From positions 1-64,000 of the IMG/VR virus record IMGVR_UViG_3300036860_000563: a stretch of 64,000 nucleotides of DNA; one strand, written 5' to 3'. Under the pieces are notes generated by a model that saw only the letters and a list, made by a program, of their open reading frames with translations, had not been told where the DNA came from and made no database searches. The position numbers and the translations under genes are program-made. Of this stretch, positions 1-64,000 are shown piece by piece (the first letter of the stretch is position 1; each line of letters opens with the position of its first letter). This stretch comes from a virus (Duplodnaviria > Heunggongvirae > Uroviricota > Caudoviricetes).

Positions 1-1218
1 TGGCGCGAACGAGGTTATTTGGTGAGATCAAGATCGTTCCGTCGTCCAACTGGGTGATGAGCTGCCGCTCGAGCTCGCGGTAGGCGCGCTCCTGCTTCGG
101 AACCAGCTCGACCCAGCGGGTCGCTCGTACGACCCTCGGTAGTTGGTCCAACACCAGCGCCTTGAGTGTGCGCCGGTAGCGCGGGTAGAAGACCCGGTAG
201 AACTCATCGCGTGTGGCTGGGTTGAGTCCGACGACGTCGAGACCACCGAACGCGTTCCACGACATGAGCCCGTACCTGTCGATAAAGCGAGACTTAGTGG
301 GGTACTCATCCGGCTGGGCAAAGTGCATGAGTGACCACAGGTCACCGACGTGGTTGGCGATCGGAGTTCCGGTGAGCAACCAGCGGCGCCGGACGGACGG
401 GTCGTGCCCCACGGCCCAGCAGGCGCGCGTCTGTTGACTCTTAGGTTCCTTGATCTTATGAGCCTCATCGAGTATGACGGTCTTAAACCCGAAGCCGTTG
501 AGCTCCTTCGCGTGCGTCTCACACCGTGACGTGGTGAGGCCTACCTCACCGTTGCGTGGGTCGCACTCACGGCAGCGCCTGAGCCTGATCGACCCGAACG
601 GCGCGAGCCGGGACAGCAGGCGCACCGCCTCGACGTTGATGATGACCAGTGCGGACGGGTCCAGCTTCGCCTGAGCGAGCAGCTTCCGCCGACCGGCCGC
701 ACCACCTCGGATGACGTACGGGGTCACCTCCGGTGACCACTTAGCGGCCTGGCGCTCCCACGCGAGCTTCGTGGAGTTGGGGCAGATCACGAGCGCGGGT
801 AGCGCGTCCACAACCTCGCTCAGCGCCGCGAGTGCTGTGATGGTCTTACCTAGGCCGAGTTCGTCACCGATCAGCGTGTTGCCGCTGACGCCGATGAACG
901 TGGCACCAACGCTCTGAAACGGGTGTAGGTTCGGTGCGAGTAGGGCGTCGTCGGCACAGGTGATCACCGTGCGCAGCTCGGTGGTAGGTTGAACCCGCTG
1001 GGTGAACTCGGCCCACGACCACAGGGTGAGTTGTTCACCGATCGTGACGTTAGCGCCGAACACACCACGCAGTTGTTGACACGCCACCCAGGTGAGCGGA
1101 ACGGTCCACACGCGCTCATCGGAGCTCCAGCGGGCACCCGGGATGAGCTTGATGAGCTCCTTCTCCGTCCACGCCGTCGCGACGGTTATGAGGTCACCGG
1201 CACGTTCAGCGTGAGCCA
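1..1218 (-). CDS. SNF2/Rad54-family DNA helicase, N-terminal part (gene continues beyond left edge)
   Basis: Reverse-strand frame reads VAHAERAGDL...GDELGLGKTITALAAL (Walker A), VILDEAHKIK (DEAH box), LLTGTPIANHVGDLWSLMHF (motif III). GTG start at 1218 is preceded by an in-frame TAA. No stop before position 1, so it is absent from the ORF table. Confidence 0.8.
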
Positions 1219-1461
1219 CTACACGTCGTTCTTACTCATAGTGTTCTTAACGATGATCAGGAGCTCGTTGAGACACGGTAAGCACAACCAAGTGGTCGTC
1301 CACGGTGTGGTCAGACGACGCCACCAACGTGGACGATCATCGCTGCGGTAGACACGATACTTGAAGTGCGCGTTCGCGTGAGCGTCACACCTATGATACT
1401 CACACTCGCACTCACGCTCACACTCACGCTTAAGAGCTCCGTGAGCGTTCGTCTTCATCTT
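1219..1461 (-). CDS. small Cys-rich hypothetical protein
   Basis: ORF whose TAG overlaps the helicase GTG (TAGTG). GGAG just upstream of ATG 1461. Contains a CTCACG/CTCACA repeat giving ECERECECE, and a CLPC motif. Confidence 0.35.
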   Translation of the reverse strand, partial: KMKTNAHGALKRECERECECEYHRCDAHANAHFKYRVYRSDDRPRWWRRLTTPWTTTWLCLPCLNELLIIVKNTMSKNDV

Positions 1462-1507
1462 CATCACTCCGATCTCTTCAACAACACACCGGTCACTCTC
1501 TGGGTCG

Positions 1508-1966
1508 CTACGAAGATTCTACTACACGGGTCAGCGAGTGGATGAAGCCGATCGGGTCTCGCTCTTGGTAGGCGAGCGCGACCTGCGCGGCCGCCTTGTT
1601 CATGTGATCTCCCGGTTTGGGCCGGTACCAGCCCAGGCGACGCAGCACGTCGTGTGACCCCGCGCGCGACGCCTCGGCGGCGCCACGAAGCGCGAACCAC
1701 GCACGGTGTTCACACGCGAGCCAGCGCATCACACCGATCACCTCAAGTGCGTCGTTCTGAGCGGTGCGTGGTCGTCCGGGTGCCTGGGTGAAGCGCTCCA
1801 CGGTCAGGGTGGCACCGGGGTACGCGATGAGCCACGACCTCACCCAGCCACACACGTGAAGTGAGGCACCGCTGAGCGCCGTGAACGCTCGCGCCTCGGG
1901 TAGGTAGAGCGCCGCGGCGGTCACCAGACCAGGATCCACACCAACGTACGCGGGAGGGCCGGTCAC
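1508..1966 (-). CDS. RuvC-like Holliday junction resolvase
   Basis: VTGPPAYVGVDPGLVTAAALYL matches the RuvC N-terminal G(I/V)DPG motif. C-terminal DHMNKAAAQVALAY. GTG start. Confidence 0.65.
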   Translation of the reverse strand: MTGPPAYVGVDPGLVTAAALYLPEARAFTALSGASLHVCGWVRSWLIAYPGATLTVERFTQAPGRPRTAQNDALEVIGVMRWLACEHRAWFALRGAAEASRAGSHDVLRRLGWYRPKPGDHMNKAAAQVALAYQERDPIGFIHSLTRVVESS

Positions 1967-1970
1967 GTCA

Positions 1971-3881
1971 TCACACCAACGTCTCAGTCGTGGAGATGTG
2001 GGAAGTTGACTCGTCGAAGACGTACGGGAGCTTAGCACCCCACGACTCACCGCGTGACACGGACGCGGTGATCGGAACGTTGAGTAGCTGATCGTCGTTC
2101 ATGATCTTACGAAGAGTGTGAGCGACGTCAGCGACGTGCTCACCGGGTACGTCCAGCAGCACCTCGTCGTGCACAGGTGCGAACATCCACTCATCGAGAC
2201 CCGCGCTGGCGAGCTCCACGAGCTTCATCTTAAAGATCTCACCAGCGCCGCACTGGATGATGAAGTTGACGAGCGCGTACTCCTTGCCCTCGTCGGCGAT
2301 GAGCCACCGCTGGGTGAACGGTGAGCGCACCCCACGCACACCACTACCGCGCGCCGCGCTTAGTGCGGTGTTGATCACGTCGCTCTGAAACCGTTGAACA
2401 CCCGGGAACCGCTGGTTCCACACACCGCGAAACGCGCGTGCGTTCTCGAGCGATATTCCGGCGGTCTGTGCGAACTTCGGTACGCCGGCGCCATATAGAG
2501 TAGCGTACGTGGCGTTCTTCGTTACCTGTCGCCGTGGATCGCTCTTAGTGATCGTGTCGTCATCATAGATCAGGCGCGCGAGGTTGACGAAGAAGTCACC
2601 ACCGTCGGTGAACGCCTTGATCATCGTGTGTTCATCCGCGACGTGAGCGAGTAGGCGAGCCTCGATCTGATCGAAGTCACACATCACGAGTGACCCACCC
2701 GCGTGACGAGTTGTGATCATGTTACGCACCACGTCACCGGGACGACTCGTGCCGAACCGTGGCAGGTTCTGCACGTTGGGACTGTCCATCGACATACGTG
2801 ACGTCCGCGCACCGAGTGTGTTGATGGACGGGTGAAGCAGGTCGTCCGCGTCGGCCTCCTCGACGTAGAACCGCAGGTAGGTCGACGCCATCTTCTGCAC
2901 CTGCCGACGCTGCAGCACAGCGCGCGCGAGCGGGTGATCGATCCCGTCGAGAACGTCGGCGTCGAGTGACTTTGCGCCCGACTTCGTCGCCTTGGAGAAC
3001 GTGAACCCGGCGTCTTCGAGGATCTCAATGATCGCAGTACTGGAGCCAGGTTTCACACCGTACTCCCGCCGACACCACTCTTCGACGCGTTCACAGTAGT
3101 CCTCGAACTCACGCAGCTTCTGCGTGGCGAGTGCTCGATCGACGTGCACACCGTAGCGCTCCATGCGCTCGGTGACCCAGAGGACGGCGCGCTCCAGGTC
3201 ATACGCCTTTGGTGCCTCTCGCTGGGTTATCGGGTAGTGGTGCTCGAAGAGCCTATACGTCAGCACCGGGTCCAGGGCGGCGTACGCCCAGTACGGCTGG
3301 TAGTCCAGCGGAACCGTAGCCCACGTCCACTTCGTGCCCGCGAGCTCGGTCTGCAGACCGGCGGCGGCGGCGTCGACGTGTCGCGTCGCCTGGTTCTTCA
3401 GTGCCATCGACATGTGAGGTTCGTTGATCCGTGACAACACCATGGTGTCATGCACCCGGTGACGCGGTAAACACACACCAGCGCGGTCGAGGAACGCCAT
3501 GTCAAAGGTGCTGTTGTGTAAGATCCAGTCACCCTGCCACGAGCGCACGAGCGACTCCATGATGCCACTCCACCGGTCCCACGAGAACGCGAAGCCACGC
3601 GCACCGTCGCCGACCTGCACGAGACGAAGTGTGTCTCGTTGCTTATTCAACCCGGTCGTCTCGGTGTCCAGTCCCAGCGCGTTCACCGGACGACGCTCGC
3701 CCAGCCATGAGTGAAGGGTGATGACGTCCTCGAGTGAGTTGACGAGGTGAAGCTTAACGTCACCGAGTGTCACGAGTTCACAGCTTCTTCCTCTTCCTCT
3801 TCCTCTTCCTCTTCCTCTTCCTCTTCCTCTTCCCACAGTGCCACACTGTGTCCGGTCATAGCACTGTGGAATGAGTGCCAC
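1971..3881 (-). CDS. polA: DNA polymerase I (family A) with 3'-5' exonuclease domain
   Basis: Exo motif LGLDTETTGLN. Polymerase motif B KNATYATLYGAG and motif C APVHDEVLLDVP. N-terminus uncertain: GTG 3881 includes (GR)9 encoded by (CTCTTC)n; alternative GTG at 3773 (VTLGDVKLHL). Neither has a good RBS. Confidence 0.85.
   Translation of the reverse strand: MALIPQCYDRTQCGTVGRGRGRGRGRGRGRGRSCELVTLGDVKLHLVNSLEDVITLHSWLGERRPVNALGLDTETTGLNKQRDTLRLVQVGDGARGFAFSWDRWSGIMESLVRSWQGDWILHNSTFDMAFLDRAGVCLPRHRVHDTMVLSRINEPHMSMALKNQATRHVDAAAAGLQTELAGTKWTWATVPLDYQPYWAYAALDPVLTYRLFEHHYPITQREAPKAYDLERAVLWVTERMERYGVHVDRALATQKLREFEDYCERVEEWCRREYGVKPGSSTAIIEILEDAGFTFSKATKSGAKSLDADVLDGIDHPLARAVLQRRQVQKMASTYLRFYVEEADADDLLHPSINTLGARTSRMSMDSPNVQNLPRFGTSRPGDVVRNMITTRHAGGSLVMCDFDQIEARLLAHVADEHTMIKAFTDGGDFFVNLARLIYDDDTITKSDPRRQVTKNATYATLYGAGVPKFAQTAGISLENARAFRGVWNQRFPGVQRFQSDVINTALSAARGSGVRGVRSPFTQRWLIADEGKEYALVNFIIQCGAGEIFKMKLVELASAGLDEWMFAPVHDEVLLDVPGEHVADVAHTLRKIMNDDQLLNVPITASVSRGESWGAKLPYVFDESTSHISTTETLV
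3785..3833. repeat. (CTCTTC)n hexanucleotide microsatellite, about 8-9 units
   Basis: Seen directly. Translates as (GR)n in the polA frame and as poly-Glu in overlapping ORF 3770..4015. Confidence 0.9.
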
Positions 3882-3900
3882 TCAGCTCGTGCGAGTGGCA
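3874..3900 (-). other. perfect 9-bp inverted-repeat hairpin (GTGCCACTC / GAGTGGCAC) between dCMP deaminase and polA
   Basis: Seen directly. A second small hairpin, CACAGTG-CCA-CACTGTG, sits at 3833..3849. Confidence 0.3.
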
Positions 3901-4002
3901 CCGAGAACACTGTGGTGATTTGACAACTCTCACATCGACCACGATATCTCGTTAAGATTGACGACAACAGCGGCGACCATGGTGCGTTGCTTCTCGTCGC
4001 AG

Positions 4003-4476
4003 TCACGACACGCACGTAACCTCCAGCTCGCAGTTGGTGAGAAGTTCGTATGATCTCTCCGGGTTACGATGAGTGCCGCGCTCACGTCGACGTACGACGA
4101 CACGTCGTAGGCCCGAGTTGGCGATGACCTTAGCACACCCGAAGCAGACGTCACTCGTGACGTAGATCGTACCGCCCTCACGCGCCGATCGATCACAGAC
4201 TGACAACCCGTTGAGCTCAGCGTGTGATGATGGGCAGTCTGTGTAGTCCGAGTTGAGCTTCTCATCACGGTTAGTTAACGCTGCTCGCTGACACCACGCA
4301 CGACACGGTAGGTTACTGTGCGTGAAACCCCTGGGTGGGCCGTTGTAGCCCGTCGCGACGATGCGGTTACTCACGTTCACGATGACAGCACCCACCTGGT
4401 CGCGAACACAGAGACTACGCCGTGCGACGACGTCAGCGACGTTGAGCCACGTCTCGTCCCACGACGAGCGCGTCAC
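4003..4476 (-). CDS. dCMP deaminase (deoxycytidylate deaminase zinc-binding fold)
   Basis: SHAELNGL (HxE zinc ligand) and DVCFGCAKVI (CxxC zinc ligands). Extra LPCRAWC Cys pair. Confidence 0.75.
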   Translation of the reverse strand: MTRSSWDETWLNVADVVARRSLCVRDQVGAVIVNVSNRIVATGYNGPPRGFTHSNLPCRAWCQRAALTNRDEKLNSDYTDCPSSHAELNGLSVCDRSAREGGTIYVTSDVCFGCAKVIANSGLRRVVVRRRERGTHRNPERSYELLTNCELEVTCVS

Positions 4477-4733
4477 GATGAGTCTCCGTCATCACGCGGC
4501 GTAGTCTTTGCACGACGCGGGCACGACGGACACGAACACACGCCCTCGGCGCACAACACGTACCCGACTCCCTCCCGGAACAGGTCACTGATTGTAATGT
4601 CACGCCGGTTCGCGATGTCACGTAGCGTGGCGGCTAGGCCGAACGGAAGTCGCACCGAGTGCACCGACCCGAGCATCTTAGGATCTACGGGTGTAGGACT
4701 TGGATCGTGACCGGGTTCGGTGAGCTCAGTCAT
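4473..4733 (-). CDS. ribbon-helix-helix (CopG/Arc-like) small DNA-binding protein with Cys-rich tail
   Basis: VRLPFGLAATLRDIANRRDITISDLFREGVGYVL resembles an RHH strand plus two helices. C-terminal CSCPSCP. ATG 4733 lies 2 nt after the ThyA-like stop. ATGA overlap with the downstream gene. Confidence 0.4.
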   Translation of the reverse strand: MTELTEPGHDPSPTPVDPKMLGSVHSVRLPFGLAATLRDIANRRDITISDLFREGVGYVLCAEGVCSCPSCPRRAKTTPRDDGDSS

Positions 4734-4735
4734 GG

Positions 4736-5572
4736 CTATGATGAAAGTTCCGTGAGTGGTGTGAGCTGATCGCGGTACCAACACTCACTCATAGTCATCG
4801 TGGGGATGTCAGAGTAGGGTAACGTCCGGGCGCGCATCATGATCGAGTGAAAGTTGTCCTCCACGCTTCCGAGACCACGCGGCTGCCACTCGGGTGGTCC
4901 AACCGCCGGGCGTAGCCACTCGACTCTCTCCACGTCTGCCTCGTAAATGTGTGTTGACCACGTGGTGTGACGATACGGGCCGGGTGATACACCCAGCGCG
5001 CGCGCCGCCGTCTGCTGGAGCTGAGTGAACTGAAACCAGTCGTAGGGGGACCCGAGCCAGACGTCCTGTGAGCGCATGGTGGTGCGTAGGTGCAACTGAT
5101 CGTTCTTGAGCTCGAAGTGGAGCGCCACGGTGCACGGGTAGTCACGGTGCCCCGGTAGGTTGTCCAACCACGGGTCCCACAGTGTGATGACGGCCTGCCG
5201 TGTCGCTGGGTCAGCGCGTAGCTTGTGGAGTGCGGCGGGCACCTGCAACCGAACCCGGTCACCGTACGCCCCGTAGAACCGCTGGGTGTCGGGTTCGAGA
5301 AACCGCTGAAAGTTTGGCGACGCGGTGATGAGTAACCGTGGGTCGCTAAACCCGCCGATGAGCTGCACCGCCTCCGCCGCCGCCACACGTCGGTTGACGT
5401 CACGACAGACGCCCAGTGGGAGTGATCGGCTAACGTCGTACATGATGACGGTCAGCTCACCTGCGTCCAGCGTCGGCAGGCCTCGCGGCGCGCGTCGTTC
5501 CCCGTGCTTGATGACGTAGTTCACGACATCGGCGTAGCCGACCACACCGTTCTCGATCTCGATGGTACTCAC
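4736..5572 (-). CDS. ThyA-family enzyme (thymidylate synthase / dNMP (hydroxy)methylase homolog) with Asp at the pyrimidine-specificity position
   Basis: Aligns to E. coli ThyA. GERRAPRGLPTL ~ dRTGTGTL. DPATRQAVITLWDP ~ DPDSRRIIVSAWNV. YPCTVALHFEL ~ APCHAFFQFYV (catalytic Cys). MRSQDVWLGSPYDWFQF ~ QRSCDVFLGLPFNIASY, where the ThyA N177 / T4 dCMP hydroxymethylase D179 equivalent is Asp. The Cys-to-Arg spacing (20) is conserved. Confidence 0.7.
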   Translation of the reverse strand: MSTIEIENGVVGYADVVNYVIKHGERRAPRGLPTLDAGELTVIMYDVSRSLPLGVCRDVNRRVAAAEAVQLIGGFSDPRLLITASPNFQRFLEPDTQRFYGAYGDRVRLQVPAALHKLRADPATRQAVITLWDPWLDNLPGHRDYPCTVALHFELKNDQLHLRTTMRSQDVWLGSPYDWFQFTQLQQTAARALGVSPGPYRHTTWSTHIYEADVERVEWLRPAVGPPEWQPRGLGSVEDNFHSIMMRARTLPYSDIPTMTMSECWYRDQLTPLTELSS

Positions 5573-5705
5573 GATGATGAGTCTCGTCGGTGCATTTCAC
5601 GCTTATTCTCGTACTTAGCCATCAACCATAGTGAACCGAGCGTCATCATCACGACACAAACACACGTGACGGAGAATATCCAAGCGAACAGCTGCTCGAG
5701 ACCGG

Positions 5706-6662
5706 TCACAGTGTTACCTCCGATGAGCGTGAACCGTGGAGTAAAGGTGTGGTGACTCCAGCCGCGTCGAGAAGCCGTGTGACGTACTCTCGTTGAGCGT
5801 GATGATGAAAGCGACGAGCGTGCTGCGGGTGCTCAACGCGACCGAACCCCACCAGCCCGGCGCTCGTCGCGGCGATCGCAGAGTTGTGACCCAGCGTCAC
5901 GGCCGGTGGGGCGCCGAGCGTCGTGTACGTAGCGCGTAGCTCGTCACCTGACAGCTCACACGCGTTGAGGACACCCACCCGCTGGACGTTCACATCGGCG
6001 CTCACCAGGGCGTCGAACAACCAGAGGCCGGACGTGCCGACAGCTGGGCCGAAGGGCCACGGTAACGCGCTCGCCGGGGTGTGGCCGGGGTTTCGGCGGT
6101 CGCCGAGTAGCAGTAAGCCGGGGTCGGGTGGACCGACGTAACTGGGCAGTGAGACCGGACGAGTCCTCTCCGCCAACCTTATGACGTCGACGGGGTCGTG
6201 GGGTTCGTCGGTCAGCAGGGTGAACCAGTGAGCGTGTGAGCGTGAACCACAGTACTCATCATATCGCAGCGCAACGTGTGCGAGCTGTTCGACGTCGATG
6301 AGATCATCACCACGCTCGACGAATCGGCCCAGGAGTGTCTCGGGTTGAGCTGTCACGTGAATGAACGTCGCACCGAGGGTACGTAGCACCAGCTCTACGT
6401 ACGCGGCCTGCCCCAGTGATAAGATCGATCTCTCGCGTAAGAGCGGACCGTAGATGAGCTCGCCCACGTGCCAACGATCCAACACGTGATGTCGTTCATC
6501 CCCGACCAGCGCACCCAGTGGTACGAGGTACTCACCCATCCCGGTGGCAGCGTGGGGTGGTGGACCCTTCTTCCAGTGGTGTGTGGTGCCGAGGTGTCGT
6601 ACCAGCTCGCGCGCGAGTGTCGTCTTACCCCCGCAGTCAGGCCCCTCTAGTACGATAATCAC
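5706..6662 (-). CDS. dNMP (thymidylate-kinase-like) kinase fused to a C-terminal uracil-DNA-glycosylase-superfamily-like domain
   Basis: N-terminal IIVLEGPDCGGKTTLAREL (P-loop) and LDRWHVGE (DR[YH] motif). C-terminal LGDRRNPGHTP...LPWPFGPAVGTSGLWLFDAL resembles UDG family 4/5 motif A (GEAPG..E..G.PFvG.AG.LL). TLGHNSAIA resembles motif B. Confidence 0.55.
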   Translation of the reverse strand: MIIVLEGPDCGGKTTLARELVRHLGTTHHWKKGPPPHAATGMGEYLVPLGALVGDERHHVLDRWHVGELIYGPLLRERSILSLGQAAYVELVLRTLGATFIHVTAQPETLLGRFVERGDDLIDVEQLAHVALRYDEYCGSRSHAHWFTLLTDEPHDPVDVIRLAERTRPVSLPSYVGPPDPGLLLLGDRRNPGHTPASALPWPFGPAVGTSGLWLFDALVSADVNVQRVGVLNACELSGDELRATYTTLGAPPAVTLGHNSAIAATSAGLVGFGRVEHPQHARRFHHHAQREYVTRLLDAAGVTTPLLHGSRSSEVTL

Positions 6663-6667
6663 GGTGA

Positions 6668-7048
6668 CTACACTACCACCGTTCGGGCAACCGGTGTGAA
6701 CGTGACGAGGGTGACGTCATGTGACCTAGCCCACGTCACGTCACTCTTCGTAGGTGCTGGCTTGGTGATGAAGTCGAGGACACGGCGCGCGTTGGGCCGG
6801 CCGAGGTGATGACGTCCACGCGCTCGTCGTAGCGCGTGACGCTGGAGCCGTGGACGCGCACCCCGACCGGTCGTGAACCGGCCGTCATCTTCATCGTGAG
6901 GACGCGCGTCACGTCGCTCGAGCTGATGATCACGGCGCGCGAGCACCGTGACGGCCAGCGACGCGGCGATGAACAGCACGAGACCGACCAGCACCGTCGA
7001 CCCGAAGAAGCCGAGCGCCAAGAAACCAAGACCACCGGCGAGTGTCAC
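6668..7048 (-). CDS. small membrane protein
   Basis: About 35 hydrophobic N-terminal residues (two TM-like segments), followed by an Arg-rich region. Confidence 0.35.
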   Translation of the reverse strand: MTLAGGLGFLALGFFGSTVLVGLVLFIAASLAVTVLARRDHQLERRDARPHDEDDGRFTTGRGARPRLQRHALRRARGRHHLGRPNARRVLDFITKPAPTKSDVTWARSHDVTLVTFTPVARTVVV

Positions 7049-7108
7049 AGCTTACCTACCTCTTCTCCTGCTTCTCTAAAGACCGTTCGGCGCTCTCTGA
7101 CGTCGTCA

Positions 7109-7837
7109 TCACCGCACGAGATCCAGCTCAGTCTGCACAGCGACAAGTCGATCCCACTTTTGCGCCTTCTCGGTGACCACGCCGTCGGCGCCCGCGGTGC
7201 TCTGCACGAGTTGAGCGAGCGTCACGAGCTCGGTCGTTAGCGTCACCAGGGTTGAGACGACGGTCTCGAGTGATGTGGCCACCGCGAGCACGCGCCGGCC
7301 CAGCTCGTGAGCGTTCTCGTCGGCGAGTTCCGGAACGGCGCCGTTGCTCGCGCTCGGTGTCGTCCGAGAAGCGCGTGATTCGTACCGAGTGCGTAGGTTA
7401 GGGAAGCGCTCGGTGTGCTTGCGGTACAGGACCGACACCTGTGAGCCCGTCCACAGGCCGCCACGAAGTGTACGTACACCGCGATCGTTCAGGTCGGAGG
7501 CCGCGAGTTCGTAGCGGTTGTGACGATCGAGGTGTCGGCACACGGCGCGGATCAGGGTGCGAAGTGTCTCGTCGGAGTAGGCCGGTCGTCGCTTGCCGAC
7601 GTAGTGAGCGAACATGTGCGACGTCACCGACTTGACGTTGGGAGCGACGTACTCGTAGTTCGGATGCTCGCACTCGAAGAGCTCGGTTTCGTCGGCGAGC
7701 AGCAGCTTCGTCACGTTCCGGTACGGTACCAGCTTACCGCCGTACTGGGGGTGTGGGTGAGGACCAACGGCTCGCTCACGCGCGATGATCTCGCGGCCGT
7801 CGGGGGTCATCTTCGTCGTCTTCATCACTCGTACCAC
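7109..7837 (-). CDS. hypothetical protein
   Basis: 242-aa ORF with high third-position GC. Helical, Thr/Leu-rich C-terminus. Confidence 0.45.
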   Translation of the reverse strand: MVRVMKTTKMTPDGREIIARERAVGPHPHPQYGGKLVPYRNVTKLLLADETELFECEHPNYEYVAPNVKSVTSHMFAHYVGKRRPAYSDETLRTLIRAVCRHLDRHNRYELAASDLNDRGVRTLRGGLWTGSQVSVLYRKHTERFPNLRTRYESRASRTTPSASNGAVPELADENAHELGRRVLAVATSLETVVSTLVTLTTELVTLAQLVQSTAGADGVVTEKAQKWDRLVAVQTELDLVR

Positions 7838-8109
7838 TCTCTGTGATCACTCTCTCGCCCAGCGGTTGGGTGAGACCTCTCGCCTCGCTACGCTGGATCA
7901 TACCAGGTACCTGCGCTAAAACCGTAGGTTACGTTGTGTGGACGACGACGCCCGGCGACCGCTTGTCAACTCGTCGGGAGTCGCCGCCGTCTCACCTTGT
8001 GGTACCGGTTCTTCACTCTTCCCCTCACAAGAAGCAAAGAACCACTCACTAGGTGTCCTCGCCGGGCTCGCCGCTGCACGACTCAAACAAGCTTAGACAC
8101 CTACGAGCG

Positions 8110-8183
8110 TAGCGGGAACCGGACTCGAACCGGTGACCTCTAGGTTATGAGCCTAGTGAGCTGCCGAGCTGCTCCACCCCGCG
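8110..8183 (-). tRNA. tRNA with CAT anticodon (Met or Ile2-type)
   Basis: Manual fold of the reverse strand: D-stem GAGC/GCTC, anticodon stem CTAGG/CCTAG with loop CTCATAA, variable loop AGGTC, T-arm ACCGG-TTCGAGT-CCGGT. Acceptor pairs 6/7 (position 1-72 is a C-U mismatch). Confidence 0.55.
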
Positions 8184-8191
8184 CTGAGTGC

Positions 8192-8246
8192 GAGTGATCC
8201 GGGTGGGTTGATGACTCTTGGGGAGGTCGCAACACCCGGATCACTC
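8192..8246 (-). terminator. 14-bp perfect stem-loop (GAGTGATCCGGGTG ... CACCCGGATCACTC, 27-nt loop) between ORF 8289..8678 and the tRNA
   Basis: Seen directly. No U-tract. Confidence 0.35.
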
Positions 8247-8288
8247 ACGAGAGTTATCCTACCAGGTCGGGGTGAAGGTAAGTTAGTT

Positions 8289-8678
8289 TCACACCGGCTG
8301 AGGGGATTGGTGGGACCGGTGTGAGTCGATGAACGTGTTGAGCGCGTTGATGAGCTCACCGAGCAGGTGATTTGTGACGTGCTGCTGGGCGACGAGCTCC
8401 GCCACGCCGTACATCACCGTGAGACGACCACCCCAGCGTTCGTTCGCGATCGCGAGCCGCACGTACGCGTCTCTGACGGCCGCGACGTCCGCCGCGACGT
8501 CCACCTCACGCTTCGTCGGTGGTGAAGCACGTCGGACCCGGTACGTGCGCCCGAGCTGGCGCTCCACGCGGTCACGGATCGGCCGTGACAGCCGTAGGAC
8601 GTCACCGCGGTTGGCCTCCGCGAACTTGATCGCCTCGAGCATGCGCTCCAGTGTGGAACCGTTGAGTGATACGCTCAC
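8289..8678 (-). CDS. hypothetical protein
   Basis: 129-aa ORF with high GC3. Confidence 0.4.
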   Translation of the reverse strand: MSVSLNGSTLERMLEAIKFAEANRGDVLRLSRPIRDRVERQLGRTYRVRRASPPTKREVDVAADVAAVRDAYVRLAIANERWGGRLTVMYGVAELVAQQHVTNHLLGELINALNTFIDSHRSHQSPQPV

Positions 8679-8683
8679 GTCGG

Positions 8684-8878
8684 TCAGTCCTCCACGTCGA
8701 GTACGTCGACGTTCACAACGTCGTACGACGTACGATCGTCGGCGAGTGAGTGTGGGTCGTGCACCCAGATCGTTCGACCTAGGAGTAGCTGCTCACCCAG
8801 CTCCTCCGTCACGCGGTGTGGGTTCTGCTCCCAGCCCTCCAGACGATCGAGGGTGATGCGTAGTGTGATCTTCATCAC
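8684..8878 (-). CDS. hypothetical protein
   Basis: 64-aa ORF. Its start overlaps the next gene as ATGA. Confidence 0.3.
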   Translation of the reverse strand: MMKITLRITLDRLEGWEQNPHRVTEELGEQLLLGRTIWVHDPHSLADDRTSYDVVNVDVLDVED

Positions 8879-9168
8879 TAGGTCACATCGCTTATGAAGT
8901 GACCGGGTGACGCGGGTGTAAACCGAATGGCCGCAGTTAGATCAACGCCACGGCGAGGTGCGTCGGTGCACATCTTGGCCCACGTCAGCGGGCCAACGTT
9001 CCGATCGTCGTACATGTTAGGTGTGAACCAGTGACGAGTTGGTTCGCCGAAGAGTACCATCGCAGCTACGTCATCTCGCACCACGACGGTGCTGTAGTTG
9101 TCTTCGGTCTCCGGCCAGTAGAGAACCGTGCCGTCGGGTGGCTCCGGTAGAGTGAGGTCATCGGTCAT
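8878..9168 (-). CDS. hypothetical protein
   Basis: 96-aa ORF. Confidence 0.35.
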   Translation of the reverse strand: MTDDLTLPEPPDGTVLYWPETEDNYSTVVVRDDVAAMVLFGEPTRHWFTPNMYDDRNVGPLTWAKMCTDAPRRGVDLTAAIRFTPASPGHFISDVT

Positions 9169-9781
9169 CGAACGTCTCCTCGGTGTTTACTCGCCGCTGG
9201 TGAAACGCCTCGGCGATCAGTAGCGCGACCGATCGTAGTGTCGTTGTGGTCGCGTGCTCGGCCTCCAACTCCCAGTGTTCTTGACCCGCGCGAAGGGCGT
9301 CGTCAACCGCGGTAGCCGTGATGGCCGCGGCGCGCACCATCTCCCGGGCTTCGACGGCCGCGAGCGCGGTCACGGTCGCTCGCACCAACCGGGACTCGTA
9401 CTCATCACGCACGAGTCGTCGTTCGTCCTCGACGCGCTGAGCGGCGAGTCGCTCCACGGCCGTGACGCGCGCCGCCTCCGTGACACTCTGATCCAGTTCG
9501 TAACCGGTCGCCCACGCGAACAGCGTCGCGAGGTTGACACAGGCGAGTGCCTCGACACGCTGTCGTCCCGTGGCATCAAAGTCGCCGTGCCACAGAGTGA
9601 CATGCTGCTCAACACTAGCGTCCGCCGAGCAGTCAGCCCCGGGCCAGAATCCCGCGTTGTCGAAGATCGTACCCTCGACGGTCACGCACAGCTCCTGCTC
9701 GTCGGGCTCGTGCCAGTTCGGGCGAACACCGAGCTCACGCGCGAGTTCGACCAGCTCAGCACGCCGGGTGATTCGTCTCAC
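9158..9781 (-). CDS. hypothetical protein
   Basis: 207-aa ORF, Ala/Glu-rich and helical. Confidence 0.4.
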   Translation of the reverse strand: MRRITRRAELVELARELGVRPNWHEPDEQELCVTVEGTIFDNAGFWPGADCSADASVEQHVTLWHGDFDATGRQRVEALACVNLATLFAWATGYELDQSVTEAARVTAVERLAAQRVEDERRLVRDEYESRLVRATVTALAAVEAREMVRAAAITATAVDDALRAGQEHWELEAEHATTTTLRSVALLIAEAFHQRRVNTEETFDDR

Positions 9782-9879
9782 TAGGTCGCTCCTATCTCTC
9801 GATCACTCTCTACCTCACGAGCTACATCATATCAAGTTAACGTGATGTCGGCAACAACGACGGCTACGACCACGTAAGA

Positions 9880-10731
9880 TCACTCATAAAAGTGATCCGG
9901 AAGACCAAACATGTCCGGGCTCTCAAGGATCATCGCGCCAATGTCAGTGTCCCGGTTGCTCTCGTTGCGCACGAACGGCTCGATCATCCGGCCACGGGGA
10001 TCGAAGTTGCTGAAGTACATGATGGACTTACGCTCGGGATCGTACTCCTCCGGCGAGCTGACTCGTAGGTTGCGTGCCTGGTGGAACAACGGCGGGATCT
10101 CCTCACCGGTCATCGCCGTCAGGATGCTGCCCGGCATGATGAACACCTCGTCCGAGGCCGGTGTCAACGATGTGATCACGTCGTTGTGAAAGATCTCCAA
10201 ACCCGGCGCGCTGGTCCAGATCACGGTGGCCACCACGCCGTCCTCGTGCCTGGTCTGCAGCAGCTCGCGCTCGGTCGGCGTGTGGAACGAGTTGAACTGA
10301 AGCACCGAGGTCGCCTCAAACGGCAACGCGGCAACACTCTCCACACCCTCGCCGTAGTACTCGCACAACTCGGCGACCAGGCGGGACATCAGCACGACGC
10401 AGACGTCGCGACGGTAGTCCTCCAGCGCGGTCAGCAACGGCCTGATCAGACCAAACTCTGGGATCGAGTAGGCCGACCTCACACCCCAGAAGAGAAAGGA
10501 GTCGTTGAGGTCCACGGCGTTGGGATCACCCGCGTGTGCGGCGCCCAGTGGCCGGTACCCGTTGTTCAACTTTGGCGATTGGTGCAGCGCTTGGCGCTCG
10601 GGATCGCGCTGGCTGAACTCCGTGGTCTGATCGTACAGCTCGGTGAGCAGGCGCGCCTGCCACGCGCCGAGCTGAACCCGGGCGAACCCCGCCACACGGA
10701 ACTGGGTCAACAGCGGCAACGCTACGCACAC
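9880..10731 (-). CDS. 2-oxoglutarate/Fe(II)-dependent oxygenase (isopenicillin-N-synthase-like fold)
   Basis: RHEDGVVATVIWTSAPGLEIF (HxD plus GLQV-like strand), FHQARN (distal His), RKSIMYFSNFD (Arg-x-Ser 2OG binding). Confidence 0.6.
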   Translation of the reverse strand: MCVALPLLTQFRVAGFARVQLGAWQARLLTELYDQTTEFSQRDPERQALHQSPKLNNGYRPLGAAHAGDPNAVDLNDSFLFWGVRSAYSIPEFGLIRPLLTALEDYRRDVCVVLMSRLVAELCEYYGEGVESVAALPFEATSVLQFNSFHTPTERELLQTRHEDGVVATVIWTSAPGLEIFHNDVITSLTPASDEVFIMPGSILTAMTGEEIPPLFHQARNLRVSSPEEYDPERKSIMYFSNFDPRGRMIEPFVRNESNRDTDIGAMILESPDMFGLPDHFYE

Positions 10732-11009
10732 CGTGAAGAACCCGTCGCGGGTGCGAGACGCGCTGTGTCGAGACCGGCGACGAACTCGGCGCTACGCAGA
10801 GTAAACTCAGCGCGAAGAGCGCGCCACTCTCGCCAGGCGAAGATGCCACCGTGATAGCCGTACCACGTGGTGATCGCGGTGCGACGCCGTGCGTCGTCGC
10901 GGAGCGCGCTCAGGTAGCGAGCGTTGACGACGGTGAGCTCGCCCAGCGCGTGGTAGTCGCGCTCACCCAGCGCCCGGTCATACGGTGCGTGGCACGAGTG
11001 TGTGGTCAC
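10722..11009 (-). CDS. hypothetical protein
   Basis: 95-aa ORF overlapping the oxygenase start by 10 nt. Confidence 0.25.
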   Translation of the reverse strand: MTTHSCHAPYDRALGERDYHALGELTVVNARYLSALRDDARRRTAITTWYGYHGGIFAWREWRALRAEFTLRSAEFVAGLDTARLAPATGSSRCA

Positions 11010-11503
11010 CCGACACCCGCCTCCAGCCAGCGATCATACGCGACGGACAACCCGTGATCACGCGCGGCGGCGAGCTCGATCGCCTCCACGGACGCGTCCG
11101 GCAGCACCGGACGTCGCTGCCGCCACTGGGTGAGCAGCTCCATCACCTTGAACGCTGTGTCGGCCCAGGCGACGCGCGCGAAGTCGATCTCATCGGGCAC
11201 GCGAGTGCGCCCGAGTGTGTGTACGAGGTACGTCGCGCGCTCGGACACGACGTCGTCAACCACACGGTAGATCGCCACCTCGAACCAGCGACACGCGCGG
11301 CAGCGCCAACCCGGGGGTGCGGTGTCACCCAGGTGCTGGTGCTCCCGCTGGTGGGATGACGCCTCACCGAGCAGGCTTCCCCGGAACGAGACGTTCTCCC
11401 CACCGCGTCCACGCACGGTGTACACTCGTGTGAGTGCGTCACCCTGTGTGGTGACCCCGGTGGGTGGGCCGACGTTGGCGGAGTCCGCCACCTCATCGAT
11501 CAC
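11006..11503 (-). CDS. hypothetical protein
   Basis: 165-aa ORF. Confidence 0.4.
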   Translation of the reverse strand: MIDEVADSANVGPPTGVTTQGDALTRVYTVRGRGGENVSFRGSLLGEASSHQREHQHLGDTAPPGWRCRACRWFEVAIYRVVDDVVSERATYLVHTLGRTRVPDEIDFARVAWADTAFKVMELLTQWRQRRPVLPDASVEAIELAAARDHGLSVAYDRWLEAGVG

Positions 11504-11555
11504 GGTGTTTTCCTCTCACTCGATCACTACTATCCGTGGGATCAATCTTACCAGG

Positions 11556-11582
11556 AGCGCCCACCAACGGGTGCGTTGGTGG
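11556..11582 (-). terminator. 10-bp perfect hairpin GCCCACCAAC-GGGTGC-GTTGGTGGGC just downstream of the bL12-like gene
   Basis: Seen directly. Confidence 0.4.
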
Positions 11583-11600
11583 GCCGCCTCATGATCTTAT

Positions 11601-12122
11601 CTACGTACGGTGTGAAGATGAGGGTTGAACGATCGCCGTCGCACCCTCGTTCGTGAGAGCACGATGTACACGGTTGGCCTCATCGAGGTCGGTGTGGGTG
11701 AGCACGTCGACGGGCGCGGACTCGACGAACTCCTTCGCATCGCGAATGCCGAGGGCGAGTAGTCGACGAATCGTCCGGATGATGGGCAGCTTGTTGGGGC
11801 CAACGTCGACGAGCCGAACCGTGAACTCGGTGGGCTCATCTTCCACGCTCAACTCGCCGACGGCATCACCAACCGCATCACCAGGTGGTGACACGAGACG
11901 TGCCGGCTCGGCTGTGACGTCGAACGTCTCCGCGAACCGACGATGAAACTCGGTCAGCTCGACGAGAGTGAGGCCCCCGAACGCTTCGAGTAGGTCAGAG
12001 ACACGACTCTCACCACTCTCACCACTCTCACCACTCTCACCACTCTCACCACTCTCACCACTCTCACCACTCTCACCACTCTCACCGCTCTGCTCCACGG
12101 GTCTTTGCCTCCTCACAACCAC
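11601..12122 (-). CDS. ribosomal protein bL12 (L7/L12)-like protein with an inserted (ESG)9 repeat
   Basis: C-terminal domain EFTVRLVDVGPNKLPIIRTIRRLLALGIRDAKEFVESAPVDVLTHTDLDEANRVHRALTNEGATAIV matches the L7/L12 CTD pattern (EFDV.L...G.NK..VIK.VR..TGLGLKEAK.LVE.AP). N-terminal-domain-like SDLLEAFGGLTLVELTEF. The ESG repeat is encoded by (CACCACTCT)9. Confidence 0.65.
   Translation of the reverse strand: MVVRRQRPVEQSGESGESGESGESGESGESGESGESGESRVSDLLEAFGGLTLVELTEFHRRFAETFDVTAEPARLVSPPGDAVGDAVGELSVEDEPTEFTVRLVDVGPNKLPIIRTIRRLLALGIRDAKEFVESAPVDVLTHTDLDEANRVHRALTNEGATAIVQPSSSHRT
12005..12089. repeat. (CACCACTCT)n 9-nt tandem repeat, about 9 units
   Basis: Seen directly. In frame as (ESG)n within the bL12-like gene. 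Confidence 0.9.
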
Positions 12123-13768
12123 GGCCAGTGTGCGTCACGACCGGCCTCTAAGAGTGGGATCAACGTGAACGCCGCGTCGGTGAGGCCACCGAAGGTGTGA
12201 CGGTTGTGACTACCCGCCGGCGCGTGACCGCGCTCGTAGCCCGCGAGGTTCCACGTGTAGAGTGGCGTCGTCGTGGGAACGACGGCGCTCACCTCGACGT
12301 GAGTGGCGTCCGCGGCGGCCTGCTCGTCGGTGATGATGATGACGCGATCGTGACCAGCGTGGTGTTGACGCAGCGCCGCGGCGGTCGCGGTGCCACCACC
12401 GAGGAAGAAGCCGTCACTCGCCCAGCGGGAGAGTGTCGTGAGTAACGACTCACCGTCCCGGAGTGCGAACGTCTTCGTGTGCGCGCCGTGTGCGTCGCCC
12501 CACACTCGGGCGGCCGACGAGAACGACACGAGGTCGGCGCTCTTCGCGCGACCGGCGAGCGCCGCGCCAAAGATCACCGCGACGTCCCAGCGCTTAAGTG
12601 TGCTGTTGTGCGAGAACTGCTCGTCCATCGAGGACGACGTGTCCACCAGGATGAGCGTCCTGCCGGTGAGCCGAGGAACGTTCGCGAGACAGTAGTTGAG
12701 CGCGCGCTCGAGCGGGTACGCCCAGCGGAGGCTGGGTGCCGCGCGGTGCGCCGCGAGAAGCCGGAGGGGAAGCTGCCGTGACCGCGCGACCTCGATCGGG
12801 TCGGCGAGCCTCGCTGCCACGGTCTGTGCGACCGCGTCTCGGACGCCCGCCTCGTCGAGGTTGCGCAGGTTACGTAGTAGTGCCATGTACCCCATCGAGG
12901 GCGCGAGTGCCTCCCACAGTAGGTTCTTCGGTAGCCGGTCGCCGGCTAGCGAGAGCACGTTCTCCCACGTCATACCCGCCGCGGCCAACGTCTCTACGTC
13001 GAGTAGCCCTGAGATACTGCTCTCTGCGACCAGCGAGCGCAGCTCAGCGTTGCGACGAACCGTCGTCAGCAGCTTGGGAACGGCGTTGTCGTGGCCGTGC
13101 CGCCGGTCCAGGGCGTACTTGAACAGCTCACCTTGCCACGGTGCGGTCGGACGTGGGTGAGTCAGCTCGACGACGTCCCCGAACCGAAACGCGTGTGATG
13201 TGGTGTCGTACTTGAGCAGCGCGCGCTCGGTGTAGAGTCGCCGAACGGCGTCGGTGACGCCACGCTTAACCGGCTGGGGTAGGTTCCGACCGTAGGACAC
13301 GACGTAGTACGCCAGCAGCTCACCCGGCTCGTCGGCGCGCCGCAACACCGCGTCGACGAGCGCCCGCGCCAGTCCCCTGTCGTCGGAGAGGCCCGGTACC
13401 TCGTAGGCCGGTACGGACCCGAGGTCAGGACGCTCGCGGCGCGCTCGGATGAACTCGACGGCCCCGACGAGCGGCGCGGAGCGAAGGTCGGCGTCGGCGC
13501 GGAGCCAGCGGAGAAGCTGGAACACCCACACCGGGTCGGTGACCGCGACGGCACGCACCAGCTCACGAAACCGTGTGTCTCGCCGGGACGCTGACTCGTA
13601 GAACGCATCCTCACCCACGAGGTTTGACACGGCGAGCAGGAACAGCTCACTCTTCTCGTCACGGGCGTAGCCGGGTGCGCCCTCGTGTGTGAGACCGCCG
13701 GGTGTAGCCTCGGTGGTGACCGGGCTGGTCGTCGCCGGACGGACGCCGAGAACGTTGAACTTAGTCAT
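12113..13768 (-). CDS. rsr: Ro60/Rsr ortholog (TROVE domain + vWA with MIDAS)
   Basis: Blocks matching human Ro60: ALLRNL (identical to Ro60 LTALLRNLG); RTLILVDTSSSMDEQ ~ RFLLAVDVSASMNQ (DxSxS MIDAS); GGGTA ~ GGTD; RVIIITDEQ ~ VFIVFTDNE; GGLTDAAFTLI ~ CGFDTGALDVI. Confidence 0.7.
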   Translation of the reverse strand: MTKFNVLGVRPATTSPVTTEATPGGLTHEGAPGYARDEKSELFLLAVSNLVGEDAFYESASRRDTRFRELVRAVAVTDPVWVFQLLRWLRADADLRSAPLVGAVEFIRARRERPDLGSVPAYEVPGLSDDRGLARALVDAVLRRADEPGELLAYYVVSYGRNLPQPVKRGVTDAVRRLYTERALLKYDTTSHAFRFGDVVELTHPRPTAPWQGELFKYALDRRHGHDNAVPKLLTTVRRNAELRSLVAESSISGLLDVETLAAAGMTWENVLSLAGDRLPKNLLWEALAPSMGYMALLRNLRNLDEAGVRDAVAQTVAARLADPIEVARSRQLPLRLLAAHRAAPSLRWAYPLERALNYCLANVPRLTGRTLILVDTSSSMDEQFSHNSTLKRWDVAVIFGAALAGRAKSADLVSFSSAARVWGDAHGAHTKTFALRDGESLLTTLSRWASDGFFLGGGTATAAALRQHHAGHDRVIIITDEQAAADATHVEVSAVVPTTTPLYTWNLAGYERGHAPAGSHNRHTFGGLTDAAFTLIPLLEAGRDAHWPWL

Positions 13769-14443
13769 AATAAGCAGCTCTACTTCCTGCCCGCGTAGAA
13801 GTCGTCACACGAAAACGTGCGACCCAGGGTGATCGGCGCACCGAGCGCGTGAGAACCCATACCTACGCTCTCACACCCGCACACTCGCTAGGTCGCACGT
13901 TCTCACATCGTGCTCCCCGAGGACGTGTCGTTCACGGCTTGTCACAAACCGGAGAAGTAACCGTGAACTTCGCACCGAGGAGATAAGACGAGGACAGTGA
14001 TGATCAACGTTGACCGTCATCGTCCCACTTCAGCTGATGCTCGTATCTCGTTGAGTTGACCGAGTTCAGGGTGACCAACGGTGTGATTTCAGCCAATTTG
14101 AAGTAACCGTCGGTCGGCGCACCGGTCAACCTATGACAACACTAACAGGATCTTGTCGAGCGTGCAAACTCGTACCCACCGAGTGGCCGTCTAACGACAC
14201 TTGATGATCACTTGGTGATCGTCCGGTGGTGTCACTGGGTGACACCCGCACGCCGGAGTGGTTGTAGATTCAAGGCAGTAGACGACGGTGGGCGCCCAGC
14301 CGCCAAGCCTAGGCGCCCACTCACACAACTAGATAAACAGGAGTAGCTGTGTTGGATCCTATCATCACCTACAGACGGGAGTTGCCACAGGTGCTTAAGC
14401 TAATAGTACCACAACCGCGCTACGTCCACGGTTGTGAGCTGCC
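13769..14443. promoter_or_regulatory. 670-bp divergent intergenic region between rsr and primase: several palindromes/hairpins, candidate location of a Y-RNA-like ncRNA
   Basis: No ORF with coding signature. Palindrome GGTGTCAC-TGG-GTGACACC at about 14227..14245. GC hairpin GGTGGGCGCC...GGCGCCCAC at about 14288..14320. Long-range 8-bp pairing GTTGACCG (14063) / CGGTCAAC (14133). Confidence 0.4.
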
Positions 14444-14468
14444 GTGACGACGGAGAAGATCACGGCAG
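14409..14468 (+). promoter_or_regulatory. two adjacent inverted repeats (CACAACCG/CGGTTGTG and GCTGCCGTGA/TCACGGCAGC) bracketing the primase GTG start
   Basis: Seen directly. The second 10-bp stem contains the start codon (14444). Confidence 0.4.
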
Positions 14469-17068
14469 CGCGTGGTTACACCGAGCGTGGTTGGTACGTG
14501 TTCGTACTCGGAACTGGTAAGACACCACTGCCGAACTGCGAGAACTGCCGGCCGGAGATCACCGGGCCTTACCACGATCGCACCAACTGCGCGTGTCTCA
14601 CGTGTCACGCGTTCTACGCGGCGACGCGTGACGTTGACCGACTCACCGAGATGATCGAGCATCACCCGCTCGGCATGCTCGCGGTCCGAACGGGTAACGT
14701 GAGTCGATTGCTCGTCGTGGACGCGGAGGCTACGAAGAGTGAACCAAACGGACCCACCGGTCTGGAGGTTCTCGACGCTTGGGAGTCGTGGACCAACGGT
14801 GTTACGCTGCCAGCGACGCTTCAGCAGCGCACCGGCGGCGGTGGGCTTCACGCGCTCTACCGACTACCGGTAAGTGCGCCCATCATACGCAGTCGGCGCG
14901 TCTTGCCCAGCGTTGACGTCAAGGCCGAGCACGGCTACGTGGCGGTGGGACCGGGCGGTGACGGCCGTCACTGGGTGGATGAGGTTACGCCGGTCGCCGA
15001 CGCACCGTCGGAGCTCATCGCGTGGCTCAGCACCCAGCGGAACGTAGTGTTGCGAGCCCACGGTGGTGAAGACACCACTCCGATCGACTACTCATTTGCC
15101 GTTGCCCGAACGCTGGACGTCATACCGGACGGCTGGCGTGAGGTGTTCACGCGTGACTTATCGTTCGTGCTTCGAAAGTCCGGTGTCTCACGTGAGCGCG
15201 CGACCGAGGTGCTGCGTGAGCGCTGGACGACGTTCGCCCAGCCACCCAACGCGCAGCACTACGTACCGTGGGAGCACGTCGAGTACAAGATCGAGCGTGA
15301 TTGGACCAACTTGTTGCCAGACACACCTAGCGGCGGCATGACCTGGGCGCAGAACATCATTGATGAGGCAGCACGACGACTTACAGCGAGCTCGGCATTG
15401 GTCCCTATAAACAGCTTAGTGAACGACGAAGAGATCGATGAAGAGATCGCGGGCAGTGGTGAGAGTGATGAGCCACCGGCGCTCACAACACCTCCGTTGG
15501 CCGTCGGAGAGCTGGACCCGGACCGGTGGTATGGCACCCATGACGACGGCACGGCCGCTCGGTTGGTGGCCGTCTGGGGTGACTGGTTCCGGGCCATCCC
15601 ACGACAACGTGGCGGCTACACCTGGCTGTACTACGACGGTGTCACCTGGCACCAGGACACACGCGAGCAGATCTGGCAGGCGGTCGCCGAGGTCGTTAGA
15701 CGACTGCCGGACGAGCTGCACGCCTGGGAAGCTCGGTGTGCCGCACTAACCGTGGAGGGCGTGCAAGACTGGCGAACGGCGGTGATCGGAGGCAACGGAC
15801 AGAACGCCGGTGAGTTTCAGGTCGTCGTCGCTCTTAGGAAGTACGGTGCGGCCTGCCGCGAAAACGCGCGAAAAGAGACGGGGGCCCGAGCGTTCGCGCG
15901 CCTGCGCGCGGTGGCAGAGGCGGACCTGGACGCTAACACACGGTACCTGGGGTTACCGGATGGTCGAGCGCTCGACGTGAGAGCTGTTCACGTAGGCTCA
16001 GACCGCTCCACGTGGTTGGTGCCGGCACGACCAGAGATGCTGCTGACCAAGCAACTCGGGTGTGCGTACGTCCCGGTAGACCAGACGTACCCGGGCACCT
16101 GCTACGAGTTCTCCAACTTCCGCCGGTACCTGGAGGGCGTGTTGCCGGACGCGAAGGTTCGAAGCACGCTGCAGGAGTTCGTCGGCTACGCGCTACTCGG
16201 TGAACCAAACGAGAAGATCGTAGTGCTGCTCCACGGCCCCCCGGACTCCGGCAAGACGGTGTTACTGGAGGTCCTAGAGGCACTCTTTGGCGACTACGGT
16301 GGCTGGACGGACGCGCAGGCCCTGGTCGCGGGTAAGGCTAAGTCTGCGCATCAAGAGTGGTTGAACAACATCCGTGGACTGCGACTGGTTTGCACCCCAG
16401 AGACCGCGCGTGGTGCGAAGATCGACGCCGCGTGGATGAAGTCGTACTCTGGTCGAGAGCCACAGACCACGCGAGGCGCGTACGGTGACACATCGGTCAC
16501 GTGGAAGCCGACCGGGATAATCTTCAACGCGTCGAACCACTACGTCGAATATGACGCGGATGACACCGCGGTGGCGGAACGAACCCAAGTTATCGAGTTT
16601 GAGCGGCAGTTTCTACGCGGTAATGATGAGCGTGATGATCAGTTGCCACAAAAGATCCAGGACGGTGAGCTACCCATCGTACTCAACTGGGCGCTGGACG
16701 GACTGCGCCGGCACGGCGAGCGCGGTGGCCTACTCATCGCCGATCGGATAGTCGAGTGGTCGAACCGTTACCGGATCGCGCAGGATACGACGGGACAGTT
16801 CATCGCGGACGCGAGAGAAGAGGGTTTCCTCGTCGAGGATGAGACCGGTGCCGTGTCGTCAGCGTTCGTAACGGTTAAGGTCGTCTACGAGCTGTACCTG
16901 TCGTGGTGCCGTGTGCAGTCGGTCCGGCACCCGCTCGGTCGCAACAGGTTCAACGCACACCTACGAACGGTCTACGGCTGGCGGGACGTTCGAAGTGGTG
17001 TGACACGCTGGCACGGCTGGACGTCACCGGTAACGAGCGCCGCCTCGGTTGTACTACTCCAGTGGTGA
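14444..17068 (+). CDS. bifunctional primase-polymerase (Prim-Pol) / D5-like SF3 helicase
   Basis: N-terminal prim-pol-like region with zinc motif CENC...CACLTC and LHALYRLP. Walker A VVLLHGPPDSGKT. Long C-terminal D5/helicase-like region. Confidence 0.8.
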   Translation: MTTEKITAARGYTERGWYVFVLGTGKTPLPNCENCRPEITGPYHDRTNCACLTCHAFYAATRDVDRLTEMIEHHPLGMLAVRTGNVSRLLVVDAEATKSEPNGPTGLEVLDAWESWTNGVTLPATLQQRTGGGGLHALYRLPVSAPIIRSRRVLPSVDVKAEHGYVAVGPGGDGRHWVDEVTPVADAPSELIAWLSTQRNVVLRAHGGEDTTPIDYSFAVARTLDVIPDGWREVFTRDLSFVLRKSGVSRERATEVLRERWTTFAQPPNAQHYVPWEHVEYKIERDWTNLLPDTPSGGMTWAQNIIDEAARRLTASSALVPINSLVNDEEIDEEIAGSGESDEPPALTTPPLAVGELDPDRWYGTHDDGTAARLVAVWGDWFRAIPRQRGGYTWLYYDGVTWHQDTREQIWQAVAEVVRRLPDELHAWEARCAALTVEGVQDWRTAVIGGNGQNAGEFQVVVALRKYGAACRENARKETGARAFARLRAVAEADLDANTRYLGLPDGRALDVRAVHVGSDRSTWLVPARPEMLLTKQLGCAYVPVDQTYPGTCYEFSNFRRYLEGVLPDAKVRSTLQEFVGYALLGEPNEKIVVLLHGPPDSGKTVLLEVLEALFGDYGGWTDAQALVAGKAKSAHQEWLNNIRGLRLVCTPETARGAKIDAAWMKSYSGREPQTTRGAYGDTSVTWKPTGIIFNASNHYVEYDADDTAVAERTQVIEFERQFLRGNDERDDQLPQKIQDGELPIVLNWALDGLRRHGERGGLLIADRIVEWSNRYRIAQDTTGQFIADAREEGFLVEDETGAVSSAFVTVKVVYELYLSWCRVQSVRHPLGRNRFNAHLRTVYGWRDVRSGVTRWHGWTSPVTSAASVVLLQW

Positions 17069-17087
17069 GTACAAACTGGTATAAATC

Positions 17088-17440
17088 CTGGCAATGATCT
17101 TGGCAGTTTCACCGTTGTTGATCTATATTGAAAGTGCCAAGGTCTCATATGGGATCATATCGTCTTGGCACTTTCACCTAGGATCTGGCAGTTTCAACGG
17201 CCCGAAAACTCCCAAACTGCCAAGAAAGTGCCAAGGCATCCTACATCATATTGATCTTCATTTAACCAGCTAGATCCTTTATACCAACTAAACTTAATCT
17301 TATTTTAAGTTATGATTGGCAGTTTGGCAGTTTCGCTAGGGTTGTTAGAGGTATAAGGAGGAGGAAATTGGGGATATTTATACCGATTTGTTCCCCACCC
17401 TTCCCTGGTGGTACTAAACTACTCTCAGAACTGCCAAAAT
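17088..17440. repeat. AT-rich iteron array: at least 9 copies of TTGGCA(G/C)TTTC in both orientations; putative replication origin
   Basis: Copies at about 17100, 17130 (rc), 17165, 17185, 17214 (rc), 17224 (rc), 17316, 17325, 17428 (rc). Local GC is far below the window average. Sits immediately downstream of the primase/helicase gene. Confidence 0.6.
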
Positions 17441-17452
17441 GAATCATCTTAA

Positions 17453-17866
17453 TTGATATCAAGAGTTAATGATAACGAAAGTGGTGTTGTACCGGCACCT
17501 ATCACCGGCCTGGACGGCATCCGGTGGGCACTCATGCCGACGAAGTACGCGGAGGCGACACTACGGTCATTCGGGCAGCTAGATCACGTAAATGAGTTCA
17601 TCGAGTGGCTCCGGGACCGCGACGTGCTCCAGGTCGTGGACATGTCCCAGATGCCGGTGTCACACTGCACCAAGGCGACGGAGCTGCACGAGTGGTACGC
17701 GCTCTGGGTTAAGAAGCACGGTGATAAGCAGGACAGGGCCGAGGCGCTCAACCTACGAGACTTCTGTGCGGCGCTACGCGACCGCGGCTGGGTGTCGCGG
17801 CAGAGCGCGGGGACGCGCTGGGTAGGAACTCGGCTCACGCAGGTCCCGGGAATCTGGTCACTTTAA
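17453..17866 (+). CDS. hypothetical protein
   Basis: TTG-start ORF (alternative ATG at 17534). Confidence 0.4.
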   Translation: MISRVNDNESGVVPAPITGLDGIRWALMPTKYAEATLRSFGQLDHVNEFIEWLRDRDVLQVVDMSQMPVSHCTKATELHEWYALWVKKHGDKQDRAEALNLRDFCAALRDRGWVSRQSAGTRWVGTRLTQVPGIWSL

Positions 17867-18314
17867 GTCACCCCACTGACCAGCGACGAGTAATGATTCA
17901 GTAATACTGGTTGGGTAAACTGGGTGCCAAATGAGAGTACAGATCACTGACATCACTATGTGATGGACTACTACTAGCTTAGTTTGTACTTAGTTTGTAC
18001 CTTATTGTAAGTAGAGAGTATAGGGGGATTTGGGGAGAGTTACCAGCTAGATGACTTGCCCGTGAACGATTGTAACCTTGTACCCACTAGTCGTGAAAGC
18101 TCGCGCGAGCGTCTGCGCGACGTGCGCGTCTGAGGAGGCTGGGGAAACTTTTCGGAGCCAGGTGCTTACAGGGTACAAAGTGGAGTTAATGACACAGAAT
18201 CACGTAGTTGAGGACCTCACGTCGCCCGGGCCTCTCAACACGGCGAGCACGACAGCCTAACGCACGAGTGCGTGAACTTTGTGGAATTAGCACACATGTG
18301 AAGAACTGTCGCCC

Positions 18315-19280
18315 GTGCCCGGTGCACGTAGTATGATTGTGTTTGTGCCACAGGTTACGCGGAGACACGTCGAGGAGGGTGTCGTCGGGGCGGAGCGAGC
18401 CGCGACGCTGAGCGACGCGCAGCGACGCGGCCTGCGCCACGCGACGAACCGCTGGGCGACCGGTCCCCGTGAACTGGCGCTCGGGGCCGTGCTCTCACGG
18501 CTGGGCACACCGCGAAAGCTGCGAGGCATGGGCCTAGGTCACGGTGGTCTCGTCCGCTGGGTCACGGACCCGGACGGAGCTCGCTGGCCCGCGTTCACGG
18601 TCGCCGAGCTGATGGCGAACGGGATCAAGGGACCGCGTTGTCCGGAGCGACGCCGCCGGGCCCGGGGAACACCGTGGTGTCACAACCTGGCGGGTGCGCG
18701 AACGGATCACCTGGGAGTGGGGCGTTGTCGTTCGCACAGTGGCAACCGGTCGAGCATGAGGGCGGAAGGTGCCTGGGTCATGTCACACGCGTTCTCTCAA
18801 GAATTCAACTGCTCTCCCTGGGAGGGACTTCTCTGGGCGGTCCGCGTCGCCGCCGGGAAGCTCGCGTACTGCGAGCGGGTGATCGGCACGGCGACGTCGG
18901 ACCTCCAGCTGGAGGGCCGGCTCGCTCGTAACGAGGCGGGTGTCCAGGTGGATCCCGACACGGGCGAGCCGCTGGGCGTCGGTGGCCTGCGTGACCTGTC
19001 GTTCTGGGTCGCGAAGTCCGAGCTGTGGCACGAGCGACTCGCGCGAGTGAGCAAGCTCGCGGTGGACGCGGGTGTGGCCGAGCGCGTCGTCGAGGCGCAG
19101 ATCCTGCAGGTGCAGCTCATGACGCGACCCGTCGAGGCGGCACTCGCCGCGCTGGATCTTACGGTCGAGCAGGAGAGTGTCGCGCGTCACGCGCTTCGAA
19201 CGGAGCTGCTGGCGATCGAGGCCGAGCGCGTGGGAGTCATCGTCGGGTCGTCGCCGGACGAGTGGAGTGAGACGTCGTGA
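18315..19280 (+). CDS. hypothetical protein with a Cys/His cluster
   Basis: High GC3 across the ORF. PRCPERRRRARGTPWCHNLAGARTDHLGVGRCRSH. Preceded by a 450-bp low-GC non-coding stretch containing the TTAGTTTGTAC x2 direct repeat. Confidence 0.4.
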   Translation: MPGARSMIVFVPQVTRRHVEEGVVGAERAATLSDAQRRGLRHATNRWATGPRELALGAVLSRLGTPRKLRGMGLGHGGLVRWVTDPDGARWPAFTVAELMANGIKGPRCPERRRRARGTPWCHNLAGARTDHLGVGRCRSHSGNRSSMRAEGAWVMSHAFSQEFNCSPWEGLLWAVRVAAGKLAYCERVIGTATSDLQLEGRLARNEAGVQVDPDTGEPLGVGGLRDLSFWVAKSELWHERLARVSKLAVDAGVAERVVEAQILQVQLMTRPVEAALAALDLTVEQESVARHALRTELLAIEAERVGVIVGSSPDEWSETS

Positions 19281-19537
19281 CCGCCGGCGCCCGCTCGAGG
19301 CACGCCGGCCGGCCCGCCAACTCACCCTCGACCGCCGTAGGGCCGGCCCTAGCCTCCTGGAGCGGCCTCGGTGGCGTAGCATGCTAAAACCTGTCGGTGG
19401 CGGCGGGTCGCTCGACTAGCTGGGTGGTAGCGCCGTCGATAAGATCTTGATCGGTGGTGTACATTCGTCACACTCGCTGGTATAGTAAGAGGTAGCGGAA
19501 GTGACGGTAGGAGTGATCGAACGACGCAGGAGGACGA

Positions 19538-20512
19538 GTGGTCAGGGTTGATGAGATCTTAGAGCTGCAGGCGGACCTCCACGCTTGGCTGGGTGATGAG
19601 ACGTTCCGCTCGGTCATTGAGAAGATCATGCAGCAGCGCACCCGGCTGAGCGACCGGGGGCTGCGGAACCTCTCACAGGCCGTGAGACGTCACGCGCGCG
19701 ACGGCTACGCGTACCACGTGGCGCCGGGCATGTCACCACTGGTCGAGACCGCGGCGGCGACGCTACCGGGCACCACGACGTTTCGACTCAACATGTGTCC
19801 CACGCTCGCGGGGGTCGTCCGGTTCGTAGAACCACTGCCGATCACGGACGTCCGGGGCAACGTCATGCTCGTGCACCTCATGACGTGGGGACCGGCCGGG
19901 GTGCGTCGTAGTGGTGACAGTGGTGAGCAGCCGGGGGTGCTCATCTCACTCTGGAACGACCTCAACGCGCTGCCGGACCACTACGGTCGTGAGATCTTAA
20001 CCCAGTACGGTAAGCGGGTGAGGCAGGTGTTGGGCCGGTGGTCGTTCATCGGGTGTGAGATACTCTACGAGGGCTTGCGCGTCGGACCGTGGCTCATCAC
20101 ACCCGGTCGTGACTCACTTCCGGCCCACCTCGCGGGAGAACTACGACCGTTCACCAACGTGCTGCGGTACTTCGCGGCACTGCTCGAGCTGCTCGACCAG
20201 ACCATCGTGATGACACGCACCGAGCGAGCGAACGTACACACGCGCCGCGTTCTCCGTGAGCGTAAGCTACGAGACGTCGCGGCGCGTGACGTCACCGTCA
20301 TCACACTACGTCGCGCGTACGACGAGCTGGGCACGCATCACAGCGGTGGCCGTGAGTACTCGTGCCGCTGGTTAGTCCGGGGCTTCTGGCGTGATCAGCG
20401 GGTTGGCCCAGGTCGCGCGGAGGTAAGACGCACGTGGGTCACCGGTCACGTCAAGGGACCCGCCGACCAACCGTTCCGCGTTCTCAAGAAGATCTACAAG
20501 CTGAGTCGGTAG
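19538..20512 (+). CDS. hypothetical protein
   Basis: GTG start with AGGAGG upstream. 324 aa. Confidence 0.55.
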   Translation: MVRVDEILELQADLHAWLGDETFRSVIEKIMQQRTRLSDRGLRNLSQAVRRHARDGYAYHVAPGMSPLVETAAATLPGTTTFRLNMCPTLAGVVRFVEPLPITDVRGNVMLVHLMTWGPAGVRRSGDSGEQPGVLISLWNDLNALPDHYGREILTQYGKRVRQVLGRWSFIGCEILYEGLRVGPWLITPGRDSLPAHLAGELRPFTNVLRYFAALLELLDQTIVMTRTERANVHTRRVLRERKLRDVAARDVTVITLRRAYDELGTHHSGGREYSCRWLVRGFWRDQRVGPGRAEVRRTWVTGHVKGPADQPFRVLKKIYKLSR

Positions 20513-20598
20513 GAGTGCGTTGTCGACGGTTCGTTCGGCAGCACCGAGCGACCGTTGCGGGCGCTCAGACGGAGCTGGAGCGGTCGTAGTGGCTCGGT

Positions 20599-20916
20599 GT
20601 GTTGCAAACCGTCGGTGACGACTCGTCAACCCACCGACTGGGTGAGAGGGAGGATGATGTGAGGGCACACGGTCGCGTGTCGACGTACACCAACGGGGGT
20701 TGTCGCTGCCTCGCCTGCACCGAAGCGAACACCGCTCGCGTTCGACGAGCCCAGCTTAAGCGCGCCGAGCGGCTCATCGTGAATCCTCAACTCGTTGTTC
20801 ACGGCCGTGCGTCGACGTACACCAACTGGGGTTGTCGTTGTAGACCGTGCACCGATGCGAACACCGCTTCGAGCCTAGTTTATAAGCGTAGTCGACGAGC
20901 TGCGGCCGGTGCGTGA
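20599..20916 (+). CDS. small protein with tandemly duplicated HGR(V/A)STYTN(G/W)GCRCxxCT(E/D)ANTA motif (putative zinc/DNA-binding)
   Basis: Two roughly 22-aa copies are visible in the translation. Confidence 0.45.
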   Translation: MLQTVGDDSSTHRLGEREDDVRAHGRVSTYTNGGCRCLACTEANTARVRRAQLKRAERLIVNPQLVVHGRASTYTNWGCRCRPCTDANTASSLVYKRSRRAAAGA

Positions 20917-20935
20917 CGAGAACGATGGGAGTAAC

Positions 20936-21391
20936 GTGAGGTACGTCGAGGCGCCTCATCCACTGTACGACGTGCGCGAGCGAGCGCTGTTTCTCGCCGG
21001 TGGCATCACCAACTGTGTTGACTGGCAGAGTGACGTGGTGACGTGGCTGCGCGACCAGCGCATCACAGTGCTGAACCCACGGCGGCCGAACTTCGACGTC
21101 GGGAACCGGGCCGCGGCGTACGCCCAGGTTGCGTGGGAGCATCGTCACCTGCGACTCGCCGACGTCATCCTGTTCTGGTTCCCGGCGTCGGGCGACGTCG
21201 CGCAGCCGATCGCGCTCTACGAGCTCGGCTACTGGGTTAACTCCAGTAAGCAACTCGCGGTGGGAGCGCACCCGGACTACGTGCGACGATACGACGTAGA
21301 GCTGCAAGTTAAGCTCACGCGGCCGGCGCAGGTGATTCACGGTGACCTCATGAACACGGTGGCGGACGCCGTCGAGCTGCTAAAGTGGTGA
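20936..21391 (+). CDS. nucleoside 2-deoxyribosyltransferase / DNPH1(Rcl)-like enzyme
   Basis: ALFLAGGITNCVDWQ and IALYELGYWVNSSKQLAV fit the family's YLAG and E.G.A...K motifs. GGGAG RBS before GTG 20936 (the ORF opens at 20909). Confidence 0.55.
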   Translation: MRYVEAPHPLYDVRERALFLAGGITNCVDWQSDVVTWLRDQRITVLNPRRPNFDVGNRAAAYAQVAWEHRHLRLADVILFWFPASGDVAQPIALYELGYWVNSSKQLAVGAHPDYVRRYDVELQVKLTRPAQVIHGDLMNTVADAVELLKW

Positions 21392-21576
21392 TAAAGAGCG
21401 TGAGAGCGGAGCCGGTACGCTGTGAGGCGTGTCACCGCGTGAACGTCTCGTGTGAGAAGAAGCTCGTCAATGGTAACATGATGTGGTTGTGCCGAGACGC
21501 GCGTGACTGCCGGGTTCACTGGACGGCTCTACGTGTTGCGCCGCGCGGCTCTCGACGAGATCGGAACCGCGGGTGA
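21385..21576 (+). CDS. zinc-ribbon small protein
   Basis: CEACHRVNVSC...C...C. GTGA overlap. Confidence 0.4.
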   Translation: MVIKSVRAEPVRCEACHRVNVSCEKKLVNGNMMWLCRDARDCRVHWTALRVAPRGSRRDRNRG

Positions 21577-21773
21577 GTAGCCCATGCCCGTTCTGCGATC
21601 GGGATTGCGAGGCCTGTGGCTACCCCATCGACGGGGGATGGGAGCACGAGACTCGCCACTTCACCAACGTACTCACCTGCACAGTTCGACGCGTTACCCG
21701 CCCGCTAGTCGAGATCGTCCCGCTCTTCTTCGCACACGCCCAACACCGCTCGACCAAGGAGACTGCTGAATGA
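21573..21773 (+). CDS. zinc-ribbon small protein
   Basis: CPFCDRDCEAC. GTGA overlap. Confidence 0.4.
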   Translation: MSSPCPFCDRDCEACGYPIDGGWEHETRHFTNVLTCTVRRVTRPLVEIVPLFFAHAQHRSTKETAE

Positions 21774-22069
21774 CCGAGGATCACCAAGATTATCTTCAGG
21801 TAACGACGAGTGATCGTGGCCTCGACCAGCTCCCGCCGATCCTCGGCTCGTACGGTGATCGGTTGACCGGTAGCTCGGTGAGGGTGTACGAGTCGAGTTC
21901 GGCGCGGGGGCCGCACGTCTGGCTGTGTGCCGAGGCGCCGGTGGACCTGAACAGGCCGGACGGGCTAAAGGTGGAGGCGTCGGTTCATCTCACGGAGGAG
22001 AACGCCTGGCACCTCGCCGAACAGATCATGTACCTGGTGCGCAACCACTACCAAAGGGACGGCCCGTAA
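21770..22069 (+). CDS. hypothetical protein
   Basis: AAGGAG RBS. ATGA overlap. Confidence 0.5.
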   Translation: MTEDHQDYLQVTTSDRGLDQLPPILGSYGDRLTGSSVRVYESSSARGPHVWLCAEAPVDLNRPDGLKVEASVHLTEENAWHLAEQIMYLVRNHYQRDGP

Positions 22070-22455
22070 TGCGAGCACGGCGTGCCCAGCGGCGCTGGCA
22101 GCTACCCGACATCAGGGGAACCGCTTTGTTCGCTGTGCTGAGCGCGAGCACGTGTTGCGTCTTGATCACCCGATCTCGAGGAGTCGACTCAGCCGTGATC
22201 AGCATTGAACCCACACTGTGCGTGATCGACGCCACCCTGTCCGCGGTGCAGCCCGAGCGTCTGCCCTTCGGCATGTGCGTCTACCCCGACACCCCGCGTG
22301 CCCGGCGTACGCCGCCGGCTGGTCGACCACCGCGTCCCGGTGATCTCGACCCGGCGTACGGCGAGGCGCTCGCCGCGAGACTTGCCCGTGTGGTTGATCG
22401 GCTGGCCGCCGAGTGGTGCCCTCGCCGCGACCGCAGCGATGGCCGTCATGGCTGA
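22068..22455 (+). CDS. hypothetical protein
   Basis: TAATG overlap with the previous gene. The ORF table shows the longer 21925 frame opening inside the upstream gene. Confidence 0.4.
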
Positions 22456-22603
22456 CCGCGCGCGTTGTTCGGAGTGCTCAGGCGAGTTCGTCCTGAAGAA
22501 GGACGGCACCCCGCGCTGGCACAACGGCGACACCTTTGTGAACGGCTGGCGGCAGACGTGCACGGGCGTCGGGAAGCCGCCCGCGTTAATCGAGAAGGAG
22601 TGA
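22449..22603 (+). CDS. small zinc-ribbon protein (CSECSGEF...C)
   Basis: ATGGCTGA start/stop overlap. Confidence 0.35.
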
Positions 22604-22608
22604 AAACG

Positions 22609-22800
22609 TTGAGAGTTACCACGGTGACGCTGGCCGCGATCGCCAAGAAGGTGAGCGAGCTGGAGCGTGTCGGCGCCGACGTTCCGGAGCTACGGGTTCA
22701 CGGCTACCGGGTCACACTGGAGCGGCAGGACAGTCAGCGGGACGGTCTGATCATCTGGATCACCGGCATCGAACCACTGAGCACCCAACCAGCGTCGTGA
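22609..22800 (+). CDS. hypothetical small protein
   Basis: TTG start with AAGGAG 8 nt upstream. Confidence 0.35.
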   Translation: MRVTTVTLAAIAKKVSELERVGADVPELRVHGYRVTLERQDSQRDGLIIWITGIEPLSTQPAS

Positions 22801-23285
22801 CCGACTTTTCCGACGCTGACATTGGCCGACTGGCGAGCGTGTTGCACGCCGACATGTGTGGCTGGAACTGCCCGGGTCATGGCGCTATGCAGCCGATTCA
22901 GGACGCCACGTACCGCTCGGCCGCCACCGCCGCGCTGCGACACCTCGCTAAGACCGGCCGGCTCGTTCCAGAGGGCGCGGAGACCCTACGTCAAGTGGAT
23001 CACGGCGGTGCTGACCAAAAGGTGACTGTAACTGGCCAACCGCGTCTTGGCGACAGGGTACGGGTTCGGTGTGGTGCGACTGGCCGCTACCTCACCAACG
23101 GACTGGCGTTGTACGTCTCCGTGCAGGACAACGAGCTCGGCATTGATGAGATCAACTCTGACGGAGTGGCGCCACACCCGACGTTGTCGGTGCCGACCGA
23201 CGACGAACTACGTGGTGCGCTCGCCGGGTTGATCACTATGAACGTAAGACGTGAGAGTTCATCGAGGAGGCGACGTGAAGATTGA
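22797..23285 (+). CDS. hypothetical protein
   Basis: GTGA overlap at the start. Confidence 0.4.
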   Translation: MTDFSDADIGRLASVLHADMCGWNCPGHGAMQPIQDATYRSAATAALRHLAKTGRLVPEGAETLRQVDHGGADQKVTVTGQPRLGDRVRVRCGATGRYLTNGLALYVSVQDNELGIDEINSDGVAPHPTLSVPTDDELRGALAGLITMNVRRESSSRRRRED

Positions 23286-23868
23286 ACTCACCACCGTCGG
23301 CCCAACGCTTCATCGAGGAGGCGACGTGAAGATTGAAGATATGACGTGGTCAAGGTCAAGTGAACTTATGTTATCACCGTCGACGCTCCACGCCGTGCAG
23401 GTTGAGGCGATGCGCGCGCACTTGAAGCACGGTGATCGATCGTTGCTCAACCCGACGATGCTGGCGGTCGAGAAGCTGGCCGCACTCGTCGAGGAGGTCG
23501 GCGAGGTGGGTCGCGCGCTGACCTATGACCAGGACCACTCCGAGGGACTGATCAGGGAGCTGATCCAGGTGGCTAGCGTCGCACTGTCCTGGGTTGAGTC
23601 ACTCACGGTGACGCTCGCTCGCGGAGAGCTGGCCGAGAGCGACGTGAGCACGTCACCGGCCGTGGCCGTAGCGGGTGACCGGCCGGTCGCGGGCGACGGT
23701 CACACCTACTCTTCCGCGGACGGGGTGGACATCACACGTCCCACGGTGTGTCCCTGCGGTCACTCAACGATCGATCACATCGGTACTCGGACCGGCGCCC
23801 AGGTGCGGACGGTGTGTGCGATCAGTGGATGTGAGTGCTTCGGTACCTCGTGGCACTCCGACCGGTGA
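23275..23868 (+). CDS. MazG-like nucleoside triphosphate pyrophosphohydrolase (all-alpha NTP-PPase)
   Basis: LAVEKLAALVEEVGEVGRAL...EGLIRELIQVASVALSWV fits the MazG helical EExxE core. Two possible GTG starts (23275, 23326), each inside a 29-bp exact direct repeat carrying a GAGGAGG RBS. C-terminal Cys/His cluster CPCGHSTIDH...CAISGCEC. Confidence 0.6.
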   Translation: MKIELTTVGPTLHRGGDVKIEDMTWSRSSELMLSPSTLHAVQVEAMRAHLKHGDRSLLNPTMLAVEKLAALVEEVGEVGRALTYDQDHSEGLIRELIQVASVALSWVESLTVTLARGELAESDVSTSPAVAVAGDRPVAGDGHTYSSADGVDITRPTVCPCGHSTIDHIGTRTGAQVRTVCAISGCECFGTSWHSDR

Positions 23869-23952
23869 AGCGTCTAGAGTTGTGTTGTGAACAGAAGAGC
23901 GTTGCTCAGTGGCGTGTTTACGGCCGTTACGTCACCGTTGATCGGAGGAGAT

Positions 23953-24609
23953 GTGGGACAACCTACCGCGCTGCCGTCGGTCGCGCAGGACACGTCACTC
24001 GTGGGCGTCAACGAGACCGCCGAGAACGCGGCGGTCCTGCGCGTGGGACGAGTGACTGGGTACACGGGTGGTGTCATCACCGTTGCGATCTCGGGTTCGG
24101 ACGTGCTCGCCAACGCGGCGTACCTGACCCGGTACAACCCAACGGTAGGTGATCTCGTCGTGGTGTTGAGGTCGGGAGCGTCGTGGGTGGTGCTGGACAG
24201 CTTTGCCACAACGCCCGGGCGGTTCGTGCCCGTGTCAGGCACCGTAGCGACGTACGAGAGCACGGCGTCGGTGTCGTTCACCAACCTCACCACCGTCGGC
24301 CCAACGCTGTCCGACGTGGTGATCGGATCGTCGGGTCGTCTCCTACTGTTCATCTCTGCACTCATCAACATCATCGGTGCGAGTGATGGGCAGATGGGGG
24401 TGGACATCACCGGTGCCACCGTGTTGCCGGCGACGTTCCAGCGGGTGTTCGGGTTCGCCGGTCCGGCGGGATCGGGAGTCGAGGGCACGCGACTGCACCT
24501 GCTCGAGGGGCTCAACCCCGGCCCCACGACGTTCGTCGCAAAGTACGCCTCACTGTCGGGAGTCAGCGTCGACTTCGCACGACGTAACCTCACCGCCGTC
24601 GTCTTGTGA
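23953..24609 (+). CDS. Gly/Thr/Val-rich hypothetical protein
   Basis: AGGAGG RBS before GTG 23953. The ORF opens at 23887 with an RRALL stretch that is probably not translated. Confidence 0.4.
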   Translation: MGQPTALPSVAQDTSLVGVNETAENAAVLRVGRVTGYTGGVITVAISGSDVLANAAYLTRYNPTVGDLVVVLRSGASWVVLDSFATTPGRFVPVSGTVATYESTASVSFTNLTTVGPTLSDVVIGSSGRLLLFISALINIIGASDGQMGVDITGATVLPATFQRVFGFAGPAGSGVEGTRLHLLEGLNPGPTTFVAKYASLSGVSVDFARRNLTAVVL

Positions 24610-24732
24610 GAGAAAAAGTGAGTGATGATCGTCGTATGGCCAACATAAAGTATGATATAGTTATGATGTAGTAACGCTAAGACGTAAGTGATCTAAGCGA
24701 GAGGTGAGAGTGATGCGACGAGAAGGTGCGTC

Positions 24733-25860
24733 ATGGTGATGACGACACTCGCTGACGTTCTCGATCCGCACGCGCTTCGGCGCGCGCTGACGAGTGGACA
24801 CGTCCGCGCCCAAGCTCACCCCGAGCTACCCTACACGATCTTGAACTACACCGAGCGAGCGGCGTATGACGTCGCCTGGAATGACGTCACGTTGTCGTGT
24901 CGTGGTCTGATCTACGATCACAGCACGGACGTGGTGCTCGCGCGACCGTTTCGGAAGTTCTTCAACTACGGACAGCTCTTCAGCCACGGACAGTCTAGCG
25001 GACCGATCCTCGACCTCGACTCCGCGGCGGTGGTCACGGACAAGGCGGACGGTAGCCTGGGCATCTTATACCCAACACCGGACGACTGGGCGATCGCGAC
25101 CCGTGGTTCGTTCACGAGCGACCAGGCGGTGCACGCCACCGAGGTCCTGCGGTCACGGTACGCCACGTTCGAACCGCCGCCCGGGCTGACCGTCCTGGTG
25201 GAGATCGTGTACCCGGGCAACCGGATCGTGCTGAACTACGGCGACCTGGACGACCTGATCCTGCTCGGCGCGGTGGACATCGCCACAGGTCGCTCATTCG
25301 ATCCTGGCGTCTTGATGGGTTGGCCCGGACCGGTAACCGAGGTCTTCTCCTACGCCACCCTGGCACAAGCGCTGGTGGCTCCGCCACGACCGAACGCGGA
25401 GGGGCTCGTGGTGCACCTATCCCACAGTGATAACCGGGTGAAGTTTAAGCAGGAGGACTACGTCGCGCTACACCGCATCGTCACCGGGCTCAACGCTCGC
25501 ACGGTGTGGCGGCACGTCGTCAGTGGTGAGCCGCTCGGTGAACTAATCACTCCGCTGCCCGACGAGTTTCACCCGTGGGTGCGCGCTGTCACCGCCGAGC
25601 TCACCGCTCGCGTCGAGCGACAGCGCGCCGAGCTGGTGCGGGCGTACGACGACGTGCTGTGGGAGCTGTCGCAGCTGACGAAGACGGCAGAGGACTGGAC
25701 GCGTAAGGACTTCGCGCTCCACGTAGCGTCCCACCCTCACCGCTGGGCGATGTTTATGCTACTAGATCGGCGTGACATCTGCCCAACACTGTGGCAGCGC
25801 GCTCAACCCGAGGCGTCGTGGACGCCGTCCGGACGCACCTACTCGGAGGACACAGCGTGA
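24733..25860 (+). CDS. ATP-dependent RNA ligase
   Basis: Nucleotidyltransferase motif I VVTDKADGSLGIL (KxDG), motif IV EGLVVH, motif V RVKFKQ. GAGAAGG RBS. Confidence 0.65.
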   Translation: MVMTTLADVLDPHALRRALTSGHVRAQAHPELPYTILNYTERAAYDVAWNDVTLSCRGLIYDHSTDVVLARPFRKFFNYGQLFSHGQSSGPILDLDSAAVVTDKADGSLGILYPTPDDWAIATRGSFTSDQAVHATEVLRSRYATFEPPPGLTVLVEIVYPGNRIVLNYGDLDDLILLGAVDIATGRSFDPGVLMGWPGPVTEVFSYATLAQALVAPPRPNAEGLVVHLSHSDNRVKFKQEDYVALHRIVTGLNARTVWRHVVSGEPLGELITPLPDEFHPWVRAVTAELTARVERQRAELVRAYDDVLWELSQLTKTAEDWTRKDFALHVASHPHRWAMFMLLDRRDICPTLWQRAQPEASWTPSGRTYSEDTA

Positions 25861-25918
25861 ACATGTTCTTCTTCATCGGCTTTGTGGTGGGACTACCGGT
25901 CTTCTACGTGATCGCTCG

Positions 25919-27055
25919 ATGGATCATGAGACGATGATGGACCTGTCGGGTGCGAGTCTTCAGGTGCTGCTCACCGTACACACGAACCTGCGCAACGGCC
26001 TGAGTCGCGTCGCTGAGACGCTGGACGACGGCACGTTTCACGTCGTTGGAGCGCACGGTGAGGCGTCACCGGCCCAGTTTGGTCAGCTCATTCTCATCCT
26101 ACTCAGAGAGATCAACGCCGAGCTCTATCGGAGAACGGAAGCCCTCATGCCGACGCTGACGATCACCCGCGGCCTGCCCGCCTGCGGCAAGACGACCTGG
26201 GCTCGGGCCTGGGTGGCGCGTGACCCGACCCACCGGGCCAGGGTGAACCGGGACGACCTGCGCGCCATGGTCCACGACGGGGTGTGGCTCGGGCAGGACA
26301 CCGAGAAGCAGATCGTCGCCGGCCGCGACGCCACGATCCGGGCACTGCTACGGCGCGGGGTCGACGTGGTGTGCGACGACACCAACCTGCCGCAGCGAAC
26401 CGCCCGGGACCTGCGCCGCCTCGCCGTTGTGGCCGGTGCCGAGTTCCTGGTGGTTGACTTGAGCGACGTGCCGGTCGGCGAGTGCGTGCGCCGCGACGCC
26501 GTCCGTGACCGGCCGGTCGGCGAGTCGGTGATCCGGGACATGTGGAACCGGCACGTGCGTGGCCGGCCGCGTCCGCTGCCGCTCGCCGACGAGCCGCAGG
26601 ACGGGGGCGACCAGCCGGTGCCCTACGTTCCGCCGCCGGGCGCACCCAGCGCGGTGCTCGTCGACGTCGACGGCACAGTGGCGCTGATGGCCGCCCGGTC
26701 GCCGTACGACGAGACGCGCGTGCGCGAGGATCGTCCCAACCTGCCGGTGATCGCTGTGGTGAACGCACTCTACGACGCCGGCCACGCCGTGGTGTTCTGC
26801 TCGGGCCGCACCGAGGGCTGCCGCGTCGAGACCGAACGCTGGCTCTGTGAGCACGTGATGGCGCCGGTCACCGCTCTTCACATGCGCGCCGTTGGCGACA
26901 CTCGCAGAGACGCGATCGTGAAGCTGGAGCTGTTCGACCGCCACATCCGCGACGCGTACCGCGTGGTGTGCGTCCTCGACGACCGCGACCAGGTCGTAGA
27001 GATGTGGCGTGCGCTGGGCCTGACGGCGCTGCAGGTGGCACCCGGCGACTTCTAG
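25919..27055 (+). CDS. polynucleotide kinase-phosphatase (P-loop kinase + DxDxT phosphatase)
   Basis: TRGLPACGKTTWA (P-loop); VLVDVDGTVA (DxDGT); VCVLDDRDQVV (HAD motif IV). The catalytic core probably starts at ATG 26147. 25919..26146 is in the same frame with no stop, so the N-terminal limit is uncertain. Confidence 0.7.
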   Translation: MDHETMMDLSGASLQVLLTVHTNLRNGLSRVAETLDDGTFHVVGAHGEASPAQFGQLILILLREINAELYRRTEALMPTLTITRGLPACGKTTWARAWVARDPTHRARVNRDDLRAMVHDGVWLGQDTEKQIVAGRDATIRALLRRGVDVVCDDTNLPQRTARDLRRLAVVAGAEFLVVDLSDVPVGECVRRDAVRDRPVGESVIRDMWNRHVRGRPRPLPLADEPQDGGDQPVPYVPPPGAPSAVLVDVDGTVALMAARSPYDETRVREDRPNLPVIAVVNALYDAGHAVVFCSGRTEGCRVETERWLCEHVMAPVTALHMRAVGDTRRDAIVKLELFDRHIRDAYRVVCVLDDRDQVVEMWRALGLTALQVAPGDF

Positions 27056-27062
27056 GAGACGT

Positions 27063-27434
<372 letters not shown>

Positions 27435-27634
27435 GTGAAGAACGTGAGTGACGAGATGAAGGTGCTCGTGGGGTTGGTGCTGATCGTCGTAGCGGCCGTG
27501 AGCCTGTGGTGGGTGTTCACACACGTGGCGGCCGGACCGGCGCTTCCACCCACCCCGCGCGTGACGTCATCGCAGTGATGACGTCGATAACGTTAATGAT
27601 GATCTTGTTTCTCTACGAGCAATTCACCTCTTCT

Positions 27635-27643
27635 TGGTAGAAT
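27635..27643 (+). promoter_or_regulatory. extended -10-like promoter element TGGTAGAAT
   Basis: TGn + TAGAAT, about 60 nt upstream of the NADAR gene. Shares GGTAGAATC with the element at 33218. Followed by a (GAGAAGAG)4 repeat. Confidence 0.3.
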
Positions 27644-27700
27644 CGTAGCAGAGCGAGTGAAGAGGAGAAGAGGAGAAGAGGAGAAGAGGTGAGTGATGTG

Positions 27701-28162
27701 ATGATCATCGATCGGTTCACCGGTGAGTACCGGCTCCTCAGCAACTTTAGCCCACACTCGGTCACACTGAGTGATGACGGGATCGAGTACCCGACGCTGG
27801 AACACGCCTTCCAGGCCGTGAGAACGCACGACGCCGGTGAGCGTGCGTTGATCCGCGAGACGCTGTCTCCCACGCGGGCTAGAAAACTAGGGCAGTTCGT
27901 GGAGCTACGGCCTAGGTGGGACGAGACCCGGTACGCCGTCATGTTGGAGCTCGTGCGCCTGAAGTTCATCACCCACCCGGACGCGCTCACGGGGCTGCTC
28001 GCCACCGGGGACGCGACGCTCATCGCGGGTAACGACTGGCACGACAACGTCTGGGGTAACTGCACGTGCCTTCGGCGTGTGTGCGCCGCACCCGGGAGCA
28101 ACGTGCTCGGCCGGACGCTGATGAAGGTGCGTGGTGAACTCCGTGCCGCGACGAGAGTGTGA
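27701..28162 (+). CDS. NADAR-family (YbiA-like / DUF1768) ADP-ribose-processing enzyme
   Basis: FTGEYRLLSNFSP (F.G.Y..LSNF), YPTLEHAFQA, ...DNVWGNC fit the NADAR signature. Confidence 0.7.
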   Translation: MIIDRFTGEYRLLSNFSPHSVTLSDDGIEYPTLEHAFQAVRTHDAGERALIRETLSPTRARKLGQFVELRPRWDETRYAVMLELVRLKFITHPDALTGLLATGDATLIAGNDWHDNVWGNCTCLRRVCAAPGSNVLGRTLMKVRGELRAATRV

Positions 28163-28424
28163 CGGAAGTAGTGGCTCGCGTTGAGTGGAACGTGTTCGTG
28201 CAAGGTGTGAAGTTAGGGGGTCTTGACGTTGACGATTGAGCGTGTCATCCTGCTGGTTGTGTTCGGCGCGCTGGGCGTGGGGCTCGTGCTCTACGTCCTC
28301 AGCGTTGGACGTGGACGTGGGCGTCGTAGGTGACGTCACACACGCCACAGCTCATATCACCTCACCTGATATGATAAGAGTAAGAGACAGCTAAGAAAAC
28401 TCATCGACAGGAGATGATGATCGA

Positions 28425-28715
28425 GTGCTCAAGAACTTGGGTGCGTGGAAGCGCGTGTCGTTCGTACTCGTAGTTCTCGCACTGGCCGTCACAATCGGTG
28501 GCTGCGGTAAGATGCGTGAGAAGGTCAAGGACGCACCGATGAATGACCAGCTGGACAACACCGGTGTCGCGACGCGAGTCGTGATGCCGGACGGCTACTC
28601 GAACGTGGCCACTAAGTGCGATCACGGTAACCGGATCTACGTGGCGTTTCACGGAGACTCGCCCTACACCGCGATCGCGATCGTACCCGGTGACCCAACT
28701 TGTCCTAAGAACTAG
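28425..28715 (+). CDS. small secreted lipoprotein
   Basis: Signal peptide KRVSFVLVVLALAVTIGGC with lipobox-like IGG|C. AGGAG RBS, GTG start. Preceded by a TGATATGAT -10-like element at about 28367. Confidence 0.45.
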   Translation: MLKNLGAWKRVSFVLVVLALAVTIGGCGKMREKVKDAPMNDQLDNTGVATRVVMPDGYSNVATKCDHGNRIYVAFHGDSPYTAIAIVPGDPTCPKN

Positions 28716-28741
28716 GTGAGAGAAGGAGAGGCACGAGAGTC

Positions 28742-29746
28742 GTGGACGGAACGTTCATCGGCACGATCGTGTTCGGGGTGCTCACGCTCGTGGGAGTCGT
28801 CGTGTGGCTTGCCACGCGGGTGACCAACCCACGACCACACTCTGATCAGTATGACACACTCTCCGGTCACCGCCGAGCGGTAGCAGCGTGGGAGCTGCGC
28901 GGTACCGCGCGACGAGCCGCCCGCTGGACGGTCATCGCGCTCGGTGGGTGCACGGTGTTACTCTTCACGCTGTCGTGCTTCACGCGCGTCGGTACCAACC
29001 AGATCGGGATCATGAACTCGTTCGGGCGACCCGTGGACGCGCTGTCCAACGGCGTGCACCCGAAGTCGCCGTGGGAGACGAAGGTCGAGTTTGACGCGTC
29101 GCGGCAGTTCCTGCGCTTCCAGGAGCGCGGCAACGGCAAGGAGACGCACAGCGAGAAGGTGTTCCCGGCCTTCAAGGTTCGCATCGCGAACAACGCGGGC
29201 GCGGAGGTCTGGGGCGTCGTGACGTGGCAGATGCGCGCCGACACCCCGGAGGAGAAGTTGCAGGCGGTGCAGCTGTACCGGCAGTACCGCACGTTCGAGC
29301 GACTGAACGACAACTACGTCGCACAGTCGACGCAGGCCGTGCTGCTCGCGACGTTCGCGGACGTCAACCCGCTGGTGCCGGACAAGAACCCATCGTTCGC
29401 GGAGCTGTCCGTGACGACGGAGCGGCACCTGCGCGAGCTCGTCGGCGCGCAGCTGGACGTCATCTCGGTGCAGCTCACGTTCGTGGACTACGATGATAAG
29501 ACGGACGATGCGATTAAGTCTGTGCAGGCGCAGATCGCGAAGACCGCCGAGGAGACCCAGCGACAGAAGACCAACGAGGCGGCGGCTCGCGCCGCAGCCG
29601 CGCTGGGTAGCACCGCGCAGGGACCACCGCCCAGCGAGGCGGTGCTCATCAACAAGTGTCTGGACATCGCACAGGCACTGGGTAAGGAACCCGGCTACTG
29701 CTTCATCCGAGGTGCCACTCCGATCATCGGGCGCTCACCGCAGTAG
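28742..29746 (+). CDS. SPFH/band-7 (stomatin/prohibitin-like) membrane protein
   Basis: Two N-terminal TM segments, then a band-7-like core (IMNSFGRPVDAL...HPKSPWETKVEFD...FKVRIANNAGAEVWGVVTWQMR), then a coiled-coil/Ala-rich tail. Confidence 0.5.
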   Translation: MDGTFIGTIVFGVLTLVGVVVWLATRVTNPRPHSDQYDTLSGHRRAVAAWELRGTARRAARWTVIALGGCTVLLFTLSCFTRVGTNQIGIMNSFGRPVDALSNGVHPKSPWETKVEFDASRQFLRFQERGNGKETHSEKVFPAFKVRIANNAGAEVWGVVTWQMRADTPEEKLQAVQLYRQYRTFERLNDNYVAQSTQAVLLATFADVNPLVPDKNPSFAELSVTTERHLRELVGAQLDVISVQLTFVDYDDKTDDAIKSVQAQIAKTAEETQRQKTNEAAARAAAALGSTAQGPPPSEAVLINKCLDIAQALGKEPGYCFIRGATPIIGRSPQ

Positions 29747-29774
29747 GGTTCACTCGCGCTACGTTGACCGATGA

Positions 29775-30491
29775 GTGACGAGGAGAGTGACGCCCGTGAA
29801 CACGGTGCTGCTGAATGGGATCGTCGGGTCGACCGCGTACAACTTAGCGGACTCTGACTCGGACGTGGACAGACTCGGGATCTTCGCCGTTGACACGGTG
29901 GAGCTGCACGGGTTGAGGCGTCCGGTTGAGAGCATCGTTAGGACGCATCCGGATCGCACGCTTCACGAGGTGGGTAAGTGGTGTCGACTCGCACTTAACG
30001 GTAACCCCACCGTGATGGAGCTCGTGTGGTTACCGCGTGACCTGTACGAGGAGAGCACCGAGCTCGGCGAGGAACTCATCGCGTTACGTGGCGAGTTCTT
30101 GAGTGCGAGTCGCGTGCGAGACGCGTACCTGGGCTACGCCACCCAGCAGTTCTACAAGCTTCAGGCGCGCGGTGATGGGTCGTTCTCTGCCGACACGCGT
30201 AAGCGTATGGCGAAGCACGCACGACACCTACTTCGGCTGCTCGAGCAGGGCGTCGAGCTGCACCGGACCGGCACGTTGACGATCCGGCTCTCACCAGAAG
30301 TCGCCGCCGCGGTGCGCGAGTTCGGCGACCGGGTCGCGACCGGTGACGTGGAGGAAGCGCGTGTAAAGCTCTCACTGTTCGAGGAGGTGTTCCGCACGGT
30401 GTCGACGCCACTGCCCGCTGAGCCCAACGTCGAGCGCGTGGAGCGCTGGCTGCGTGAGGTGCGACGACAACACTACGCTTCTGAGAAGTAA
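29775..30491 (+). CDS. minimal pol-beta-superfamily nucleotidyltransferase
   Basis: LLNGIVGSTAYNLADSDSDVDRLGIF is the GS-x9-DxD NTase signature. Alternative GTG starts at 29787 and 29796. Confidence 0.55.
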   Translation: MTRRVTPVNTVLLNGIVGSTAYNLADSDSDVDRLGIFAVDTVELHGLRRPVESIVRTHPDRTLHEVGKWCRLALNGNPTVMELVWLPRDLYEESTELGEELIALRGEFLSASRVRDAYLGYATQQFYKLQARGDGSFSADTRKRMAKHARHLLRLLEQGVELHRTGTLTIRLSPEVAAAVREFGDRVATGDVEEARVKLSLFEEVFRTVSTPLPAEPNVERVERWLREVRRQHYASEK

Positions 30492-30558
30492 GTTCACGCA
30501 CGAACGAACCCGGTGAGGAAGTACCGTGTTGCAGAAGATACCACGTCGAAGCTCGAGT

Positions 30559-30951
30559 ATGCGACCGTTGATGATCGTCATGTTGATCATCGCACCGCTG
30601 GTCATGACGGTGATGTGGTTCGGTCCTAGGATCAACGGTCGGGTTCCGTTCACCGGTGGGCCCGGCCGGATCTTAGTGTCGGTGGTGTTCGCTCCGACGA
30701 CTCGTCAGCTGTCCGTTCACGTTGAAGAGTTCGTCGACGACGTCAAGGTAGTTGATGATAAGACGAAAGAGTCCCCCTGGGCGATGGCCCAGGTCATCTA
30801 CCCGGGTCAAGTTGTGCGACTGGAGGCGACGCAGGTTGAGTCGGGCGTCCTCACGTGCCGGATCGCTCACTGGAACGGCACGGTGATAGACACCCAGACA
30901 CGAACCGCGTACGGAACGGTCGCCTGCTCGACGTCGAGGAAAAAGACGTGA
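30559..30951 (+). CDS. membrane-anchored/secreted hypothetical protein
   Basis: Hydrophobic N-terminus MRPLMIVMLIIAPLVMTVMWF. Confidence 0.4.
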   Translation: MRPLMIVMLIIAPLVMTVMWFGPRINGRVPFTGGPGRILVSVVFAPTTRQLSVHVEEFVDDVKVVDDKTKESPWAMAQVIYPGQVVRLEATQVESGVLTCRIAHWNGTVIDTQTRTAYGTVACSTSRKKT

Positions 30952-31550
30952 CGGTGTGGTTCACCGCCGACCTGCACCTTGGGCACGCGCGCATCATTGA
31001 GCTGTGTAACCGGCCGTTCGCGTCCGTCGCTGAGATGAACGAGACGATCATCGAGCGCTGGAACGCCGTCGTAGCGCGCACGGACATGGTGTTCGTGCTC
31101 GGTGATGTGGCACTCGGCCGGCTCTCAGAGACGCTACCGCTGGTCAGACGACTGCACGGCCGGAAGTGCCTGGTACCGGGTAACCACGACCGGTGCTGGT
31201 CTGGTCACGACCGGGTGAGCCCGGCTGACCTGCGACGCTACACCGACGTCGGCTTCGTGGTGCTGCCCGGGCACACGTTTCACCGTGGTCTGGACGCCCA
31301 GCTGTGTCACTTCCCGGCGACGGTGGACGTCACATCCAGCGCTCACGGTGATGATCGTTTCGCGGCGTTTAGACCCGTGATACGCCCCGGAAAGTGGCTC
31401 GTGCACGGTCACGTGCACAACCGCTGGCGGGTGAGTGATGATCAGGTGAACGTCGGCGTGGATGTGTGGGACTTCACACCCGTCTCGATCGAGACGCTAC
31501 GTGTCATACGCTCTGGGATGATCGCTTGGGAAGACGCGAGTGAGTGCTGA
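30948..31550 (+). CDS. calcineurin-like metallophosphoesterase
   Basis: WFTADLHLGH (DxH), VLGDVALG (GD), PGNHD (GNHD/E), VHGHVH. GTGA overlap. GAGGA RBS. Confidence 0.65.
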   Translation: MTVWFTADLHLGHARIIELCNRPFASVAEMNETIIERWNAVVARTDMVFVLGDVALGRLSETLPLVRRLHGRKCLVPGNHDRCWSGHDRVSPADLRRYTDVGFVVLPGHTFHRGLDAQLCHFPATVDVTSSAHGDDRFAAFRPVIRPGKWLVHGHVHNRWRVSDDQVNVGVDVWDFTPVSIETLRVIRSGMIAWEDASEC

Positions 31551-31628
31551 TCGTGACGATGACACGCGGTGCAATACGATGATAAACACTCACGGCGTAC
31601 GAGTGATCGGAGAGACGGAGGAGAGAAC

Positions 31629-32015
31629 GTGAGTGACACCACGGTCAACTGGACGCTCCTCAACTCGCTCGCGGCGCGACCGCACAGGCACGACGGCGCG
31701 CCGCACCGAGGGTACCGCAGAGTCGTTCAGCACCTGCTGGACGTGGCCGGTGTACCGGACGGCGTCGGTGTGGACACGCGCGTCGACGCGCGGGTGTACC
31801 TGCTACTCGTCGAGGTTCTTAAGCTGCGAGAGACGCTCGGCCGACTCAGGGACCGGCACTCACGTGAGACCGGTCCGGCGGGAACGGTGGGTGTTTACTG
31901 CACCGAGTGTGACGCTCGCTGGCCGTGCAGCACGCGTCGTCTGGTCGACGGAACGTACGTCGAGGACGACGGAACGTACGTCGAGGACGACACGCCGGAA
32001 GTTGACACGCGGTGA
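31629..32015 (+). CDS. hypothetical protein with a C-terminal 21-bp tandem duplication (GTYVEDD x2)
   Basis: GGAGGAG RBS before GTG. Confidence 0.4.
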   Translation: MSDTTVNWTLLNSLAARPHRHDGAPHRGYRRVVQHLLDVAGVPDGVGVDTRVDARVYLLLVEVLKLRETLGRLRDRHSRETGPAGTVGVYCTECDARWPCSTRRLVDGTYVEDDGTYVEDDTPEVDTR

Positions 32016-32311
32016 GGTACCGGCCGTGGCTGCCCGCACCGGTCGTCGTGCCTAGCTGCCCACTCTGCTGGCAGGGTGACGAGTACGTCGTCGGAGCGTG
32101 GTTCCCCGACCCGGTGTTCACGCCACTCGCGGTGGACGGTGCGCGACAGCTCAGCGTTCGAGGTGAGGTGCCGGAGCTCGTCGCTTATCGACTGCGCTGT
32201 GGTCACGACGTTCAAGTGACCGAGTACGAGCTGTGCGAGACGCGCGTCACGGGGCGCGTGACTCACCGACTCCAACCCGTGCGTGATGACGACGATGAGG
32301 TAGAGAGGTGA
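32012..32311 (+). CDS. Cys-containing small protein (putative zinc ribbon)
   Basis: GTGA overlap. CPLC...C...C. Confidence 0.4.
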   Translation: MRYRPWLPAPVVVPSCPLCWQGDEYVVGAWFPDPVFTPLAVDGARQLSVRGEVPELVAYRLRCGHDVQVTEYELCETRVTGRVTHRLQPVRDDDDEVER

Positions 32312-32318
32312 ACAACCG

Positions 32319-33112
32319 GTGAACCCACTTCAGGGTGATGATGATCACGTCACGTGGGTCAAGGTACTGCTAGCTCTCGGGTTGGTGGTGCTGTTCGTAG
32401 GCACCTGCGTGGGTTGCCTAGCGTGGCTCTCGGGTCTCGGCTGACGGGAGAAGAGTGAGATGAACAACGGACGGACTAGGTTCGGTGACGTCATCGCGTT
32501 CGTGGTGGCCGTCATCGCGGTTGTGATCGCGGTTTTAGTGATCTTCGGTGCGCTCGACGGCCTCGGCGGTGGTGGGTGATGCGAGGCGTTCTCGGCCTCC
32601 TGGTGCTGCTGGCCGGCCTGGGTGTTGGTGTTGGTACTACCTGGGCGGTTCTCTCTCCGCTAGCTCTCCCAAGGAGCGCCCGAAGGTGGCACCACCGGGT
32701 GTCAACGGGGTGGCAGATCACGCGACGAAGGGTGGTGATGACGCCGCTAGCTGGCTGACGACGTTGACGCCCAACACGTGGAAGATCATCATTATCGCCG
32801 TCATCGCTCTTGTGATCTTATGGGCGTGGCGGTCGTTCCCGGCGTTCAAGTGGATGATCATCGGATGCGGGCTCGCGGCGCTCGTGTTTCTCGTGTTCAT
32901 AGCGTGAGCTGGCGATGATGAGTGAGGATAAGCGTGCGGCGATCGGCGTTCTGATCGGTGTGATGATGATCGTACTCGCGCTCGTAGGCATCATCTACGA
33001 GCGAAGAGATCGTAAGTAAGCAAAGAGGAAGGGGAAGAGTTAGCGTGAGCGACGTACAGGTAGAGTGGGGAGTGACTCTCTCACTCATCGCGATGAGCGT
33101 AGGACTGGTGTG
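32319..33112 (+). other. cluster of at least 5 tiny predicted single-TM peptides (22-60 aa) immediately upstream of terminase
   Basis: Examples: 32319..32444 VNPLQGDDDHVTWVKVLLALGLVVLFVGTCVGCLAWLSGLG; 32460..32579 MNNGRTRFGDVIAFVVAVIAVVIAVLVIFGALDGLGGGG; 32577..32907 region with KIIIIAVIALVILWAW and MIIGCGLAALVFLVFIA; 32916..33020 MMSEDKRAAIGVLIGVMMIVLALVGIIYERRDRK. Confidence 0.35.
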
Positions 33113-33219
33113 ATCGCTGCTGTCGGCGCTGTTCGGCGGTAAGTCTAAGAGGTAGGACGTACTCACCGTGTAGATGTGACGTGGTGCGCTGTGATACGTT
33201 GTGATACGGTGTGGTGCGG

Positions 33220-33225
33220 TAGAAT
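33220..33225 (+). promoter_or_regulatory. TAGAAT -10-like hexamer 6 nt upstream of the terminase ATG (leaderless-type arrangement), preceded by a GTGATACG(T/G)T x2 direct repeat
   Basis: Seen directly. Confidence 0.3.
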
Positions 33226-33231
33226 CAACGC

Positions 33232-34740
33232 ATGATGGGGTTGGGTGAGAGCGCGTCACTCGAGCGCACGCTCGCGGACGCGCTCGACCCGCCCGAACTA
33301 CGCTGGCGACGCGACCCGGTGGCGTGGGCCATCGAGCGCGCGCGGGTGGAGTTGTGGTCCAAGCAGCGTGAGATTCTCGAGTCCGTCCGGGACAACGCCA
33401 ACACGGCGGTGCGCTCGGCTCACTCCTCGGGGAAGAGCTGGCTCGCGTCCCTACTCACGTGCTGGTGGGTGGACGTTCACCCGGCGGGTCAGGCGCGCGT
33501 CATCACGACGGCACCGACGTCGAAGCAGGTCGACGCCGTGCTCTGGTACGAGATCAACCGGATGCACGCGCGGCTTGGATTACGTGGTCGTACGAACATG
33601 TCGGAGTGGTTTCTCGGTGACCGGATGCTCGTCGCGCTGGGTCGTAAGCCGCCGGACCACGTGGAGGCCGCGTTTCAGGGTTTACACGCGCGGTTCTTGC
33701 TTGCGATCCTAGACGAGGCATATGGCATCCCAAAGCACCTGTGGGACGAGGCCTCGACGTTGGCCAGCAACGAACACGGACGGGTGCTCGCGATCGGTAA
33801 CCCGGACGGACCCGGTGAGTTTGAAGAGAACTGCAAGGCCGGCTCCGGCTGGAACGTCATTCACATTGGGTACGCGGACACACCTAACTTCACGGGTGAG
33901 CCGGTGTCACGTGAGCTCGGTGAGTTGCTCGTGTCGCGCCGTTGGGTGGACGAGCGCCGGCACAAGTGGGGCGCTCACTCCGCGCTCTTTCAATCGAAGG
34001 TGGAGGGTAACTTTCCCAGCGGTGGTGACCCGTACGCCGTCATGCAGCATGACTGGGTGACGCGGTGCCGGCACCTGGAGCTACCCAGTGGTGAGCCGGT
34101 CGAGGCGGGCATCGACGTCGCGGCCGGTGGTGATCGAACCGTCATCCGGGAGCGACGCGGTGCGCGCGCCGGTCGTGAGGAATCGTTCCAGGACAACGAC
34201 CCGATGCGCACGGTGGGTCGACTCGTCGAAAAGATCGTTGAGTGGGAGATCCAGCGTGTGAAGATCGACGTGACGGGTCTCGGCTGGGGCATCTACGGCC
34301 GAGTCCGTGAACTGTCGTCCCGACACAACCCAGCGGGAGAGACGACACACTCGGCGGAGGTGATCGACGTCAACTTCGGCGCCGGACCACCGCCCGGCTA
34401 CGCGAAGAAGTTCCTCAACATGCGCGCCTACCTGTGGTGGGAGGTCGGGCGTGAGCTGTCGCGCCTCGGTCTCTGGGACCTCACCGAGGTGGATGACGAC
34501 ACGGTTCACGAGCTCACAACGCCGCGCTATCAGATCCTCGACTCGTACGGAAAGATTAAGATTGAGTCGAAGGACCACGTCATCAAGCGGCTCGGTCTCT
34601 CACCGGACCGCGCGGAGGCGCTCATCCTGGCGTTCTACGACGCTCGGACGACGGCCCGGGTCATCGGGTGGGCACACATGGCGAGCGCCGACCTGCTCCG
34701 GGACACGTCGCCCAGCGACAACGTGGCGGCGTACGAGTGA
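33232..34740 (+). CDS. terminase large subunit
   Basis: Walker A AVRSAHSSGKSW. Walker B-like LLAILDEAYGIP. C-terminal nuclease-like region with acidic residues (GIDVAAGGDRTV, KIDVTGLGWG). Confidence 0.8.
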   Translation: MMGLGESASLERTLADALDPPELRWRRDPVAWAIERARVELWSKQREILESVRDNANTAVRSAHSSGKSWLASLLTCWWVDVHPAGQARVITTAPTSKQVDAVLWYEINRMHARLGLRGRTNMSEWFLGDRMLVALGRKPPDHVEAAFQGLHARFLLAILDEAYGIPKHLWDEASTLASNEHGRVLAIGNPDGPGEFEENCKAGSGWNVIHIGYADTPNFTGEPVSRELGELLVSRRWVDERRHKWGAHSALFQSKVEGNFPSGGDPYAVMQHDWVTRCRHLELPSGEPVEAGIDVAAGGDRTVIRERRGARAGREESFQDNDPMRTVGRLVEKIVEWEIQRVKIDVTGLGWGIYGRVRELSSRHNPAGETTHSAEVIDVNFGAGPPPGYAKKFLNMRAYLWWEVGRELSRLGLWDLTEVDDDTVHELTTPRYQILDSYGKIKIESKDHVIKRLGLSPDRAEALILAFYDARTTARVIGWAHMASADLLRDTSPSDNVAAYE

Positions 34741-34955
34741 GAACGCCGCGGCTCGTGTCGCCGTGGGAGCGTCACTGTGGTTGCCCAACGTGTCACGTCC
34801 GGCCCGGCGAGCGCTGTGTCACGACCCGGCCGGTGCACTTACCGCCCTGGCGTGAGAGTGATCTCCGGTACGTCGGCACGCCGACGACGGCTCACCAGGC
34901 GCGCTACCGCCTCTGGTGCCACCTGTGGGGGCGTGATCTCTGCGAGCTGGCCTAA
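34738..34955 (+). CDS. small Cys/His-rich protein
   Basis: HCGCPTCH...C. GTGA overlap with the terminase stop. Confidence 0.35.
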
Positions 34956-35006
34956 GAAGATCTTAAGACTCGGCGTTGTAGGGCATCATTAATCCTGATA
35001 TGATTA

Positions 35007-35098
35007 ACTAGCTGGGGGTCGGAGAGGGAGGAATACCCGAAGGGCTTCGCGCCCTCCAGGCGGAATCAAGCTGCCTGGACCGCCTCAGCTCCAAAAAT
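35007..35098 (+). ncRNA. candidate structured small RNA (three internal hairpins closed by a terminal 8-bp helix; 3' end ...GCUCCA then AAAAUU)
   Basis: Preceded by a TGATATGAT -10-like element at about 34996..35004. No ORF. Terminal helix AGCTGGGG/CCTCAGCT is followed by CCA. Internal hairpins CGAAG-GG-CTTCG and CCAGGCG...TGCCTGG. Confidence 0.3.
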
Positions 35099-35166
35099 TA
35101 GTCATTTCAAACGAGAAGAGGGTATCGGCTTTCCGAGGATCACACACGTAGAGAAAGACGAAGGTC

Positions 35167-35433
35167 ATGGCGACGATTGAGGAATCTTCGTGCCCTGCGT
35201 GCGGCGCCGCCGACACGCTTCAGCTCGACCAGGCACTTGAGACTCAGCCGATCGGCTCGTTCTCGCTCGCCGGTGCTCAGATGAAGTTCTCCGCCCGGTC
35301 CCGGCCGCGGCTGACTTGCTCGGTGTGCACACTCGACCTGCTCGGTGAGTATGACCAGGACGGCCGGCACGTCACGTTCGACTCTCCGAAGGAGGTCACG
35401 GATGATCGTTCGCGTGGTGTACGTCCGCTGTGA
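35167..35433 (+). CDS. zinc-ribbon protein
   Basis: CPAC...CSVC. GAAGG RBS. Confidence 0.45.
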   Translation: MATIEESSCPACGAADTLQLDQALETQPIGSFSLAGAQMKFSARSRPRLTCSVCTLDLLGEYDQDGRHVTFDSPKEVTDDRSRGVRPL

Positions 35434-35614
35434 TGGGTGCGGGCAACCGTGCGGCAATGCTGATGATCTACGGGTCACGGCGGCCGAGGCCCGACAACTC
35501 GCGCGCCGACGGGGTTGGGTTCGACAGCCCCGTGACGTTACCTCGCAGCGCCCGGCAGGAGCCGACTGGTGTCCGGCGTGTGCGTTAATGGTTGATTCGG
35601 GGCTCTTGGTGTGA
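35417..35614 (+). CDS. zinc-ribbon protein
   Basis: CDGCGQPC...CPAC. AAGGAGG RBS. ATGA overlap. Confidence 0.45.
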   Translation: MYVRCDGCGQPCGNADDLRVTAAEARQLARRRGWVRQPRDVTSQRPAGADWCPACALMVDSGLLV

Positions 35615-35666
35615 TCAACGTGCCTAGCGCGGCCGTGGACGACGTCGGTTGCACGTTTGCATCACA

Positions 35667-35677
35667 TGTGATATAGT
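35667..35677 (+). promoter_or_regulatory. extended -10-like element TGTGATATAGT about 60 nt upstream of the tRNA cluster
   Basis: The 12-mer ATGTGATATAGT recurs at 37438..37449. TGATAT(A/G)(A/G)T-type elements also occur at about 24654, 28367, 34996 and 37890. Confidence 0.35.
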
Positions 35678-35737
35678 TCTACTTAAGAACGAGAACAGAG
35701 GGCGCCGGGTGGACGACGGGTGTCGGTCGGCGTTCGA

Positions 35738-35807
35738 GGGATGATAGCTTAACGGGAAAAGCCCGGGTCGCTCCCGGCGTACGCTGGTTCGAGGCCAGCT
35801 CATCCCA
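35738..35807 (+). tRNA. tRNA-like element with perfect acceptor, D- and T-arms but a non-canonical anticodon arm (CGC at the anticodon position)
   Basis: Manual fold: acceptor GGGATGA/TCATCCC + A73; D-stem GCTT/AAGC; T-arm GCTGG-TTCGAGG-CCAGC; variable loop CGTAC. Anticodon arm is either CCGGG-TCGCT-CCCGG (5-nt loop) or a 4-bp stem with loop GTCGCTC. Confidence 0.45.
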
Positions 35808-35951
35808 CGAGAGACACTCGTCCTAGGAGTGAGCGTCACTCGAGGATGTGAGTGGCGGAGGAAGTGGAGCCGGTTGGACCGTCCGGCGCGCGACACACCG
35901 GTACGATCGCTTGGTCAGCGAGGGACTACCGGTACCCGATCTCACATCCGA

Positions 35952-36023
35952 ACCTACGTAGCTCAACGGACAGAGCACCGGTCTACGAAGCCGGTGGTGG
36001 AGGTTCGACTCCTCTCGTAGGTA
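35952..36023 (+). tRNA. tRNA-Arg (anticodon ACG)
   Basis: Manual fold: acceptor ACCTACG/CGTAGGT; D-stem GCTC/GAGC; anticodon stem CCGGT/GCCGG with loop CTACGAA; T-arm GGAGG-TTCGACT-CCTCT; discriminator A. Confidence 0.7.
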
Positions 36024-36039
36024 CGAAGATCTTGATAGG

Positions 36040-36213
36040 ATGACTTCTATGATGACGAACGAAGATCGCATGACGCTGGTGCTCAGCGTGATCTACGAGG
36101 GTCCGATCGACTCGGACGAGCAGGTGACGGACGCCGCCCGGAAGATCGTAGCTGCGTGGGAGAACGACGTCACGGAGCTCCAGACGGTGACGACGAACAG
36201 TGCGTCCCCGTGA
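36040..36213 (+). CDS. small hypothetical protein
   Basis: 57-aa ORF directly after tRNA-Arg. GTGA overlap with the next gene. Confidence 0.3.
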   Translation: MTSMMTNEDRMTLVLSVIYEGPIDSDEQVTDAARKIVAAWENDVTELQTVTTNSASP

Positions 36214-36893
36214 TCGAGCGCGCGTTCGGGCGCAGGCCACAGTTCGATGAGAGGTCTCGTCTCTTCAACGTACGATCGCTCGCCGACCAACTGACACCAC
36301 GCTCGTACACGTGGCGCGTGCCGGAGCACCTGGACCAGGGTAGCGAGGGCTCGTGTGTTGGCTTCGGCTTCGCGCACGAGCTGGCGGCCCAGCCCGTCTC
36401 CGTGAAGAACGTCACCACTCGCACCGCACATGAGATCTACTGGAGCGCGCAGCACGATGACCCGTGGCCGGGTGGTGCCTACCCCGGCGCGTCACCGCTC
36501 TACGAGGGCACGTCGGTGCTCGCCGGTGCGACGGCGCTGCGCGCACTCGGTCACTACCGTGAGTACCGCTGGGCGTTCTCCGAACCGGACGTCGCGGTCG
36601 TCGTGGGACGTCACGGACCGGTGGTGATCGGCGTCAACTGGTACACCGGCATGATGAGCACCGACGCGAGTGGCTTCATTAGGCCGACGGGCGTCATCGA
36701 GGGTGGTCACTGCACCCTACTTCACGGGATCAGCTTGCGCGGTGACCGGTACTCGGTGTGGCAGAGCTGGGGGTCGGACTGGGGCCTCGGTGGCCGGGCG
36801 TTCATCTGGCGTGAGGACCTCGCTCGTCTACTAGCCGAGGACGGTGACGCGTGCGTGCCGGTTCGAAAGAAGCTGCCGGTGGTGACGGTGTAG
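36210..36893 (+). CDS. papain-like (C1 family) cysteine peptidase
   Basis: QGSEGSCVGFGFAHEL (oxyanion Gln + catalytic Cys; compare QGxCGSCWAF), IEGGHCTLLHG (catalytic His region), SVWQSWGSDWGLGG (compare NSWGxxWG). Confidence 0.6.
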   Translation: MIERAFGRRPQFDERSRLFNVRSLADQLTPRSYTWRVPEHLDQGSEGSCVGFGFAHELAAQPVSVKNVTTRTAHEIYWSAQHDDPWPGGAYPGASPLYEGTSVLAGATALRALGHYREYRWAFSEPDVAVVVGRHGPVVIGVNWYTGMMSTDASGFIRPTGVIEGGHCTLLHGISLRGDRYSVWQSWGSDWGLGGRAFIWREDLARLLAEDGDACVPVRKKLPVVTV

Positions 36894-36961
36894 TTGGTGA
36901 TGACACCGCAGCTACGCACGTCACCCCACGCACCACGAGCCTGCCGTGTGTCGTCCACCGG

Positions 36962-37207
36962 GTGCACCGTCCTCGGCCGCGAAGCAACGACGTGCATCAC
37001 GTCTGGCCCCTCGCGGCCGGCGGTCCCGACGTGTTGGAAAATCGTGTGATCATCTGCCCGACGGGTCACCGCAACGTCCACCAGCTGCTGGACGCGTACC
37101 GGCGACTGCTCGGCACGCCTCCCTGGGTGGTGCGCCGGCGCTACTCTGCCGGTGAACGTCGTCTCGCTGCGCTCGGGTACGCGAGACTCACGCGTGGTTC
37201 ACTCTAG
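36962..37207 (+). CDS. HNH endonuclease
   Basis: DVHHVWPLAAGGPDVLENRVIICPTGHRNVH is the H-N-H motif. N-terminal boundary uncertain: the ORF opens at 36851 inside the peptidase gene. Confidence 0.55.
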   Translation: MHRPRPRSNDVHHVWPLAAGGPDVLENRVIICPTGHRNVHQLLDAYRRLLGTPPWVVRRRYSAGERRLAALGYARLTRGSL

Positions 37208-37488
37208 AGGTCATTGTCTCGAGAGAAAAGGTGAGGGAAGAGTTTTTGATGCCCCGCTGGATGCTCAAGTTGTGCTTCACTGGTCGGCGTGTTAAAGGAG
37301 AGAGGATGGTCCGATGGACGCTAAGATCATTATAATGCTGGTGTGCTTTGGACTCGCCGCTCTGTTCATCAGTGTCGCGTTCTGGGGCAATGATGACGAC
37401 AGCTAACTCTTCGTTGGTGGTTGCACGACGTACAGTAATGTGATATAGTCGACGTAGAAGTGATCGAGTGACGAGGGAGTGATCAAGG

Positions 37489-37830
37489 ATGGTCAAGAAC
37501 CAGTTCGGGGACGGTCTCGTCTACGTAGGTGATGAGGATGAGTTCTCCGTCTACGAGATGTTCATGCGAGACCGGGTCGTCATGCGCGTCTCGGTGCGTA
37601 ACACAGACCTGGCGATCCGTGTGAACCGCCCGGACACCGGTGCCGGCTTCGAGCTGAAGACACACGCGCACACGGCGCTACACTCGTACCAGGTTGGCCC
37701 GGAGCCGGTCGACGTTGAGGTGCGGGAGCACGTCGACTCCGCTCACTTGCAGTATGTGATCTACGGTAAGCTACCGTGGCTACTCGCCGACCTGTACGTG
37801 CCGATGACGACGGCTGAGTACCCTGAGTAA
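37489..37830 (+). CDS. hypothetical protein
   Basis: Good RBS. Preceded by the ATGTGATATAGT element. Confidence 0.5.
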   Translation: MVKNQFGDGLVYVGDEDEFSVYEMFMRDRVVMRVSVRNTDLAIRVNRPDTGAGFELKTHAHTALHSYQVGPEPVDVEVREHVDSAHLQYVIYGKLPWLLADLYVPMTTAEYPE

Positions 37831-37852
37831 GATCTCACACACGAGGTGTGAA

Positions 37853-37886
37853 GTCACAGCACCGTGTTGTTGCACGGTGTTGTGAC
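37853..37886 (+). terminator. 14-bp near-perfect hairpin GTCACAGCACCGTG-TTGTTG-CACGGTGTTGTGAC after gene 37489..37830
   Basis: Seen directly. Immediately followed by a TGATATAAT element. Confidence 0.4.
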
Positions 37887-37889
37887 TTA

Positions 37890-37898
37890 TGATATAAT
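37890..37898 (+). promoter_or_regulatory. extended -10 promoter element TGATATAAT
   Basis: TGnTATAAT consensus, upstream of gene 37936. Confidence 0.4.
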
Positions 37899-37935
37899 AG
37901 AACTAGAAGAGATCGAGAGATAAGGAGTGATCAAC

Positions 37936-38514
37936 ATGTGGGTTATGACGTCATTTGGTATCTTGATGCCGGGTCTTCGACCACCACACACCGTGCCCGC
38001 GGGCGATGAGCGCTTACTTCAGGTTCGAGCGCGTCGACGTCGAGATCTTGAGATCTTGCGCGTTGAGTACATGCCGACTCTCGGTGAGATCATCTCGCTG
38101 CCACACACCGACTATGAGTACCGGGCGTACTGCACGCACGAGCAGTGGGCCGCGGCACTCGCTAAGATCGCGCTGGACATCGACTACGTGAAGTTCAAGG
38201 AGACGACCGAGTCGAAGTACCACGATCGTAAGCTTCACGACATGTACCTGGCGCTGTGGAGTAAGATCTTTTCGTCACTGTCCACCCAGCGGCACCAGGA
38301 TGAGTACTGGCGACCAATCACTCGTCGGCGTCAACCGGTCCTAAGCGACCTGGTGGGCACCGTCACGCGCGTAGGTGATGACGGTGACCTAGACGGTCGC
38401 TACGCGGAGATCACGGTGATCCGTGACGCACACGGTCGGATCGATCACACGTGGTGTGAACACGGCGACTCACGAAACGCTAAGCGTCGTTGTCAGCGTC
38501 GCAACGCGCGGTGA
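37936..38514 (+). CDS. hypothetical protein
   Basis: AAGGAG RBS. Confidence 0.5.
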   Translation: MWVMTSFGILMPGLRPPHTVPAGDERLLQVRARRRRDLEILRVEYMPTLGEIISLPHTDYEYRAYCTHEQWAAALAKIALDIDYVKFKETTESKYHDRKLHDMYLALWSKIFSSLSTQRHQDEYWRPITRRRQPVLSDLVGTVTRVGDDGDLDGRYAEITVIRDAHGRIDHTWCEHGDSRNAKRRCQRRNAR

Positions 38515-38562
38515 GACGACAGCATTGGTACGATCTAGCTCTGAGAGACGGAGGTGAGAAGA

Positions 38563-38784
38563 GTGAACCGTGAGAAGGCGCTCAACCTCGTGCGCACGAT
38601 CATCTCAACGCATCGCAACGCGCTCGGTGCCGGTGATGAGCGCGCCGCCGAGGCGCTGCGCAACGCCGAGCAGGACATTCGTGGTCTCGTCGAAGAGATC
38701 TTTGACGAGTGTGAGTTTAAGTTTGACCGACACGTCGATGACGCCATCGACGTTGCCAACGTCGATGAAGGTGAGAAGGCATGA
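38563..38784 (+). CDS. hypothetical small acidic protein
   Basis: GGAGGTGAG RBS. GTG start. Confidence 0.4.
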   Translation: MNREKALNLVRTIISTHRNALGAGDERAAEALRNAEQDIRGLVEEIFDECEFKFDRHVDDAIDVANVDEGEKA

Positions 38785-38805
38785 GCTATGACATCTAGAT
38801 GAGGA

Positions 38806-39000
38806 GTGGTCAGAGTGAACAACGACAAGGAGCTCTACGAGGCACTCGGTGCGATCGCCGACGCGCTCGTACCGGTGTACCGGGGTGAGTTCGCGATACT
38901 CGTCCGGAAGCTCGCGCACGGATCGTACGGTGACGCAGACCGGTACCATGAGATCGTCACCATTGTGCGCCGCTGGCTACGCGACGCCGGTTACGAGTGA
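38806..39000 (+). CDS. hypothetical protein
   Basis: GAGGAG RBS. Confidence 0.4.
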   Translation: MVRVNNDKELYEALGAIADALVPVYRGEFAILVRKLAHGSYGDADRYHEIVTIVRRWLRDAGYE

Positions 39001-39009
39001 TCGGAGGAG

Positions 39010-39198
39010 ATGAGAGTGACGCGAAAGAAGGCTAAGCGACTGCGCTCGGGGCAGCACGTCAGCGTGGCGGGACGAACACTCACGGTAGCGATCACCAAGC
39101 TCGTGCACGACGAGAAACTAGGTGAGCTGGTCGAGGTTCGCTTCATCGACGGCACCGTCATCAGGCGAGCACCTCACGCGCTGCTGGATGTGATCTAG
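39010..39198 (+). CDS. hypothetical basic protein
   Basis: GGAGGAG RBS. Confidence 0.4.
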   Translation: MRVTRKKAKRLRSGQHVSVAGRTLTVAITKLVHDEKLGELVEVRFIDGTVIRRAPHALLDVI

Positions 39199-39462
39199 GT
39201 GAATGAGACCAACGAGACCCACGAGACCCACGAGGTTGACGAGATCGACGAGATCGAGCGCGTCGTGCGCGCACACCCAGCGACCATCATCTTTCAGGAC
39301 CACCTCATCGAGGAACTGCGTAAGATCGATCATCGGTGCGTGCGGACGTACGACGGGTACGGGCGGTGTGTCCGCGTGACGCACACCGACGACGTCCGGT
39401 GCGTGACGGACGACGGGACCCCCTGGCCCGCGTGGGCTGCGAGTATGACGACGAAGGTGTGA
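39199..39462 (+). CDS. hypothetical protein with N-terminal NETNETHETHEVDEIDEIE repeat and 4 Cys
   Basis: 9-bp tandem repeats at 39202..39258. Confidence 0.4.
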   Translation: MNETNETHETHEVDEIDEIERVVRAHPATIIFQDHLIEELRKIDHRCVRTYDGYGRCVRVTHTDDVRCVTDDGTPWPAWAASMTTKV

Positions 39463-39639
39463 TGTGAGAATCAGTGAGGTCTGGGCCGCGATGAAGGCGC
39501 GCGGACGTGTGCCCACCGCGAAGGACGTGGGCTCACGTAACAAGGGTGTTAGGCGCGTGTGGCGTGACAGGCTACGAGTAGACGCTCTGTGCCGGCGTGA
39601 CCAGGTTCTCCCGAGTCGAGCACTCCGGAGGTCACAACC

Positions 39640-40128
39640 GTGACGTTGACCGTCACGTGGGTTGCCGCGTGGATCACGTTTAGCATAACTGTTATCATCG
39701 CCGCGTGGCGAGTCGACCAACTACTAGCCAACTACGTACGCGCGCACACGCCGAGCGCCGATGAACGTGACGTCGCGATCACGGAGCGACGTAACGCGGC
39801 TGAACTCACGCGACTTACACTCGCCGAGACGGCGGAGTTGCGACGCGCTGAGCTGCTCGTGAAGATCGCCGAGGCGCGCGACGTCGAGGCAGGAGTGAGC
39901 GCACTCGCCGCGGACCGGTTAGCCGGTCAACGTGAGATCCTCACGGCGTGGGTAGCGGCGGAGCGTGAGCTCGCGGTGGAGACGGTTCGTAAGAATCATG
40001 ACGCTCGACTGCGCACGGAGGATGTGCTCGACAAGTATGAGCGCTACATGCAGACGACACATAATCGTGGTGCATCATACATGACATTCGATGACTTCAC
40101 CAACACGTTGAGTGACTATGAGGTGTAA
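39640..40128 (+). CDS. membrane-anchored coiled-coil protein
   Basis: N-terminal TM helix WVAAWITFSITVIIAAW. GTGA overlap. Confidence 0.45.
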   Translation: MTLTVTWVAAWITFSITVIIAAWRVDQLLANYVRAHTPSADERDVAITERRNAAELTRLTLAETAELRRAELLVKIAEARDVEAGVSALAADRLAGQREILTAWVAAERELAVETVRKNHDARLRTEDVLDKYERYMQTTHNRGASYMTFDDFTNTLSDYEV

Positions 40129-40130
40129 CG

Positions 40131-40694
40131 GTGACTACGATAGATCGGTGCGTGCGCTACCTGACGAGTGGCACCGACTGGGTGAGTGAACTTCGCGGCC
40201 TGCAGATGTTTGAGCTACTGCGCAGGCAAAATACGATGGCCCGACTGTCGACCGGTGCGAAGCACGGTTACGTTCACATCGGCAACTTGATCGATCGTGC
40301 ACCGTGCTCGGACGAACTGTGGTTCATACTCATGCCCGGAAGCTCAGACGTCGTGGACGTGATCGAGTGGCGTGACGCGCAGGACAGCATGCCTACGATC
40401 GTAGACGTACACGCCGACGTCCTACGTCTCGTGCACAACCCGAGTGACGACATGATTCGACATGGTCACAGCGTCACGGCGGACGCGTGGGAGTGGTGGT
40501 CCGACCCAGAGCGGCAGGAAACACTCACTCGTTCACTACGCGCCGCCGACGTCATCACAACGTCGTACGCCGAGCTGGTGCTGCCACTGCGTGCGTACAA
40601 CGAGAACGTAGTGCACCTGCCGGACGTGCAACCCGACTCGGCGAGTGAGTTCCTCGTCGGGTGGAGCGTCGCACTGGGCCTACTGACGCGGTGA
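40131..40694 (+). CDS. hypothetical protein
   Basis: GAGGTG RBS. Confidence 0.45.
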   Translation: MTTIDRCVRYLTSGTDWVSELRGLQMFELLRRQNTMARLSTGAKHGYVHIGNLIDRAPCSDELWFILMPGSSDVVDVIEWRDAQDSMPTIVDVHADVLRLVHNPSDDMIRHGHSVTADAWEWWSDPERQETLTRSLRAADVITTSYAELVLPLRAYNENVVHLPDVQPDSASEFLVGWSVALGLLTR

Positions 40695-41176
40695 GCGTGG
40701 TCATTCGCCGTGGAATCACTCGCACCGTCCTGCTGACCAGACGGTACGCGGTGAAGGTGCCGAGCCTACGTCGTCACGGCGATGGGTTGACCGGGCTGCT
40801 GTGGTCCGTCTCCCGCGGGATCCTGGCGAACCAGAGTGAGGCCGAGTGGTGGCGGAACGGTCAACCCAGCGTGCGGCGATACCTGTGTCCGGTGCTGCAC
40901 TCGTGGCTCGGGGGTGTCGTCAACGTCTACCCACGGTGCGCGTCATACGTCGACACCGGGCACGGTCACTGGAACGACGTAGCTCACCGATGGGAGCGAC
41001 CCGCGGAGCTGGCCGAGGCCGAGTTCCTGCCGGGTGACCTAAAGCCGGACAACCTGGGTTACCTGGCCGGGAAGTTGGTGGTTCTCGACTACGACATGAA
41101 CTGGAACGGCTGCCCACACGATCGCTCAGGTGTGCCGAACCGGTTCGTAGCCGACGACCTCGGTGAGAGTGCCTGA
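40690..41176 (+). CDS. minimal protein-kinase-like protein
   Basis: RRYAVKVP (VAIK-like Lys), HGDLKPDNLGYL (HRDLKPxN-type catalytic loop), VVLDYD (DFG-like). Confidence 0.5.
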
Positions 41177-41214
41177 AGTGATCGAGTGATCATCAACCTG
41201 GTACCGTAGCTCTC

Positions 41215-41589
41215 GTGCCACTCTGGCTACTCATCGTGCTGGCGTCACTCGCCACCTACCGGGTGACGCGGTTCATCGCCACGGATGAGTTTCCGCTCGT
41301 GGCGGAGCCACGTGACGCGTTCGTCAACCGCTGGGCGACCAAACCCAACCCACAGACGCGGGTGGAGAAGCGCGTGGCGCTGGGTGGACAACGCACCAAC
41401 CTGCTCATGCGCTCCGTCGCGTACCTCTGGGAGTGTGAGTGGTGCCTCGGTGTCTGGGTGAGTGGTGGCGTGACGTACGGGACGTGGCGACTGACGACGC
41501 TCGGCGCCCAGCCGGTGTGGATCGGCGCGCTGGTGTGGCTCACCGCCGCGGCCGTGACCGGCATGATAGCCCAGCGTGAGCCGCACTAG
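41215..41589 (+). CDS. membrane protein
   Basis: Several hydrophobic segments. CEWC motif. Confidence 0.4.
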   Translation: MPLWLLIVLASLATYRVTRFIATDEFPLVAEPRDAFVNRWATKPNPQTRVEKRVALGGQRTNLLMRSVAYLWECEWCLGVWVSGGVTYGTWRLTTLGAQPVWIGALVWLTAAAVTGMIAQREPH

Positions 41590-41608
41590 CCGACTGTGAG
41601 GAGCGCCC

Positions 41609-41818
41609 GTGGACCCAGCTGACCTGGTGAACCGGTTCACGTACCACCCACCACAGCCCGAGCAGATTAAGATCTACGAGGCGATCCGGCGCTCGACGCT
41701 GGCACTCGCACTTGAGATCAACCAGTTCGTGCCGGACTCACGCGAGAAGAGTCTCGCGCTGACTCACCTCGAAGATGTCGTCTACTGCGCCAACGCGGCG
41801 GTGGCGCGTCACGCATAG
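41609..41818 (+). CDS. hypothetical protein
   Basis: GAGGAG RBS. GTG start. Confidence 0.4.
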   Translation: MDPADLVNRFTYHPPQPEQIKIYEAIRRSTLALALEINQFVPDSREKSLALTHLEDVVYCANAAVARHA

Positions 41819-41829
41819 GGCGGTGCCCG

Positions 41830-44541
41830 GTGGCAGATCGACGACGTGATGTCGCTCACCTCATCGTGCCACACGGTGAGCTTTCACACGGTGCGAACGG
41901 TCACACACTTATCACAGCCACGGTCGGTAGTAGCGTCTCACCGATCAACGCGGCCGCCCAGCGGTTGGTTCCGATCGACACGTACCGTGCCCAGTACACC
42001 CAGCCGTGGCAGGACGAGGCCTGGGAATTCTACGCGTCGCTTGGAGAACTTAACCAGGGCGTTGAGTGGTTTGGTGAGGCGGTCTCACGTGTGCGACTAC
42101 TCGCCGCCGAGGTCACCCCCGGCGGGGATGAACCGAGGGTGCTGGACACCGGCCCGGCCGTCGACCTCGTCCAGCGGCTCTGCGGTGGCACGGACGGGCA
42201 GTCTCAGCTGCTCCGATCACTGGGTGTTCAGCTCTCGATACCGGGAGAGTGTTACTTCGTCGGCCGCGACGTGGGGCAGCTGAGCTCACTCGACACCACG
42301 TCGTTGGACGCCGAGCCCGACGAGGACGGTCGTGTCTGGACCGTTCAGCCGACGAACACGGTGCGGCAATCACAGCGTGGCGTCTGGCGGACGCTAGGTC
42401 GTCGCAATCGTACCGATACCCGGCGCGGCTGGGACCTACAGGTCGATGAGGCGGTGTGGGTACCACTGCCCGCCGAGACCCTCATCACTCGCGTCTGGGA
42501 CCGTGATGAGCGCTCTCCGTGGCTGGCCGCGTCACCCGCGCGGGCGGCGCTACCCATCATGCGTGAGATCGACATGTACAACCGGTACGTCATCGCGACG
42601 CTCATCTCACGTGTGGCGTCCAATGGCATCTTGCTGATCCCGGACGAGGTGACGCTACCCGTCAACCCCAACTACGAGACGGCCGCCGACCCGTTCATGG
42701 CCGAGCTGATCGACGTCATGCGCGCCGCGATCAAGAACCCCGGTTCACCGGCGTCCGCGGCACCGGTGCCACTCCGAGTGCGCTCCGAGTACATCGAACG
42801 GTTCCGACACCTCACGTTCGCGACGCCGTTTGACGACAAGATCTTTCAGGCACGCGCCGACGCGATCAAGCGACTCGCCACGACGCTCAACCTGCCGACC
42901 GAGGTTCTAACCGGTCTGGGTTCCGTAAATCATTGGTGCGGAGATGACTCCACGCAAGCATACGTGCGTGATCGTGGCTGGGTGAGCCAGCGAGAACTTA
43001 ACGTCGGTGACGTGATTCTTACCCTCAACCACGAGACCGGGCTGTCCGAGTGGCAACCCGTGCTTGACATCTACCGAGCTGACGTTACCGACGAACAGAT
43101 GCTGGCACTTACTAGCCGGTTTCACTCATCGGTGTCGACGATGGGTCACCGCTGGCCCGTCGTCACGTCGACGGGCTACGACTGGCGCACATCACAGACG
43201 CTCGAGGCGAGTGATCGACTCGTGCTCGCCGTTCCTCACACCGACCTACCGACGACGATGAAGTACAGCGATGAGTTCGTCGAGCTCGTCGCGTGGATGA
43301 CGACGGATGGCTCGATTCGTCGGTGGCAACCTAAGTATAAAGGATCACTCCAGGCCGCCGTCCACCAGTCACATCGTGCTCATCCTGGGCGAGTGGCGGA
43401 GATCAGGCGAGTGCTCACCGCACTGTACGGACCGGCGAGCGTGCACCCGCACGGGTGTGAACGAGCCACCGAGCCTCGCTGGCGTGAGCACCGGTACGAG
43501 TCGTACGGCATGACGACGTGGGTGCTCAACCGAGTCGCTGCCGAGTCGCTCACCGAGGTGATGAATGTTCCTGAGAAGATCGTTACGCGTGACTTTATCT
43601 ACTCACTGACGCGGGCGCAGCTCGACCTGTTCATCAACTCGTACGCGGCCGGTGATGGACGTCAGGGGCCTACCGGCAGCGTGATAAGCTCGCAGCGAGA
43701 CGCCCGCCGACTCGACGCACTCGAGCTCGCGGCGACGCTCGCCGGTTACGTGACGTCGCGTGGGGTCGGTACCGACGGTGGTTTTAAGACCGGGCCGATC
43801 ACCACTCAACGCGTTGTGCACCCGGACAACCAGAACGTACGTGGTGGGCGGTGTAGCGTGGGCGTTGGGAGCGTGACGTCGTACACGGGTGTTGTGTGGT
43901 GTCCCACGACGAAGAACGGTACGTGGTTCGCTCAGCACAACGGTAAGACGTTCTTCACCGGCAACAGCGCGTGGGCACTCAACGAGGACGGCATCAAGAT
44001 TCACATCTCACCCAAGGTTGAGATCATGACGCGGTGCCTCACCGTCGGCTACCTGCACCCGATGCTGCGAGCGCTGGGTGAGCCGACGACCACCGCGGCG
44101 GGTAACCGGATCATCATGTGGTACGACACGTCCGAGCTCACCCAGCGACCCGACCGGTCCCCGCTGGCCGTCCAGCTTCGGGAGATGCTGGTCATCAACG
44201 ACACCGCCGCACGGCGTGAGTCGGGTTTTGACGAGGCGGACGCTCCGACGGATGATGAGCTCGAGAAGATGATCCTCGAGAAGCTCGCCGTTAACCCACA
44301 GACGGCGACGGCTGCGCTGAAGGAGCTCACCGGGCTCAACATCGCCGAGCCGCCGCCCACGGTCCCGGTGGTCGGCACCCCGTCACAGCCCAGCGGCCCA
44401 GCTGGCGACGCGGGTGACGGAACCTCCGTGGAGTCGGCACCTCCGGTGTCGACCACCGGACCACCTAAGACGCGCGACGCACCGCCGCCGGCACCCGACG
44501 AGGGAGCCAACGCGGTCACGACCGGTAGCCGTGGTAACTAG
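41830..44541 (+). CDS. portal protein interrupted by an intein
   Basis: Lies immediately upstream of the MuF-like gene. Portal-like N-terminal region (YTQPWQDEAWEFYASLGEL). Hint + LAGLIDADG insertion. Pro/Gly/Ala-rich C-terminal tail. Confidence 0.6.
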   Translation: MADRRRDVAHLIVPHGELSHGANGHTLITATVGSSVSPINAAAQRLVPIDTYRAQYTQPWQDEAWEFYASLGELNQGVEWFGEAVSRVRLLAAEVTPGGDEPRVLDTGPAVDLVQRLCGGTDGQSQLLRSLGVQLSIPGECYFVGRDVGQLSSLDTTSLDAEPDEDGRVWTVQPTNTVRQSQRGVWRTLGRRNRTDTRRGWDLQVDEAVWVPLPAETLITRVWDRDERSPWLAASPARAALPIMREIDMYNRYVIATLISRVASNGILLIPDEVTLPVNPNYETAADPFMAELIDVMRAAIKNPGSPASAAPVPLRVRSEYIERFRHLTFATPFDDKIFQARADAIKRLATTLNLPTEVLTGLGSVNHWCGDDSTQAYVRDRGWVSQRELNVGDVILTLNHETGLSEWQPVLDIYRADVTDEQMLALTSRFHSSVSTMGHRWPVVTSTGYDWRTSQTLEASDRLVLAVPHTDLPTTMKYSDEFVELVAWMTTDGSIRRWQPKYKGSLQAAVHQSHRAHPGRVAEIRRVLTALYGPASVHPHGCERATEPRWREHRYESYGMTTWVLNRVAAESLTEVMNVPEKIVTRDFIYSLTRAQLDLFINSYAAGDGRQGPTGSVISSQRDARRLDALELAATLAGYVTSRGVGTDGGFKTGPITTQRVVHPDNQNVRGGRCSVGVGSVTSYTGVVWCPTTKNGTWFAQHNGKTFFTGNSAWALNEDGIKIHISPKVEIMTRCLTVGYLHPMLRALGEPTTTAAGNRIIMWYDTSELTQRPDRSPLAVQLREMLVINDTAARRESGFDEADAPTDDELEKMILEKLAVNPQTATAALKELTGLNIAEPPPTVPVVGTPSQPSGPAGDAGDGTSVESAPPVSTTGPPKTRDAPPPAPDEGANAVTTGSRGN
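42937..43965 (+). mobile_element. intein (Hint domain + LAGLIDADG homing endonuclease) inside the portal gene
   Basis: N-terminal Cys block CGDDSTQAYV...NVGDVILTLNHETG. LAGLIDADG-like motifs LVAWMTTDGSI and LFINSYAAGDGRQG. C-terminal block VVWCPTTKNGTWFAQHNGKTFFTGN|S. The C-terminal junction is ambiguous: HN at 43936..43941 is followed by Gly. Confidence 0.6.
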
Positions 44542-44543
44542 CC

Positions 44544-47500
44544 GTGGTACGCGTCCCGAGGTGGTCAGAGGATGAACTGGAGCGCCGCTCCGGCCAGCTA
44601 GCGGCGCTCATCCGGCGTGCCTGGCGCGCCGTCGCGCGCGTCGTCGCCGGCGACATCGGCCGGCGGAGACCGATGAGCGACGTCACACCTGACCTCATGC
44701 ACCACAATCGCGTCGCGTTCGCGTGGCACGTCGAGCTCGAGGATCAGGTTCTCGCGTACGTCGCGCGAACGTACGAGGACGCCGCGGCCGATGTGCTCAT
44801 CCCACTGGGTGATGCGGTCGCAAACCTAGCGCCACTGGGACCGGAACCCGCGCACCGACACCTCGCACTCGCGCGCAACCGACTGCGCGACGTCGCCGAT
44901 GACGTCTGGGTGATCGTGCGAGAGCAGCTCGTCCTGGGCAGCCAGGCGGGTGAGTCGACCCAGCAGCTCGCGCTCCGCGTTCAGAACGTCACGGGCATCT
45001 CCGACGCCCGGGCGTTCACGATCGCGCGGACGGAGGTGCACGCGGCCCACGAGGCCGGCGCGCACGACCAGGCGCTCTGGGTCGACCCAGACGGTAAGAA
45101 GGAGTGGCTCGCCACCGCGGACGACCGCACGCGTGAGTCACACCGCGTGGCAAGTGGGCAGACCGTCGCGCTGACGAAGTCGTTCAGCGTGGGAGAGGGC
45201 ACACTTCGCTACCCGGGCGACCCACTGGGCGACCCCGGTGAGACGATCAACTGCCGGTGCAGCACCGCGTTTCACATATCACTTGATATGATAGGCCCTG
45301 TGAGTGATCAGAGTGATCAGAGTGACCAGAGTGATCAGAGTGACGTTCACACCGTGACGGCCGGCGCGTGGAAGCCGCAGCAGCACCCGCGCGGGGCGGA
45401 CGGTAAGTTCATCGAGGCCGGCGCGATCAAGAACTTCTTGAGCGCGAAGAAGCCAACGTTTGATCACGCAGCGTCCGCTATAGCCGAGCTCAACCAGCAG
45501 AAGTGGAGCAAGCTTACCGACGAGCAGCGTCAACGCTTTGCGAGTGTCGTCGCCGCCTGGCCCGACGACAACATACTCAAAAAGAAGATCACTAAGCTCT
45601 CGCAGGTACCGGAGCCGGCGACGTCAAGCTCGCCACCAGGTGACTTCTCTCATCTTAAGAAGGTCGGCGCACAGCGGGGCTCCAACCCCGGTGGGATCTT
45701 CGAGGGGCCGGACGGGCAGCGCTACTACGTTAAGAAGGCGAAGACGCCGCAGCACGCGGCCAACGAGCGAGCGGCCGCGCAGCTGTACGAACTCGCCGGG
45801 ATCGACGTGCCTCAAGTCACACAGGGTGAGGGCGCACCGGGGCTCGGTGCTGGGTTGCAGACGCGCACGAAGCTCGTACCAGGCGCGCAGACCGATCTTA
45901 AGAAGAAGCTGCACGACCCGGCCTACGTAGCCGTGCTGCGCGAGGGTTTCGTCGTGGACGCGTGGCTCGCCAACTGGGACGTGGCGGGTCTGACGTACGA
46001 CAACGTCGTCACCGATGAGTACGGTGACCCGTGGCGGATCGACGTCGGGGGCGCGCTACTCTACCGTGCGATGGGCGCGCCGAAGGGTGTGGCGTTCGGT
46101 GATGAGGTGACCGAGCTCGACACGCTTCGTGATCCGGCGAAGAACCCGCAGGCGGCGTCCATCTTCGCGGGTATGACCGACGCCGAGCTGCGCGAGTCCG
46201 CGAAGCGCGTCGTTTCGATCACACCAGAGCAGATCGACCAAGTGATCACACAGGCGGGTTTACCGGCGTCCGTGGCGGAGACGCTCAAGAAGCGCCGCGA
46301 GTACATCATGAAGATGTACCCACCGATCTCCTGGGTCTCACCGGACGAGGTGCCCGCGGCGACCGAGCCTCACACGCCGGTCCCGGCGAAGCTGAAGAAG
46401 CTCACACCCTCCACGAAGAAGGTTGTACCTGCGACAATCTACAAGTCGCACGACGTGGGTGACGTCGTCGCGATCGACGAGCACAGCTCGATGCGGATCC
46501 GCTGGACGAGCGCGGGTTACACGCTCGACGTCAGCGATGACGATGGGGCCACCTGGACCCTAAAGACGAAGCTCACGAAGAGTCAGGCGTACCAGTCACT
46601 CAAGAGTAACACGATGTGGCGAGAACCGACTCTCGACGTCGTCGCTGGTCCGGAGGTAACGCCACCGGCGCCAACACCGGTGAAACCGCCTGTGACGACG
46701 AAGTTGGTGCCGAAACCAGAGTCGAAACCAGAGTCGAAACCGAAACCGAAACCGAAACCAGAGCAGCTCAGCGATGGCACCAACTACGAATCGGATGACG
46801 TACCGAACTGGCAGGACGTCATCGATCCAGATGTTCTTAACGCGCTGTCACCGGGCACGGTCATCGCCGTCTCGACCGACGGCAACTACCGACTCGTGAA
46901 GGCGCCGGGCGGTAACCTCATACTTGACATGCAAAAGCTTAGTGACGCTGGGTGGCTGCCGTGGGGAGGTATCTACACTCCTAACTATGATGACGGTGAC
47001 GAGCTCTTCGCCGAAGAACTCTCGCACTACGCGTCCGCGTGGGTGAAACCTAACTCACCACTAGGCCAACAGCTGTTAGATAAGAGTGACAAATTACCGA
47101 CGTTACCCGCACCGGTGGAAGACTTTCATTACTGGGTTGAGAAGTTGGTGCCACCATCACCCCCACCGGTTGAGCTCGCCGGTGTGTCCGGCACCAACAT
47201 CACACTTCACGAGTACAAGGACCTAGTTAACGTCGCGCTGAGCTCACCGGGCACGACCGTCGCGAAGACACCGGTGGGTGATGTACTACGGTCATCGAGT
47301 AGCGGGCACCTCATCTGGTACCACGCCGGTGACGAGCCCACCTCCGAGCAGTTGAACAAGCTCAAAGCGATTCAGTTGATGCGCAGTCCTACCGCTGGCT
47401 GGGTGATCGACGCTCAACTACTCGCGCAATCGTCTCACCCAAGTGTAGTTGACCTGGACTATGAACCGGATGACACACCCAACTGGGAAGAGATTCAGCA

Positions 47501-50042
47501 CCCAGCGGTTGACCCACCAACGGGTACCGTGCTCGCTGTCTCTACTGATGGTGAGTACATTCTCGTGTCGGAAGCACCGTTCGGTGACTTTATCGTAAAA
47601 CGTAAAGTTAACGGAGAGTGGTCGGACGTTAGTAGTTACGCACCTGAGGAGCTCAACGCGCTCGGTTGGTCCATTGATCACGCGCTTGAGTCGTACTCGT
47701 CTGCGTGGGTGACTCCCAGCTCTCCGTTAGGCCAGCGACTGCTCGAGAACGCACCGCCGCCGTCGCCGCAGTTACTACCACCGTCACCACCATCATCGGT
47801 GGGTGGCCAACCACTCGTTGGGTGGACCAGTGAGGACGTCGTCGAAGATTGGACGTTCCCGGACGCTAAGACTTGGCAACCAGGTGATGTCATCGCGCTA
47901 GCGGTGAGTGGCACAGGTCGGATCGTCGCACGTGATGATCCAATCTACGTGTACGCACTTCAACGTTGGTCTAACGGTGCGTGGAAGGATGAGTACTACG
48001 AGGAGAAGGGTGGGCTTCTTAAGTATCACACCCCCTCCTTCATCGACGATGGGGTGTGGGTGGTGCCACACCCGGGCATTAAGATTAACACGGACGAGCA
48101 GCTCACCACGCAGTCATCGGTCGTCACTCCGTCCGGTACCGTCGTCGACGTCACGCAGGTGCCAACCGCGACGCAGGTTGCGATGAAGAAGCACCTGAAG
48201 AAGCTCGGTGTTGGTTACTGGTCTAAGCCAGAGAAGATCTGGGAGGCTGTCAAGGAGCTGCAGAGTTCGTACGTTGGTACGAATGATGAGCAGCTCACAC
48301 CACTGCAGGTGCTGCAGTCGCTGGACGTGCAGACAAAGACGAAGGAACCGTCACCCTTTGAGACGAAGGTGACGAAGTGGCTCAGCACCGAGGCTGGGCA
48401 GGCGTACCTAGCGAAGCAGTACGAACCATCGCCATCACCGACGAGTGCGATCGAAACGTTTCTCGCACAGAAGACTAAGACACTTGGTTACCTCGACGAT
48501 GCGGTGTTTGATCTCACGCAAGAGAAGTGGGACGCGCTCACAGTTGATGATCAGCAGCAGTTCCTGGTCGCCGTCGACGCCGTTGTGGACCAGGATGACT
48601 CAAACGCGATCAAAGAGAAGATCGTTGGGTTGATGACTGGGTCGTGGTCAACGCCGACGACGTCGACGTCGACACCGTTGCCCGGGTTGCCCGGTTATCC
48701 AACCGTGAACTCCAACGTCAACGTGCCGTACACTCTAAAGAACAACCCCGCGACGACCGGAAATGAGATCTTCGCGCAGCTTCAGCACGCAGCAGACGGG
48801 CAAGTGCTCGCGTACGGTAACTCAGGAGCGTTCAAGTATCGGTTCGTAGTCGTTGAGACCGACGGTGTTAAGGGTGTCACTGTAGAGTCTTACAGCGTGG
48901 GTACGTGGCACACGTGGACCGGCTCGTGGGCGACGTCATTCTCGACGATGCCAGCTTTTGCTAAGTACGGTCTCACTAATCTCGTAACCGCCAAGAACGC
49001 AAAGATCGTTAATACAAAGAAGTCGAAGACGACGACGACGACGAAGACGACGACTAGGGCCAAGGCTGAGGCTGAGGTCGAGGTGGTTACACCACTGCCC
49101 ACCGCGGGTAAGCTCAACCTGGGCAGTGGTGACATCGAGCACCTCACCGACGAGAAGAAGGCGAAGCTCTACGCCGAGTTTAAGAAGCAACCTGCGACGT
49201 ACCTCAGCTCACCACCGGAGGACATCTACGCCGCACTGAGCACCATCGCCGACACGTACGGTATGAGCACCCTGCAGCTGCTGCGCGTCATCGACGACGT
49301 TGGTGCTAAGAAGGTCAACAAGACCGACGAGCACCTCTTTGAGCAGACCATCATTAAGTGGCTCGGCACACCTAAGGGTCACGCGGTTGTGACCGGCCAG
49401 CCGATCCCAAAGCCGCCCGCGCCACTACTGAGCGCGGGTGTCGACCCAACGAAGATTCCGACGTTCGAGGAGTCGTCGAAGTACTCGTACGGTGTCATCT
49501 TCATGGGTAAGCCGATCGACGAGTTCTGGGCCGAGGCCGTCGCGGCGCACGGTGAGTGGACCGACGATCAGAAGAAGGGCCTGCGCGCGTACACCGGTGG
49601 CATCTACTACTCGATCAACTCATACCTGTTCGGTAAGATCGAGACGATCAGCTCCACGAACTCAAAGGCGATGCACCAGGTGCAGCTCGGCATGCGATCG
49701 TCCACTCGTCCACTACTACTGCACCGGGGCGTCGGTTACAACGCTCTGGGTGTTCACAGTCACGAGCAGCTGGAGAAGCTCGTCGGCCAGACGCGCGTGC
49801 AGGAGGGCTTTGGCTCCACCAGCGTGGGTGGTCACGCCGCGTTCTCAGGACAGATGACGTTGGAGGTCGAGGCACCACCTGGTACTCCGATGGCGTGGGT
49901 GCAACCGATCTCACACTACAAAAGTGAGAACGAAATGGTGCTCGCCGCCGGTCTTCACTACCGGATCGTCAGCGTGAAGAAGGTGGGGTATCGGAGCGTG
50001 GTGCGCGTCCGGGTCGTACCACCGCCGAAGGAGACGAAGTGA
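44544..50042 (+). CDS. giant MuF-like (Mu F / SPP1 gp7) minor capsid protein with an internal kinase-like domain, tandemly duplicated modules and a C-terminal ADP-ribosyltransferase domain
   Basis: MuF motif DDRTRESHRVASGQTV...GETINCRCS. ART motifs LRAYTGGIYYSINSYL, LLLHRGVGY (Arg), GFGSTSV (STS), SENEMVL (ExE). Internal duplicated about-150-aa modules (YESDDVPNWQDV...WVKPNSPLGQQLL / YEPDDTPNWEEI...WVTPSSPLGQRLL). Confidence 0.75.
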   Translation: MVRVPRWSEDELERRSGQLAALIRRAWRAVARVVAGDIGRRRPMSDVTPDLMHHNRVAFAWHVELEDQVLAYVARTYEDAAADVLIPLGDAVANLAPLGPEPAHRHLALARNRLRDVADDVWVIVREQLVLGSQAGESTQQLALRVQNVTGISDARAFTIARTEVHAAHEAGAHDQALWVDPDGKKEWLATADDRTRESHRVASGQTVALTKSFSVGEGTLRYPGDPLGDPGETINCRCSTAFHISLDMIGPVSDQSDQSDQSDQSDVHTVTAGAWKPQQHPRGADGKFIEAGAIKNFLSAKKPTFDHAASAIAELNQQKWSKLTDEQRQRFASVVAAWPDDNILKKKITKLSQVPEPATSSSPPGDFSHLKKVGAQRGSNPGGIFEGPDGQRYYVKKAKTPQHAANERAAAQLYELAGIDVPQVTQGEGAPGLGAGLQTRTKLVPGAQTDLKKKLHDPAYVAVLREGFVVDAWLANWDVAGLTYDNVVTDEYGDPWRIDVGGALLYRAMGAPKGVAFGDEVTELDTLRDPAKNPQAASIFAGMTDAELRESAKRVVSITPEQIDQVITQAGLPASVAETLKKRREYIMKMYPPISWVSPDEVPAATEPHTPVPAKLKKLTPSTKKVVPATIYKSHDVGDVVAIDEHSSMRIRWTSAGYTLDVSDDDGATWTLKTKLTKSQAYQSLKSNTMWREPTLDVVAGPEVTPPAPTPVKPPVTTKLVPKPESKPESKPKPKPKPEQLSDGTNYESDDVPNWQDVIDPDVLNALSPGTVIAVSTDGNYRLVKAPGGNLILDMQKLSDAGWLPWGGIYTPNYDDGDELFAEELSHYASAWVKPNSPLGQQLLDKSDKLPTLPAPVEDFHYWVEKLVPPSPPPVELAGVSGTNITLHEYKDLVNVALSSPGTTVAKTPVGDVLRSSSSGHLIWYHAGDEPTSEQLNKLKAIQLMRSPTAGWVIDAQLLAQSSHPSVVDLDYEPDDTPNWEEIQHPAVDPPTGTVLAVSTDGEYILVSEAPFGDFIVKRKVNGEWSDVSSYAPEELNALGWSIDHALESYSSAWVTPSSPLGQRLLENAPPPSPQLLPPSPPSSVGGQPLVGWTSEDVVEDWTFPDAKTWQPGDVIALAVSGTGRIVARDDPIYVYALQRWSNGAWKDEYYEEKGGLLKYHTPSFIDDGVWVVPHPGIKINTDEQLTTQSSVVTPSGTVVDVTQVPTATQVAMKKHLKKLGVGYWSKPEKIWEAVKELQSSYVGTNDEQLTPLQVLQSLDVQTKTKEPSPFETKVTKWLSTEAGQAYLAKQYEPSPSPTSAIETFLAQKTKTLGYLDDAVFDLTQEKWDALTVDDQQQFLVAVDAVVDQDDSNAIKEKIVGLMTGSWSTPTTSTSTPLPGLPGYPTVNSNVNVPYTLKNNPATTGNEIFAQLQHAADGQVLAYGNSGAFKYRFVVVETDGVKGVTVESYSVGTWHTWTGSWATSFSTMPAFAKYGLTNLVTAKNAKIVNTKKSKTTTTTKTTTRAKAEAEVEVVTPLPTAGKLNLGSGDIEHLTDEKKAKLYAEFKKQPATYLSSPPEDIYAALSTIADTYGMSTLQLLRVIDDVGAKKVNKTDEHLFEQTIIKWLGTPKGHAVVTGQPIPKPPAPLLSAGVDPTKIPTFEESSKYSYGVIFMGKPIDEFWAEAVAAHGEWTDDQKKGLRAYTGGIYYSINSYLFGKIETISSTNSKAMHQVQLGMRSSTRPLLLHRGVGYNALGVHSHEQLEKLVGQTRVQEGFGSTSVGGHAAFSGQMTLEVEAPPGTPMAWVQPISHYKSENEMVLAAGLHYRIVSVKKVGYRSVVRVRVVPPPKETK

Positions 50043-53000
50043 GCGCGCTCGAGGACGACATTGGCTTCACACTCACCACCGTCGTTGAGATGCCACGCGG
50101 TCTGACCACGGACGAGGCACACCGGTTTCTCGCCACAGGTGAGTTGCTAACCGACGTGAATGTCGAGCTGACGTTAGCGACCACGGAGGTAGGTCCCACG
50201 GTGGCGCGGAGAGCACCGAGTGCGAGTGAGGTGCGAGCGTGGCTCGCGGGTGTGGCACCAGCGATCACGGCCGGAGGGTCCAGCGCTAACGTACGTCACG
50301 AGAAGTACGTTGGTGAACTAGGTGATGATGACCAGACGGGTGAACACGCAGGCCGATGGTGTGAGTCAGCTGAGCTGGTTAAACCGGTTGAACTGGCTAA
50401 AACTGGTACAAAATTGGTGCCGGTAACCTCCTCCGAGACGCCCGAACCGTCACCGGCCGTAGTCGAACCAACGGTGAAATCAGTGATGGATGTGACGCAT
50501 ACCGGAGCTATGATCGCATTAAGGCCCGCCGACGTCGACGCCCAGCGACTCGCCATTGACGGCGGTGAGGAACCGAACGAGCTGCACTGCACGCTCTACT
50601 ACCTGGGAGACGCCACCAACTTCTCCGAGGACGCGCGTGCGCAACTCATCGACCTCGTGCGTGAGTACGTGTACGACTCACCCACGCTCACGGTGGATGG
50701 CTTTGCGATCTCCATGTTCAACCCACCGGGTACCGAGCGAGTTGACGATGACATGGAGCGTGAGCCGTGCGTCGTGCTGGGCCTGTCCGGGTCCGCGTTG
50801 ACGTCGGTGCACGACGCCGTCGCGACCGCCATCGAGGACCACGGTGTCGACCTACCGGAGCAGCACTCACCCTGGGTTCCGCACATCACACTCGTCTACA
50901 CCGATGACGCGGACCTGAGTGCGTTCACCGAGAAGACCGGACCGGTGACACTTGATACGGTGTGCGTGTACTTCGGTGATGACCGATACGAGATTCCACT
51001 GGACGAGAGTAGTGACGATGACGATGACGACGAGCAAACGACGGGTGACGCTGCGTACGACGTTGAGCTGAGTGACGCGGGTGAGCTGATCGTACCGAAC
51101 GTGCTGCTCGACTGGCGAGCGTGGGTGACGCTCGAGAGAGAACGTGACGTCAACCTACCGAGTGGGCCCGGTCACCAGCTTCGGGACTACTGGGTTCACG
51201 GTCCCGGCGCACTGAAGATCAGGTGGAACACGGAGGGTGACGGCACGCGGTGCATCCGGTACCTTCGTAAGTACGTGAAGGATCCGGGTGGCCTGTGCCA
51301 AGAGTATCACCGACTCGCGACCGGTAAGAGCATGCACCCACACCCGGGACGAGTCACCGAGTCCAGCGACACCGTAACACTGAGTGACACCTCGTTGTAC
51401 GGTAGACCTAACGCCGAGGGAGGTGCTGACGTGCCCTGGCACGTTGAGAAGCGTGGTGATGAGTTCTGCGTCGTGAAGGACGCCGATGACAGTGTGGCTG
51501 GGTGTCACAACCTACGAACAGACGCGATCAACCAGCTGCGCGCGCTCTACGCGAGTGAACCAGATGTGGCCGCCGACGCGCGCGTCGTAGGTGACTGCCC
51601 ACCGGGACATCATCGTATGCCCAGCGGTGAGTGCATGGCCGACGAGGACATGACGTCACCAACACCAACGTCAACACCGGCAGTAGGCCCGAGTGGCGCG
51701 TACGAGCTCGACCCGGCCGCGACGATCGCACCGTGGGAGGGTGTGCTGACCCTGGAGGGTGTCGAGTCCGGTGACGGTCGAATGTTCGCCGCCGGTTCAC
51801 TGTCGTGGGACACAACGCCGAGTGACGGTCTACCGCTGATGTGGCAGAAGGAGACGAGTCACGGTGGTCAGGGTGACGTCTCGGTGCGAGTTGGTAGCGT
51901 TCAGGAGGTGTGGCGTGAGCCCGACCCGGGTGGACGCGCCGACGTTAACATGATCAGGGGTCGGGGCGTCTTCGACCTGCGCAACCCGGACGGCCACGAG
52001 GCCCACCGACGCATGTGGGACGGCTTCATGTCCGGCAACTCGGTGGACGTGGACTCGGTGAAGGACGCGAGCGTCGAGGTCGTCTACCCAGCGACGGTAA
52101 CGGAGAGTGGTAGCGCGAGTTCTCAGGTGTTCGGCACGCCCGAGCTCACGGTGTTTCACCGTGGACGCATCCGCGGCACGACGCTCGTCGAGTTTCCAGC
52201 GTTCACCGAGGCGCGGCTGCACCTCATCAACCCGGTGACGGCGAGCGCCGAAGAGTCCGGTGACGATGACGTGACGAGCGCAGAGACGGCGACGACGACT
52301 CTCACCGGCTCCAGCACCGGTGCGACCGAGGTGCACGTCGCGGCGTCATCAGACGCGTCGTGGGACGCCGGTGCCAACGAGACCAGGCTACCGTCGCCGT
52401 TACCACTGAGCGTCGCTAAGAAGATGTTCGCGTACGTGGACACGTCGCAGGTCGAGAACGGTCACGTACCGAAGAGTGCGGGTAAGCTGCCCCACCACGA
52501 GGTGAGCGTGACCGGTGCTCCGGGGGCGGCCAACCTCACCGGTGTGTCGGCCGCGATCGGCGCGCTGCACGGCGCGCGAACGCCGGTGAGCGTTCCGAGT
52601 GGAGCGCGTCACGCGATCTACGAGCACCTCGCGGCTCACCTGCGTGCCGCTGGGCGTGAGCCACCGCCGTTCTCACTCGTGGCTGAGCGAACGCAGACCC
52701 TCGTGGCGGCGACCAGCGTCATTCAGATCTCGGACACACCGCCACGTGAGTGGTTCGCCGAGCCGGTCGACGTGCCGGCGCACGGTGCGCTGACCGTCAC
52801 CGCCGAGGGCCGTGTGTACGGCTACCTCGCACCGCTCAACGTACGTCACCGTTCGTTCTCCGGGCGCAACCAACTCGTACCGTTTAAGAACGTCGACTAC
52901 GACCGGTTCATGGGTGGTGAGACGATCGTCGCGGACGGCGGGCGTGTGACGACCGGCCCGATCACGATGAACTGTGGCCACCTACCACCGGTTCCGGGTT

Positions 53001-53479
53001 TCGACGCGTTGGACGCGCAGGAGCACTACGACAACTCGTGCTCGGTGGTGGCGGCGGTGCGAGTTGGTGAGAACCAGACCGGTGTCTGGGTGGCCGGCGC
53101 GCTGCTGCCCGACGTCACACCGGCGCAGGTCACACGTATGATGACGTGCCGGCTGTCCGGTGACTGGAGACCGCACCTGGACCGGTTCGGTTGGCGTGAG
53201 CTCACCGCCGCGCTGCTGGTGCCCGTGCCCGGCTTTCCGATGGCGCGCGTCGCACCTAGCGTCTCCGTCGATGACGGTCAGCTCGTCGCGGCCGCCGTCC
53301 CACTTGAGTTTCTCGGTGGTGAACCGCAAGTTAACTTGCGACTCACCGTCGACGCGCTACGTGCGGAGACGTCGTCGCTACGCAGGACGTTGGTGCAGGT
53401 CCTCGCGCGCCGGGTAGGACGTGATCCTCGATCACGCGCCGATCAACTACGCGCGCGCGTGCACGAGAGTGAGGGGTGA
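50039..53479 (+). CDS. capsid maturation (prohead) protease with an N-terminal 2H-phosphoesterase (LigT-like) domain and a large C-terminal extension
   Basis: 2H motifs HCTLYYLG and HITLVYT (two HxTx). HK97-type protease region GDGRMFAAGSL...LPLMWQKETSH...GFMSGNSVDVD. Poly-Asp linker SDDDDDDEQ. Confidence 0.6.
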   Translation: MSALEDDIGFTLTTVVEMPRGLTTDEAHRFLATGELLTDVNVELTLATTEVGPTVARRAPSASEVRAWLAGVAPAITAGGSSANVRHEKYVGELGDDDQTGEHAGRWCESAELVKPVELAKTGTKLVPVTSSETPEPSPAVVEPTVKSVMDVTHTGAMIALRPADVDAQRLAIDGGEEPNELHCTLYYLGDATNFSEDARAQLIDLVREYVYDSPTLTVDGFAISMFNPPGTERVDDDMEREPCVVLGLSGSALTSVHDAVATAIEDHGVDLPEQHSPWVPHITLVYTDDADLSAFTEKTGPVTLDTVCVYFGDDRYEIPLDESSDDDDDDEQTTGDAAYDVELSDAGELIVPNVLLDWRAWVTLERERDVNLPSGPGHQLRDYWVHGPGALKIRWNTEGDGTRCIRYLRKYVKDPGGLCQEYHRLATGKSMHPHPGRVTESSDTVTLSDTSLYGRPNAEGGADVPWHVEKRGDEFCVVKDADDSVAGCHNLRTDAINQLRALYASEPDVAADARVVGDCPPGHHRMPSGECMADEDMTSPTPTSTPAVGPSGAYELDPAATIAPWEGVLTLEGVESGDGRMFAAGSLSWDTTPSDGLPLMWQKETSHGGQGDVSVRVGSVQEVWREPDPGGRADVNMIRGRGVFDLRNPDGHEAHRRMWDGFMSGNSVDVDSVKDASVEVVYPATVTESGSASSQVFGTPELTVFHRGRIRGTTLVEFPAFTEARLHLINPVTASAEESGDDDVTSAETATTTLTGSSTGATEVHVAASSDASWDAGANETRLPSPLPLSVAKKMFAYVDTSQVENGHVPKSAGKLPHHEVSVTGAPGAANLTGVSAAIGALHGARTPVSVPSGARHAIYEHLAAHLRAAGREPPPFSLVAERTQTLVAATSVIQISDTPPREWFAEPVDVPAHGALTVTAEGRVYGYLAPLNVRHRSFSGRNQLVPFKNVDYDRFMGGETIVADGGRVTTGPITMNCGHLPPVPGFDALDAQEHYDNSCSVVAAVRVGENQTGVWVAGALLPDVTPAQVTRMMTCRLSGDWRPHLDRFGWRELTAALLVPVPGFPMARVAPSVSVDDGQLVAAAVPLEFLGGEPQVNLRLTVDALRAETSSLRRTLVQVLARRVGRDPRSRADQLRARVHESEG

Positions 53480-53738
53480 ACCCAGTGCCGTGCCCCTGCC
53501 GGGAGAGAAGTCACGACGAGGCGAGAACCTCAGTACAGCTCGACGCTTCTGTGGAGTCAACGTCGACGTCGAGCGACACCACCGATCAACCGACCGAGGC
53601 GACGTTAGCGCGCTGAACTCGCTCGAATAAATCTCAACGTGTCACCGTGCGTTGTTGCATCATGTGACATTGCACCGTAGTATGGTACTTGGGCCGCACG
53701 TCAACGTTGAAGTCCACACCGATGAGTGAGGTAACCCA

Positions 53739-55469
53739 GTGGACGAGAACGAGGCTGTGGTCTTTCCTCAGAACCTCTCAGCGCTCTCCGTCGAGACGCT
53801 CTCCACGCTGGAGACGCAGGCACTCACGGAGTTCGACGCGCTCTCCGACCCCCAGACCGACATCGATGACACCGGCGTTCAGCGACTGGTGGTGCTCGCC
53901 GACGGCATCGAGGCCGTGAAGACCGAGCTCACCGGTCGGCGTGCCACCCAGCAGGAACGTCTGGTAACCGCCGCGAGTCAACGTGATCGCGTTCAGCGCA
54001 TGCGCACGGTGGAGCTGATGACCGCCGAGACGCCCGTGACCCCGGTCGTCGTGGACGACGAGCCCGAGACCGGTACACCCACCGAACCCGTGGTGTCAGA
54101 TGTCGCGCCGGTGGCCACACCAACGATCACACCGAGCGCCGAGTCGCCGCGCCGGCGCGCGTCACTCGCCGTCGCGCAGGCACGCGCACCCCACGTGCCG
54201 AGTGGAGTGAACGGCCCAGCGATGCACATCACGGCCGCGGCACCGACGTCCGGGGTGCAGATCGGAGCCCAGTTCGCCGACGTGGACGCGCTGGTCTCCG
54301 CGGTGCAGAGTCACGCGCGCAGCCTGATCACCACACGGGGCACACCGAGCTTCCTCACCGTCGCGACCATCGCGAACGAGTACGAGGAGGTCGTCGACGG
54401 CGGTGATCGGACGTCCCTCCAGGACTTCGAGTACATGGCACGGCGACTGCGCACACCCGAGGTACTCGATGCACTCGTCGCCGGCGGTGGCTGGTGCTCA
54501 CCGTCCGAGATCAGGTACAACTTCTTCAACGTCGCGTGTCAGGACGGCATGGTCGACCTGCCAACGTTCGGCGTGAAGCGTGGCGGCGTGCAGGTACCGA
54601 TCTCACCCTCGCTGGCCGACGTGTTCACCGGTACGTTCACCAACGCCACCAACCCCTGGCTGTGGACCGAGGCCGACGACATTCTCACCGTCACCGGTGT
54701 GCCGAACAAGCCGGTCGTCCGGGTACCGTGTGCGGGCTTCGTCGACCGGCGACTCGAGTGCTATGGCATCGCTCTCACCGCGGGCAACCTGACCGACAAC
54801 GCGTGGCCCGAGGCGACGCGCAACTTCCTCTCGCTGCTGATGTCGGCGCACTTCCACGCGTCCAACCAGCGGTACCTGCAGACGATGGCCGCGCTGTCCA
54901 GCTCGATCGTGAGCGTCACCGGCGGCGTCGGTACCGCGATCTCGGCGGACCTGCCGGACGCCGTCGCGATCGCGGCGAACGACTACCGGGTGCGCTACGG
55001 CATGTGTGAGAACGACGTCCTCGAGGTCATCCTCCCCCGCTGGGTGAGGGACGCCATCCGTGGTGACCTGTCACGACGCTCCGGTGACGCGACGTACCTG
55101 ATGATGACGGACGCGCAGGTCAACGCGCTGTTCACCGCTCGCAACGTCCGGGTGCAGTTCGTGATGGACTGGCAGGTACGCTCGGCGGGTCAGTTCGGCG
55201 GCACCACGCCGCTGACGGCCTGGCCGTCCACGGTCGACTTCATGATCTACGCCGCCGGGACGTTCATGCTCGGCAACGGCCTGACGCTCGATCTGGGTGT
55301 CGTCCGGGACAGCGTGCTCAACGCCGAGAACGATCACACAGCCGCGTGGACGGAAGAGTGTCACCTCATCACGCGCGTCGGCAACGAGTCACGGCAGTAC
55401 CGCGTGCCGGTCTGCGTCGGTGGCAAGACCGGTGGTACGTTCACCAGCTGCTTCACGATCGCCGGCTGA
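53739..55469 (+). CDS. major capsid protein (HK97 fold) with N-terminal delta/scaffolding-like domain
   Basis: C-terminal AAGTFMLGNGLTLDLGVVRDSVLNAENDHTAAWTEECHLITRVG aligns with HK97 gp5 AAGTFTVGGFDMASQVWDRMDATVEVSREDRDNFVKNMLTILCEERLALA. Coiled-coil then Pro-rich N-terminal region. Confidence 0.6.
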   Translation: MDENEAVVFPQNLSALSVETLSTLETQALTEFDALSDPQTDIDDTGVQRLVVLADGIEAVKTELTGRRATQQERLVTAASQRDRVQRMRTVELMTAETPVTPVVVDDEPETGTPTEPVVSDVAPVATPTITPSAESPRRRASLAVAQARAPHVPSGVNGPAMHITAAAPTSGVQIGAQFADVDALVSAVQSHARSLITTRGTPSFLTVATIANEYEEVVDGGDRTSLQDFEYMARRLRTPEVLDALVAGGGWCSPSEIRYNFFNVACQDGMVDLPTFGVKRGGVQVPISPSLADVFTGTFTNATNPWLWTEADDILTVTGVPNKPVVRVPCAGFVDRRLECYGIALTAGNLTDNAWPEATRNFLSLLMSAHFHASNQRYLQTMAALSSSIVSVTGGVGTAISADLPDAVAIAANDYRVRYGMCENDVLEVILPRWVRDAIRGDLSRRSGDATYLMMTDAQVNALFTARNVRVQFVMDWQVRSAGQFGGTTPLTAWPSTVDFMIYAAGTFMLGNGLTLDLGVVRDSVLNAENDHTAAWTEECHLITRVGNESRQYRVPVCVGGKTGGTFTSCFTIAG

Positions 55470-55527
55470 GTCGGGTAAGTGATCGTTCTTACCCAGGCTC
55501 ACGGTAGACGGAGGGAGGTGAACGCTG

Positions 55528-56448
55528 GTGCCTAACGCGCGACAACCACGCCGGTCCGTCGAGTCGCCAACGTTCACCCCTCTTCCGTACGGGTTGCTGT
55601 CGACGCTCACGCCCGAACTACGCTCACCGGCCGATCCCCACTGGCAGGCGGGTGTCACCTACGAGCCACTGTGTGGTGGTAGTGGTACGACGTTTGAGGA
55701 GTGCTTCTCCGTCACCGGAGTGGGGTTCGCGCCACCGACGGCGTCAAAGGTGGACACCGGTGGCCTCGACCGACGCGGTGCGACCGCGTTCACCGTCTAC
55801 GACCGCGTCGACTGCAGCGCGCCTGGGTTCTGGGAGCGCGCCGAGGAGGTCGTCGGCGAGCTGCTCACCGAGACCGAGCAGTGGCAGGTGGAGCGGACGT
55901 TCTGGACCGGCGTCGCGGGTGGTCAGACCGTCGTCTTTCCACACCTAGCGGCCAACGCGCCGGTGCTCGACGAGTCGGGCATTGTGCTGCAGACCGCGGC
56001 GGTGACGGTGACCGGTGCTGCACTCGACGTCGTCGAGGGACTCGGGCGCCTCGAGTCCACGGTGGCGGACTGCTACTCCGGCGTGGCGGTCATTCACGTA
56101 CCACGCACACTCGCACCCGCGCTCGCCAACGCGCAGCTGCTGGTGCGGGACGGCACGCGCTACCGAACGCACAACGGCAACCTGGTGGTGCTGGGAGCGG
56201 GTTACCGCGGGACGGCACCGGACGGCTCAACGCCCAGCGGTTCCGCGTGGGTCTACGCCACCGGGGCGATGTTCATCTACCGTGGTCGTCCGGTCATACT
56301 ACCGATCCGAGACTCGGTCGACCGCGCCGAAAACACGATCAACGCGATCGCCGAACGTACGTACGTCATCGGCTGGGACTGCTGTCACGTAGGAGTTAAC
56401 CTCTCCACCGGCGGGATCATCACAGGCGCCGTCAACGGCGCGAGCTAG
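55528..56448 (+). CDS. virion structural protein (hypothetical)
   Basis: Position in the head/tail module. 306 aa. Confidence 0.4.
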   Translation: MPNARQPRRSVESPTFTPLPYGLLSTLTPELRSPADPHWQAGVTYEPLCGGSGTTFEECFSVTGVGFAPPTASKVDTGGLDRRGATAFTVYDRVDCSAPGFWERAEEVVGELLTETEQWQVERTFWTGVAGGQTVVFPHLAANAPVLDESGIVLQTAAVTVTGAALDVVEGLGRLESTVADCYSGVAVIHVPRTLAPALANAQLLVRDGTRYRTHNGNLVVLGAGYRGTAPDGSTPSGSAWVYATGAMFIYRGRPVILPIRDSVDRAENTINAIAERTYVIGWDCCHVGVNLSTGGIITGAVNGAS

Positions 56449-56457
56449 GAGTGTGAC

Positions 56458-57120
56458 ATGGTAGCCCAGTGCGCGTCCGCCATCCAAGCGAGGGTGGCGC
56501 GACTCATCAAGCTGGACGTCTGTGGTAACCCGGTCACCGGAGCGGGCAGCGCCGTCGTCGTCACAGACGGCTTCGTCAGCATCCAGCCGTCGCCGCAGTA
56601 CCTCGACGGCGAGGAGCACCAGCAGCGCAAGGCCAACGGCTCACTCTGCCTCTACCAGAAGGACCCGTCCGAGCTGACGCGTGTCGAGCTCACAGTCAAC
56701 TGGTGTGTGATGGACCCGGACGCGATTGTGATCGTCACCGGGGAGCGACTACTCGCCAACGCGGGTGTGACTGGCACGGGTGTCGCGCTGGGCGAGGGCC
56801 AGCTGACGGCACACTTCTCACTCGAGGTGTGGCAACCCATCGTCGGGGCGGGAGCGTGTGACACGTCTGGCCTGCAGCGTTTCCTCTACTGGGCGTTCCC
56901 CAACGTCACCAACACCAAGGTCAACCAGTTCACGTTCGAGAACGCACCGCTGCAGTTTACCACACAGTCGGAGACGATGGCCGTGGGCTCACTGTGGGGT
57001 GACGGTCCGGGCAGCGCCGGCCCCTGGGCGCCCGTGTTTCAGACCGGTGAGCACTTCATGTTCAACATCACAACCGTCGCGCTACCGACCGCGACGTGCG
57101 GAGCTGTGCTACTCTCGTGA
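56458..57120 (+). CDS. virion structural protein (hypothetical)
   Basis: 220 aa, beta-rich composition. Confidence 0.4.
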   Translation: MVAQCASAIQARVARLIKLDVCGNPVTGAGSAVVVTDGFVSIQPSPQYLDGEEHQQRKANGSLCLYQKDPSELTRVELTVNWCVMDPDAIVIVTGERLLANAGVTGTGVALGEGQLTAHFSLEVWQPIVGAGACDTSGLQRFLYWAFPNVTNTKVNQFTFENAPLQFTTQSETMAVGSLWGDGPGSAGPWAPVFQTGEHFMFNITTVALPTATCGAVLLS

Positions 57121-57134
57121 GGTGGTGACGTCGT

Positions 57135-57509
57135 GTGGTAGCCGTTGGTTACACAGCGACGCCACGTCGTGAACAGATCTGGTCACGTGACGGTGTCGTC
57201 ACCGTGGTAGCGAGTCCGCTACGCTGGTACAACCGAACCGGTGGCACACGCACGATTCACGGTGCGTGGGTCGCGGCCGGAACGGCGCCGACCGGCGCGG
57301 ACATCATCGTGGACCTAAACAAGAACGGTGTGACGCTGTTCACGGTGCAGGCCAACCGACCGCGTGTGCTCGTCGGCACGAACGGTGGAGCGCTCGCGAC
57401 ACCCGCTGTGACGACGTTCGCGGACGGTGACTACCTGACGGTGGACGTGGACCAGGTTGGCAGCGGCGTCGCCGGTGCTGACGTCACCGTCGGGGTGCTG
57501 GTGAGCTGA
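57135..57509 (+). CDS. virion structural protein (hypothetical, Gly/Val-rich)
   Basis: 124 aa. Confidence 0.4.
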   Translation: MVAVGYTATPRREQIWSRDGVVTVVASPLRWYNRTGGTRTIHGAWVAAGTAPTGADIIVDLNKNGVTLFTVQANRPRVLVGTNGGALATPAVTTFADGDYLTVDVDQVGSGVAGADVTVGVLVS

Positions 57510-57533
57510 GAACTGAGAGCGTGGTGAACTGAG

Positions 57534-57851
57534 GTGGGAGTCTTCGCGCTGGCGACCGAGTGTCGCTGGGAGTGTCCCAACTGCGCACTCACGCAGGTGA
57601 CGCACGAGGCGACGCCGCACACTCGCTTTCACTCGTGTCGTGGGCTGCGCGGGCTCACCGCACCTATGATCCCAGCGGGTACACGCTGTCGCGTGAGTGC
57701 GATCGAGCGCGAGGACTACGTCCGACGAGAACACGTACAGCGTGACGGAGAGAATCGTCCCATTATGTCGGTGGTGACGACGCGAGACGACGGACGAGAC
57801 TGTGCGGTGCTCGCACCACTGATCGTAGTGCAAAGGAGTGAGTGCGCGTGA
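57534..57851 (+). CDS. Cys-containing hypothetical protein
   Basis: CRWECPNC motif. Confidence 0.35.
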   Translation: MGVFALATECRWECPNCALTQVTHEATPHTRFHSCRGLRGLTAPMIPAGTRCRVSAIEREDYVRREHVQRDGENRPIMSVVTTRDDGRDCAVLAPLIVVQRSECA

Positions 57852-58159
57852 GCTCTGAGGCTGGGCTAGAGGGTCTCGACGCGGTGGTGCGTGTTGATGA
57901 TCCCGCTGTTCGACTGCGGCAGACCGAGGCCACGGTTGAGTACTACGAGCGTGAACACACTCACGCACGAGACATGATCGAGCGACTCGAGCGTAAGCAG
58001 GTCGAGTGGCGAGCGCGCTGCGAGGCGTTCACAGCCGAGGTCGAGCGAGAGCTCGCGGCGGCACACACCGAAGAGTCACTCGCGGCGCAACGGGTCGTGG
58101 ACACTCGCGCACTTCACACGCAACTCACGGAGGAGGTGGCCGCCGGTGGCCTGGGCTGA
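57842..58159 (+). CDS. coiled-coil hypothetical protein
   Basis: 105 aa, Glu/Arg/Ala-rich. Confidence 0.35.
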   Translation: MRVSSEAGLEGLDAVVRVDDPAVRLRQTEATVEYYEREHTHARDMIERLERKQVEWRARCEAFTAEVERELAAAHTEESLAAQRVVDTRALHTQLTEEVAAGGLG

Positions 58160-58616
58160 CAGCCGGATGTTCCGTTCACTCGTCGCGGACGTCTTCGACA
58201 ACACGGCGGCGCTTGACTTTGGCACGGACTCGTTCAAGGTCGCGCTCTACAACAACACGATCACACCGGACAACGACGTAACGTCCGCCAACAGCGCGTA
58301 CAACGTGGGACAGTGGGCCACCGCACAGGAGCAGTTTCAGGCGGGACAGTGGGCACAGGGTGGTGTCGCGCTCACCGGGCAGACGCTCAACTCGGGTACC
58401 GCCGACGTGGTGTTCTTCGACGCCAACGACACGGCGTCCGGCAGCGCGGCGACTCTGGCCAACGTCTACGGCTGCCTGGTCTACGACGACACCATCGCCT
58501 CACCGGTGGCGGACCAGGGTGCGACGTACAACTACTTTGGTGGCACCAACTCGGTGACCAACGGGACGTTTACCGTCGTCTGGCACGTGAACGGCATCTG
58601 GCGAGGGACTCTCTAA
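58146..58616 (+). CDS. virion structural protein (hypothetical)
   Basis: 156 aa, Thr/Asn/Gly-rich. Confidence 0.4.
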   Translation: MAWADSRMFRSLVADVFDNTAALDFGTDSFKVALYNNTITPDNDVTSANSAYNVGQWATAQEQFQAGQWAQGGVALTGQTLNSGTADVVFFDANDTASGSAATLANVYGCLVYDDTIASPVADQGATYNYFGGTNSVTNGTFTVVWHVNGIWRGTL

Positions 58617-58633
58617 GAGCGAGGAGAACGGCA

Positions 58634-58966
58634 GTGAGCTGCGGTGACACCACGATCGCCTGGGTGCCGACCCTGGGTGCCGCGTCCTGGTCGGGTGACG
58701 TCAGTCCGGTCAACAGGTCGTTCTCGGTGGTGTTTACCTCAGCACTGGCCGCCGCGGTCACCGTCATCAACAACGTGCCGCACCTGGGCACCTGGTCGCA
58801 CAACGGCACCGAGTTCCGCTGGACGGCCGCGCTGGAGGGCTTCACCTGGAACTTCGTCGTACTGGCCGAGGGGTGTGATGACCTCGGCAGCGTCACCGGC
58901 GCCAGCGGCACCGCCACGGACGGCAACGCCAACCGGTACGACGCCGACATGACTCGGAACCTGTAG
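58634..58966 (+). CDS. hypothetical protein
   Basis: GAGGAG RBS before GTG. The ORF table shows a longer frame opening at 58313. Confidence 0.4.
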   Translation: MSCGDTTIAWVPTLGAASWSGDVSPVNRSFSVVFTSALAAAVTVINNVPHLGTWSHNGTEFRWTAALEGFTWNFVVLAEGCDDLGSVTGASGTATDGNANRYDADMTRNL

Positions 58967-59191
58967 GCAGGAGACCGTCATGGGACTGAGCACCGACAAC
59001 TTCGTCCAGCCACCCAAGGTCGTGACCTTTAACGGTACGGCCGGGTTTTGGCCCACTGTCCACAACACCGTCGGTTGTGCTGTGGGTTCGCCCGAGGTCA
59101 TCACAATCCACCGATGACTGCACACGGTAACGGGCAGTTGCGGCCGGGGCCTTGATCCTCGACGCGACAACGATGTAGGGAAGGGTGTCGC

Positions 59192-61411
59192 ATGACGACC
59201 GGACTAACCGTCGATAACATCATTCAAAGCAAAGTAGGCAGCTTCGAGTCGACCAGCGGTACGGCAACGCTGGACGCCGGTACGACAGCCGGCAACACCG
59301 TGTGCATCATCGCAGCGATTCGCGGTGATGGTCCCGATACTGGGAACTCGTGGACCATCGCGTTGCCCACCGGGTTCACCCAGGCAGAGGGTCAAGGGGG
59401 TACGTTCCAGAACTACGGCGCGATCTACGCGTTCATCAAGCCTAGTGCGAGCGCGGATGAGACGGCTTGGACCCTGGCGGTTACGGGTAGTGGTGCGCAG
59501 CTCGTCGAGTGGGTCGCGTTTGAGATGACCAACATCGACTGCGACTGGACCGACAAGATCTACTTGCATGCCATCAACACCGGTGCCATCTCGGCTGCCG
59601 CCACGCGATCGACGGGTAGCACCAGCGTGTCGGAGACAATGAGCGGGCTGGCCGTCGCAGCGTTCTGGGCAGTGAGCCCTGACACCACTGTGCCAACGTT
59701 CACTAACTACACCAACGACTTCTTTGAGGTGGCAAGCACGTCAGCGAGCAACTCACCGCGAGCGTGTGCGCTGTCCGTCGTCGCGAAGCAGCAGCGAGTC
59801 CTGCAAACGGTGGAGTGTACCGCAACGATGTCGCCGGACGCTATCACGACAGCGTTCGTGCTCGTGTTTACCGGACTGGATTCTCAACACGCTACGAACG
59901 TGAACGCGTGCTTTGGTGCGGAAGTCGGTACGGCCCAGTCAATCACCGCAGGTGGCGGTGGCGGACTCTCCAGCGGAACACCGATCTGGGACGGCGTCGC
60001 TGGCTCGCCGGCCGTCGTGACGAACAGCCCACGAAGCGGTAACTACTGCCTGGAGTTGTCGTCCGTTGCGTCTGCGGAGAACCTGACGTGGCTGCGAAGT
60101 GATCTGCCGGTGGGTAACCTTGGTGTCGCGGCCGCGCCGGTGCCGGTCGCGGTGGAGCGGTTCCACGTCTACTTCCCGACGGCGCTACCGGTGGTGGACG
60201 TAGACCTGGCGTCCGTAGAAGTCGGGTCACTGGCCAACGGCCTGGTGATCCGGTTCGTAGCGGCCAGCTCGAAGATCGGGGTGAAGATCGGCAGCGGTAC
60301 AGAGGTGCTCTCCGACGCTGTGGTGGTAGCGAACAAGTGGATCGGGATCGACTACTTCTACGATCCTCGAACAACGACGCACACCTGTGCATGGCAGGTT
60401 GACTACGACGCGACCCCCGGTGACGCGACCGAACCTGTGGCGCAATCACCGGCCAGCGCGTCTGGCATGACCGCCGGAAGCGTTACGGTGATTCGGAAGG
60501 GTTGGACAGGTACGACCATTACCGCGACCGTTCGCTACGACGACATCGTCTTTACCCGATTCCGCAAGGCCTACCCCATCGGCGACGTGCGGATCGTACC
60601 ACTGAAGGTCGACCCTGCGGGTACACCCGCCGTGAAGAGTGACCTGGGTGGGGCTGGTACGGAGTCCAACTTCAAGGTGTTCTCCAACAACGGTACCATG
60701 GCGACGTGGAGCGCGACCGGCACCCGTACCGCACTGGATGACATCCCGCCAACGATCGGCGGCAGCTCCGACGGTCTCGCGCAGGTCGCCGTATCTATGA
60801 CGGACTACGTCGAAGTACCCATGGAGACGTACGCACTAGCACCCAACTTCGTGGCGGTAGGTGGACGCTGGTACTGGTGGGGCTGGGCCGCGAGCGCGAA
60901 CCCGGCGAACATTCGGTTCAAGGCCGGCGACGGTGTTACCGACTTCTTTAGCGTTGGCTCTGGTACCGACAACGGCTTCGACGACACGAGCCAGCAGTGT
61001 GTTGCGTGCATGCACAACGCGACGAGCAACCAGAACGTAGCTTACCAACTGACGCAGGCCAAGCTCGACGCTCTCGTCGCCACATTCGGCCGGTCAGGTG
61101 ACGCCAACCCGGACTGCGGTGTTCACGCCGTTCTCTTCGAGTTGGTTCTCAAGCCCGCAGTGGTCGTGGGCGTACTCGAGTCCGAGGGTGGTGCCTTCAA
61201 GGTGTACAGCCGGATGGATGGACTGTCGGGCGCAGTCGTAAGCTACCTGGTCACCACACCGGCAGGTGTGCGTGGTGCGACCTTCTACTGGACGATCAAC
61301 GGTGTCGACGGCAGTCAGTACGTTGGGCCCAACACTACGTGGGAGAAGAACGTAGGCGCGGTCGACCTCAGTGCGGTGACGTACGTCGCACTAGCGTCGG
61401 ATCCAACGTAG
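59192..61411 (+). CDS. large tail / receptor-binding-like structural protein
   Basis: 739 aa, Gly/Thr/Ala-rich. Confidence 0.45.
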   Translation: MTTGLTVDNIIQSKVGSFESTSGTATLDAGTTAGNTVCIIAAIRGDGPDTGNSWTIALPTGFTQAEGQGGTFQNYGAIYAFIKPSASADETAWTLAVTGSGAQLVEWVAFEMTNIDCDWTDKIYLHAINTGAISAAATRSTGSTSVSETMSGLAVAAFWAVSPDTTVPTFTNYTNDFFEVASTSASNSPRACALSVVAKQQRVLQTVECTATMSPDAITTAFVLVFTGLDSQHATNVNACFGAEVGTAQSITAGGGGGLSSGTPIWDGVAGSPAVVTNSPRSGNYCLELSSVASAENLTWLRSDLPVGNLGVAAAPVPVAVERFHVYFPTALPVVDVDLASVEVGSLANGLVIRFVAASSKIGVKIGSGTEVLSDAVVVANKWIGIDYFYDPRTTTHTCAWQVDYDATPGDATEPVAQSPASASGMTAGSVTVIRKGWTGTTITATVRYDDIVFTRFRKAYPIGDVRIVPLKVDPAGTPAVKSDLGGAGTESNFKVFSNNGTMATWSATGTRTALDDIPPTIGGSSDGLAQVAVSMTDYVEVPMETYALAPNFVAVGGRWYWWGWAASANPANIRFKAGDGVTDFFSVGSGTDNGFDDTSQQCVACMHNATSNQNVAYQLTQAKLDALVATFGRSGDANPDCGVHAVLFELVLKPAVVVGVLESEGGAFKVYSRMDGLSGAVVSYLVTTPAGVRGATFYWTINGVDGSQYVGPNTTWEKNVGAVDLSAVTYVALASDPT

Positions 61412-61422
61412 GAGTACGTCCA

Positions 61423-62139
61423 GTGGCTATGCCGCTAGTGGTAGGAGTCGGCACCGGTGCGAGTGGCGCCGGTGCCGTTACTCCTGCGTTTCCCGCAAGT
61501 TACTCCGCAGTCGACTTTCACGTTGCTGTCACCCTCTGTGAGTGTGACACCACTGACACAATTACGCCACCCTCTGGGTGGGCGCAGATCGATGCCGCGA
61601 ACGTCGCTTCCGGTACTACGACGAAGCTCACAGCGTTGTGGAAGCGCCTCGTAGCAGGTGACACCGCGCCACAGATCGCTGACGCCGGTAATCACATCAT
61701 GGCCCGGATGATGATCGTTAGTGGGTGTGTTGCTACCGGGAACCCGTGGAACGTAGAACTGATAGCGACCGAGTTAACAGCAGACACCACTGTGTCGTGC
61801 CCAGCCGTCACCACCACCGCTCCAAACTGCCTGATCCTGAACGCCTTCTCGACGGGTCAAGATATCGCCTCCAACGCCGGCGCTACCGGTTGGGCTAACG
61901 CCAGCCTCGCTAATGTGGTAGAGTGGATGGACGACTGGACGGCATCCGGCACCGGTGGTGGCTTCTCACTGGCCACCGGCGAGCTGGCGATCGCCGGGAG
62001 CACCGGCAACACCACGGCGACGCTGTCGCTGACCGCTAACTTCAAGGGCCTGGTCACGATCGCGCTGAAGGGCGCCGTTGATGTCGCGGCACCACCGGCA
62101 CGTCGTGATCGTGACATGGGCACGTTGCTTCAACTGTGA
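61423..62139 (+). CDS. structural protein (hypothetical)
   Basis: GGAG RBS before GTG 61423 (the ORF opens at 61339). Confidence 0.4.
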   Translation: MAMPLVVGVGTGASGAGAVTPAFPASYSAVDFHVAVTLCECDTTDTITPPSGWAQIDAANVASGTTTKLTALWKRLVAGDTAPQIADAGNHIMARMMIVSGCVATGNPWNVELIATELTADTTVSCPAVTTTAPNCLILNAFSTGQDIASNAGATGWANASLANVVEWMDDWTASGTGGGFSLATGELAIAGSTGNTTATLSLTANFKGLVTIALKGAVDVAAPPARRDRDMGTLLQL

Positions 62140-62154
62140 GGAGAGTGAGTCACC

Positions 62155-62637
62155 GTGGCAGCCCAGCGAGGAGTCTACACCGTCAGCTTTGCGGCGTCAT
62201 CGTTCACCAGTGCCAACGGTGACTACGACTTCTTCGAGTTAACGCCGGTTGATGACCGCCCGATTGAGATCGTAGCCATCTTCGTCGGCAATAAGAGTGA
62301 GGTGGGCGACGTACAGGAGGAGTTCATCGAGTACTCCATCGTCACCGACAACGCGACGACCGGTAACGGCGCCGCCACAACACCACGTCCGTTGGACGCA
62401 CGCGACGGCGCCGCCGGGTTTACCGCCGAGACCGTTGCGTCCACCACCGCGACGACCGGTACCGAGATCTTCTTACACCAGGACACGTTCAACATTCGAT
62501 CGGGTCTGCAGATCGTCTTTCCCGAGATCATGCGACCTAAGTGTGATCAAGGTGACACGATGATGTGTGTTCGCATGGAGCAGGGTCTCGCTGATGATGC
62601 GAGTATCGCGGGCACGATCTACGTTCGTGAGCTGTAG
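62155..62637 (+). CDS. structural protein (hypothetical)
   Basis: GTG start. GGAG RBS. Confidence 0.4.
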   Translation: MAAQRGVYTVSFAASSFTSANGDYDFFELTPVDDRPIEIVAIFVGNKSEVGDVQEEFIEYSIVTDNATTGNGAATTPRPLDARDGAAGFTAETVASTTATTGTEIFLHQDTFNIRSGLQIVFPEIMRPKCDQGDTMMCVRMEQGLADDASIAGTIYVREL

Positions 62638-62681
62638 TCAGGGGACCAGCAACTGACTAGGAGCTAGGAGTCAACGCCTAG

Positions 62682-64000
62682 TGCCGCTACCACTGTTTGG
62701 ACCGGACCCAACCTTCACCGTGGTGCGCCACCGGCGAAGGTTGATCATCAGTGCGCCCGGTGGCACGTACTGTGGTTCACGCGTCTGGAACGGCTCGGCC
62801 GGATTTGACGAGATCATCAACATAACTCCGGGTGGTACGAGTGGTCTCGACGGTGGCCCCATCACCGTCGCCGCGATCTGGCGGCCCGAGTCGACGCACT
62901 CCGGAACGCTCATCAAGGCGGAAGATTCGGCGAACAACGGTGTGTGGACACTGGTCGTCGACGTCGACGGCAAGTACTACACGCTCGCCGGTAGCACCGG
63001 GTTCTCGTCGTACGTGGTGGGAGACTGGCAGTTCATCGCGTATACGAAGGCGTCGGGTAGTGCGGCGATACGCTGGCACTTTAAGAACCTCACCACAGGT
63101 GGTGCGTGGAGTCACACCAACGGCGACACCGTCGGTGACGGCACCGGACCGGTTGACGAGATTCGCCTGGGTGGTGGCTTCGGCCGGCTCGACGGCAAGA
63201 TGTCCGTGCTCGGCGTCTGGTCGTCAGCACTGTCCGACAGTGACCTAGAGAACGTCGTCGGCGTTACGTCACTGCAGGCCTGGCTGGACTCCGGTCCGGC
63301 GGCGCTGTGGCCGTTCAACCAGTCCAGCAGCTCCGACCCGGTGCTCGACCTGACCACCGGTAACGCCGACCAGACCAGCGTCACCGGCACCGCGCCGGTC
63401 ACCGACACCGACGTGTCACCCAGCTGGTCGTGTGCACTCACCGCCGGCACGAACGTCAACGCCGGTGTCGCCACCGCTACGATCGTCGCCAACGGCGCGG
63501 TCACCGCGATCGCACCGCAGGCGGGCTCGGCCGCCACGACGTTAGCGCCCAGCGCACCGAGCGCCCGGGTGCAGCCGAACGCGGGCAGCGCCGCCCTCAC
63601 CGTCGTGGCCAACCCCGCGACGACGACGGTTCAACCGACGAGCGGAAGCGCCGGCGCGGCGCTGATCGGCAACGGAGTCGCGGCGACGGTGGCGCCGAGC
63701 GCGGGCAGCGCGTCCGTGACGTTCACGGCGAACGACGCGACGGTGACCGTCGGGTCCACGACGAACGCCAACGCCGGCGTCGCAGCTCTCACACTCGTCG
63801 CCAACGGAGTCACGGCCACGGTGGCGTCGTCAGCGCAGGCCGCGGCCGGCACGCTGACGGCGGGTGTCGCCAGCGCGAGCGTCAACGCGAGCGCTGGGCT
63901 CACGGGTGCCACACTCATGGCCAACGCGGCGACCACGCGCGTCTCACCAGCGTCACAGTTGACGTCCGTCACACTCACCGCGCTCGGTGCGACGACCGGT
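62682..64000 (+). CDS. tail-fibre-like protein with lectin-like N-terminal region and tandem Ala/Thr/Val-rich repeats; runs past the right edge
   Basis: AGGAG RBS before GTG 62682. Open frame to the end of the window, so it is absent from the ORF table. The minus-strand ORFs 63112..63612 and 63631..63978 are antisense to it. Confidence 0.5.

Follow-up and report, generated by a model that had tools for sequence, protein, structure and literature searches.

The DNA analysed here is a 64,000-nucleotide stretch of viral sequence (IMGVR_UViG_3300036860_000563:1-64000; the window), part of an actinobacterial phage genome, in which a leftward gene for a Ro60/Rsr orthologue (rsr) and a rightward gene for a primase-polymerase/D5 helicase diverge from a non-coding gap. 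The features of this locus are as follows, with (-) denoting the rsr strand:

11601..12122: bL12 homologue; its start overlaps the rsr stop
12113..13768 (-): rsr, Ro60/Rsr orthologue, 551 aa, ATG start
13769..14443: non-coding gap between leftward rsr and the divergent, rightward gene
13811..13904 (-): 94-nt leader hairpin between the proximal Y-RNA-like hairpin and the rsr ribosome-binding site
13911..13984 (-): proximal Y-RNA-like hairpin (YrlB-like), 74 nt, matched by covariance model R1
14054..14131 (-): distal Y-RNA-like hairpin (YrlB-like), 78 nt, matched by covariance model R1
14139..14167 (-): weak promoter candidate, located by eye, for joint transcription of the Y RNAs and rsr (TTGCAC, 17-nt spacer, TAGTGT)
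14228-14235/14239-14246: palindrome with 8-nt perfect arms and a 3-nt spacer
14288-14299/14309-14320: GC-rich hairpin with 12-nt arms, 92% complementary
14444..17068 (rightward): primase-polymerase/D5 helicase gene

The gap had been described preliminarily as free of ORFs, which holds on both strands for ORFs of at least 50 aa; shorter chance ORFs of 41-49 aa are present. No DNA similarity to 50,697 phage records was detected, either for 12113..14443 in 'near' mode or for the gap alone in 'distant' mode. The other contigs that carry this phage, JGI 3300036861 (identical over 4.7 kb) and Logan SRR11742948 (identical over 7.7 kb), match the window exactly, so all three are identical over the region and provide no within-lineage variation. 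The bL12-like gene adjacent to rsr is absent from every other fetched TROVE locus examined, and a role as a regular partner of rsr was rejected for that reason. In addition to the bL12 homologue, the phage encodes an Rnl1-type RNA ligase and tRNAs; no PNPase gene is visible in the window.

The 551-aa ORF is identified by profile comparison and predicted fold as a full-length Ro60/Rsr orthologue, comprising a predicted TROVE HEAT-repeat ring and a vWA domain that carries the DxSxS MIDAS motif (Pfam TROVE, 3.2e-17; VWA_2, 5e-4). All of the sequence blocks by which it had first been recognized are found in the translation (MALLRNLRNL, LILVDTSSSM, FLGGGTATA, VIIITDEQ, and FGGLTDAAF); the MIDAS residues are D376, S378, and S380, of which D376 and S380 are invariant and S378 is at least 90% conserved in an alignment of 27 homologues. 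A profile built from 20 homologues matches, in the PDB, the Ro60 of phage phiLo (9kop, 1.1e-44), Deinococcus radiodurans Rsr (2nvo, 2.2e-42, residues 19-533 against 19-523), Ro60 9nen (2e-39), and Xenopus Ro60 (1yvp, 2.6e-36). The AlphaFold2 model (pLDDT 86.2, pTM 0.84) predicts helical repeats to approximately residue 363 followed by an alpha/beta domain, and all 13 Foldseek matches in the PDB at E ≤ 0.001 are Ro60/Rsr structures (TM 0.62-0.74), so that the TROVE fold, proposed earlier as a check on the assignment, is present in the prediction. The protein is 58-64% identical to cellular proteins of Micromonospora, Dactylosporangium, and Streptomyces and at most 47% identical to known phage proteins; this higher identity to cellular actinobacterial proteins suggests that rsr was acquired horizontally.

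Upstream of rsr and on its strand, two hairpins with a common architecture lie less than 370 nt from the rsr start. The proximal RNA (AUCUCCUCGG-UGCGAAG-UUCACGGU-UACUUCUCCGGUUUGUGACAAG-CCGUGAA-CGACACGUC-CUCGGGGAGCA), whose 3' end is 142 nt from the rsr ATG, is closed by an 8-bp stem, carries the 5' motif GGUGCGAAG (core CGAA), and continues through an inner stem into an apical loop that is rich in pyrimidines and has UACUUC as its first bases; its predicted fold agrees with the covariance model (MFE −27.9 kcal/mol, z −2.2), and its closing stem departs from the family consensus by compensatory changes of C-G to U-A and U-A to C-G. The distal RNA (GGUUGACCGG-UGCGCCG-ACCGACGGU-UACUUCAAAUUGGCUGAAAUCACA-CCGUUGGU-CACCCUGAA-CUCGGUCAACU), which ends 285 nt from the ATG, carries the 5' motif GGUGCGCCG, likewise folds in agreement with the model, and is more stable than all 200 shuffles (MFE −30.9 kcal/mol, z −3.8). 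Its closing stem is the inverted repeat I10 (14055-14062/14123-14130, 100% complementary), the same long-range 8-bp pairing that had been noted earlier with its ends at 14063 and 14133. Neither RNA has a non-standard pair among the 16 that are modelled. The spacer between them (13985..14053) also folds into a hairpin, with a stability no greater than that of shuffles (z −0.3).

The family to which these hairpins belong was collected by scanning viral and genome collections with the pattern GGTGCGMAG-N3-9-GNYTACTTC, which returned 239 loci. A TROVE gene is present within the fetched DNA in 91 of them, and in every one of the 91 the motif lies upstream of that gene and on the same strand; together these loci contain 123 elements, 60 short and 63 with a tRNA-like domain. 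Covariance model R1 was built from 49 short hairpins upstream of TROVE genes in other actinobacteria and actinophages, with the window excluded, and R2 is a YrlA-type model. R1 scores the proximal RNA at 55.7 bits (E 1.2e-10, filters off) and the distal RNA at 51.3 bits (E 1.2e-9), scores that are partly obtained by construction in that the scan motif was derived from the sequences of the window and of its nearest relative; collection did not select for the 3' strand, for the stems, or for adjacency to TROVE genes. The GC-rich window also yields many weak R1 matches of 8-19 bits, and the third-best match in the 128 kb searched is 32 bits below the two RNAs. That match, at 40246..40317 (+) (18.9 bits, E 0.034; R2 14.4 bits), has a good 5' motif, yet it lies in frame inside an ORF (40131..40694) among tightly packed genes, departs from standard pairing at one pair of the closing stem and at several of the inner stem, and has an MFE fold unlike that of a Y RNA (z −1.1); it was judged a chance match. 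In an alignment of 44 sequences, both window RNAs included, the paired fraction of cells is 93.7% (33-52% in controls with slid partners), both sides have changed in 11 of the 16 pairs, and the covariation score is 0.452 compared with 0.07-0.13 in the slid controls; none of 500 shuffles reached any of the five measures. Hairpin-type Y RNAs upstream of TROVE genes form a large family among actinobacteria and their phages, with conserved structure and strong covariation, and the two RNAs of the window are members of it, on the same strand as the TROVE gene. The gap had been proposed as a Y-RNA locus, and these two elements, placed upstream of rsr and on its strand as in relatives, bear that proposal out.

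Hairpin Y RNAs with pyrimidine-rich loops have been described in three species (Chen et al., 2014; PMC4201824), among them D. radiodurans Yrn2 and S. Typhimurium YrlB, and in such RNAs the Rsr-binding motif lies on the 5' strand of the stem made by the two RNA ends (PMC4201824). This motif has been given as GNCGAAN0-1G (Chen et al., 2014; PMC4201824), with a CGAA core (PMC12135203). It is matched only approximately here, by UGCGAAG in the proximal RNA, where the first G is U, and by UGCGCCG in the distal RNA, the core of which is CGCC and not CGAA or CGCA. The consensus of the family adjacent to TROVE genes is itself GGUGCG(C/A)AG, and the published motif accordingly appears to be looser in actinobacteria; the A at the position where the distal RNA has C is invariant by construction, since the scan pattern demanded it. 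Both RNAs combine a putative Rsr-binding stem module with a pyrimidine-rich apical loop and are classified by sequence and predicted structure as YrlB-like Y RNAs, the family being equated with Mycobacterium smegmatis YrlB by description rather than by sequence alignment.

The pairing of Ro60 with Y RNAs is known from bacteria and from other phages; what is unusual in this phage is that no Y RNA is tRNA-like. In 13600..14600 neither the YrlA nor the Y_RNA model of Rfam gives a match at E ≤ 10, and over the whole window neither gives one at E ≤ 1. The same library detects YrlA by the Ro genes of Bxz1, VanLee, LuckySocke, BRock, and two IMG/VR phages, 100-800 nt upstream and on the same strand, with scores that are clear though under the 69-bit gathering score (32.5 bits in Bxz1, 47 bits in VanLee). 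R2 aligns both RNAs of the window end to end across the shared stem module only (proximal 45.7 bits, distal 42.7 bits), with the tRNA-like insert of 66-75 positions deleted (66 in the proximal RNA). No perfect T-arm occurs within 1200 nt upstream, compared with 84 of 92 TROVE loci that have one, and T-arms in the window are confined to three tRNAs. The tRNA-like YrlA module (T-arm, acceptor-like stem-loop, and D-arm) is absent from this locus. Rfam searches of the window, the gap, and the island at 34.7-36.2 kb, run with gathering and with E-value cut-offs, returned only the three tRNAs and chance matches to EFASI and snoR117 (E > 2). The preliminary description had offered 35.0-36.0 kb as an alternative Y-RNA site, which was rejected: the island consists of two tRNA genes and has no Y-RNA-like match. 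It had also held that covariance models finding no Rsr-binding helix would count against a Y-RNA locus; the Rfam result was indeed negative, but the RNAs are of a short hairpin class outside the Rfam models, so this rule would wrongly reject the idea.

The rsr leader segment 13769..13910 (-) folds at −68.2 kcal/mol (z −5.2, 0 of 200 shuffles as stable). The very stable leader hairpin within it, which has an inverted repeat (I1) with 17-nt arms, holds the Y motif a third time in truncated form (CUCGGUGCGCCGA|UCACCCUG), corresponding to the distal RNA minus its inner stem-loop. This copy is backed by direct repeats D1, D2 (matching the distal RNA at 11 of 11 nt), and D7; the hairpin is not recognized by R1 or R2 at E ≤ 5-10. 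It may be what is left of a Y RNA, or it may serve in processing or as a structural part of the leader. Upstream of the distal RNA, the weak candidate promoter has a −10 element (TAGTGT) that fits the actinobacterial TANNNT form and ends 7 nt from the first base of the RNA, but it falls short of the sigma-70 consensus threshold; a scan of 13600..14600 for sigma-70 consensus promoters and for terminators found zero sites of either kind. The palindrome, previously placed at 14227..14245, exists one base away from that position, and the GC-rich hairpin at 14288..14320 exists as noted, but both lie upstream of the two RNAs and belong to neither; of the three structures first cited, only the 8-bp pairing is part of a statistically supported element. 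A role for these two structures as repeated operators was rejected, as they are single-copy and have no convincing further copies in the window (a search for the palindrome with 3 mismatches gave one poor second match and no repeated set), and a role as terminators was rejected because no T-run follows them.

Four known systems offer comparisons. In M. smegmatis, YrlA and YrlB are bound by Rsr and derive from a single precursor whose coding DNA lies upstream of rsr in the same orientation (PMC4201824); the window resembles this in the position and strand of its Y RNAs and in having the motif on the 5' strand of the end stem. However, a tRNA-like domain occurs in at least one Y RNA of every characterized species (PMC4201824), whereas it occurs in none of this phage, and a possible T-arm has been reported for M. 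smegmatis YrlB (PMC4201824), whereas the RNAs of the window lack one. YrlA itself (RF02553; found in mycobacteriophages such as Bxz1 and ET08) occupies the same genomic position, and its actinobacterial and actinophage forms share the outer module of closing stem, GGUGCG-type motif, GG-YUACUUC, and 3' UGAUCUCGG; the 66-75 model positions of its T-arm, acceptor-like stem-loop, and D-arm have no counterpart at all here. In vitro, the Ro60 of Thermus phage phiLo binds two Y-like RNAs that the phage itself encodes and assembles with the PNPase of the host (PMC12135203; PDB 9KOP, 9L5Y). Like the window, phiLo combines a phage-encoded Ro60 with two short stem-bulge-stem Y-RNA-like RNAs (Yrl1/Yrl2) beside the gene, and its Ro60 is the best PDB match to the phage Rsr (profile 1.1e-44; fold E 3.6e-18, TM 0.64-0.74), although protein identity is just 24%. 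R1 finds beside the phiLo gene a hairpin containing GG-UACUUC (24 bits, E 1e-4, a weak score with an actinobacterial model); the phiLo elements, as located here, are 3' of the annotated CDS, whereas those of the window are upstream of rsr, and binding and PNPase assembly, seen in vitro for phiLo, are putative for the window. Finally, RYPER (the Rsr-Y RNA-PNPase complex of D. radiodurans and S. Typhimurium) serves as the working model, in which a Y RNA links the Ro60 ring to an exoribonuclease; its tethering RNAs, Yrn1 and YrlA, carry a larger second module that the RNAs of the window do not have.

Probably, the leftward operon opens with a Ro60/Y-RNA module composed of the two Y RNAs and rsr; its operation can be sketched by analogy with M. 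smegmatis YrlA/YrlB and phiLo Ro60-Yrl1/Yrl2. An early or middle transcript would start at about 14131 (-) and would contain, in order, two hairpins of about 75 nt (14131..14054 and 13984..13911), the structured leader, rsr (13768..12113), and a translationally coupled bL12-like gene. Cleavage of this precursor would release the hairpins, the conserved 5' strand of whose end stem (GGUGCGAAG or GGUGCGCCG) would bind the outer surface of the Rsr ring; the bound RNAs could then gate the entry of RNA 3' ends to the ring cavity, tether Rsr to a host effector through the apical loop, or both. Among effectors, PNPase, a 3'-5' exoribonuclease, is the best documented, and with it a RYPER-like particle that degrades structured RNA would be formed; this partner is extrapolated from Deinococcus, Salmonella, and Thermus, where the tethered RNA has a larger second module. 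That the phage instead makes a pared-down Ro60 particle, wired differently from RYPER and operating with no tRNA-like Y RNA, is considered improbable. Two leads would fit that reading: the truncated Y motif within the leader hairpin (13811..13904) could be a site at which Rsr binds to autoregulate rsr, and the bL12 homologue, which accompanies no other TROVE gene examined, could point to the ribosome, rather than PNPase, as target or partner of the particle.

It is unlikely that the hairpins are instead cis-acting parts of the rsr leader (sites of Rsr autoregulation, or processing or stability elements) and not stable, trans-acting Y RNAs. They are indeed part of the 5' untranslated region, on the strand of rsr and with no terminator before it, the truncated motif copy lies within the very stable hairpin that directly precedes the ribosome-binding site, and at 9 of 85 related loci a hairpin covering the Shine-Dalgarno sequence has GGUGCG in its loop. 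The M. smegmatis equivalents, however, are excised from a precursor and accumulate as separate RNAs bound by Rsr (PMC4201824), and the closing stems that bound the units of about 75 nt covary over 44 sequences, as those of excised RNAs should; moreover, cis and trans roles are mutually compatible. More doubtful still is the possibility that the elements are decaying, non-functional relics of the acquisition of rsr from a host, in a gap that now serves as a divergent promoter or regulatory region. The greater similarity of Rsr to cellular proteins (58-64%) than to known phage proteins (at most 47%), the loss of the tRNA-like YrlA present in most loci, the visibly truncated motif copy, the C in the distal motif where all collected members have A (an A demanded by the scan pattern), and the position of the gap between divergent operons would all fit such decay, but both full-length copies keep 16 of 16 standard pairs despite divergence from every relative, with compensatory substitutions, both fold more stably than shuffles, and the rsr ORF is intact with all of its conserved blocks. 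That the RNAs are chance matches and the structures first noticed ordinary promoter-region hairpins is effectively refuted, since, for all the weak matches that a GC-rich window of 64 kb yields and the lack of support for the palindrome and the GC-rich hairpin as RNA elements, two matches of 51-56 bits (E about 1e-9 to 1e-10), 32 bits above the next, fall on the rsr strand within 370 nt of rsr, and the motif is associated with TROVE genes at 91 independent loci.

Particles of Ro60 and Y RNA are a conserved RNA-surveillance device, and this locus adds to them a phage with an Rsr closest to cellular actinobacterial proteins and with hairpin-type Y RNAs only. Annotation pipelines that rely on Rfam would miss both RNAs, given that neither has an Rfam match at E ≤ 10. 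If the RNAs bind Rsr, the tRNA-like module would be dispensable for the use that the phage makes of the particle; with an Rnl1-type RNA ligase, tRNAs, and a bL12 homologue encoded in the same genome, this phage may offer a sensible setting for asking if phage Ro60 has a role in a toolkit for RNA repair or for the takeover of translation.

The window is phage DNA of about 62% G+C that carries three tRNA genes and, among its other genes, those for thymidylate synthase and dCMP deaminase, together with the following:

1971..3881, family-A DNA polymerase
14444..17068, primase-polymerase/D5-type helicase
33232..34740, large terminase
41830..44541, portal protein
53739..55469, major head protein

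A DNA-level comparison of the rsr region with 50,697 phage genome records gave no match; two further metagenomic contigs carry its sequence unchanged. Genes run leftward to the left of 13768 and rightward to the right of 14444, thus the 675-nt gap beside rsr (13769..14443) is a divergent intergenic region.

The rsr ORF (12113..13768, minus strand) encodes 551 aa and contains all of the sequence blocks on which the preliminary description had based its assignment to Ro60/Rsr. The product matches Pfam TROVE (3.2e-17) and, weakly, VWA_2. Searched against PDB as a single sequence, it reaches only the Ro60 of Thermus phage phiLo (4.7e-25); with a 20-homologue profile, the alignment to D. radiodurans Rsr extends over residues 19-533 (2.2e-42), and Ro60 9nen (2e-39) and Xenopus Ro60 (2.6e-36) are matched as well. 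The AlphaFold2 model (pLDDT 86.2, pTM 0.84) is helical to about residue 363 and continues as an alpha/beta domain, and all 13 significant Foldseek matches in PDB are Ro60/Rsr structures (TM 0.62-0.74); the protein is thus predicted to have the TROVE fold and the orthologue assignment stands. The proteins most like it (58-64% identity) come for the most part either from cellular genomes (Micromonospora, Dactylosporangium, and Streptomyces) or from metagenomes. Annotated phage "Ro-like RNA binding proteins" are at most 47% identical, and the closest phage relative, the IMG/VR locus L001, encodes an Rsr with 53% identity.

The Rfam Y_RNA and YrlA models, which the preliminary description had proposed as a check, match nothing within 13600..14600 (E ≤ 10) or in the window as a whole (E ≤ 1). 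As a positive control, Rfam YrlA is found some 190 nt ahead of Bxz1 gp220 (32.5 bits). The Ro genes of VanLee (47 bits), LuckySocke, BRock, and two IMG/VR phages likewise have an upstream YrlA match, in every case on their own strand, and the expected site is therefore the minus strand of the gap. In the Streptomyces phages LuckySocke and BRock, whose Ro genes lie within a large tRNA gene array, Rfam manA RNA matches near threshold are located a short way downstream of the Ro gene (L004 6967-7199, 47.8 bits; L006 7079-7242, 49.7 bits; gathering score 55.2).

The minus strand of the gap and the region upstream of the L001 Ro gene have in common the stretch CGGTGCGAAGT-N-CGGYTACTTC. In bacterial Y RNAs, the 5′ part has a GNCGAA-type motif and, after it, a conserved YUAY (Chen et al., PMC4201824); judged by sequence against that description, the common stretch is this 5′ part. 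Viral and genome collections were scanned for GGTGCGMAG-N3-9-GNYTACTTC, for which many chance matches are expected in unrelated phyla. The scan yielded at least 239 loci, with a TROVE gene within the fetched DNA in at least 91, and in 91 of the 91 TROVE-bearing loci among the matches listed the motif precedes the TROVE gene on the strand of that gene; because TROVE adjacency was not a search criterion, this association is independent evidence. Among the matches listed, at least 123 elements lie near TROVE genes: at least 63 are YrlA-type (115-155 nt, with a T-loop and usually a D-arm) and at least 60 are short hairpins of about 72-85 nt, the usual order being short hairpin, YrlA-type element, rsr. 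Alignment of 49 short elements, from which the window was left out, by MAFFT and RNAalifold gives a two-helix hairpin with compensatory changes in 11 of 16 pairs, and underlies the covariance model R1.

Run across the whole window with filters off, R1 finds two hairpins on the rsr strand inside the gap, a proximal one at 13911..13984 (-) (55.7 bits, E 1.2e-10) and a distal one at 14054..14131 (-) (51.3 bits, E 1.2e-9), scores to which the 5′ motif adds by construction because the family was collected with a motif derived from the window and L001; selection did not extend to the 3′ strand (UGAUCUCGG), to either stem, or to the genomic association. Neither hairpin has a non-standard pair, and the gap, earlier proposed as a Y-RNA site, is supported as one. 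R2, a model built from 49 YrlA-type elements, matches the same sites (proximal, 45.7 bits; distal, 42.7 bits) via the common outer module alone, with a deletion of 66-75 model positions, those of the tRNA-like domain, in both alignments. When both window RNAs were aligned with 42 relatives, 93.7% of cells were paired, vs. 33-52% with slid partners, and the covariation score was 0.452, vs. 0.07-0.13; 0 of 500 shuffles reached the observed values. Single-sequence folding reproduces the model fold (proximal, -27.9 kcal/mol, z -2.2; distal, -30.9 kcal/mol, z -3.8). The next R1 match in the searched sequence, 40246..40317 (+) (18.9 bits, E 0.034), has the 5′ motif CCGGTGCGAAGCACGGTTAC but lies inside ORF 40131..40694; several of its positions are mispaired and its fold does not stand out. 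It was rejected as a Y RNA and is probably a chance match.

From the divergent gene to rsr, the minus strand reads:

14443-14132 (-), stretch with GC hairpin and palindrome
14320-14288, GC hairpin, GTGGGCGCCCAG-N9-CTAGGCGCCCAC
14246-14228, palindrome, GGTGTCAC-TGG-GTGACACC
14167-14139 (-), candidate promoter TTGCAC-17-TAGTGT, found by eye and under the scan threshold
14131-14054 (-), distal Y RNA
between the two Y RNAs (-), spacer of 69 nt
13984-13911 (-), proximal Y RNA
13904-13811 (-), leader hairpin of 94 nt, very stable
then (-), ribosome-binding region and rsr ATG at 13768

Three structures had been cited in favour of the gap as a Y-RNA site. The 8-bp pairing is real, being the closing stem of the distal Y RNA (inverted repeat I10); the palindrome and the GC hairpin lie upstream of both RNAs. 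No T-run follows either of the latter (14228..14246 and 14288..14320), which were accordingly rejected as terminators, and further copies were not found elsewhere in the window; they may be operators of a divergent promoter region.

Chen et al. (PMC4201824) found one or more Y RNAs bearing a tRNA-like domain in every species characterised. Of the 92 TROVE loci for which 800 nt or more of upstream sequence was available, 84 have a perfect T-arm on the TROVE strand no more than 1200 nt upstream, and none lies within that distance upstream of the window rsr on its strand. A full-length YrlA-type match is absent in only about five comparison loci (L020, L069, L111, L217, and L219; R2 table assessed by eye). 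This phage is therefore one of a small minority whose RNAs are all of the hairpin type.

The leader-hairpin region folds at -68.2 kcal/mol (z -5.2) and carries CUCGGUGCGCCGA|UCACCCUG, the distal Y RNA minus its inner stem-loop (direct repeats D1, D2, and D7); possible roles are those of a Y RNA in decay, a processing site of the RNase III type, or a leader element bound by Rsr. In actinobacteria and phages, many rsr leaders have a terminal GC hairpin and U-run covering the Shine-Dalgarno sequence, 30-40 nt ahead of the start codon (e.g., L056, L091, L093, L127; L010, L060, L081, L114, L126), one leader ending CCTCCCCTC-cacgt-GAGGGG-CTTTTTC-ATG. This arrangement suggests attenuation between Y RNAs and rsr. 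In 9 of 85 leaders, the 60 nt next to the start include a GGUGCG-like motif, several times in the GC-hairpin loop, which perhaps points to Rsr autoregulation.

Other genes of the window also concern RNA. A T4 Rnl1-type RNA ligase is encoded at 24733..25860 (+) (PHROG 562, 1e-62; Pfam RNA_lig_T4_1, 3e-9), and the 1146-aa head-associated protein at 50039..53479 (+) has a 2′-5′ RNA ligase-superfamily domain at about residues 150-340; taken together, these two ligase-type genes, Rsr, and the tRNAs hint at an RNA-repair theme. tRNA-Met(CAT) at 8109..8183 (-), on the rsr strand 3.9 kb downstream of rsr, has a C1/A72 mismatch atop its acceptor stem, a feature of bacterial initiator tRNA. An odd tRNA-like gene at 35738..35808 (+) scores 42.6 bits against the tRNA model with two loop positions missing; its anticodon arm, CCGGG-UCGCU-CCCGG, can be read with a 5-nt loop, or with a 4-bp stem and a 7-nt loop bearing anticodon CGC. 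A bL12 (L7/L12) homologue of 173 aa at 11601..12122 (-) has an N-terminal (Gly-Glu-Ser)x9 repeat (Pfam C-terminal domain, 3.7e-14; dimerisation domain, 1.2e-4). There is a 10-nt overlap between its GTG start and the rsr stop codon, suggestive of translational coupling of the two genes. No counterpart was found by tblastn in the other fetched loci, other TROVE loci included; bL12 genes in viruses are already known (PMC6375957).

By analogy with characterised systems (PMC4201824; PMC12135203), the Y RNAs would most likely be cut out of a common precursor, attach to the outside of the Rsr ring via the 5′ strand of the terminal stem, and regulate cavity access and/or link Rsr to an exoribonuclease such as host PNPase. 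Knowledge of Ro60 genes in phages dates from the Bxz1 genome (Pedulla et al., 2003) and that of Y RNAs beside them from 2014 (22 phages); a structural study of 2025 dealt with a phage Ro60 and its two Y-like RNAs (PMC12135203). In phiLo (L251), R1 finds GG-UACUUC hairpins at 2989-3054 and 3193-3250, 3′ of the annotated Ro60 CDS and overlapping the annotated CDS phiLo_25, whereas phiLo Yrl1/Yrl2 are described as upstream (PMC12135203). The window locus belongs with the known phage Ro60 and Y-RNA loci, from which it differs in small ways: it has no tRNA-like module, its leader carries a truncated third copy, and a bL12 gene is apparently coupled to rsr. As a by-product, its two RNAs, which have no Rfam match, are members of a well-supported hairpin Y-RNA family.

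Follow-up and report, generated by a model that had tools for sequence, protein, structure and literature searches.

Does a phage that carries a gene for the ribosomal protein bL12 use it to edit the ribosomes of its host? The question is raised by a minus-strand gene in a 64,000-nucleotide stretch of DNA (positions 1 to 64,000 of the IMG/VR virus record IMGVR_UViG_3300036860_000563), here called the window. The longest open reading frame at this site covers positions 11601..12122, starts with a GTG at 12122 and encodes 173 amino acids. To our knowledge, bL12 is the only ribosomal protein that is present in multiple copies and freely exchangeable, and every translation GTPase gains entry through it. 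These properties place a phage copy that has the uL10-docking N-terminal domain (NTD) among the simplest conceivable ways to edit host ribosomes.

Judged by its gene content, the window is a phage: a terminase, a Prim-Pol primase and a PolA-family polymerase are encoded, together with large open reading frames where the tail genes would sit. Streptomyces and Arthrobacter phages have terminases with about 36% identity to the one encoded here, and a megablast query of 50,697 phage records returned no DNA relative. Further genes of the phage specify three tRNAs, a T4-type RNA ligase (Rnl1) and PNKP, suggesting that it invests in keeping translation running.

Domain architecture of the phage protein

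The initial annotation had taken the gene product for a bL12 homologue and quoted a motif of the C-terminal domain (CTD), GPNKLPIIRTIRRLLALGIRDAKEFVESAP, which is indeed found in the window protein. A formal search bore the assignment out. The Pfam family of the CTD, PF00542 (Ribosomal_L12), matched residues 100-163 with 53.2 bits (E 3.7e-14; gathering cutoff 25.9 bits). The full-length family TIGR00855 (NCBIfam) aligned residues 42-165 to positions 7-124 of its 125-position model with a score of 68.6 bits, which is below the equivalog cutoff of 84.4 that marks the same function as the housekeeping rplL. Among solved structures, the best sequence match was the Mycobacterium tuberculosis bL12 chain 8yeq_A (E 1.3e-15), which covered both domains.

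An N-terminal dimerisation and uL10-binding domain had also been proposed. The Pfam NTD family PF16320 matched residues 43-77 with 22.1 bits, just below its 25-bit cutoff, and phmmer aligned this region gap-free with the NTDs of M. tuberculosis bL12 (8yeq) and the Thermotoga maritima protein. Together with two helices in the AlphaFold2 (AF2) model, the gap-free alignment fits the proposal. The model, calculated from a 62-sequence alignment, reproduces the canonical bL12 architecture of predicted helices, disordered hinge and alpha/beta CTD (Table 1), with pLDDT values below 50 at hinge residues 64-87.

Table 1. Coordinates of the features at the bL12-like locus and segments of the AF2 model
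Feature	Position	Strand	Remarks
bL12-like CDS	11601..12098	minus	preferred GTG start at 12098; 165 aa plus stop
N-terminal domain, two helices	11907..11999	minus	putative dimerisation and uL10-binding module
Flexible hinge	11829..11906	minus	rich in Pro, Asp and Val; from AF2 pLDDT (34-45) and alignments
C-terminal domain, beta-alpha-alpha-beta-alpha-beta	11625..11828	minus	putative surface binding translation GTPases
9-nt microsatellite	12002..12091	minus	encodes (SGE)9-S, disordered acidic N-terminal tail
AGGAGG Shine-Dalgarno	12108..12113	minus	9 nt before GTG 12098; read from sequence
rsr, Ro60-like TROVE+VWA RNA-binding protein	12113..13768	minus	upstream gene of the pair
GC-rich hairpin	11559..11585	minus	16-42 nt past the stop codon; no U tract
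AF2 model, N-terminal segment	residues 1-26		low confidence, no secondary structure, pLDDT about 50
AF2 model, two helices	residues 27-41 and 45-59		pLDDT 84-88
AF2 model, hinge	residues 60-91		no secondary structure, pLDDT 34-45
AF2 model, beta-alpha-alpha-beta-alpha-beta domain	residues 92-159		pLDDT 90-94

A Foldseek search of the PDB superposed the modelled CTD on Escherichia coli L7/L12 (1ctf) with a TM score of 0.97, an rmsd of 0.7 Å and 37% identity, and on M. tuberculosis L7/L12 (8yeq) with a TM score of 0.91. Overall, bL12 structures matched with E values from 7e-9 (1rqu) to 3e-3, TM scores to the target of 0.83-0.97 across the CTD and identities of 28-38%. The same search turned up ClpS structures (TM to the target 0.5-0.7), which share the fold of the L7/L12 CTD, so that a ClpS-like adaptor was considered in place of a ribosomal protein homologue. 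The ClpS matches are weaker than those of bL12 structures, with E values of at least 0.02 and identities of 11-16%; all Pfam and TIGRFAM matches are to L12, and a putative bL12-type NTD is present. The adaptor identity was rejected as next to impossible. In sequence, profile and predicted-fold tests alike, the window protein is a full-length but divergent bL12 homologue.

Comparison with cellular bL12 (L7/L12, rplL), as represented by M. tuberculosis 8yeq and by Corynebacterium and Pseudonocardia proteins (P0169, P0175), reveals the same succession of NTD, hinge and CTD, and full-length identity to actinobacterial bL12 is 39-41%. An actinobacterial type of motif, TLVELTEF..FxETFDVTA, marks the NTD, and the CTD keeps the core residues G, K, I, R, LG, K, VESAP and GA. 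Unlike cellular bL12, the window protein has a 30-residue (SGE)9 tail and a Pro/Asp-rich hinge, and its CTD departs from the cellular pattern by conservative swaps at eight invariant positions and by the loss of Lys and Glu residues past the ESAP motif. The gene also differs in its surroundings: it lies outside an rplJ-rplL operon and follows rsr, not rplJ (uL10), within a phage genome, which identifies it as a virus-borne paralogue rather than the housekeeping gene.

The SGE repeat, the start codon and the Ro60-like neighbour

The initial annotation described a hypervariable (ESG)9 insert, encoded by a 9-nt microsatellite and placed after the N-terminal helix, that would alter the hinge. The microsatellite itself is real. 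According to Tandem Repeats Finder (score 166), a unit of 9 nt is repeated 10.0 times with 97% matches, and the coding strand reads AGCGGTGAG followed by eight identical AGTGGTGAG units, specifying (SGE)9 plus S. Its supposed location was mistaken, as the repeat occupies residues 12-39 and precedes the NTD helices. By sequence, Pfam match and AF2 model it is an N-terminal extension, an acidic tail of about 30 residues, and the idea of an insert that alters the hinge had to be given up. The hinge does differ from that of cellular bL12, and this is due to its composition (Pro/Asp-rich instead of Ala-rich in the alignments) and to a small GDAV-GDAV duplication, not to the repeat; its length is close to that of actinobacterial hinges.

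In two Logan assemblies of this phage (SRR11742948, SRR11742962) the flanks are identical to those in the window, and contigs L007 and L008, which end or begin about 30 nt into the repeat, independently confirm both repeat junctions. No exact match to a 25-mer spanning the repeat junction turned up in IMG/VR, the JGI metagenomes or the GTDB genomes. The SGE tail is found in none of the four closest relatives discussed below (P0001, P0029, P0056, P0085), and the start of P0001, MSDQLIERF, aligns with the VSDLLEAF of the window protein directly after the repeat. The near-perfect identity of the units points to a recent expansion by slippage, and a 9-nt unit keeps the reading frame whatever the copy number. 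That the repeat is hypervariable, as first described, is no more than plausible.

Other microsatellites lie within open reading frames of the same genome: a (GAT)22.7 tract in the frame 27063..27434, which specifies a C-terminal tail of 24 Asp residues, a (TCTTCC)8 tract inside the N-terminal part of the longest frame encoding the PolA-family polymerase, and SDQ repeats in a frame of 1832 aa. The SGE tract is therefore one case of a tendency found throughout the genome and needs no special adaptive story. It also accounts for the only matches of the window protein to PHROGs, which were low-complexity, collagen-like and meaningless.

In-frame start codons ahead of the NTD are confined to codons 1, 3 and 9 of the longest frame; the next one is codon 77, inside the hinge. 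With no in-frame start between repeat and NTD, any product that contains the NTD must carry the SGE tail. The possibility that translation starts after the repeat was dismissed, because the residue aligned to the start region of P0001 is encoded by GTC and no ATG, GTG or TTG follows in frame before codon 77. Among the three upstream candidates, only codon 9 (GTG 12098) is preceded by a Shine-Dalgarno sequence. The likely product, as read from these signals, has 165 residues and begins M-EQ-(SGE)9.

The first base of this Shine-Dalgarno sequence is at the same time the last base of the TGA stop codon (12113-12115) of the upstream gene. That gene had been named rsr in the initial annotation, with good reason: its product is a Ro60-like protein with TROVE and VWA regions, matching Pfam TROVE with E 3.2e-17 and phrog_850 with E 3.4e-44, and VWA_2 with E 5e-4 and 21.1 bits, which is under the 27-bit cutoff of that family. 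Streptomyces phage LuckySocke and Gordonia phage VanLee each encode a 'Ro-like RNA binding protein' to which it has 47% identity.

Downstream of the bL12-like gene, the minus strand of 11540-11604 folds with -29.9 kcal/mol (z -4.43; none of 200 shuffled sequences folded as well). The hairpin within this segment was not listed by a consensus terminator scan that requires a T run, which is explained by its missing U tract; from sequence and folding, it is likely an operon terminator or an RNA-stability element. The arrangement suggests that rsr and the bL12-like gene form a two-gene operon that ends in a strong hairpin. The pair heads a leftward gene block that includes the DNA polymerase and diverges from the Prim-Pol primase at 14444.

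Such a tight, operon-like arrangement, with a Shine-Dalgarno sequence that overlaps the rsr stop codon, raises the possibility that the two products work together. The bL12-like protein, Ro and perhaps a Y-like RNA could belong to a module for quality control or remodelling of ribosomes or rRNA, in which the bL12-like protein might mark ribosomes or bring Ro or exonucleases to the region of the stalk. It fits the proposal that Rsr of bacteria works with exonucleases on rRNA. A Y-like RNA could lie in the 675-nt gene-free region upstream of rsr, at 13769-14443, which folds far better than shuffled sequence (z -4.86). Against this, no Rfam match to Y RNA or YrlA was obtained at E<=1 in 7800-14500. 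The rsr-bL12 pairing was also seen in this phage only: rsr is not adjacent to P0001, P0029 or P0085, the three relatives whose contexts were examined, and the Ro-like genes of phages VanLee and LuckySocke lie near tRNA genes without bL12. We consider a partnership with Ro improbable.

Relatives and sequence constraint

Neither the 173-aa nor the 165-aa version of the window protein is present, as an exact match, in a collection of 15 billion proteins. At E<=1e-3, a word-indexed search of 5.8 billion proteins returned P0001 as the single relative. When 1.84 billion cluster representatives were scanned exhaustively with HMMER, 3,826 proteins matched, of which the top-scoring ones have 3-7 tandem CTDs. 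Its best single-domain match was again P0001 (58% identity), and the other single-stretch matches that later grouped with it were P0029 (48%), P0056 (45%) and P0085 (45%). Depending on the alignment, the identity of the window protein to these four nearest relatives is 41-58%. Ordinary proteins of bL12 length (about 126-140 aa) are 34-45% identical to it, and the named matches at about 35-45% are bL12 proteins of Corynebacterium, Pseudonocardia, Chloroflexi and Dehalococcoidia.

A neighbour-joining tree of 95 sequences groups the window protein with P0001, P0029, P0056 and P0085 in one clade (bootstrap value 0.80). Like the window protein, these four orphans, which come from metagenomes, have an NTD of the form TL.ELTEF.RRF and a Pro-rich, acidic hinge that is not of the Ala-rich cellular type, and the motifs (E)PTxFTV(R)L and ALTxEGAT are common to all members. 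P0001 differs from the window protein by an additional C-terminal extension of about 95 aa. It is encoded on a 60-kb IMG/VR viral contig (UViG_3300045931_000347) that also has integrase, ERF and amidase genes, and tblastx comparison of stretches of the P0001 contigs (about 20 kb and 11 kb) with the window found no common gene except bL12. P0029 and P0085 sit among small open reading frames without Pfam matches. In the three contexts examined (P0001, P0029 and P0085), none of the neighbours was annotated as uL10, and PHROG scans of the genes around the orphan homologues were uninformative.

Further searches did not enlarge the clade. Pattern scans of IMG/VR returned only the P0001 contig, a scan of GTDB genomes for relatives of the protein returned nothing, and a metagenome scan with the five-member clade alignment found generic cellular bL12 and no new clade members.

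The degree of divergence was assessed against 60 homologues of bL12, drawn from public genomes and metagenomes, in which 55 alignment columns are conserved at 80% or more. The window protein is identical at 31 of these columns and P0001 at 42. In the region of helices alpha4 and alpha5, the window protein departs from the homologues at eight invariant positions, each time by a conservative change (I>L, V>I, K>R, V>I, L>I, K>R, E>D, L>F). The loss of several conserved Lys and Glu positions past the ESAP motif is found in P0001 as well. At the factor-binding residues of E. coli bL12, which we take to be K65, V66, I69, K70, R73, L80 and E82, the window protein is identical for K65, I69 and R73 and has conservative replacements at the other four (V66L, K70R, L80I, E82D).

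The window gene and the P0001 gene have a dN/dS ratio of 0.37 by the Nei-Gojobori method, at a dS of 1.08 that is near saturation. With the repeat left out, the GC3 of the window gene is 0.69, close to the 0.73-0.81 of other phage genes, which argues against a fresh capture. From these sequence properties, the gene looks as if it has been maintained and ameliorated to the phage genome; it appears neither freshly captured nor decaying.

These data also bear on another explanation of the locus, namely that a captured host gene is drifting without any adaptive role and that the SGE repeat is a sign of relaxed constraint. The score below the TIGR00855 equivalog cutoff and the many conserved columns from which the protein departs would fit such a passenger, as would the other slippage repeats inside open reading frames of the genome. 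A drifting gene is harder to reconcile with an intact reading frame behind a good Shine-Dalgarno sequence, with the exclusively conservative nature of the substitutions at invariant sites, and with the dN/dS ratio relative to P0001, which comes from a phage with an unrelated backbone. All five orphan copies of the clade have kept the NTD, hinge and CTD, and the GC3 value is near that of the other phage genes. A passenger without a role is thus quite unlikely in our judgement.

Phage bL12 proteins and the host ribosome

Phage bL12 genes are already known, and the one in the window is an uncommon further case of this established kind. According to a survey of virus-encoded ribosomal proteins, bL12 is among the two commonest, and viruses were argued to favour ribosomal proteins that are easily exchanged (Mizuno et al., 2019, Nat Commun, PMC6375957). 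The same study detected a bL12-domain protein of a Salmonella phage in purified 70S ribosomes, whereas a tagged phage bL12 failed to affinity-purify ribosomes, which suggests weak association. Like the viral proteins of that survey, the window protein has a PF00542 domain and is encoded by a phage whose genome is below 80 kb, and its factor-contact residues are kept or conservatively replaced; its genomic context adds to the varied ones found there, which imply repeated acquisition or mobility. The cultivated examples of the survey infect Proteobacteria, whereas the window belongs to an actinophage. Most of them have the CTD inside larger proteins or are short proteins of 98-107 aa. Unlike them, the window protein keeps the putative uL10-binding NTD and the hinge, and its gene has a microsatellite-encoded tail and is paired with Ro60 (compare PMC6375957).

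A CTD-like domain of bL12 is also encoded by a cultured actinophage, Curtobacterium phage Commonplace, whose gp92 is annotated as 'ribosomal protein L7/L12, C terminus domain'. It matches the window protein only faintly, with an E value of 0.2 and 32% identity across 64 residues. In gp92 the CTD is joined to an unrelated N-terminal part, and without an NTD canonical docking on uL10 is not possible.

What is less usual in the window is that the putative uL10-binding NTD and the hinge are retained and that the protein belongs to a small orphan clade whose hinge and CTD surface are distinctive. The microsatellite-encoded tail is also less usual, as is the Ro60 pairing, which was seen in this phage only. 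The example extends the known cases of phage bL12 to actinophages, points to a small conserved orphan clade and links a bL12 gene to Ro60 and RNA-repair genes within one genome. It establishes no new principle, but it is a good candidate for testing directly whether viral ribosomal proteins join host ribosomes and what they bring about there.

In bacterial ribosomes, NTD dimers of bL12 dock on helix alpha-8 of uL10, and owing to the hinge the CTD can swing outwards to deliver IF2, EF-Tu, EF-G and RF3. Individual bL12 molecules exchange on mature ribosomes. Against this background, we favour, with somewhat more confidence than doubt, the reading that the window protein is a phage-encoded bL12 paralogue that exchanges into the host stalk via uL10 and recruits translation GTPases there. 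The gene would descend from an actinobacterial-type rplL and be co-transcribed, and probably translationally coupled, with the Ro60-like gene. The two-helix NTD of its product would dimerise with itself or with host bL12 and dock on helix alpha-8 of the host uL10. As bL12 exchanges readily on mature ribosomes, the assembly of new ribosomes would not be needed. The flexible hinge would let the phage CTD reach out and recruit IF2, EF-Tu, EF-G and RF3, so that the phage protein could top up or replace host copies in the stalk during infection. The (SGE)9 tail, presumably a product of recent replication slippage, would not belong to the functional core; it is probably tolerated or mildly modulatory. 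In favour of this reading we count the full-length homology, the canonical architecture of the model, the conservative changes and the dN/dS ratio, the orphan clade without annotated uL10 neighbours in the contexts examined, the Shine-Dalgarno sequence and hairpin, the published detection of a phage bL12-domain protein in 70S ribosomes and the tRNA and RNA-repair genes of the phage. Homology, domain order, predicted fold, gene arrangement and conservation in the lineage come directly from the data; uL10 binding, incorporation into ribosomes and any benefit to the phage are properties that we infer for the window protein.

The N-terminus of bL12 and its acetylation influence the stability of the stalk. 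A 30-residue acidic tail at this end could interfere with docking on uL10, and we count this against the stalk-joining reading. Also counted against it were the TIGR00855 and PF16320 scores under their cutoffs, the identity at only 31 of the 55 conserved columns, the Lys and Glu losses and the failure of the tagged phage bL12 to purify ribosomes in the published survey.

The protein could instead be directed against host defence. As a soluble, off-ribosome copy or as a variant copy within the stalk, it might titrate or exclude factors that land on the CTD and so shield phage translation from responses of abortive infection. Toxins of the Cami1 (CARF-RelE) type, which are captured by the stalk, would be conceivable targets, as would ribosome-inactivating proteins and stress GTPases. 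bL12 is a known docking site for a CRISPR-associated ribosome-dependent RNase, Cami1, and PDB entry 8phj, 'cA4-bound Cami1 in complex with 70S ribosome', was among the structural matches. The substitutions on the factor-binding helices of the CTD (K>R, E>D and aliphatic swaps), together with the Lys and Glu losses, fit a retuned binding surface. The phage has other counter-defence genes, in the form of the RNA-repair proteins Rnl1 and PNKP, and CTD-only bL12 proteins that are unable to join the stalk occur in other phages, such as Commonplace gp92. In line with such targets, a plant ribosome-inactivating protein has been reported whose inhibition of E. coli ribosomes depends on the L12 stalk (PMC12737465).

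On the other side, an intact NTD and hinge throughout the orphan clade are more easily explained by docking on uL10 than by a free decoy. The affinities of single bL12 CTDs for factors are weak, and a soluble decoy would need high expression for this reason. All in all, we regard a decoy or anti-defence role as unlikely.

Stalk joining and resistance to defence could also be combined. A small phage-specific lineage of full-length bL12 paralogues, with a Pro-rich, acidic hinge and a retuned CTD surface, might replace subunits of the host stalk and make the ribosomes of infected cells resistant to stalk-dependent defences or selectively efficient for the phage. In this phage the protein would be co-expressed with Ro60 within a wider toolkit for maintaining translation that includes the tRNAs, Rnl1 and PNKP, and the in-frame (SGE)n microsatellite would vary the length of an acidic tail that tunes docking on uL10. 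This combined version is a long shot. An effect of the repeat at the level of RNA is conceivable as well, since each 9-nt unit has a GGUGA that could pair with UCACC in the 3' tail of the 16S rRNA and might influence initiation or pausing.

Repeats within the bL12-like gene

On the mRNA strand, each 9-nt unit of the microsatellite at 12002-12091, which encodes the N-terminal (SGE)9 tail of the bL12-like protein, contains the pentamer GGUGA. This pentamer is complementary to UCACC in the 3' tail of 16S rRNA, and the gene therefore carries nine SD-like pentamers downstream of its start codon. They might conceivably influence initiation or cause pausing. A second, smaller repeat was noted in the hinge, where two diverged 12-nt units (11865-11888) encode a tandem duplication, GDAV-GDAV. 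The duplication is missing in the other members of the clade of orphan bL12-like proteins (P0001, P0029, P0056 and P0085).

Domain make-up of related proteins

The nearest homologue, P0001, has an additional C-terminal extension of about 95 residues (residues ~128-220, L001:10382-10663 on its contig), in which Arg, Ala and Glu are abundant, whereas the bL12-like protein of the phage lacks this extension. Many metagenomic database proteins (P0002-P0009, P0154, P0155) consist of three to seven tandem bL12 C-terminal domains (CTDs) and have no N-terminal domain. Four CTD-like segments in tandem were counted in P0154 and three in P0155, the latter preceded by an N-terminus that appears to resemble a signal peptide.

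Surroundings of the bL12-like gene and RNA repair genes

Two ORFs share the block of the bL12-like gene and lie downstream of it (see table). The 165-aa ORF with a CxxC motif, which follows directly after the bL12 hairpin, had no family match, and the similarity of the other to 2OG-Fe(II) oxygenases is weak. On the other side of rsr, the Ro60-like gene, the minus strand of the gene-free region folds with -286 kcal/mol, and comparison with 20 shuffled sequences gives a z of -4.86. Neither an Rfam match nor a tRNA was found in this region, which could contain divergent promoters and/or the gene for a Y-like RNA that partners Ro60.

Features of the phage outside the bL12-like gene
Feature	Position	Strand	Remarks
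(TCTTCC)8 repeat, perfect	3786-3833	-	within ORF 1971-3881
tRNA Met-CAT	8109-8183	-	ARAGORN; Rfam match at gathering score
2OG-Fe(II) oxygenase-like ORF, weak	9880-10731	-	20.8 bits, below cutoff
165-aa ORF	11006-11503	-	CxxC motif
Gene-free region, 675 nt	13769-14443		between rsr (-) and Prim-Pol primase (+)
T4-type RNA ligase 1	24733-25860	+	PF09511, E 3.2e-9
Polynucleotide kinase-phosphatase	25772-27055	+	HAD_PNKP, E 3e-54, plus P-loop kinase domain
123-aa ORF	27063-27434	+	(GAT)22.7 repeat at 27351-27418
tRNA Ala-CGC	35738-35808	+	ARAGORN; no Rfam support at gathering score
tRNA Arg-ACG	35952-36024	+	ARAGORN; Rfam match at gathering score
9-nt repeat, 4.7 copies	45302-45343		within 1832-aa ORF 44544-50042; encodes SDQ repeats

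The genes for RNA ligase 1 and polynucleotide kinase-phosphatase adjoin each other, and their products make up a tRNA/RNA repair pair. Such pairs usually act against anticodon nucleases. Three tRNA genes were predicted in the phage, with the Met and Arg predictions, not that for Ala, backed by Rfam.

Other microsatellites within ORFs

The 123-aa ORF, for which no Pfam match was found, ends in 24 Asp residues, which the (GAT)22.7 repeat encodes; only ERE separates them from the stop codon. With this Asp run, the phage has two acidic tails that are encoded by microsatellites, the other being that of the bL12-like protein. The (TCTTCC)8 repeat falls towards the N-terminal end of the ORF of a PolA-family DNA polymerase if this ORF is taken at its full length, and reads (GR)8 in its frame. 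The large ORF with the SDQ repeats probably encodes the tape measure protein.

Follow-up and report, generated by a model that had tools for sequence, protein, structure and literature searches.

What is the low-GC gap that follows the primase-helicase gene of this uncultured phage, and does replication begin there? To our knowledge, origins have been mapped experimentally in few phages, and the origins of uncultured high-GC phages are therefore largely unknown. A sequence-only reading of the locus had proposed an iteron-type origin in this gap. The window analysed here, the whole stretch of 64 kb, is phage-like and encodes a family-A DNA polymerase with exonuclease, a thymidylate synthase, an RNA ligase with PNKP, a Ro60/TROVE protein and three tRNAs. 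It also contains a plus-strand block of long ORFs (903-1832 aa), putatively of the structural-gene type. A protein search with the primase-helicase returned a 100% identical entry (P0001) on a 94-kb JGI contig. The carrier of the element is a phage-like contig of ~94 kb (PolA, structural-type block, tRNAs, RNA-repair genes), not a PICI satellite.

The repeat array and the gap around it

The gap begins directly after the primase-helicase gene, which ends at 17068, and the whole element lies inside it (Table 1). It is AT-rich, as had been claimed, with 41% GC against 63% for the window, and the bin 17201-17600 has the lowest GC (0.445) of all 160 400-bp bins in the window. A search of both strands of the 64-kb window for TTGGCAGTTT, allowing at most one mismatch, finds ten matches, five on each strand and all within 17100-17437; the earlier count had been at least nine copies in both orientations. 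The remaining 63.6 kb of the window, outside this 338-bp array, contain no such match, and dinucleotide-preserving shuffles of the window yield 0.87 matches on average and four at most. The 9-mer TGGCASTTT has eight exact copies in the array and one elsewhere in the window.

The motif in the window can be written TTGGCA[G/C]TTT, and its first copy lies 32 bp past the primase-helicase stop codon. Successive centre-to-centre spacings are 31, 34, 20, 21, 8, 11, 91, 8 and 104 bp. The back-to-back copies described in the sequence-only reading are present at 17214/17225, with an 11-bp step, and at 17316/17324, where the step is 8 bp and the copies overlap; an 8-bp step also separates 17206 from 17214. 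The suggestion that TTGGCA is one half of a bound palindrome does not hold, the repeats being asymmetric 10-11-mers and not classical palindrome halves. A partial copy at 17088-17095 (CTGGCAAT) has diverged too far to be counted, and a candidate second cluster at 63026/63074 was discarded as two weak matches inside GC-rich coding sequence.

Two opposed iteron sets, the left-facing triplet E1/E2/F (17206-17234, minus strand) and the tandem pair G/H (17316-17333, plus strand), border an 81-bp AT-rich spacer and face outward from it. The segment 17206-17223 is an 18-nt inverted repeat of the tandem pair, with 94% complementarity. The spacer reaches 74-78% A+T (31 of 40 nucleotides at 17280-17319) and is poor in G, with two G against ten C at 17260-17299; it is the proposed DNA-unwinding element. 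Cumulative GC skew, which had been suggested as a check, has its minimum in the window at ~12-14.4 kb and not at the array near 17.2 kb. This minimum follows the strand switch of the genes and is for that reason uninformative about an origin.

Table 1. Positions in the window of the elements of the gap and of the genes discussed with it.
Feature	Position	Strand	Remarks
Family-A polymerase (PolA)	1971-3881		the phage's own
Prim-Pol / D5-type (SF3) primase-helicase gene	14444-17068	+	874 aa from first possible GTG; proposed initiator
C-terminal winged-helix domain	16859-17065	+	~residues 806-874; proposed to bind iterons
Non-coding low-GC gap	17069-17452		384 bp
Iteron A	17100-17109	+	TTGGCAGTTT; equivalent first plus-strand copy in L001, L002, L004, L007, L008 and L010
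Iteron B	17131-17140	-	TTGGCACTTT; inverted partner of A, 31 bp apart
Iteron C	17165-17174	+	TTGGCACTTT
Iteron D	17185-17194	+	CTGGCAGTTT; 20 bp past C
Iteron E1	17206-17215	-	TTGGGAGTTT
Iteron E2	17214-17223	-	TTGGCAGTTT
Iteron F	17225-17234	-	TTGGCACTTT
AT-rich, G-poor spacer	17235-17315		81 bp; proposed DNA-unwinding element
Iterons G and H	17316-17333	+	overlapping tandem pair TTGGCAGTTTGGCAGTTT, 8-bp step (starts 17316, 17324); right border of spacer
Core between H and I	17334-17427		~95 bp
C-free purine-rich tract in core	17340-17379		G=16, C=0
TATA-like box in core	17352-17357
Degenerate copy of conserved non-iteron box in core	17383-17394		CCGATTTGTTCC; weaker version
Iteron I	17428-17437	-	TTGGCAGTTC; lone inverted copy 104 bp after H, closes element
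First downstream ORF	17453-17866	+	137 aa, start uncertain; outside element, forms its right boundary

Layout of the same site in related primase loci

Besides the identical entry, the protein search returned ten primase relatives at 51-59% identity and five at 28-33%. The DNA of all ten close relatives and of two distant ones (L011 and L012, 28-30% identity) was compared with the window. One of the close contigs (L005) ends 36 bp past the stop codon, which leaves nine readable close relatives (L001-L004 and L006-L010). The GC content of the loci spans 44-70%, so that their hosts must be diverse. In all nine, the primase stop codon is followed by a gap of 400-640 bp that lies 9-20 GC points under the locus average, and a 10-mer array is located directly 3' of the primase-helicase gene.

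Conservation of the motif in related phages had been named as a test, and it is found only in part: the array and its architecture are conserved, but the central bases differ. The common form is TTG-NNN-GTTT with a lineage-specific centre, the exception being L003, which has TTGGACATTC. The window and the nine relatives use seven distinct central triplets: GCA in the window, CAA in L001, AAA in L002, GAC in L003, TAG in L004, GAA in L006 and L008, and AAG in L007, L009 and L010. A varying centre on a conserved architecture is the behaviour that would be expected of iterons matched to their own initiator. Each motif is largely confined to its own gap; matches with at most one mismatch in the gap and in the rest of the locus number, with the window first, 10/0, 6/0, 9/0, 5/2, 6/0, 3/0, 5/0, 7/0, 2/0 and 3/0.

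The order of sites is also shared. In the left part, a plus-strand copy is followed ~21-31 bp on by a minus-strand copy, then by two plus-strand copies ~20 bp apart and by one to three minus-strand copies; the right part consists of an AT-rich, G-poor spacer of 70-93 bp, a plus-strand tandem pair with an 8-bp step, a core of ~100 bp and one minus-strand copy. Some copies are degenerate in L003, L006 and L009, though the order is kept. Pairs like A/B, spaced 21-31 bp, occur in L001, L002, L004, L007, L008 and L010, and the C/D step recurs at 19-20 bp in L001, L002, L004, L007 and L010. The distance of 70-93 bp from the last left-facing copy to the tandem pair is found in the window and in L001, L002, L003, L004 and L008. 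The tandem pair itself, built from each lineage's own motif, is at the same place in all nine relatives, with one of its two copies degenerate in L006, L007, L009 and L010, and an equivalent of iteron I is present in every close relative, 101-136 bp past the second copy of the pair.

Base composition changes at the tandem pair in the same way throughout. In all ten loci, the 60 nt before it have 60-73% A+T and a GC skew of -0.16 to -0.75, the 60 nt after it have a GC skew of +0.25 to +1.0, and the sign of the top-strand skew flips at the pair. Downstream of the pair are a TATA-like box, 12-22 nt away in most loci, and a purine-rich run. A non-iteron box, ATGTCCGTTTTG (at most two mismatches, either orientation), occupies the same place in the core in seven of the ten loci. 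Two other candidate features were abandoned. A micro-ORF in the core (CPFC...CKS) looked conserved, but L004 lacks its start codon, and the frame is broken by a shift in L007 and by a stop codon in L010; no ORF is kept in the core across loci. GATC (Dam) sites, at 15.6 per kb in the gap against 7.5 per kb genome-wide, show no consistent excess in the gaps of the relatives.

The ORF that follows the gap differs in every lineage, and the primase is therefore the array's only constant neighbour; gene sharing resumes only with the homologue of 18315-19280. In the window, the ORF at 17453-17866 has no Pfam or PHROG match and no homologue at the equivalent position in any relative. Both distant relatives examined have arrays of unrelated motifs directly after the gene (GTTACGGAT and TGTTACAGAT in L011; in L012 a triple TGTAACACT, ~70 bp, and then inverted copies in a run), so that an array adjoins the primase gene in 12 of 12 loci.

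No close relative was found among deposited phage genomes (a megablast search with 16000-19000 was empty, and tblastn gave at most 26% identity), nor any relative in protein and DNA scans of IMG/VR. A metagenome scan with the 18-mer tandem pair picked up no primase homologue; most of what it matched was unrelated 8-bp microsatellite sequence. The cultured mycobacteriophages Aminay and Strobilo have primases ~26% identical over the C-terminal ~57%, and in neither is there a gap after the primase gene; the arrangement is thus specific to this lineage and not general to actinophage primases.

The upstream primase-helicase as candidate initiator

The protein encoded upstream of the array has an N-terminal Prim-Pol (AEP) domain (PF09250). 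Its Pfam matches are Prim-Pol (3.8e-19), D5_N (5.4e-07) and, below the cutoff, Pox_D5 (0.0024, residues 798-843); PHROG families annotated as DNA primase match over its full length, with phrog_1156 at 7.6e-76. By Pfam and PHROG, the candidate initiator is an SF3 helicase of the D5/P4-alpha type with a fused primase. The C-terminal residue W874 is invariant, and the end of the gene is therefore well defined.

Across the 11 primases, the C-terminal ~70 residues contain an invariant helix, GRNxFNxHL..VY, and after it a beta-hairpin. Residues 762-874, the C-terminal 113, gave a confident AlphaFold model (pLDDT 82). Foldseek searches give weak matches (E > 0.1), many of them to winged-helix domains; the joint best structural match of the domain is the P4 origin-binding domain (1KA8). 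The model points to a C-terminal winged helix with the RFX-like fold of 1KA8. PDB sequence searches gave no match, to 1KA8 or otherwise. The pairing of 1KA8 with RFX has been made before, and the succession of primase, SF3 helicase and winged helix is the organisation of P4 alpha and of pRN1 ORF904 (PMC2777425). A search of the surroundings of the array for further conserved DNA-binding proteins gave none.

The proposal that this winged helix reads the iterons is based on its fold, its position and analogy and not on covariation. Motif distance and domain distance across ten sequences are not significantly correlated (Mantel r = 0.13, p = 0.28); with the rest of the protein controlled for, r falls below zero. 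L006 and L008 have TTGGAAGTTT in common although their winged helices differ by 63%, and the nine columns that follow the grouping by shared motif (the GAA pair and the AAG trio) all lie outside the winged-helix domain. With only ten sequences, the test is a weak one.

The gap as a putative origin and the competing readings

Judging from sequence and from analogy, we consider it probable that the gap at 17069-17452 is the replication origin of the phage, or at least a cis site bound by its initiator, with the upstream Prim-Pol/SF3 helicase in the role of initiator. Several observations argue for this. All ten iterons fall within 338 bp, leaving the other 63.6 kb free of them, and the gap coincides with the lowest-GC bin of the window and has a spacer of 74-78% A+T. 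The same gap, site order, orientation and spacing recur in nine relatives, each with its own motif, and two relatives at 28-30% identity bear dense arrays directly after the gene. The primase is the only constant neighbour, with no other conserved DNA-binding protein found nearby; the layout matches that of published SaPI origins (PMC9371898); in all ten loci the tandem pair marks a reversal of GC skew; and the phage encodes its own PolA. The proposal of an iteron-type origin made in the sequence-only reading held up in each test applied to it and is strengthened by the array 3' of the gene in nine of nine close relatives, by the SaPI/PICI layout and by the P4-like winged helix.

In the mechanism that we propose, the C-terminal winged helix of the primase-helicase would bind the 10-bp iterons, and hexamers would assemble on the two outward-facing iteron sets. 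The 81-bp spacer would then melt and the 3'-5' SF3 helicase load itself, after which the N-terminal Prim-Pol would prime and the phage family-A polymerase extend. The outlying iterons (A-D on the left, I on the right) might contribute to cooperative binding, or help to set up a second flank at 17334-17427.

The closest fit among known systems is the pri-rep-ori module of SaPIs and PICIs (S. aureus islands and E. coli PICIs), every layout feature of which is present here. SaPI Reps read iterons through a C-terminal winged-helix domain, 6-12 iterons lie immediately downstream of rep, and the origin has an AT-rich centre with at least two iterons per side in opposite orientations (PMC9371898); Reps of different allelic types have iterons of their own (PMC9371898, PMC6092414). 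The counterparts in this phage are ten iterons, beginning 32 bp after the stop codon, and an 18-nt inverted repeat around an 81-bp spacer with up to 78% A+T. PriRep5 of SaPI5 is, like the candidate initiator here, an SF3 helicase fused to a primase. The SaPI and PICI modules are carried by satellites, whereas this element is on a phage, and is SaPI-ori-like without being a PICI.

The analogy with P4 alpha and its ori, also drawn in the sequence-only reading, stands in part. P4 does have an array immediately 3' of its primase-helicase gene alpha (4636-6969, minus strand), but that array is crr (4291-4590 of the P4 record), with ten type-1 repeats, some of them inverted and some in tandem pairs at a 9-bp step; ori, at 9086-9809, is ~4.5 kb from crr. 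The analogy therefore suits a crr-like site as well as an ori. P4 alpha's origin-binding domain (1KA8) appears, from the model, to share its fold with the C-terminal winged helix here. The primase domain of P4 is DnaG-type (PMC2777425) and not Prim-Pol, and its iterons are the octamer TGTTCACC rather than TTGGCA[G/C]TTT. P4 also needs two separated iteron-bearing sites, ori and crr; in the 64 kb of the window and in the 11-15 kb loci of the relatives, a single cluster is seen. On a crr-like reading, the gap would be a cis-required replication enhancer bound by the primase-helicase, with initiation at a second iteron cluster elsewhere, as in P4, and ~30 kb of the 94-kb source contig does lie beyond the window. 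We regard this as improbable, given that neither the 64-kb window nor the 11-15 kb around the gene in L001-L004 contains a second cluster, only scattered matches with one or two mismatches, and that the element has an AT-rich spacer of its own with outward-facing iterons, which is the complete layout of a SaPI-type origin (PMC9371898).

Two further replicon types resemble parts of the system. ORF904 of the Sulfolobus plasmid pRN1 has the same order of Prim-Pol, D5_N/SF3 helicase and RFX/P4-like winged helix, and its replication gene is followed immediately 3' by an essential cis region, as the gene here is by the gap (PMC2777425, PMC4234260). No iterons could be identified there by the authors of the pRN1 work (PMC2777425), and the replicon is a plasmid of an archaeon rather than a tailed phage. 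Iteron plasmids (pPS10, F, R6K and RK2 oriV) likewise have direct-repeat initiator sites beside an AT-rich unwinding element and winged-helix initiators (PMC4980987). Their Reps are small WH1-WH2 proteins that recruit host DnaB and primase, whereas the candidate initiator here is itself helicase and primase; no Rep_3-type protein is present by Pfam.

It could also be that the repeats are operators for a phage regulator, whether the primase winged helix or another protein, which gate a downstream promoter and have no direct role in replication. The downstream genes are on the same strand, and a search of 13500-18500 found no terminator-like site. Iteron A is overlapped by a promoter-like TTGGCA-18-TATATT (10/12), and iteron H by a promoter-like sequence on the minus strand. 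Every lineage's motif begins with TTG, as in a -35 hexamer, and a TATA-like box lies 12-22 nt past the pair in most loci; that very variation in spacing is the reason for rejecting the iteron as the -35 element of a conserved promoter. Phage repressor operator arrays, such as the stoperators of cluster A mycobacteriophages, have many copies scattered over the genome, at promoters or close to them and in intergenic positions. A dispersed layout of this kind is not seen in the 64-kb window, where no copy with at most one mismatch lies beyond the 338-bp array and where the other large regulatory gap (13769-14443) also lacks the motif. Ten sites on both strands, in 340 bp around an 81-bp spacer, would be an atypical operator layout, the regulated gene would have to differ in each lineage while the upstream primase is constant, and there is no conserved regulator gene nearby. 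We therefore give control of transcription alone little credence. A promoter for the downstream genes may well share the gap with the putative origin.

A centromere-like partition site or a packaging (pac/cos) site made of protein-binding repeats is very improbable. Such sites are likewise arrays of short repeats in AT-rich DNA, and TubR-type winged helices are among the weak fold matches, but no ParA/ParB/TubZ-like gene was found adjoining the array in any of the lineages, more than 15 kb separate the array from the likely terminase gene (33232-34740) and the rest of the structural block, and the array is tied to the primase gene in 12 of 12 loci. An element that acts as folded RNA or single-stranded DNA (for instance a leader RNA or an ssi-type priming signal), with pairing between inverted copies, is just as hard to credit: although the gap folded as single-stranded DNA has z = -6.2, and RNAalifold pairs H with I with compensatory changes in five of 11 pairs, such changes arise automatically when each arm is a copy of one lineage motif, the pairing leaves the tandem direct copies (G/H, C/D, E/F) and A-F unexplained, no other conserved helix was found in the ~100-nt core, and no Rfam 15 covariance model matches within 11000-19000 at E <= 1.

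Read as an origin, the element gives an uncultured phage lineage a precisely located putative origin, for which ten binding sites are predicted, together with a spacer that would unwind and a candidate domain for binding. The mechanism itself is already known from SaPI and P4, and for that reason our understanding of phage replication is unchanged; what is added is the fixed scaffold with a re-specified triplet, the skew switch and the non-iteron box. The twelve loci form a comparative series that could be used to learn how a P4/RFX-type winged helix picks its site, or as compatible mini-replicons. A bolder proposal, which we hold only tentatively and think rather unlikely, is that these phages are a series of mutually orthogonal initiator-origin pairs, in which a conserved winged helix would read TTG-NNN-GTTT and a few residues would re-specify the three central bases. 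The site order, the 8-bp tandem pair, the skew switch and the box ATGTCCGTTTTG would then be the fixed scaffold, and the tandem pair and the C-free purine tract would mark a bidirectional start site for Prim-Pol priming. If this were so, the loci would provide a readable recognition code for RFX/P4-type origin-binding domains and compatible replicons for engineering.

Strand composition and a conserved box at the tandem pair

In all ten loci analyzed (the window and nine close relatives with a readable gap), the tandem pair of overlapping iterons marks the exact point at which strand composition switches sign when 60 nt on each side are compared; in the window, these segments are 17256-17315 before the pair and 17334-17393 after it. 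Across the ten loci, the top strand is G-poor before the pair and C-poor after it, and strands read 5' to 3' away from the pair are thus purine-rich in both directions. Within the window, positions 17340-17379 contain 16 G and no C.

The core that follows the pair also contains a box, ATGTCCGTTTTG, that is not an iteron. Its position is fixed, after the tandem pair and ahead of the last iteron, and it is found in either orientation (see table). Because the sequence of this box is constant across loci in which the iterons vary, comparison of the loci suggests that it may be a site for a factor common to all lineages, either the Prim-Pol domain itself or a protein supplied by the host.

Coordinates of boxes, repeats and genes in the window and at the loci of its close relatives (L001-L010)
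Feature	Locus	Position	Strand	Remarks
Box ATGTCCGTTTTG	Window	17383-17394		Degenerate copy
Box ATGTCCGTTTTG	L001; L004; L009; L010; L007	8989; 3921; 3837; 3343; 3137	+	
Box ATGTCCGTTTTG	L003; L006	9016; 3771	-	
GGTGATGTAAT units	L002	about 8684-8735		Four to five in tandem; first unit begins inside primase stop codon
CGACGGCA repeats	L010	2930-2945; 3540-3560		Both gap ends
CGATC-rich repeats	L007	2760-2810		
L7/L12-like ribosomal protein gene	Window	11601-12122	-	C-terminal domain, 3.7e-14
Ro60/TROVE and vWA protein gene	Window	12113-13768	-	Pfam TROVE, 3e-17; phrog_850
RNA ligase (T4 Rnl1-like) and polynucleotide kinase-phosphatase genes	Window	24733-27055	+	
tRNA gene	Window	8109-8183	-	
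tRNA gene	Window	35738-35808	+	
tRNA gene	Window	35952-36024	+	
Nucleoside 2-deoxyribosyltransferase-like gene	Window	20909-21391	+	1e-22
2OG-Fe(II) oxygenase	Window	9880-10731	-	Weak match

Repeats in relatives and in unrelated elements

Further lineage-specific repeats are present at the edges of the gaps in three relatives (L002, L010 and L007). The Logan contig that encodes primase relative P0007 (L005) ends at 7640, 36 bp past the stop codon and coincident with the expected start of the repeat array; this end is probably a repeat-induced assembly break.

The motif TTGGCAGTTT also occurs, in six to seven copies on both strands, in unrelated elements represented by two metagenome contigs (L130, 10037-10164, and L049, 1793-1880). 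Each of these arrays is located directly 3' of the stop codon of a DUF3987 protein of approximately 430 amino acids, which in L049 has a weak HTH match at its C-terminus. Neither DUF3987 protein has similarity to the window primase. In a third metagenome contig (L127), four plus four copies are arranged in inverted fashion around approximately 125 bp. It may be that all three are independent arrays that use the same word.

The divergent intergenic region and accessory genes

A 675-bp divergent intergenic region (13769-14443) separates the leftward block containing the Ro gene from the primase gene. It contains no iterons, and has repeats of its own (TCGGCGCACCG and GAAGTAACCGT, two copies each) and a palindrome (13992-14025). 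The window's cumulative GC skew reaches its minimum in this region, about 3-5 kb leftward of the array of iterons.

A 220-nt segment immediately preceding the Ro60 gene (13769-13990, minus strand) adopts a predicted long-stem fold (arms 13811-13827 and 13888-13904; MFE -98.7 kcal/mol, z = -3.3), and could be a Y-RNA-like partner; an Rfam search of 11000-19000 returned no match at E <= 1. The adjoining L7/L12-like gene encodes a protein with a collagen-like N-terminal stretch. In the relatives, the interval that separates the primase from the conserved divergent gene lacks this Ro/L12 block.

The RNA ligase and polynucleotide kinase-phosphatase reading frames overlap by about 90 nt, as called in the mechanical ORF list. 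Together with the three tRNAs and Ro, these genes look like an RNA-repair kit. The deoxyribosyltransferase-like gene and the putative 2OG-Fe(II) oxygenase may have a role in nucleotide or DNA modification.
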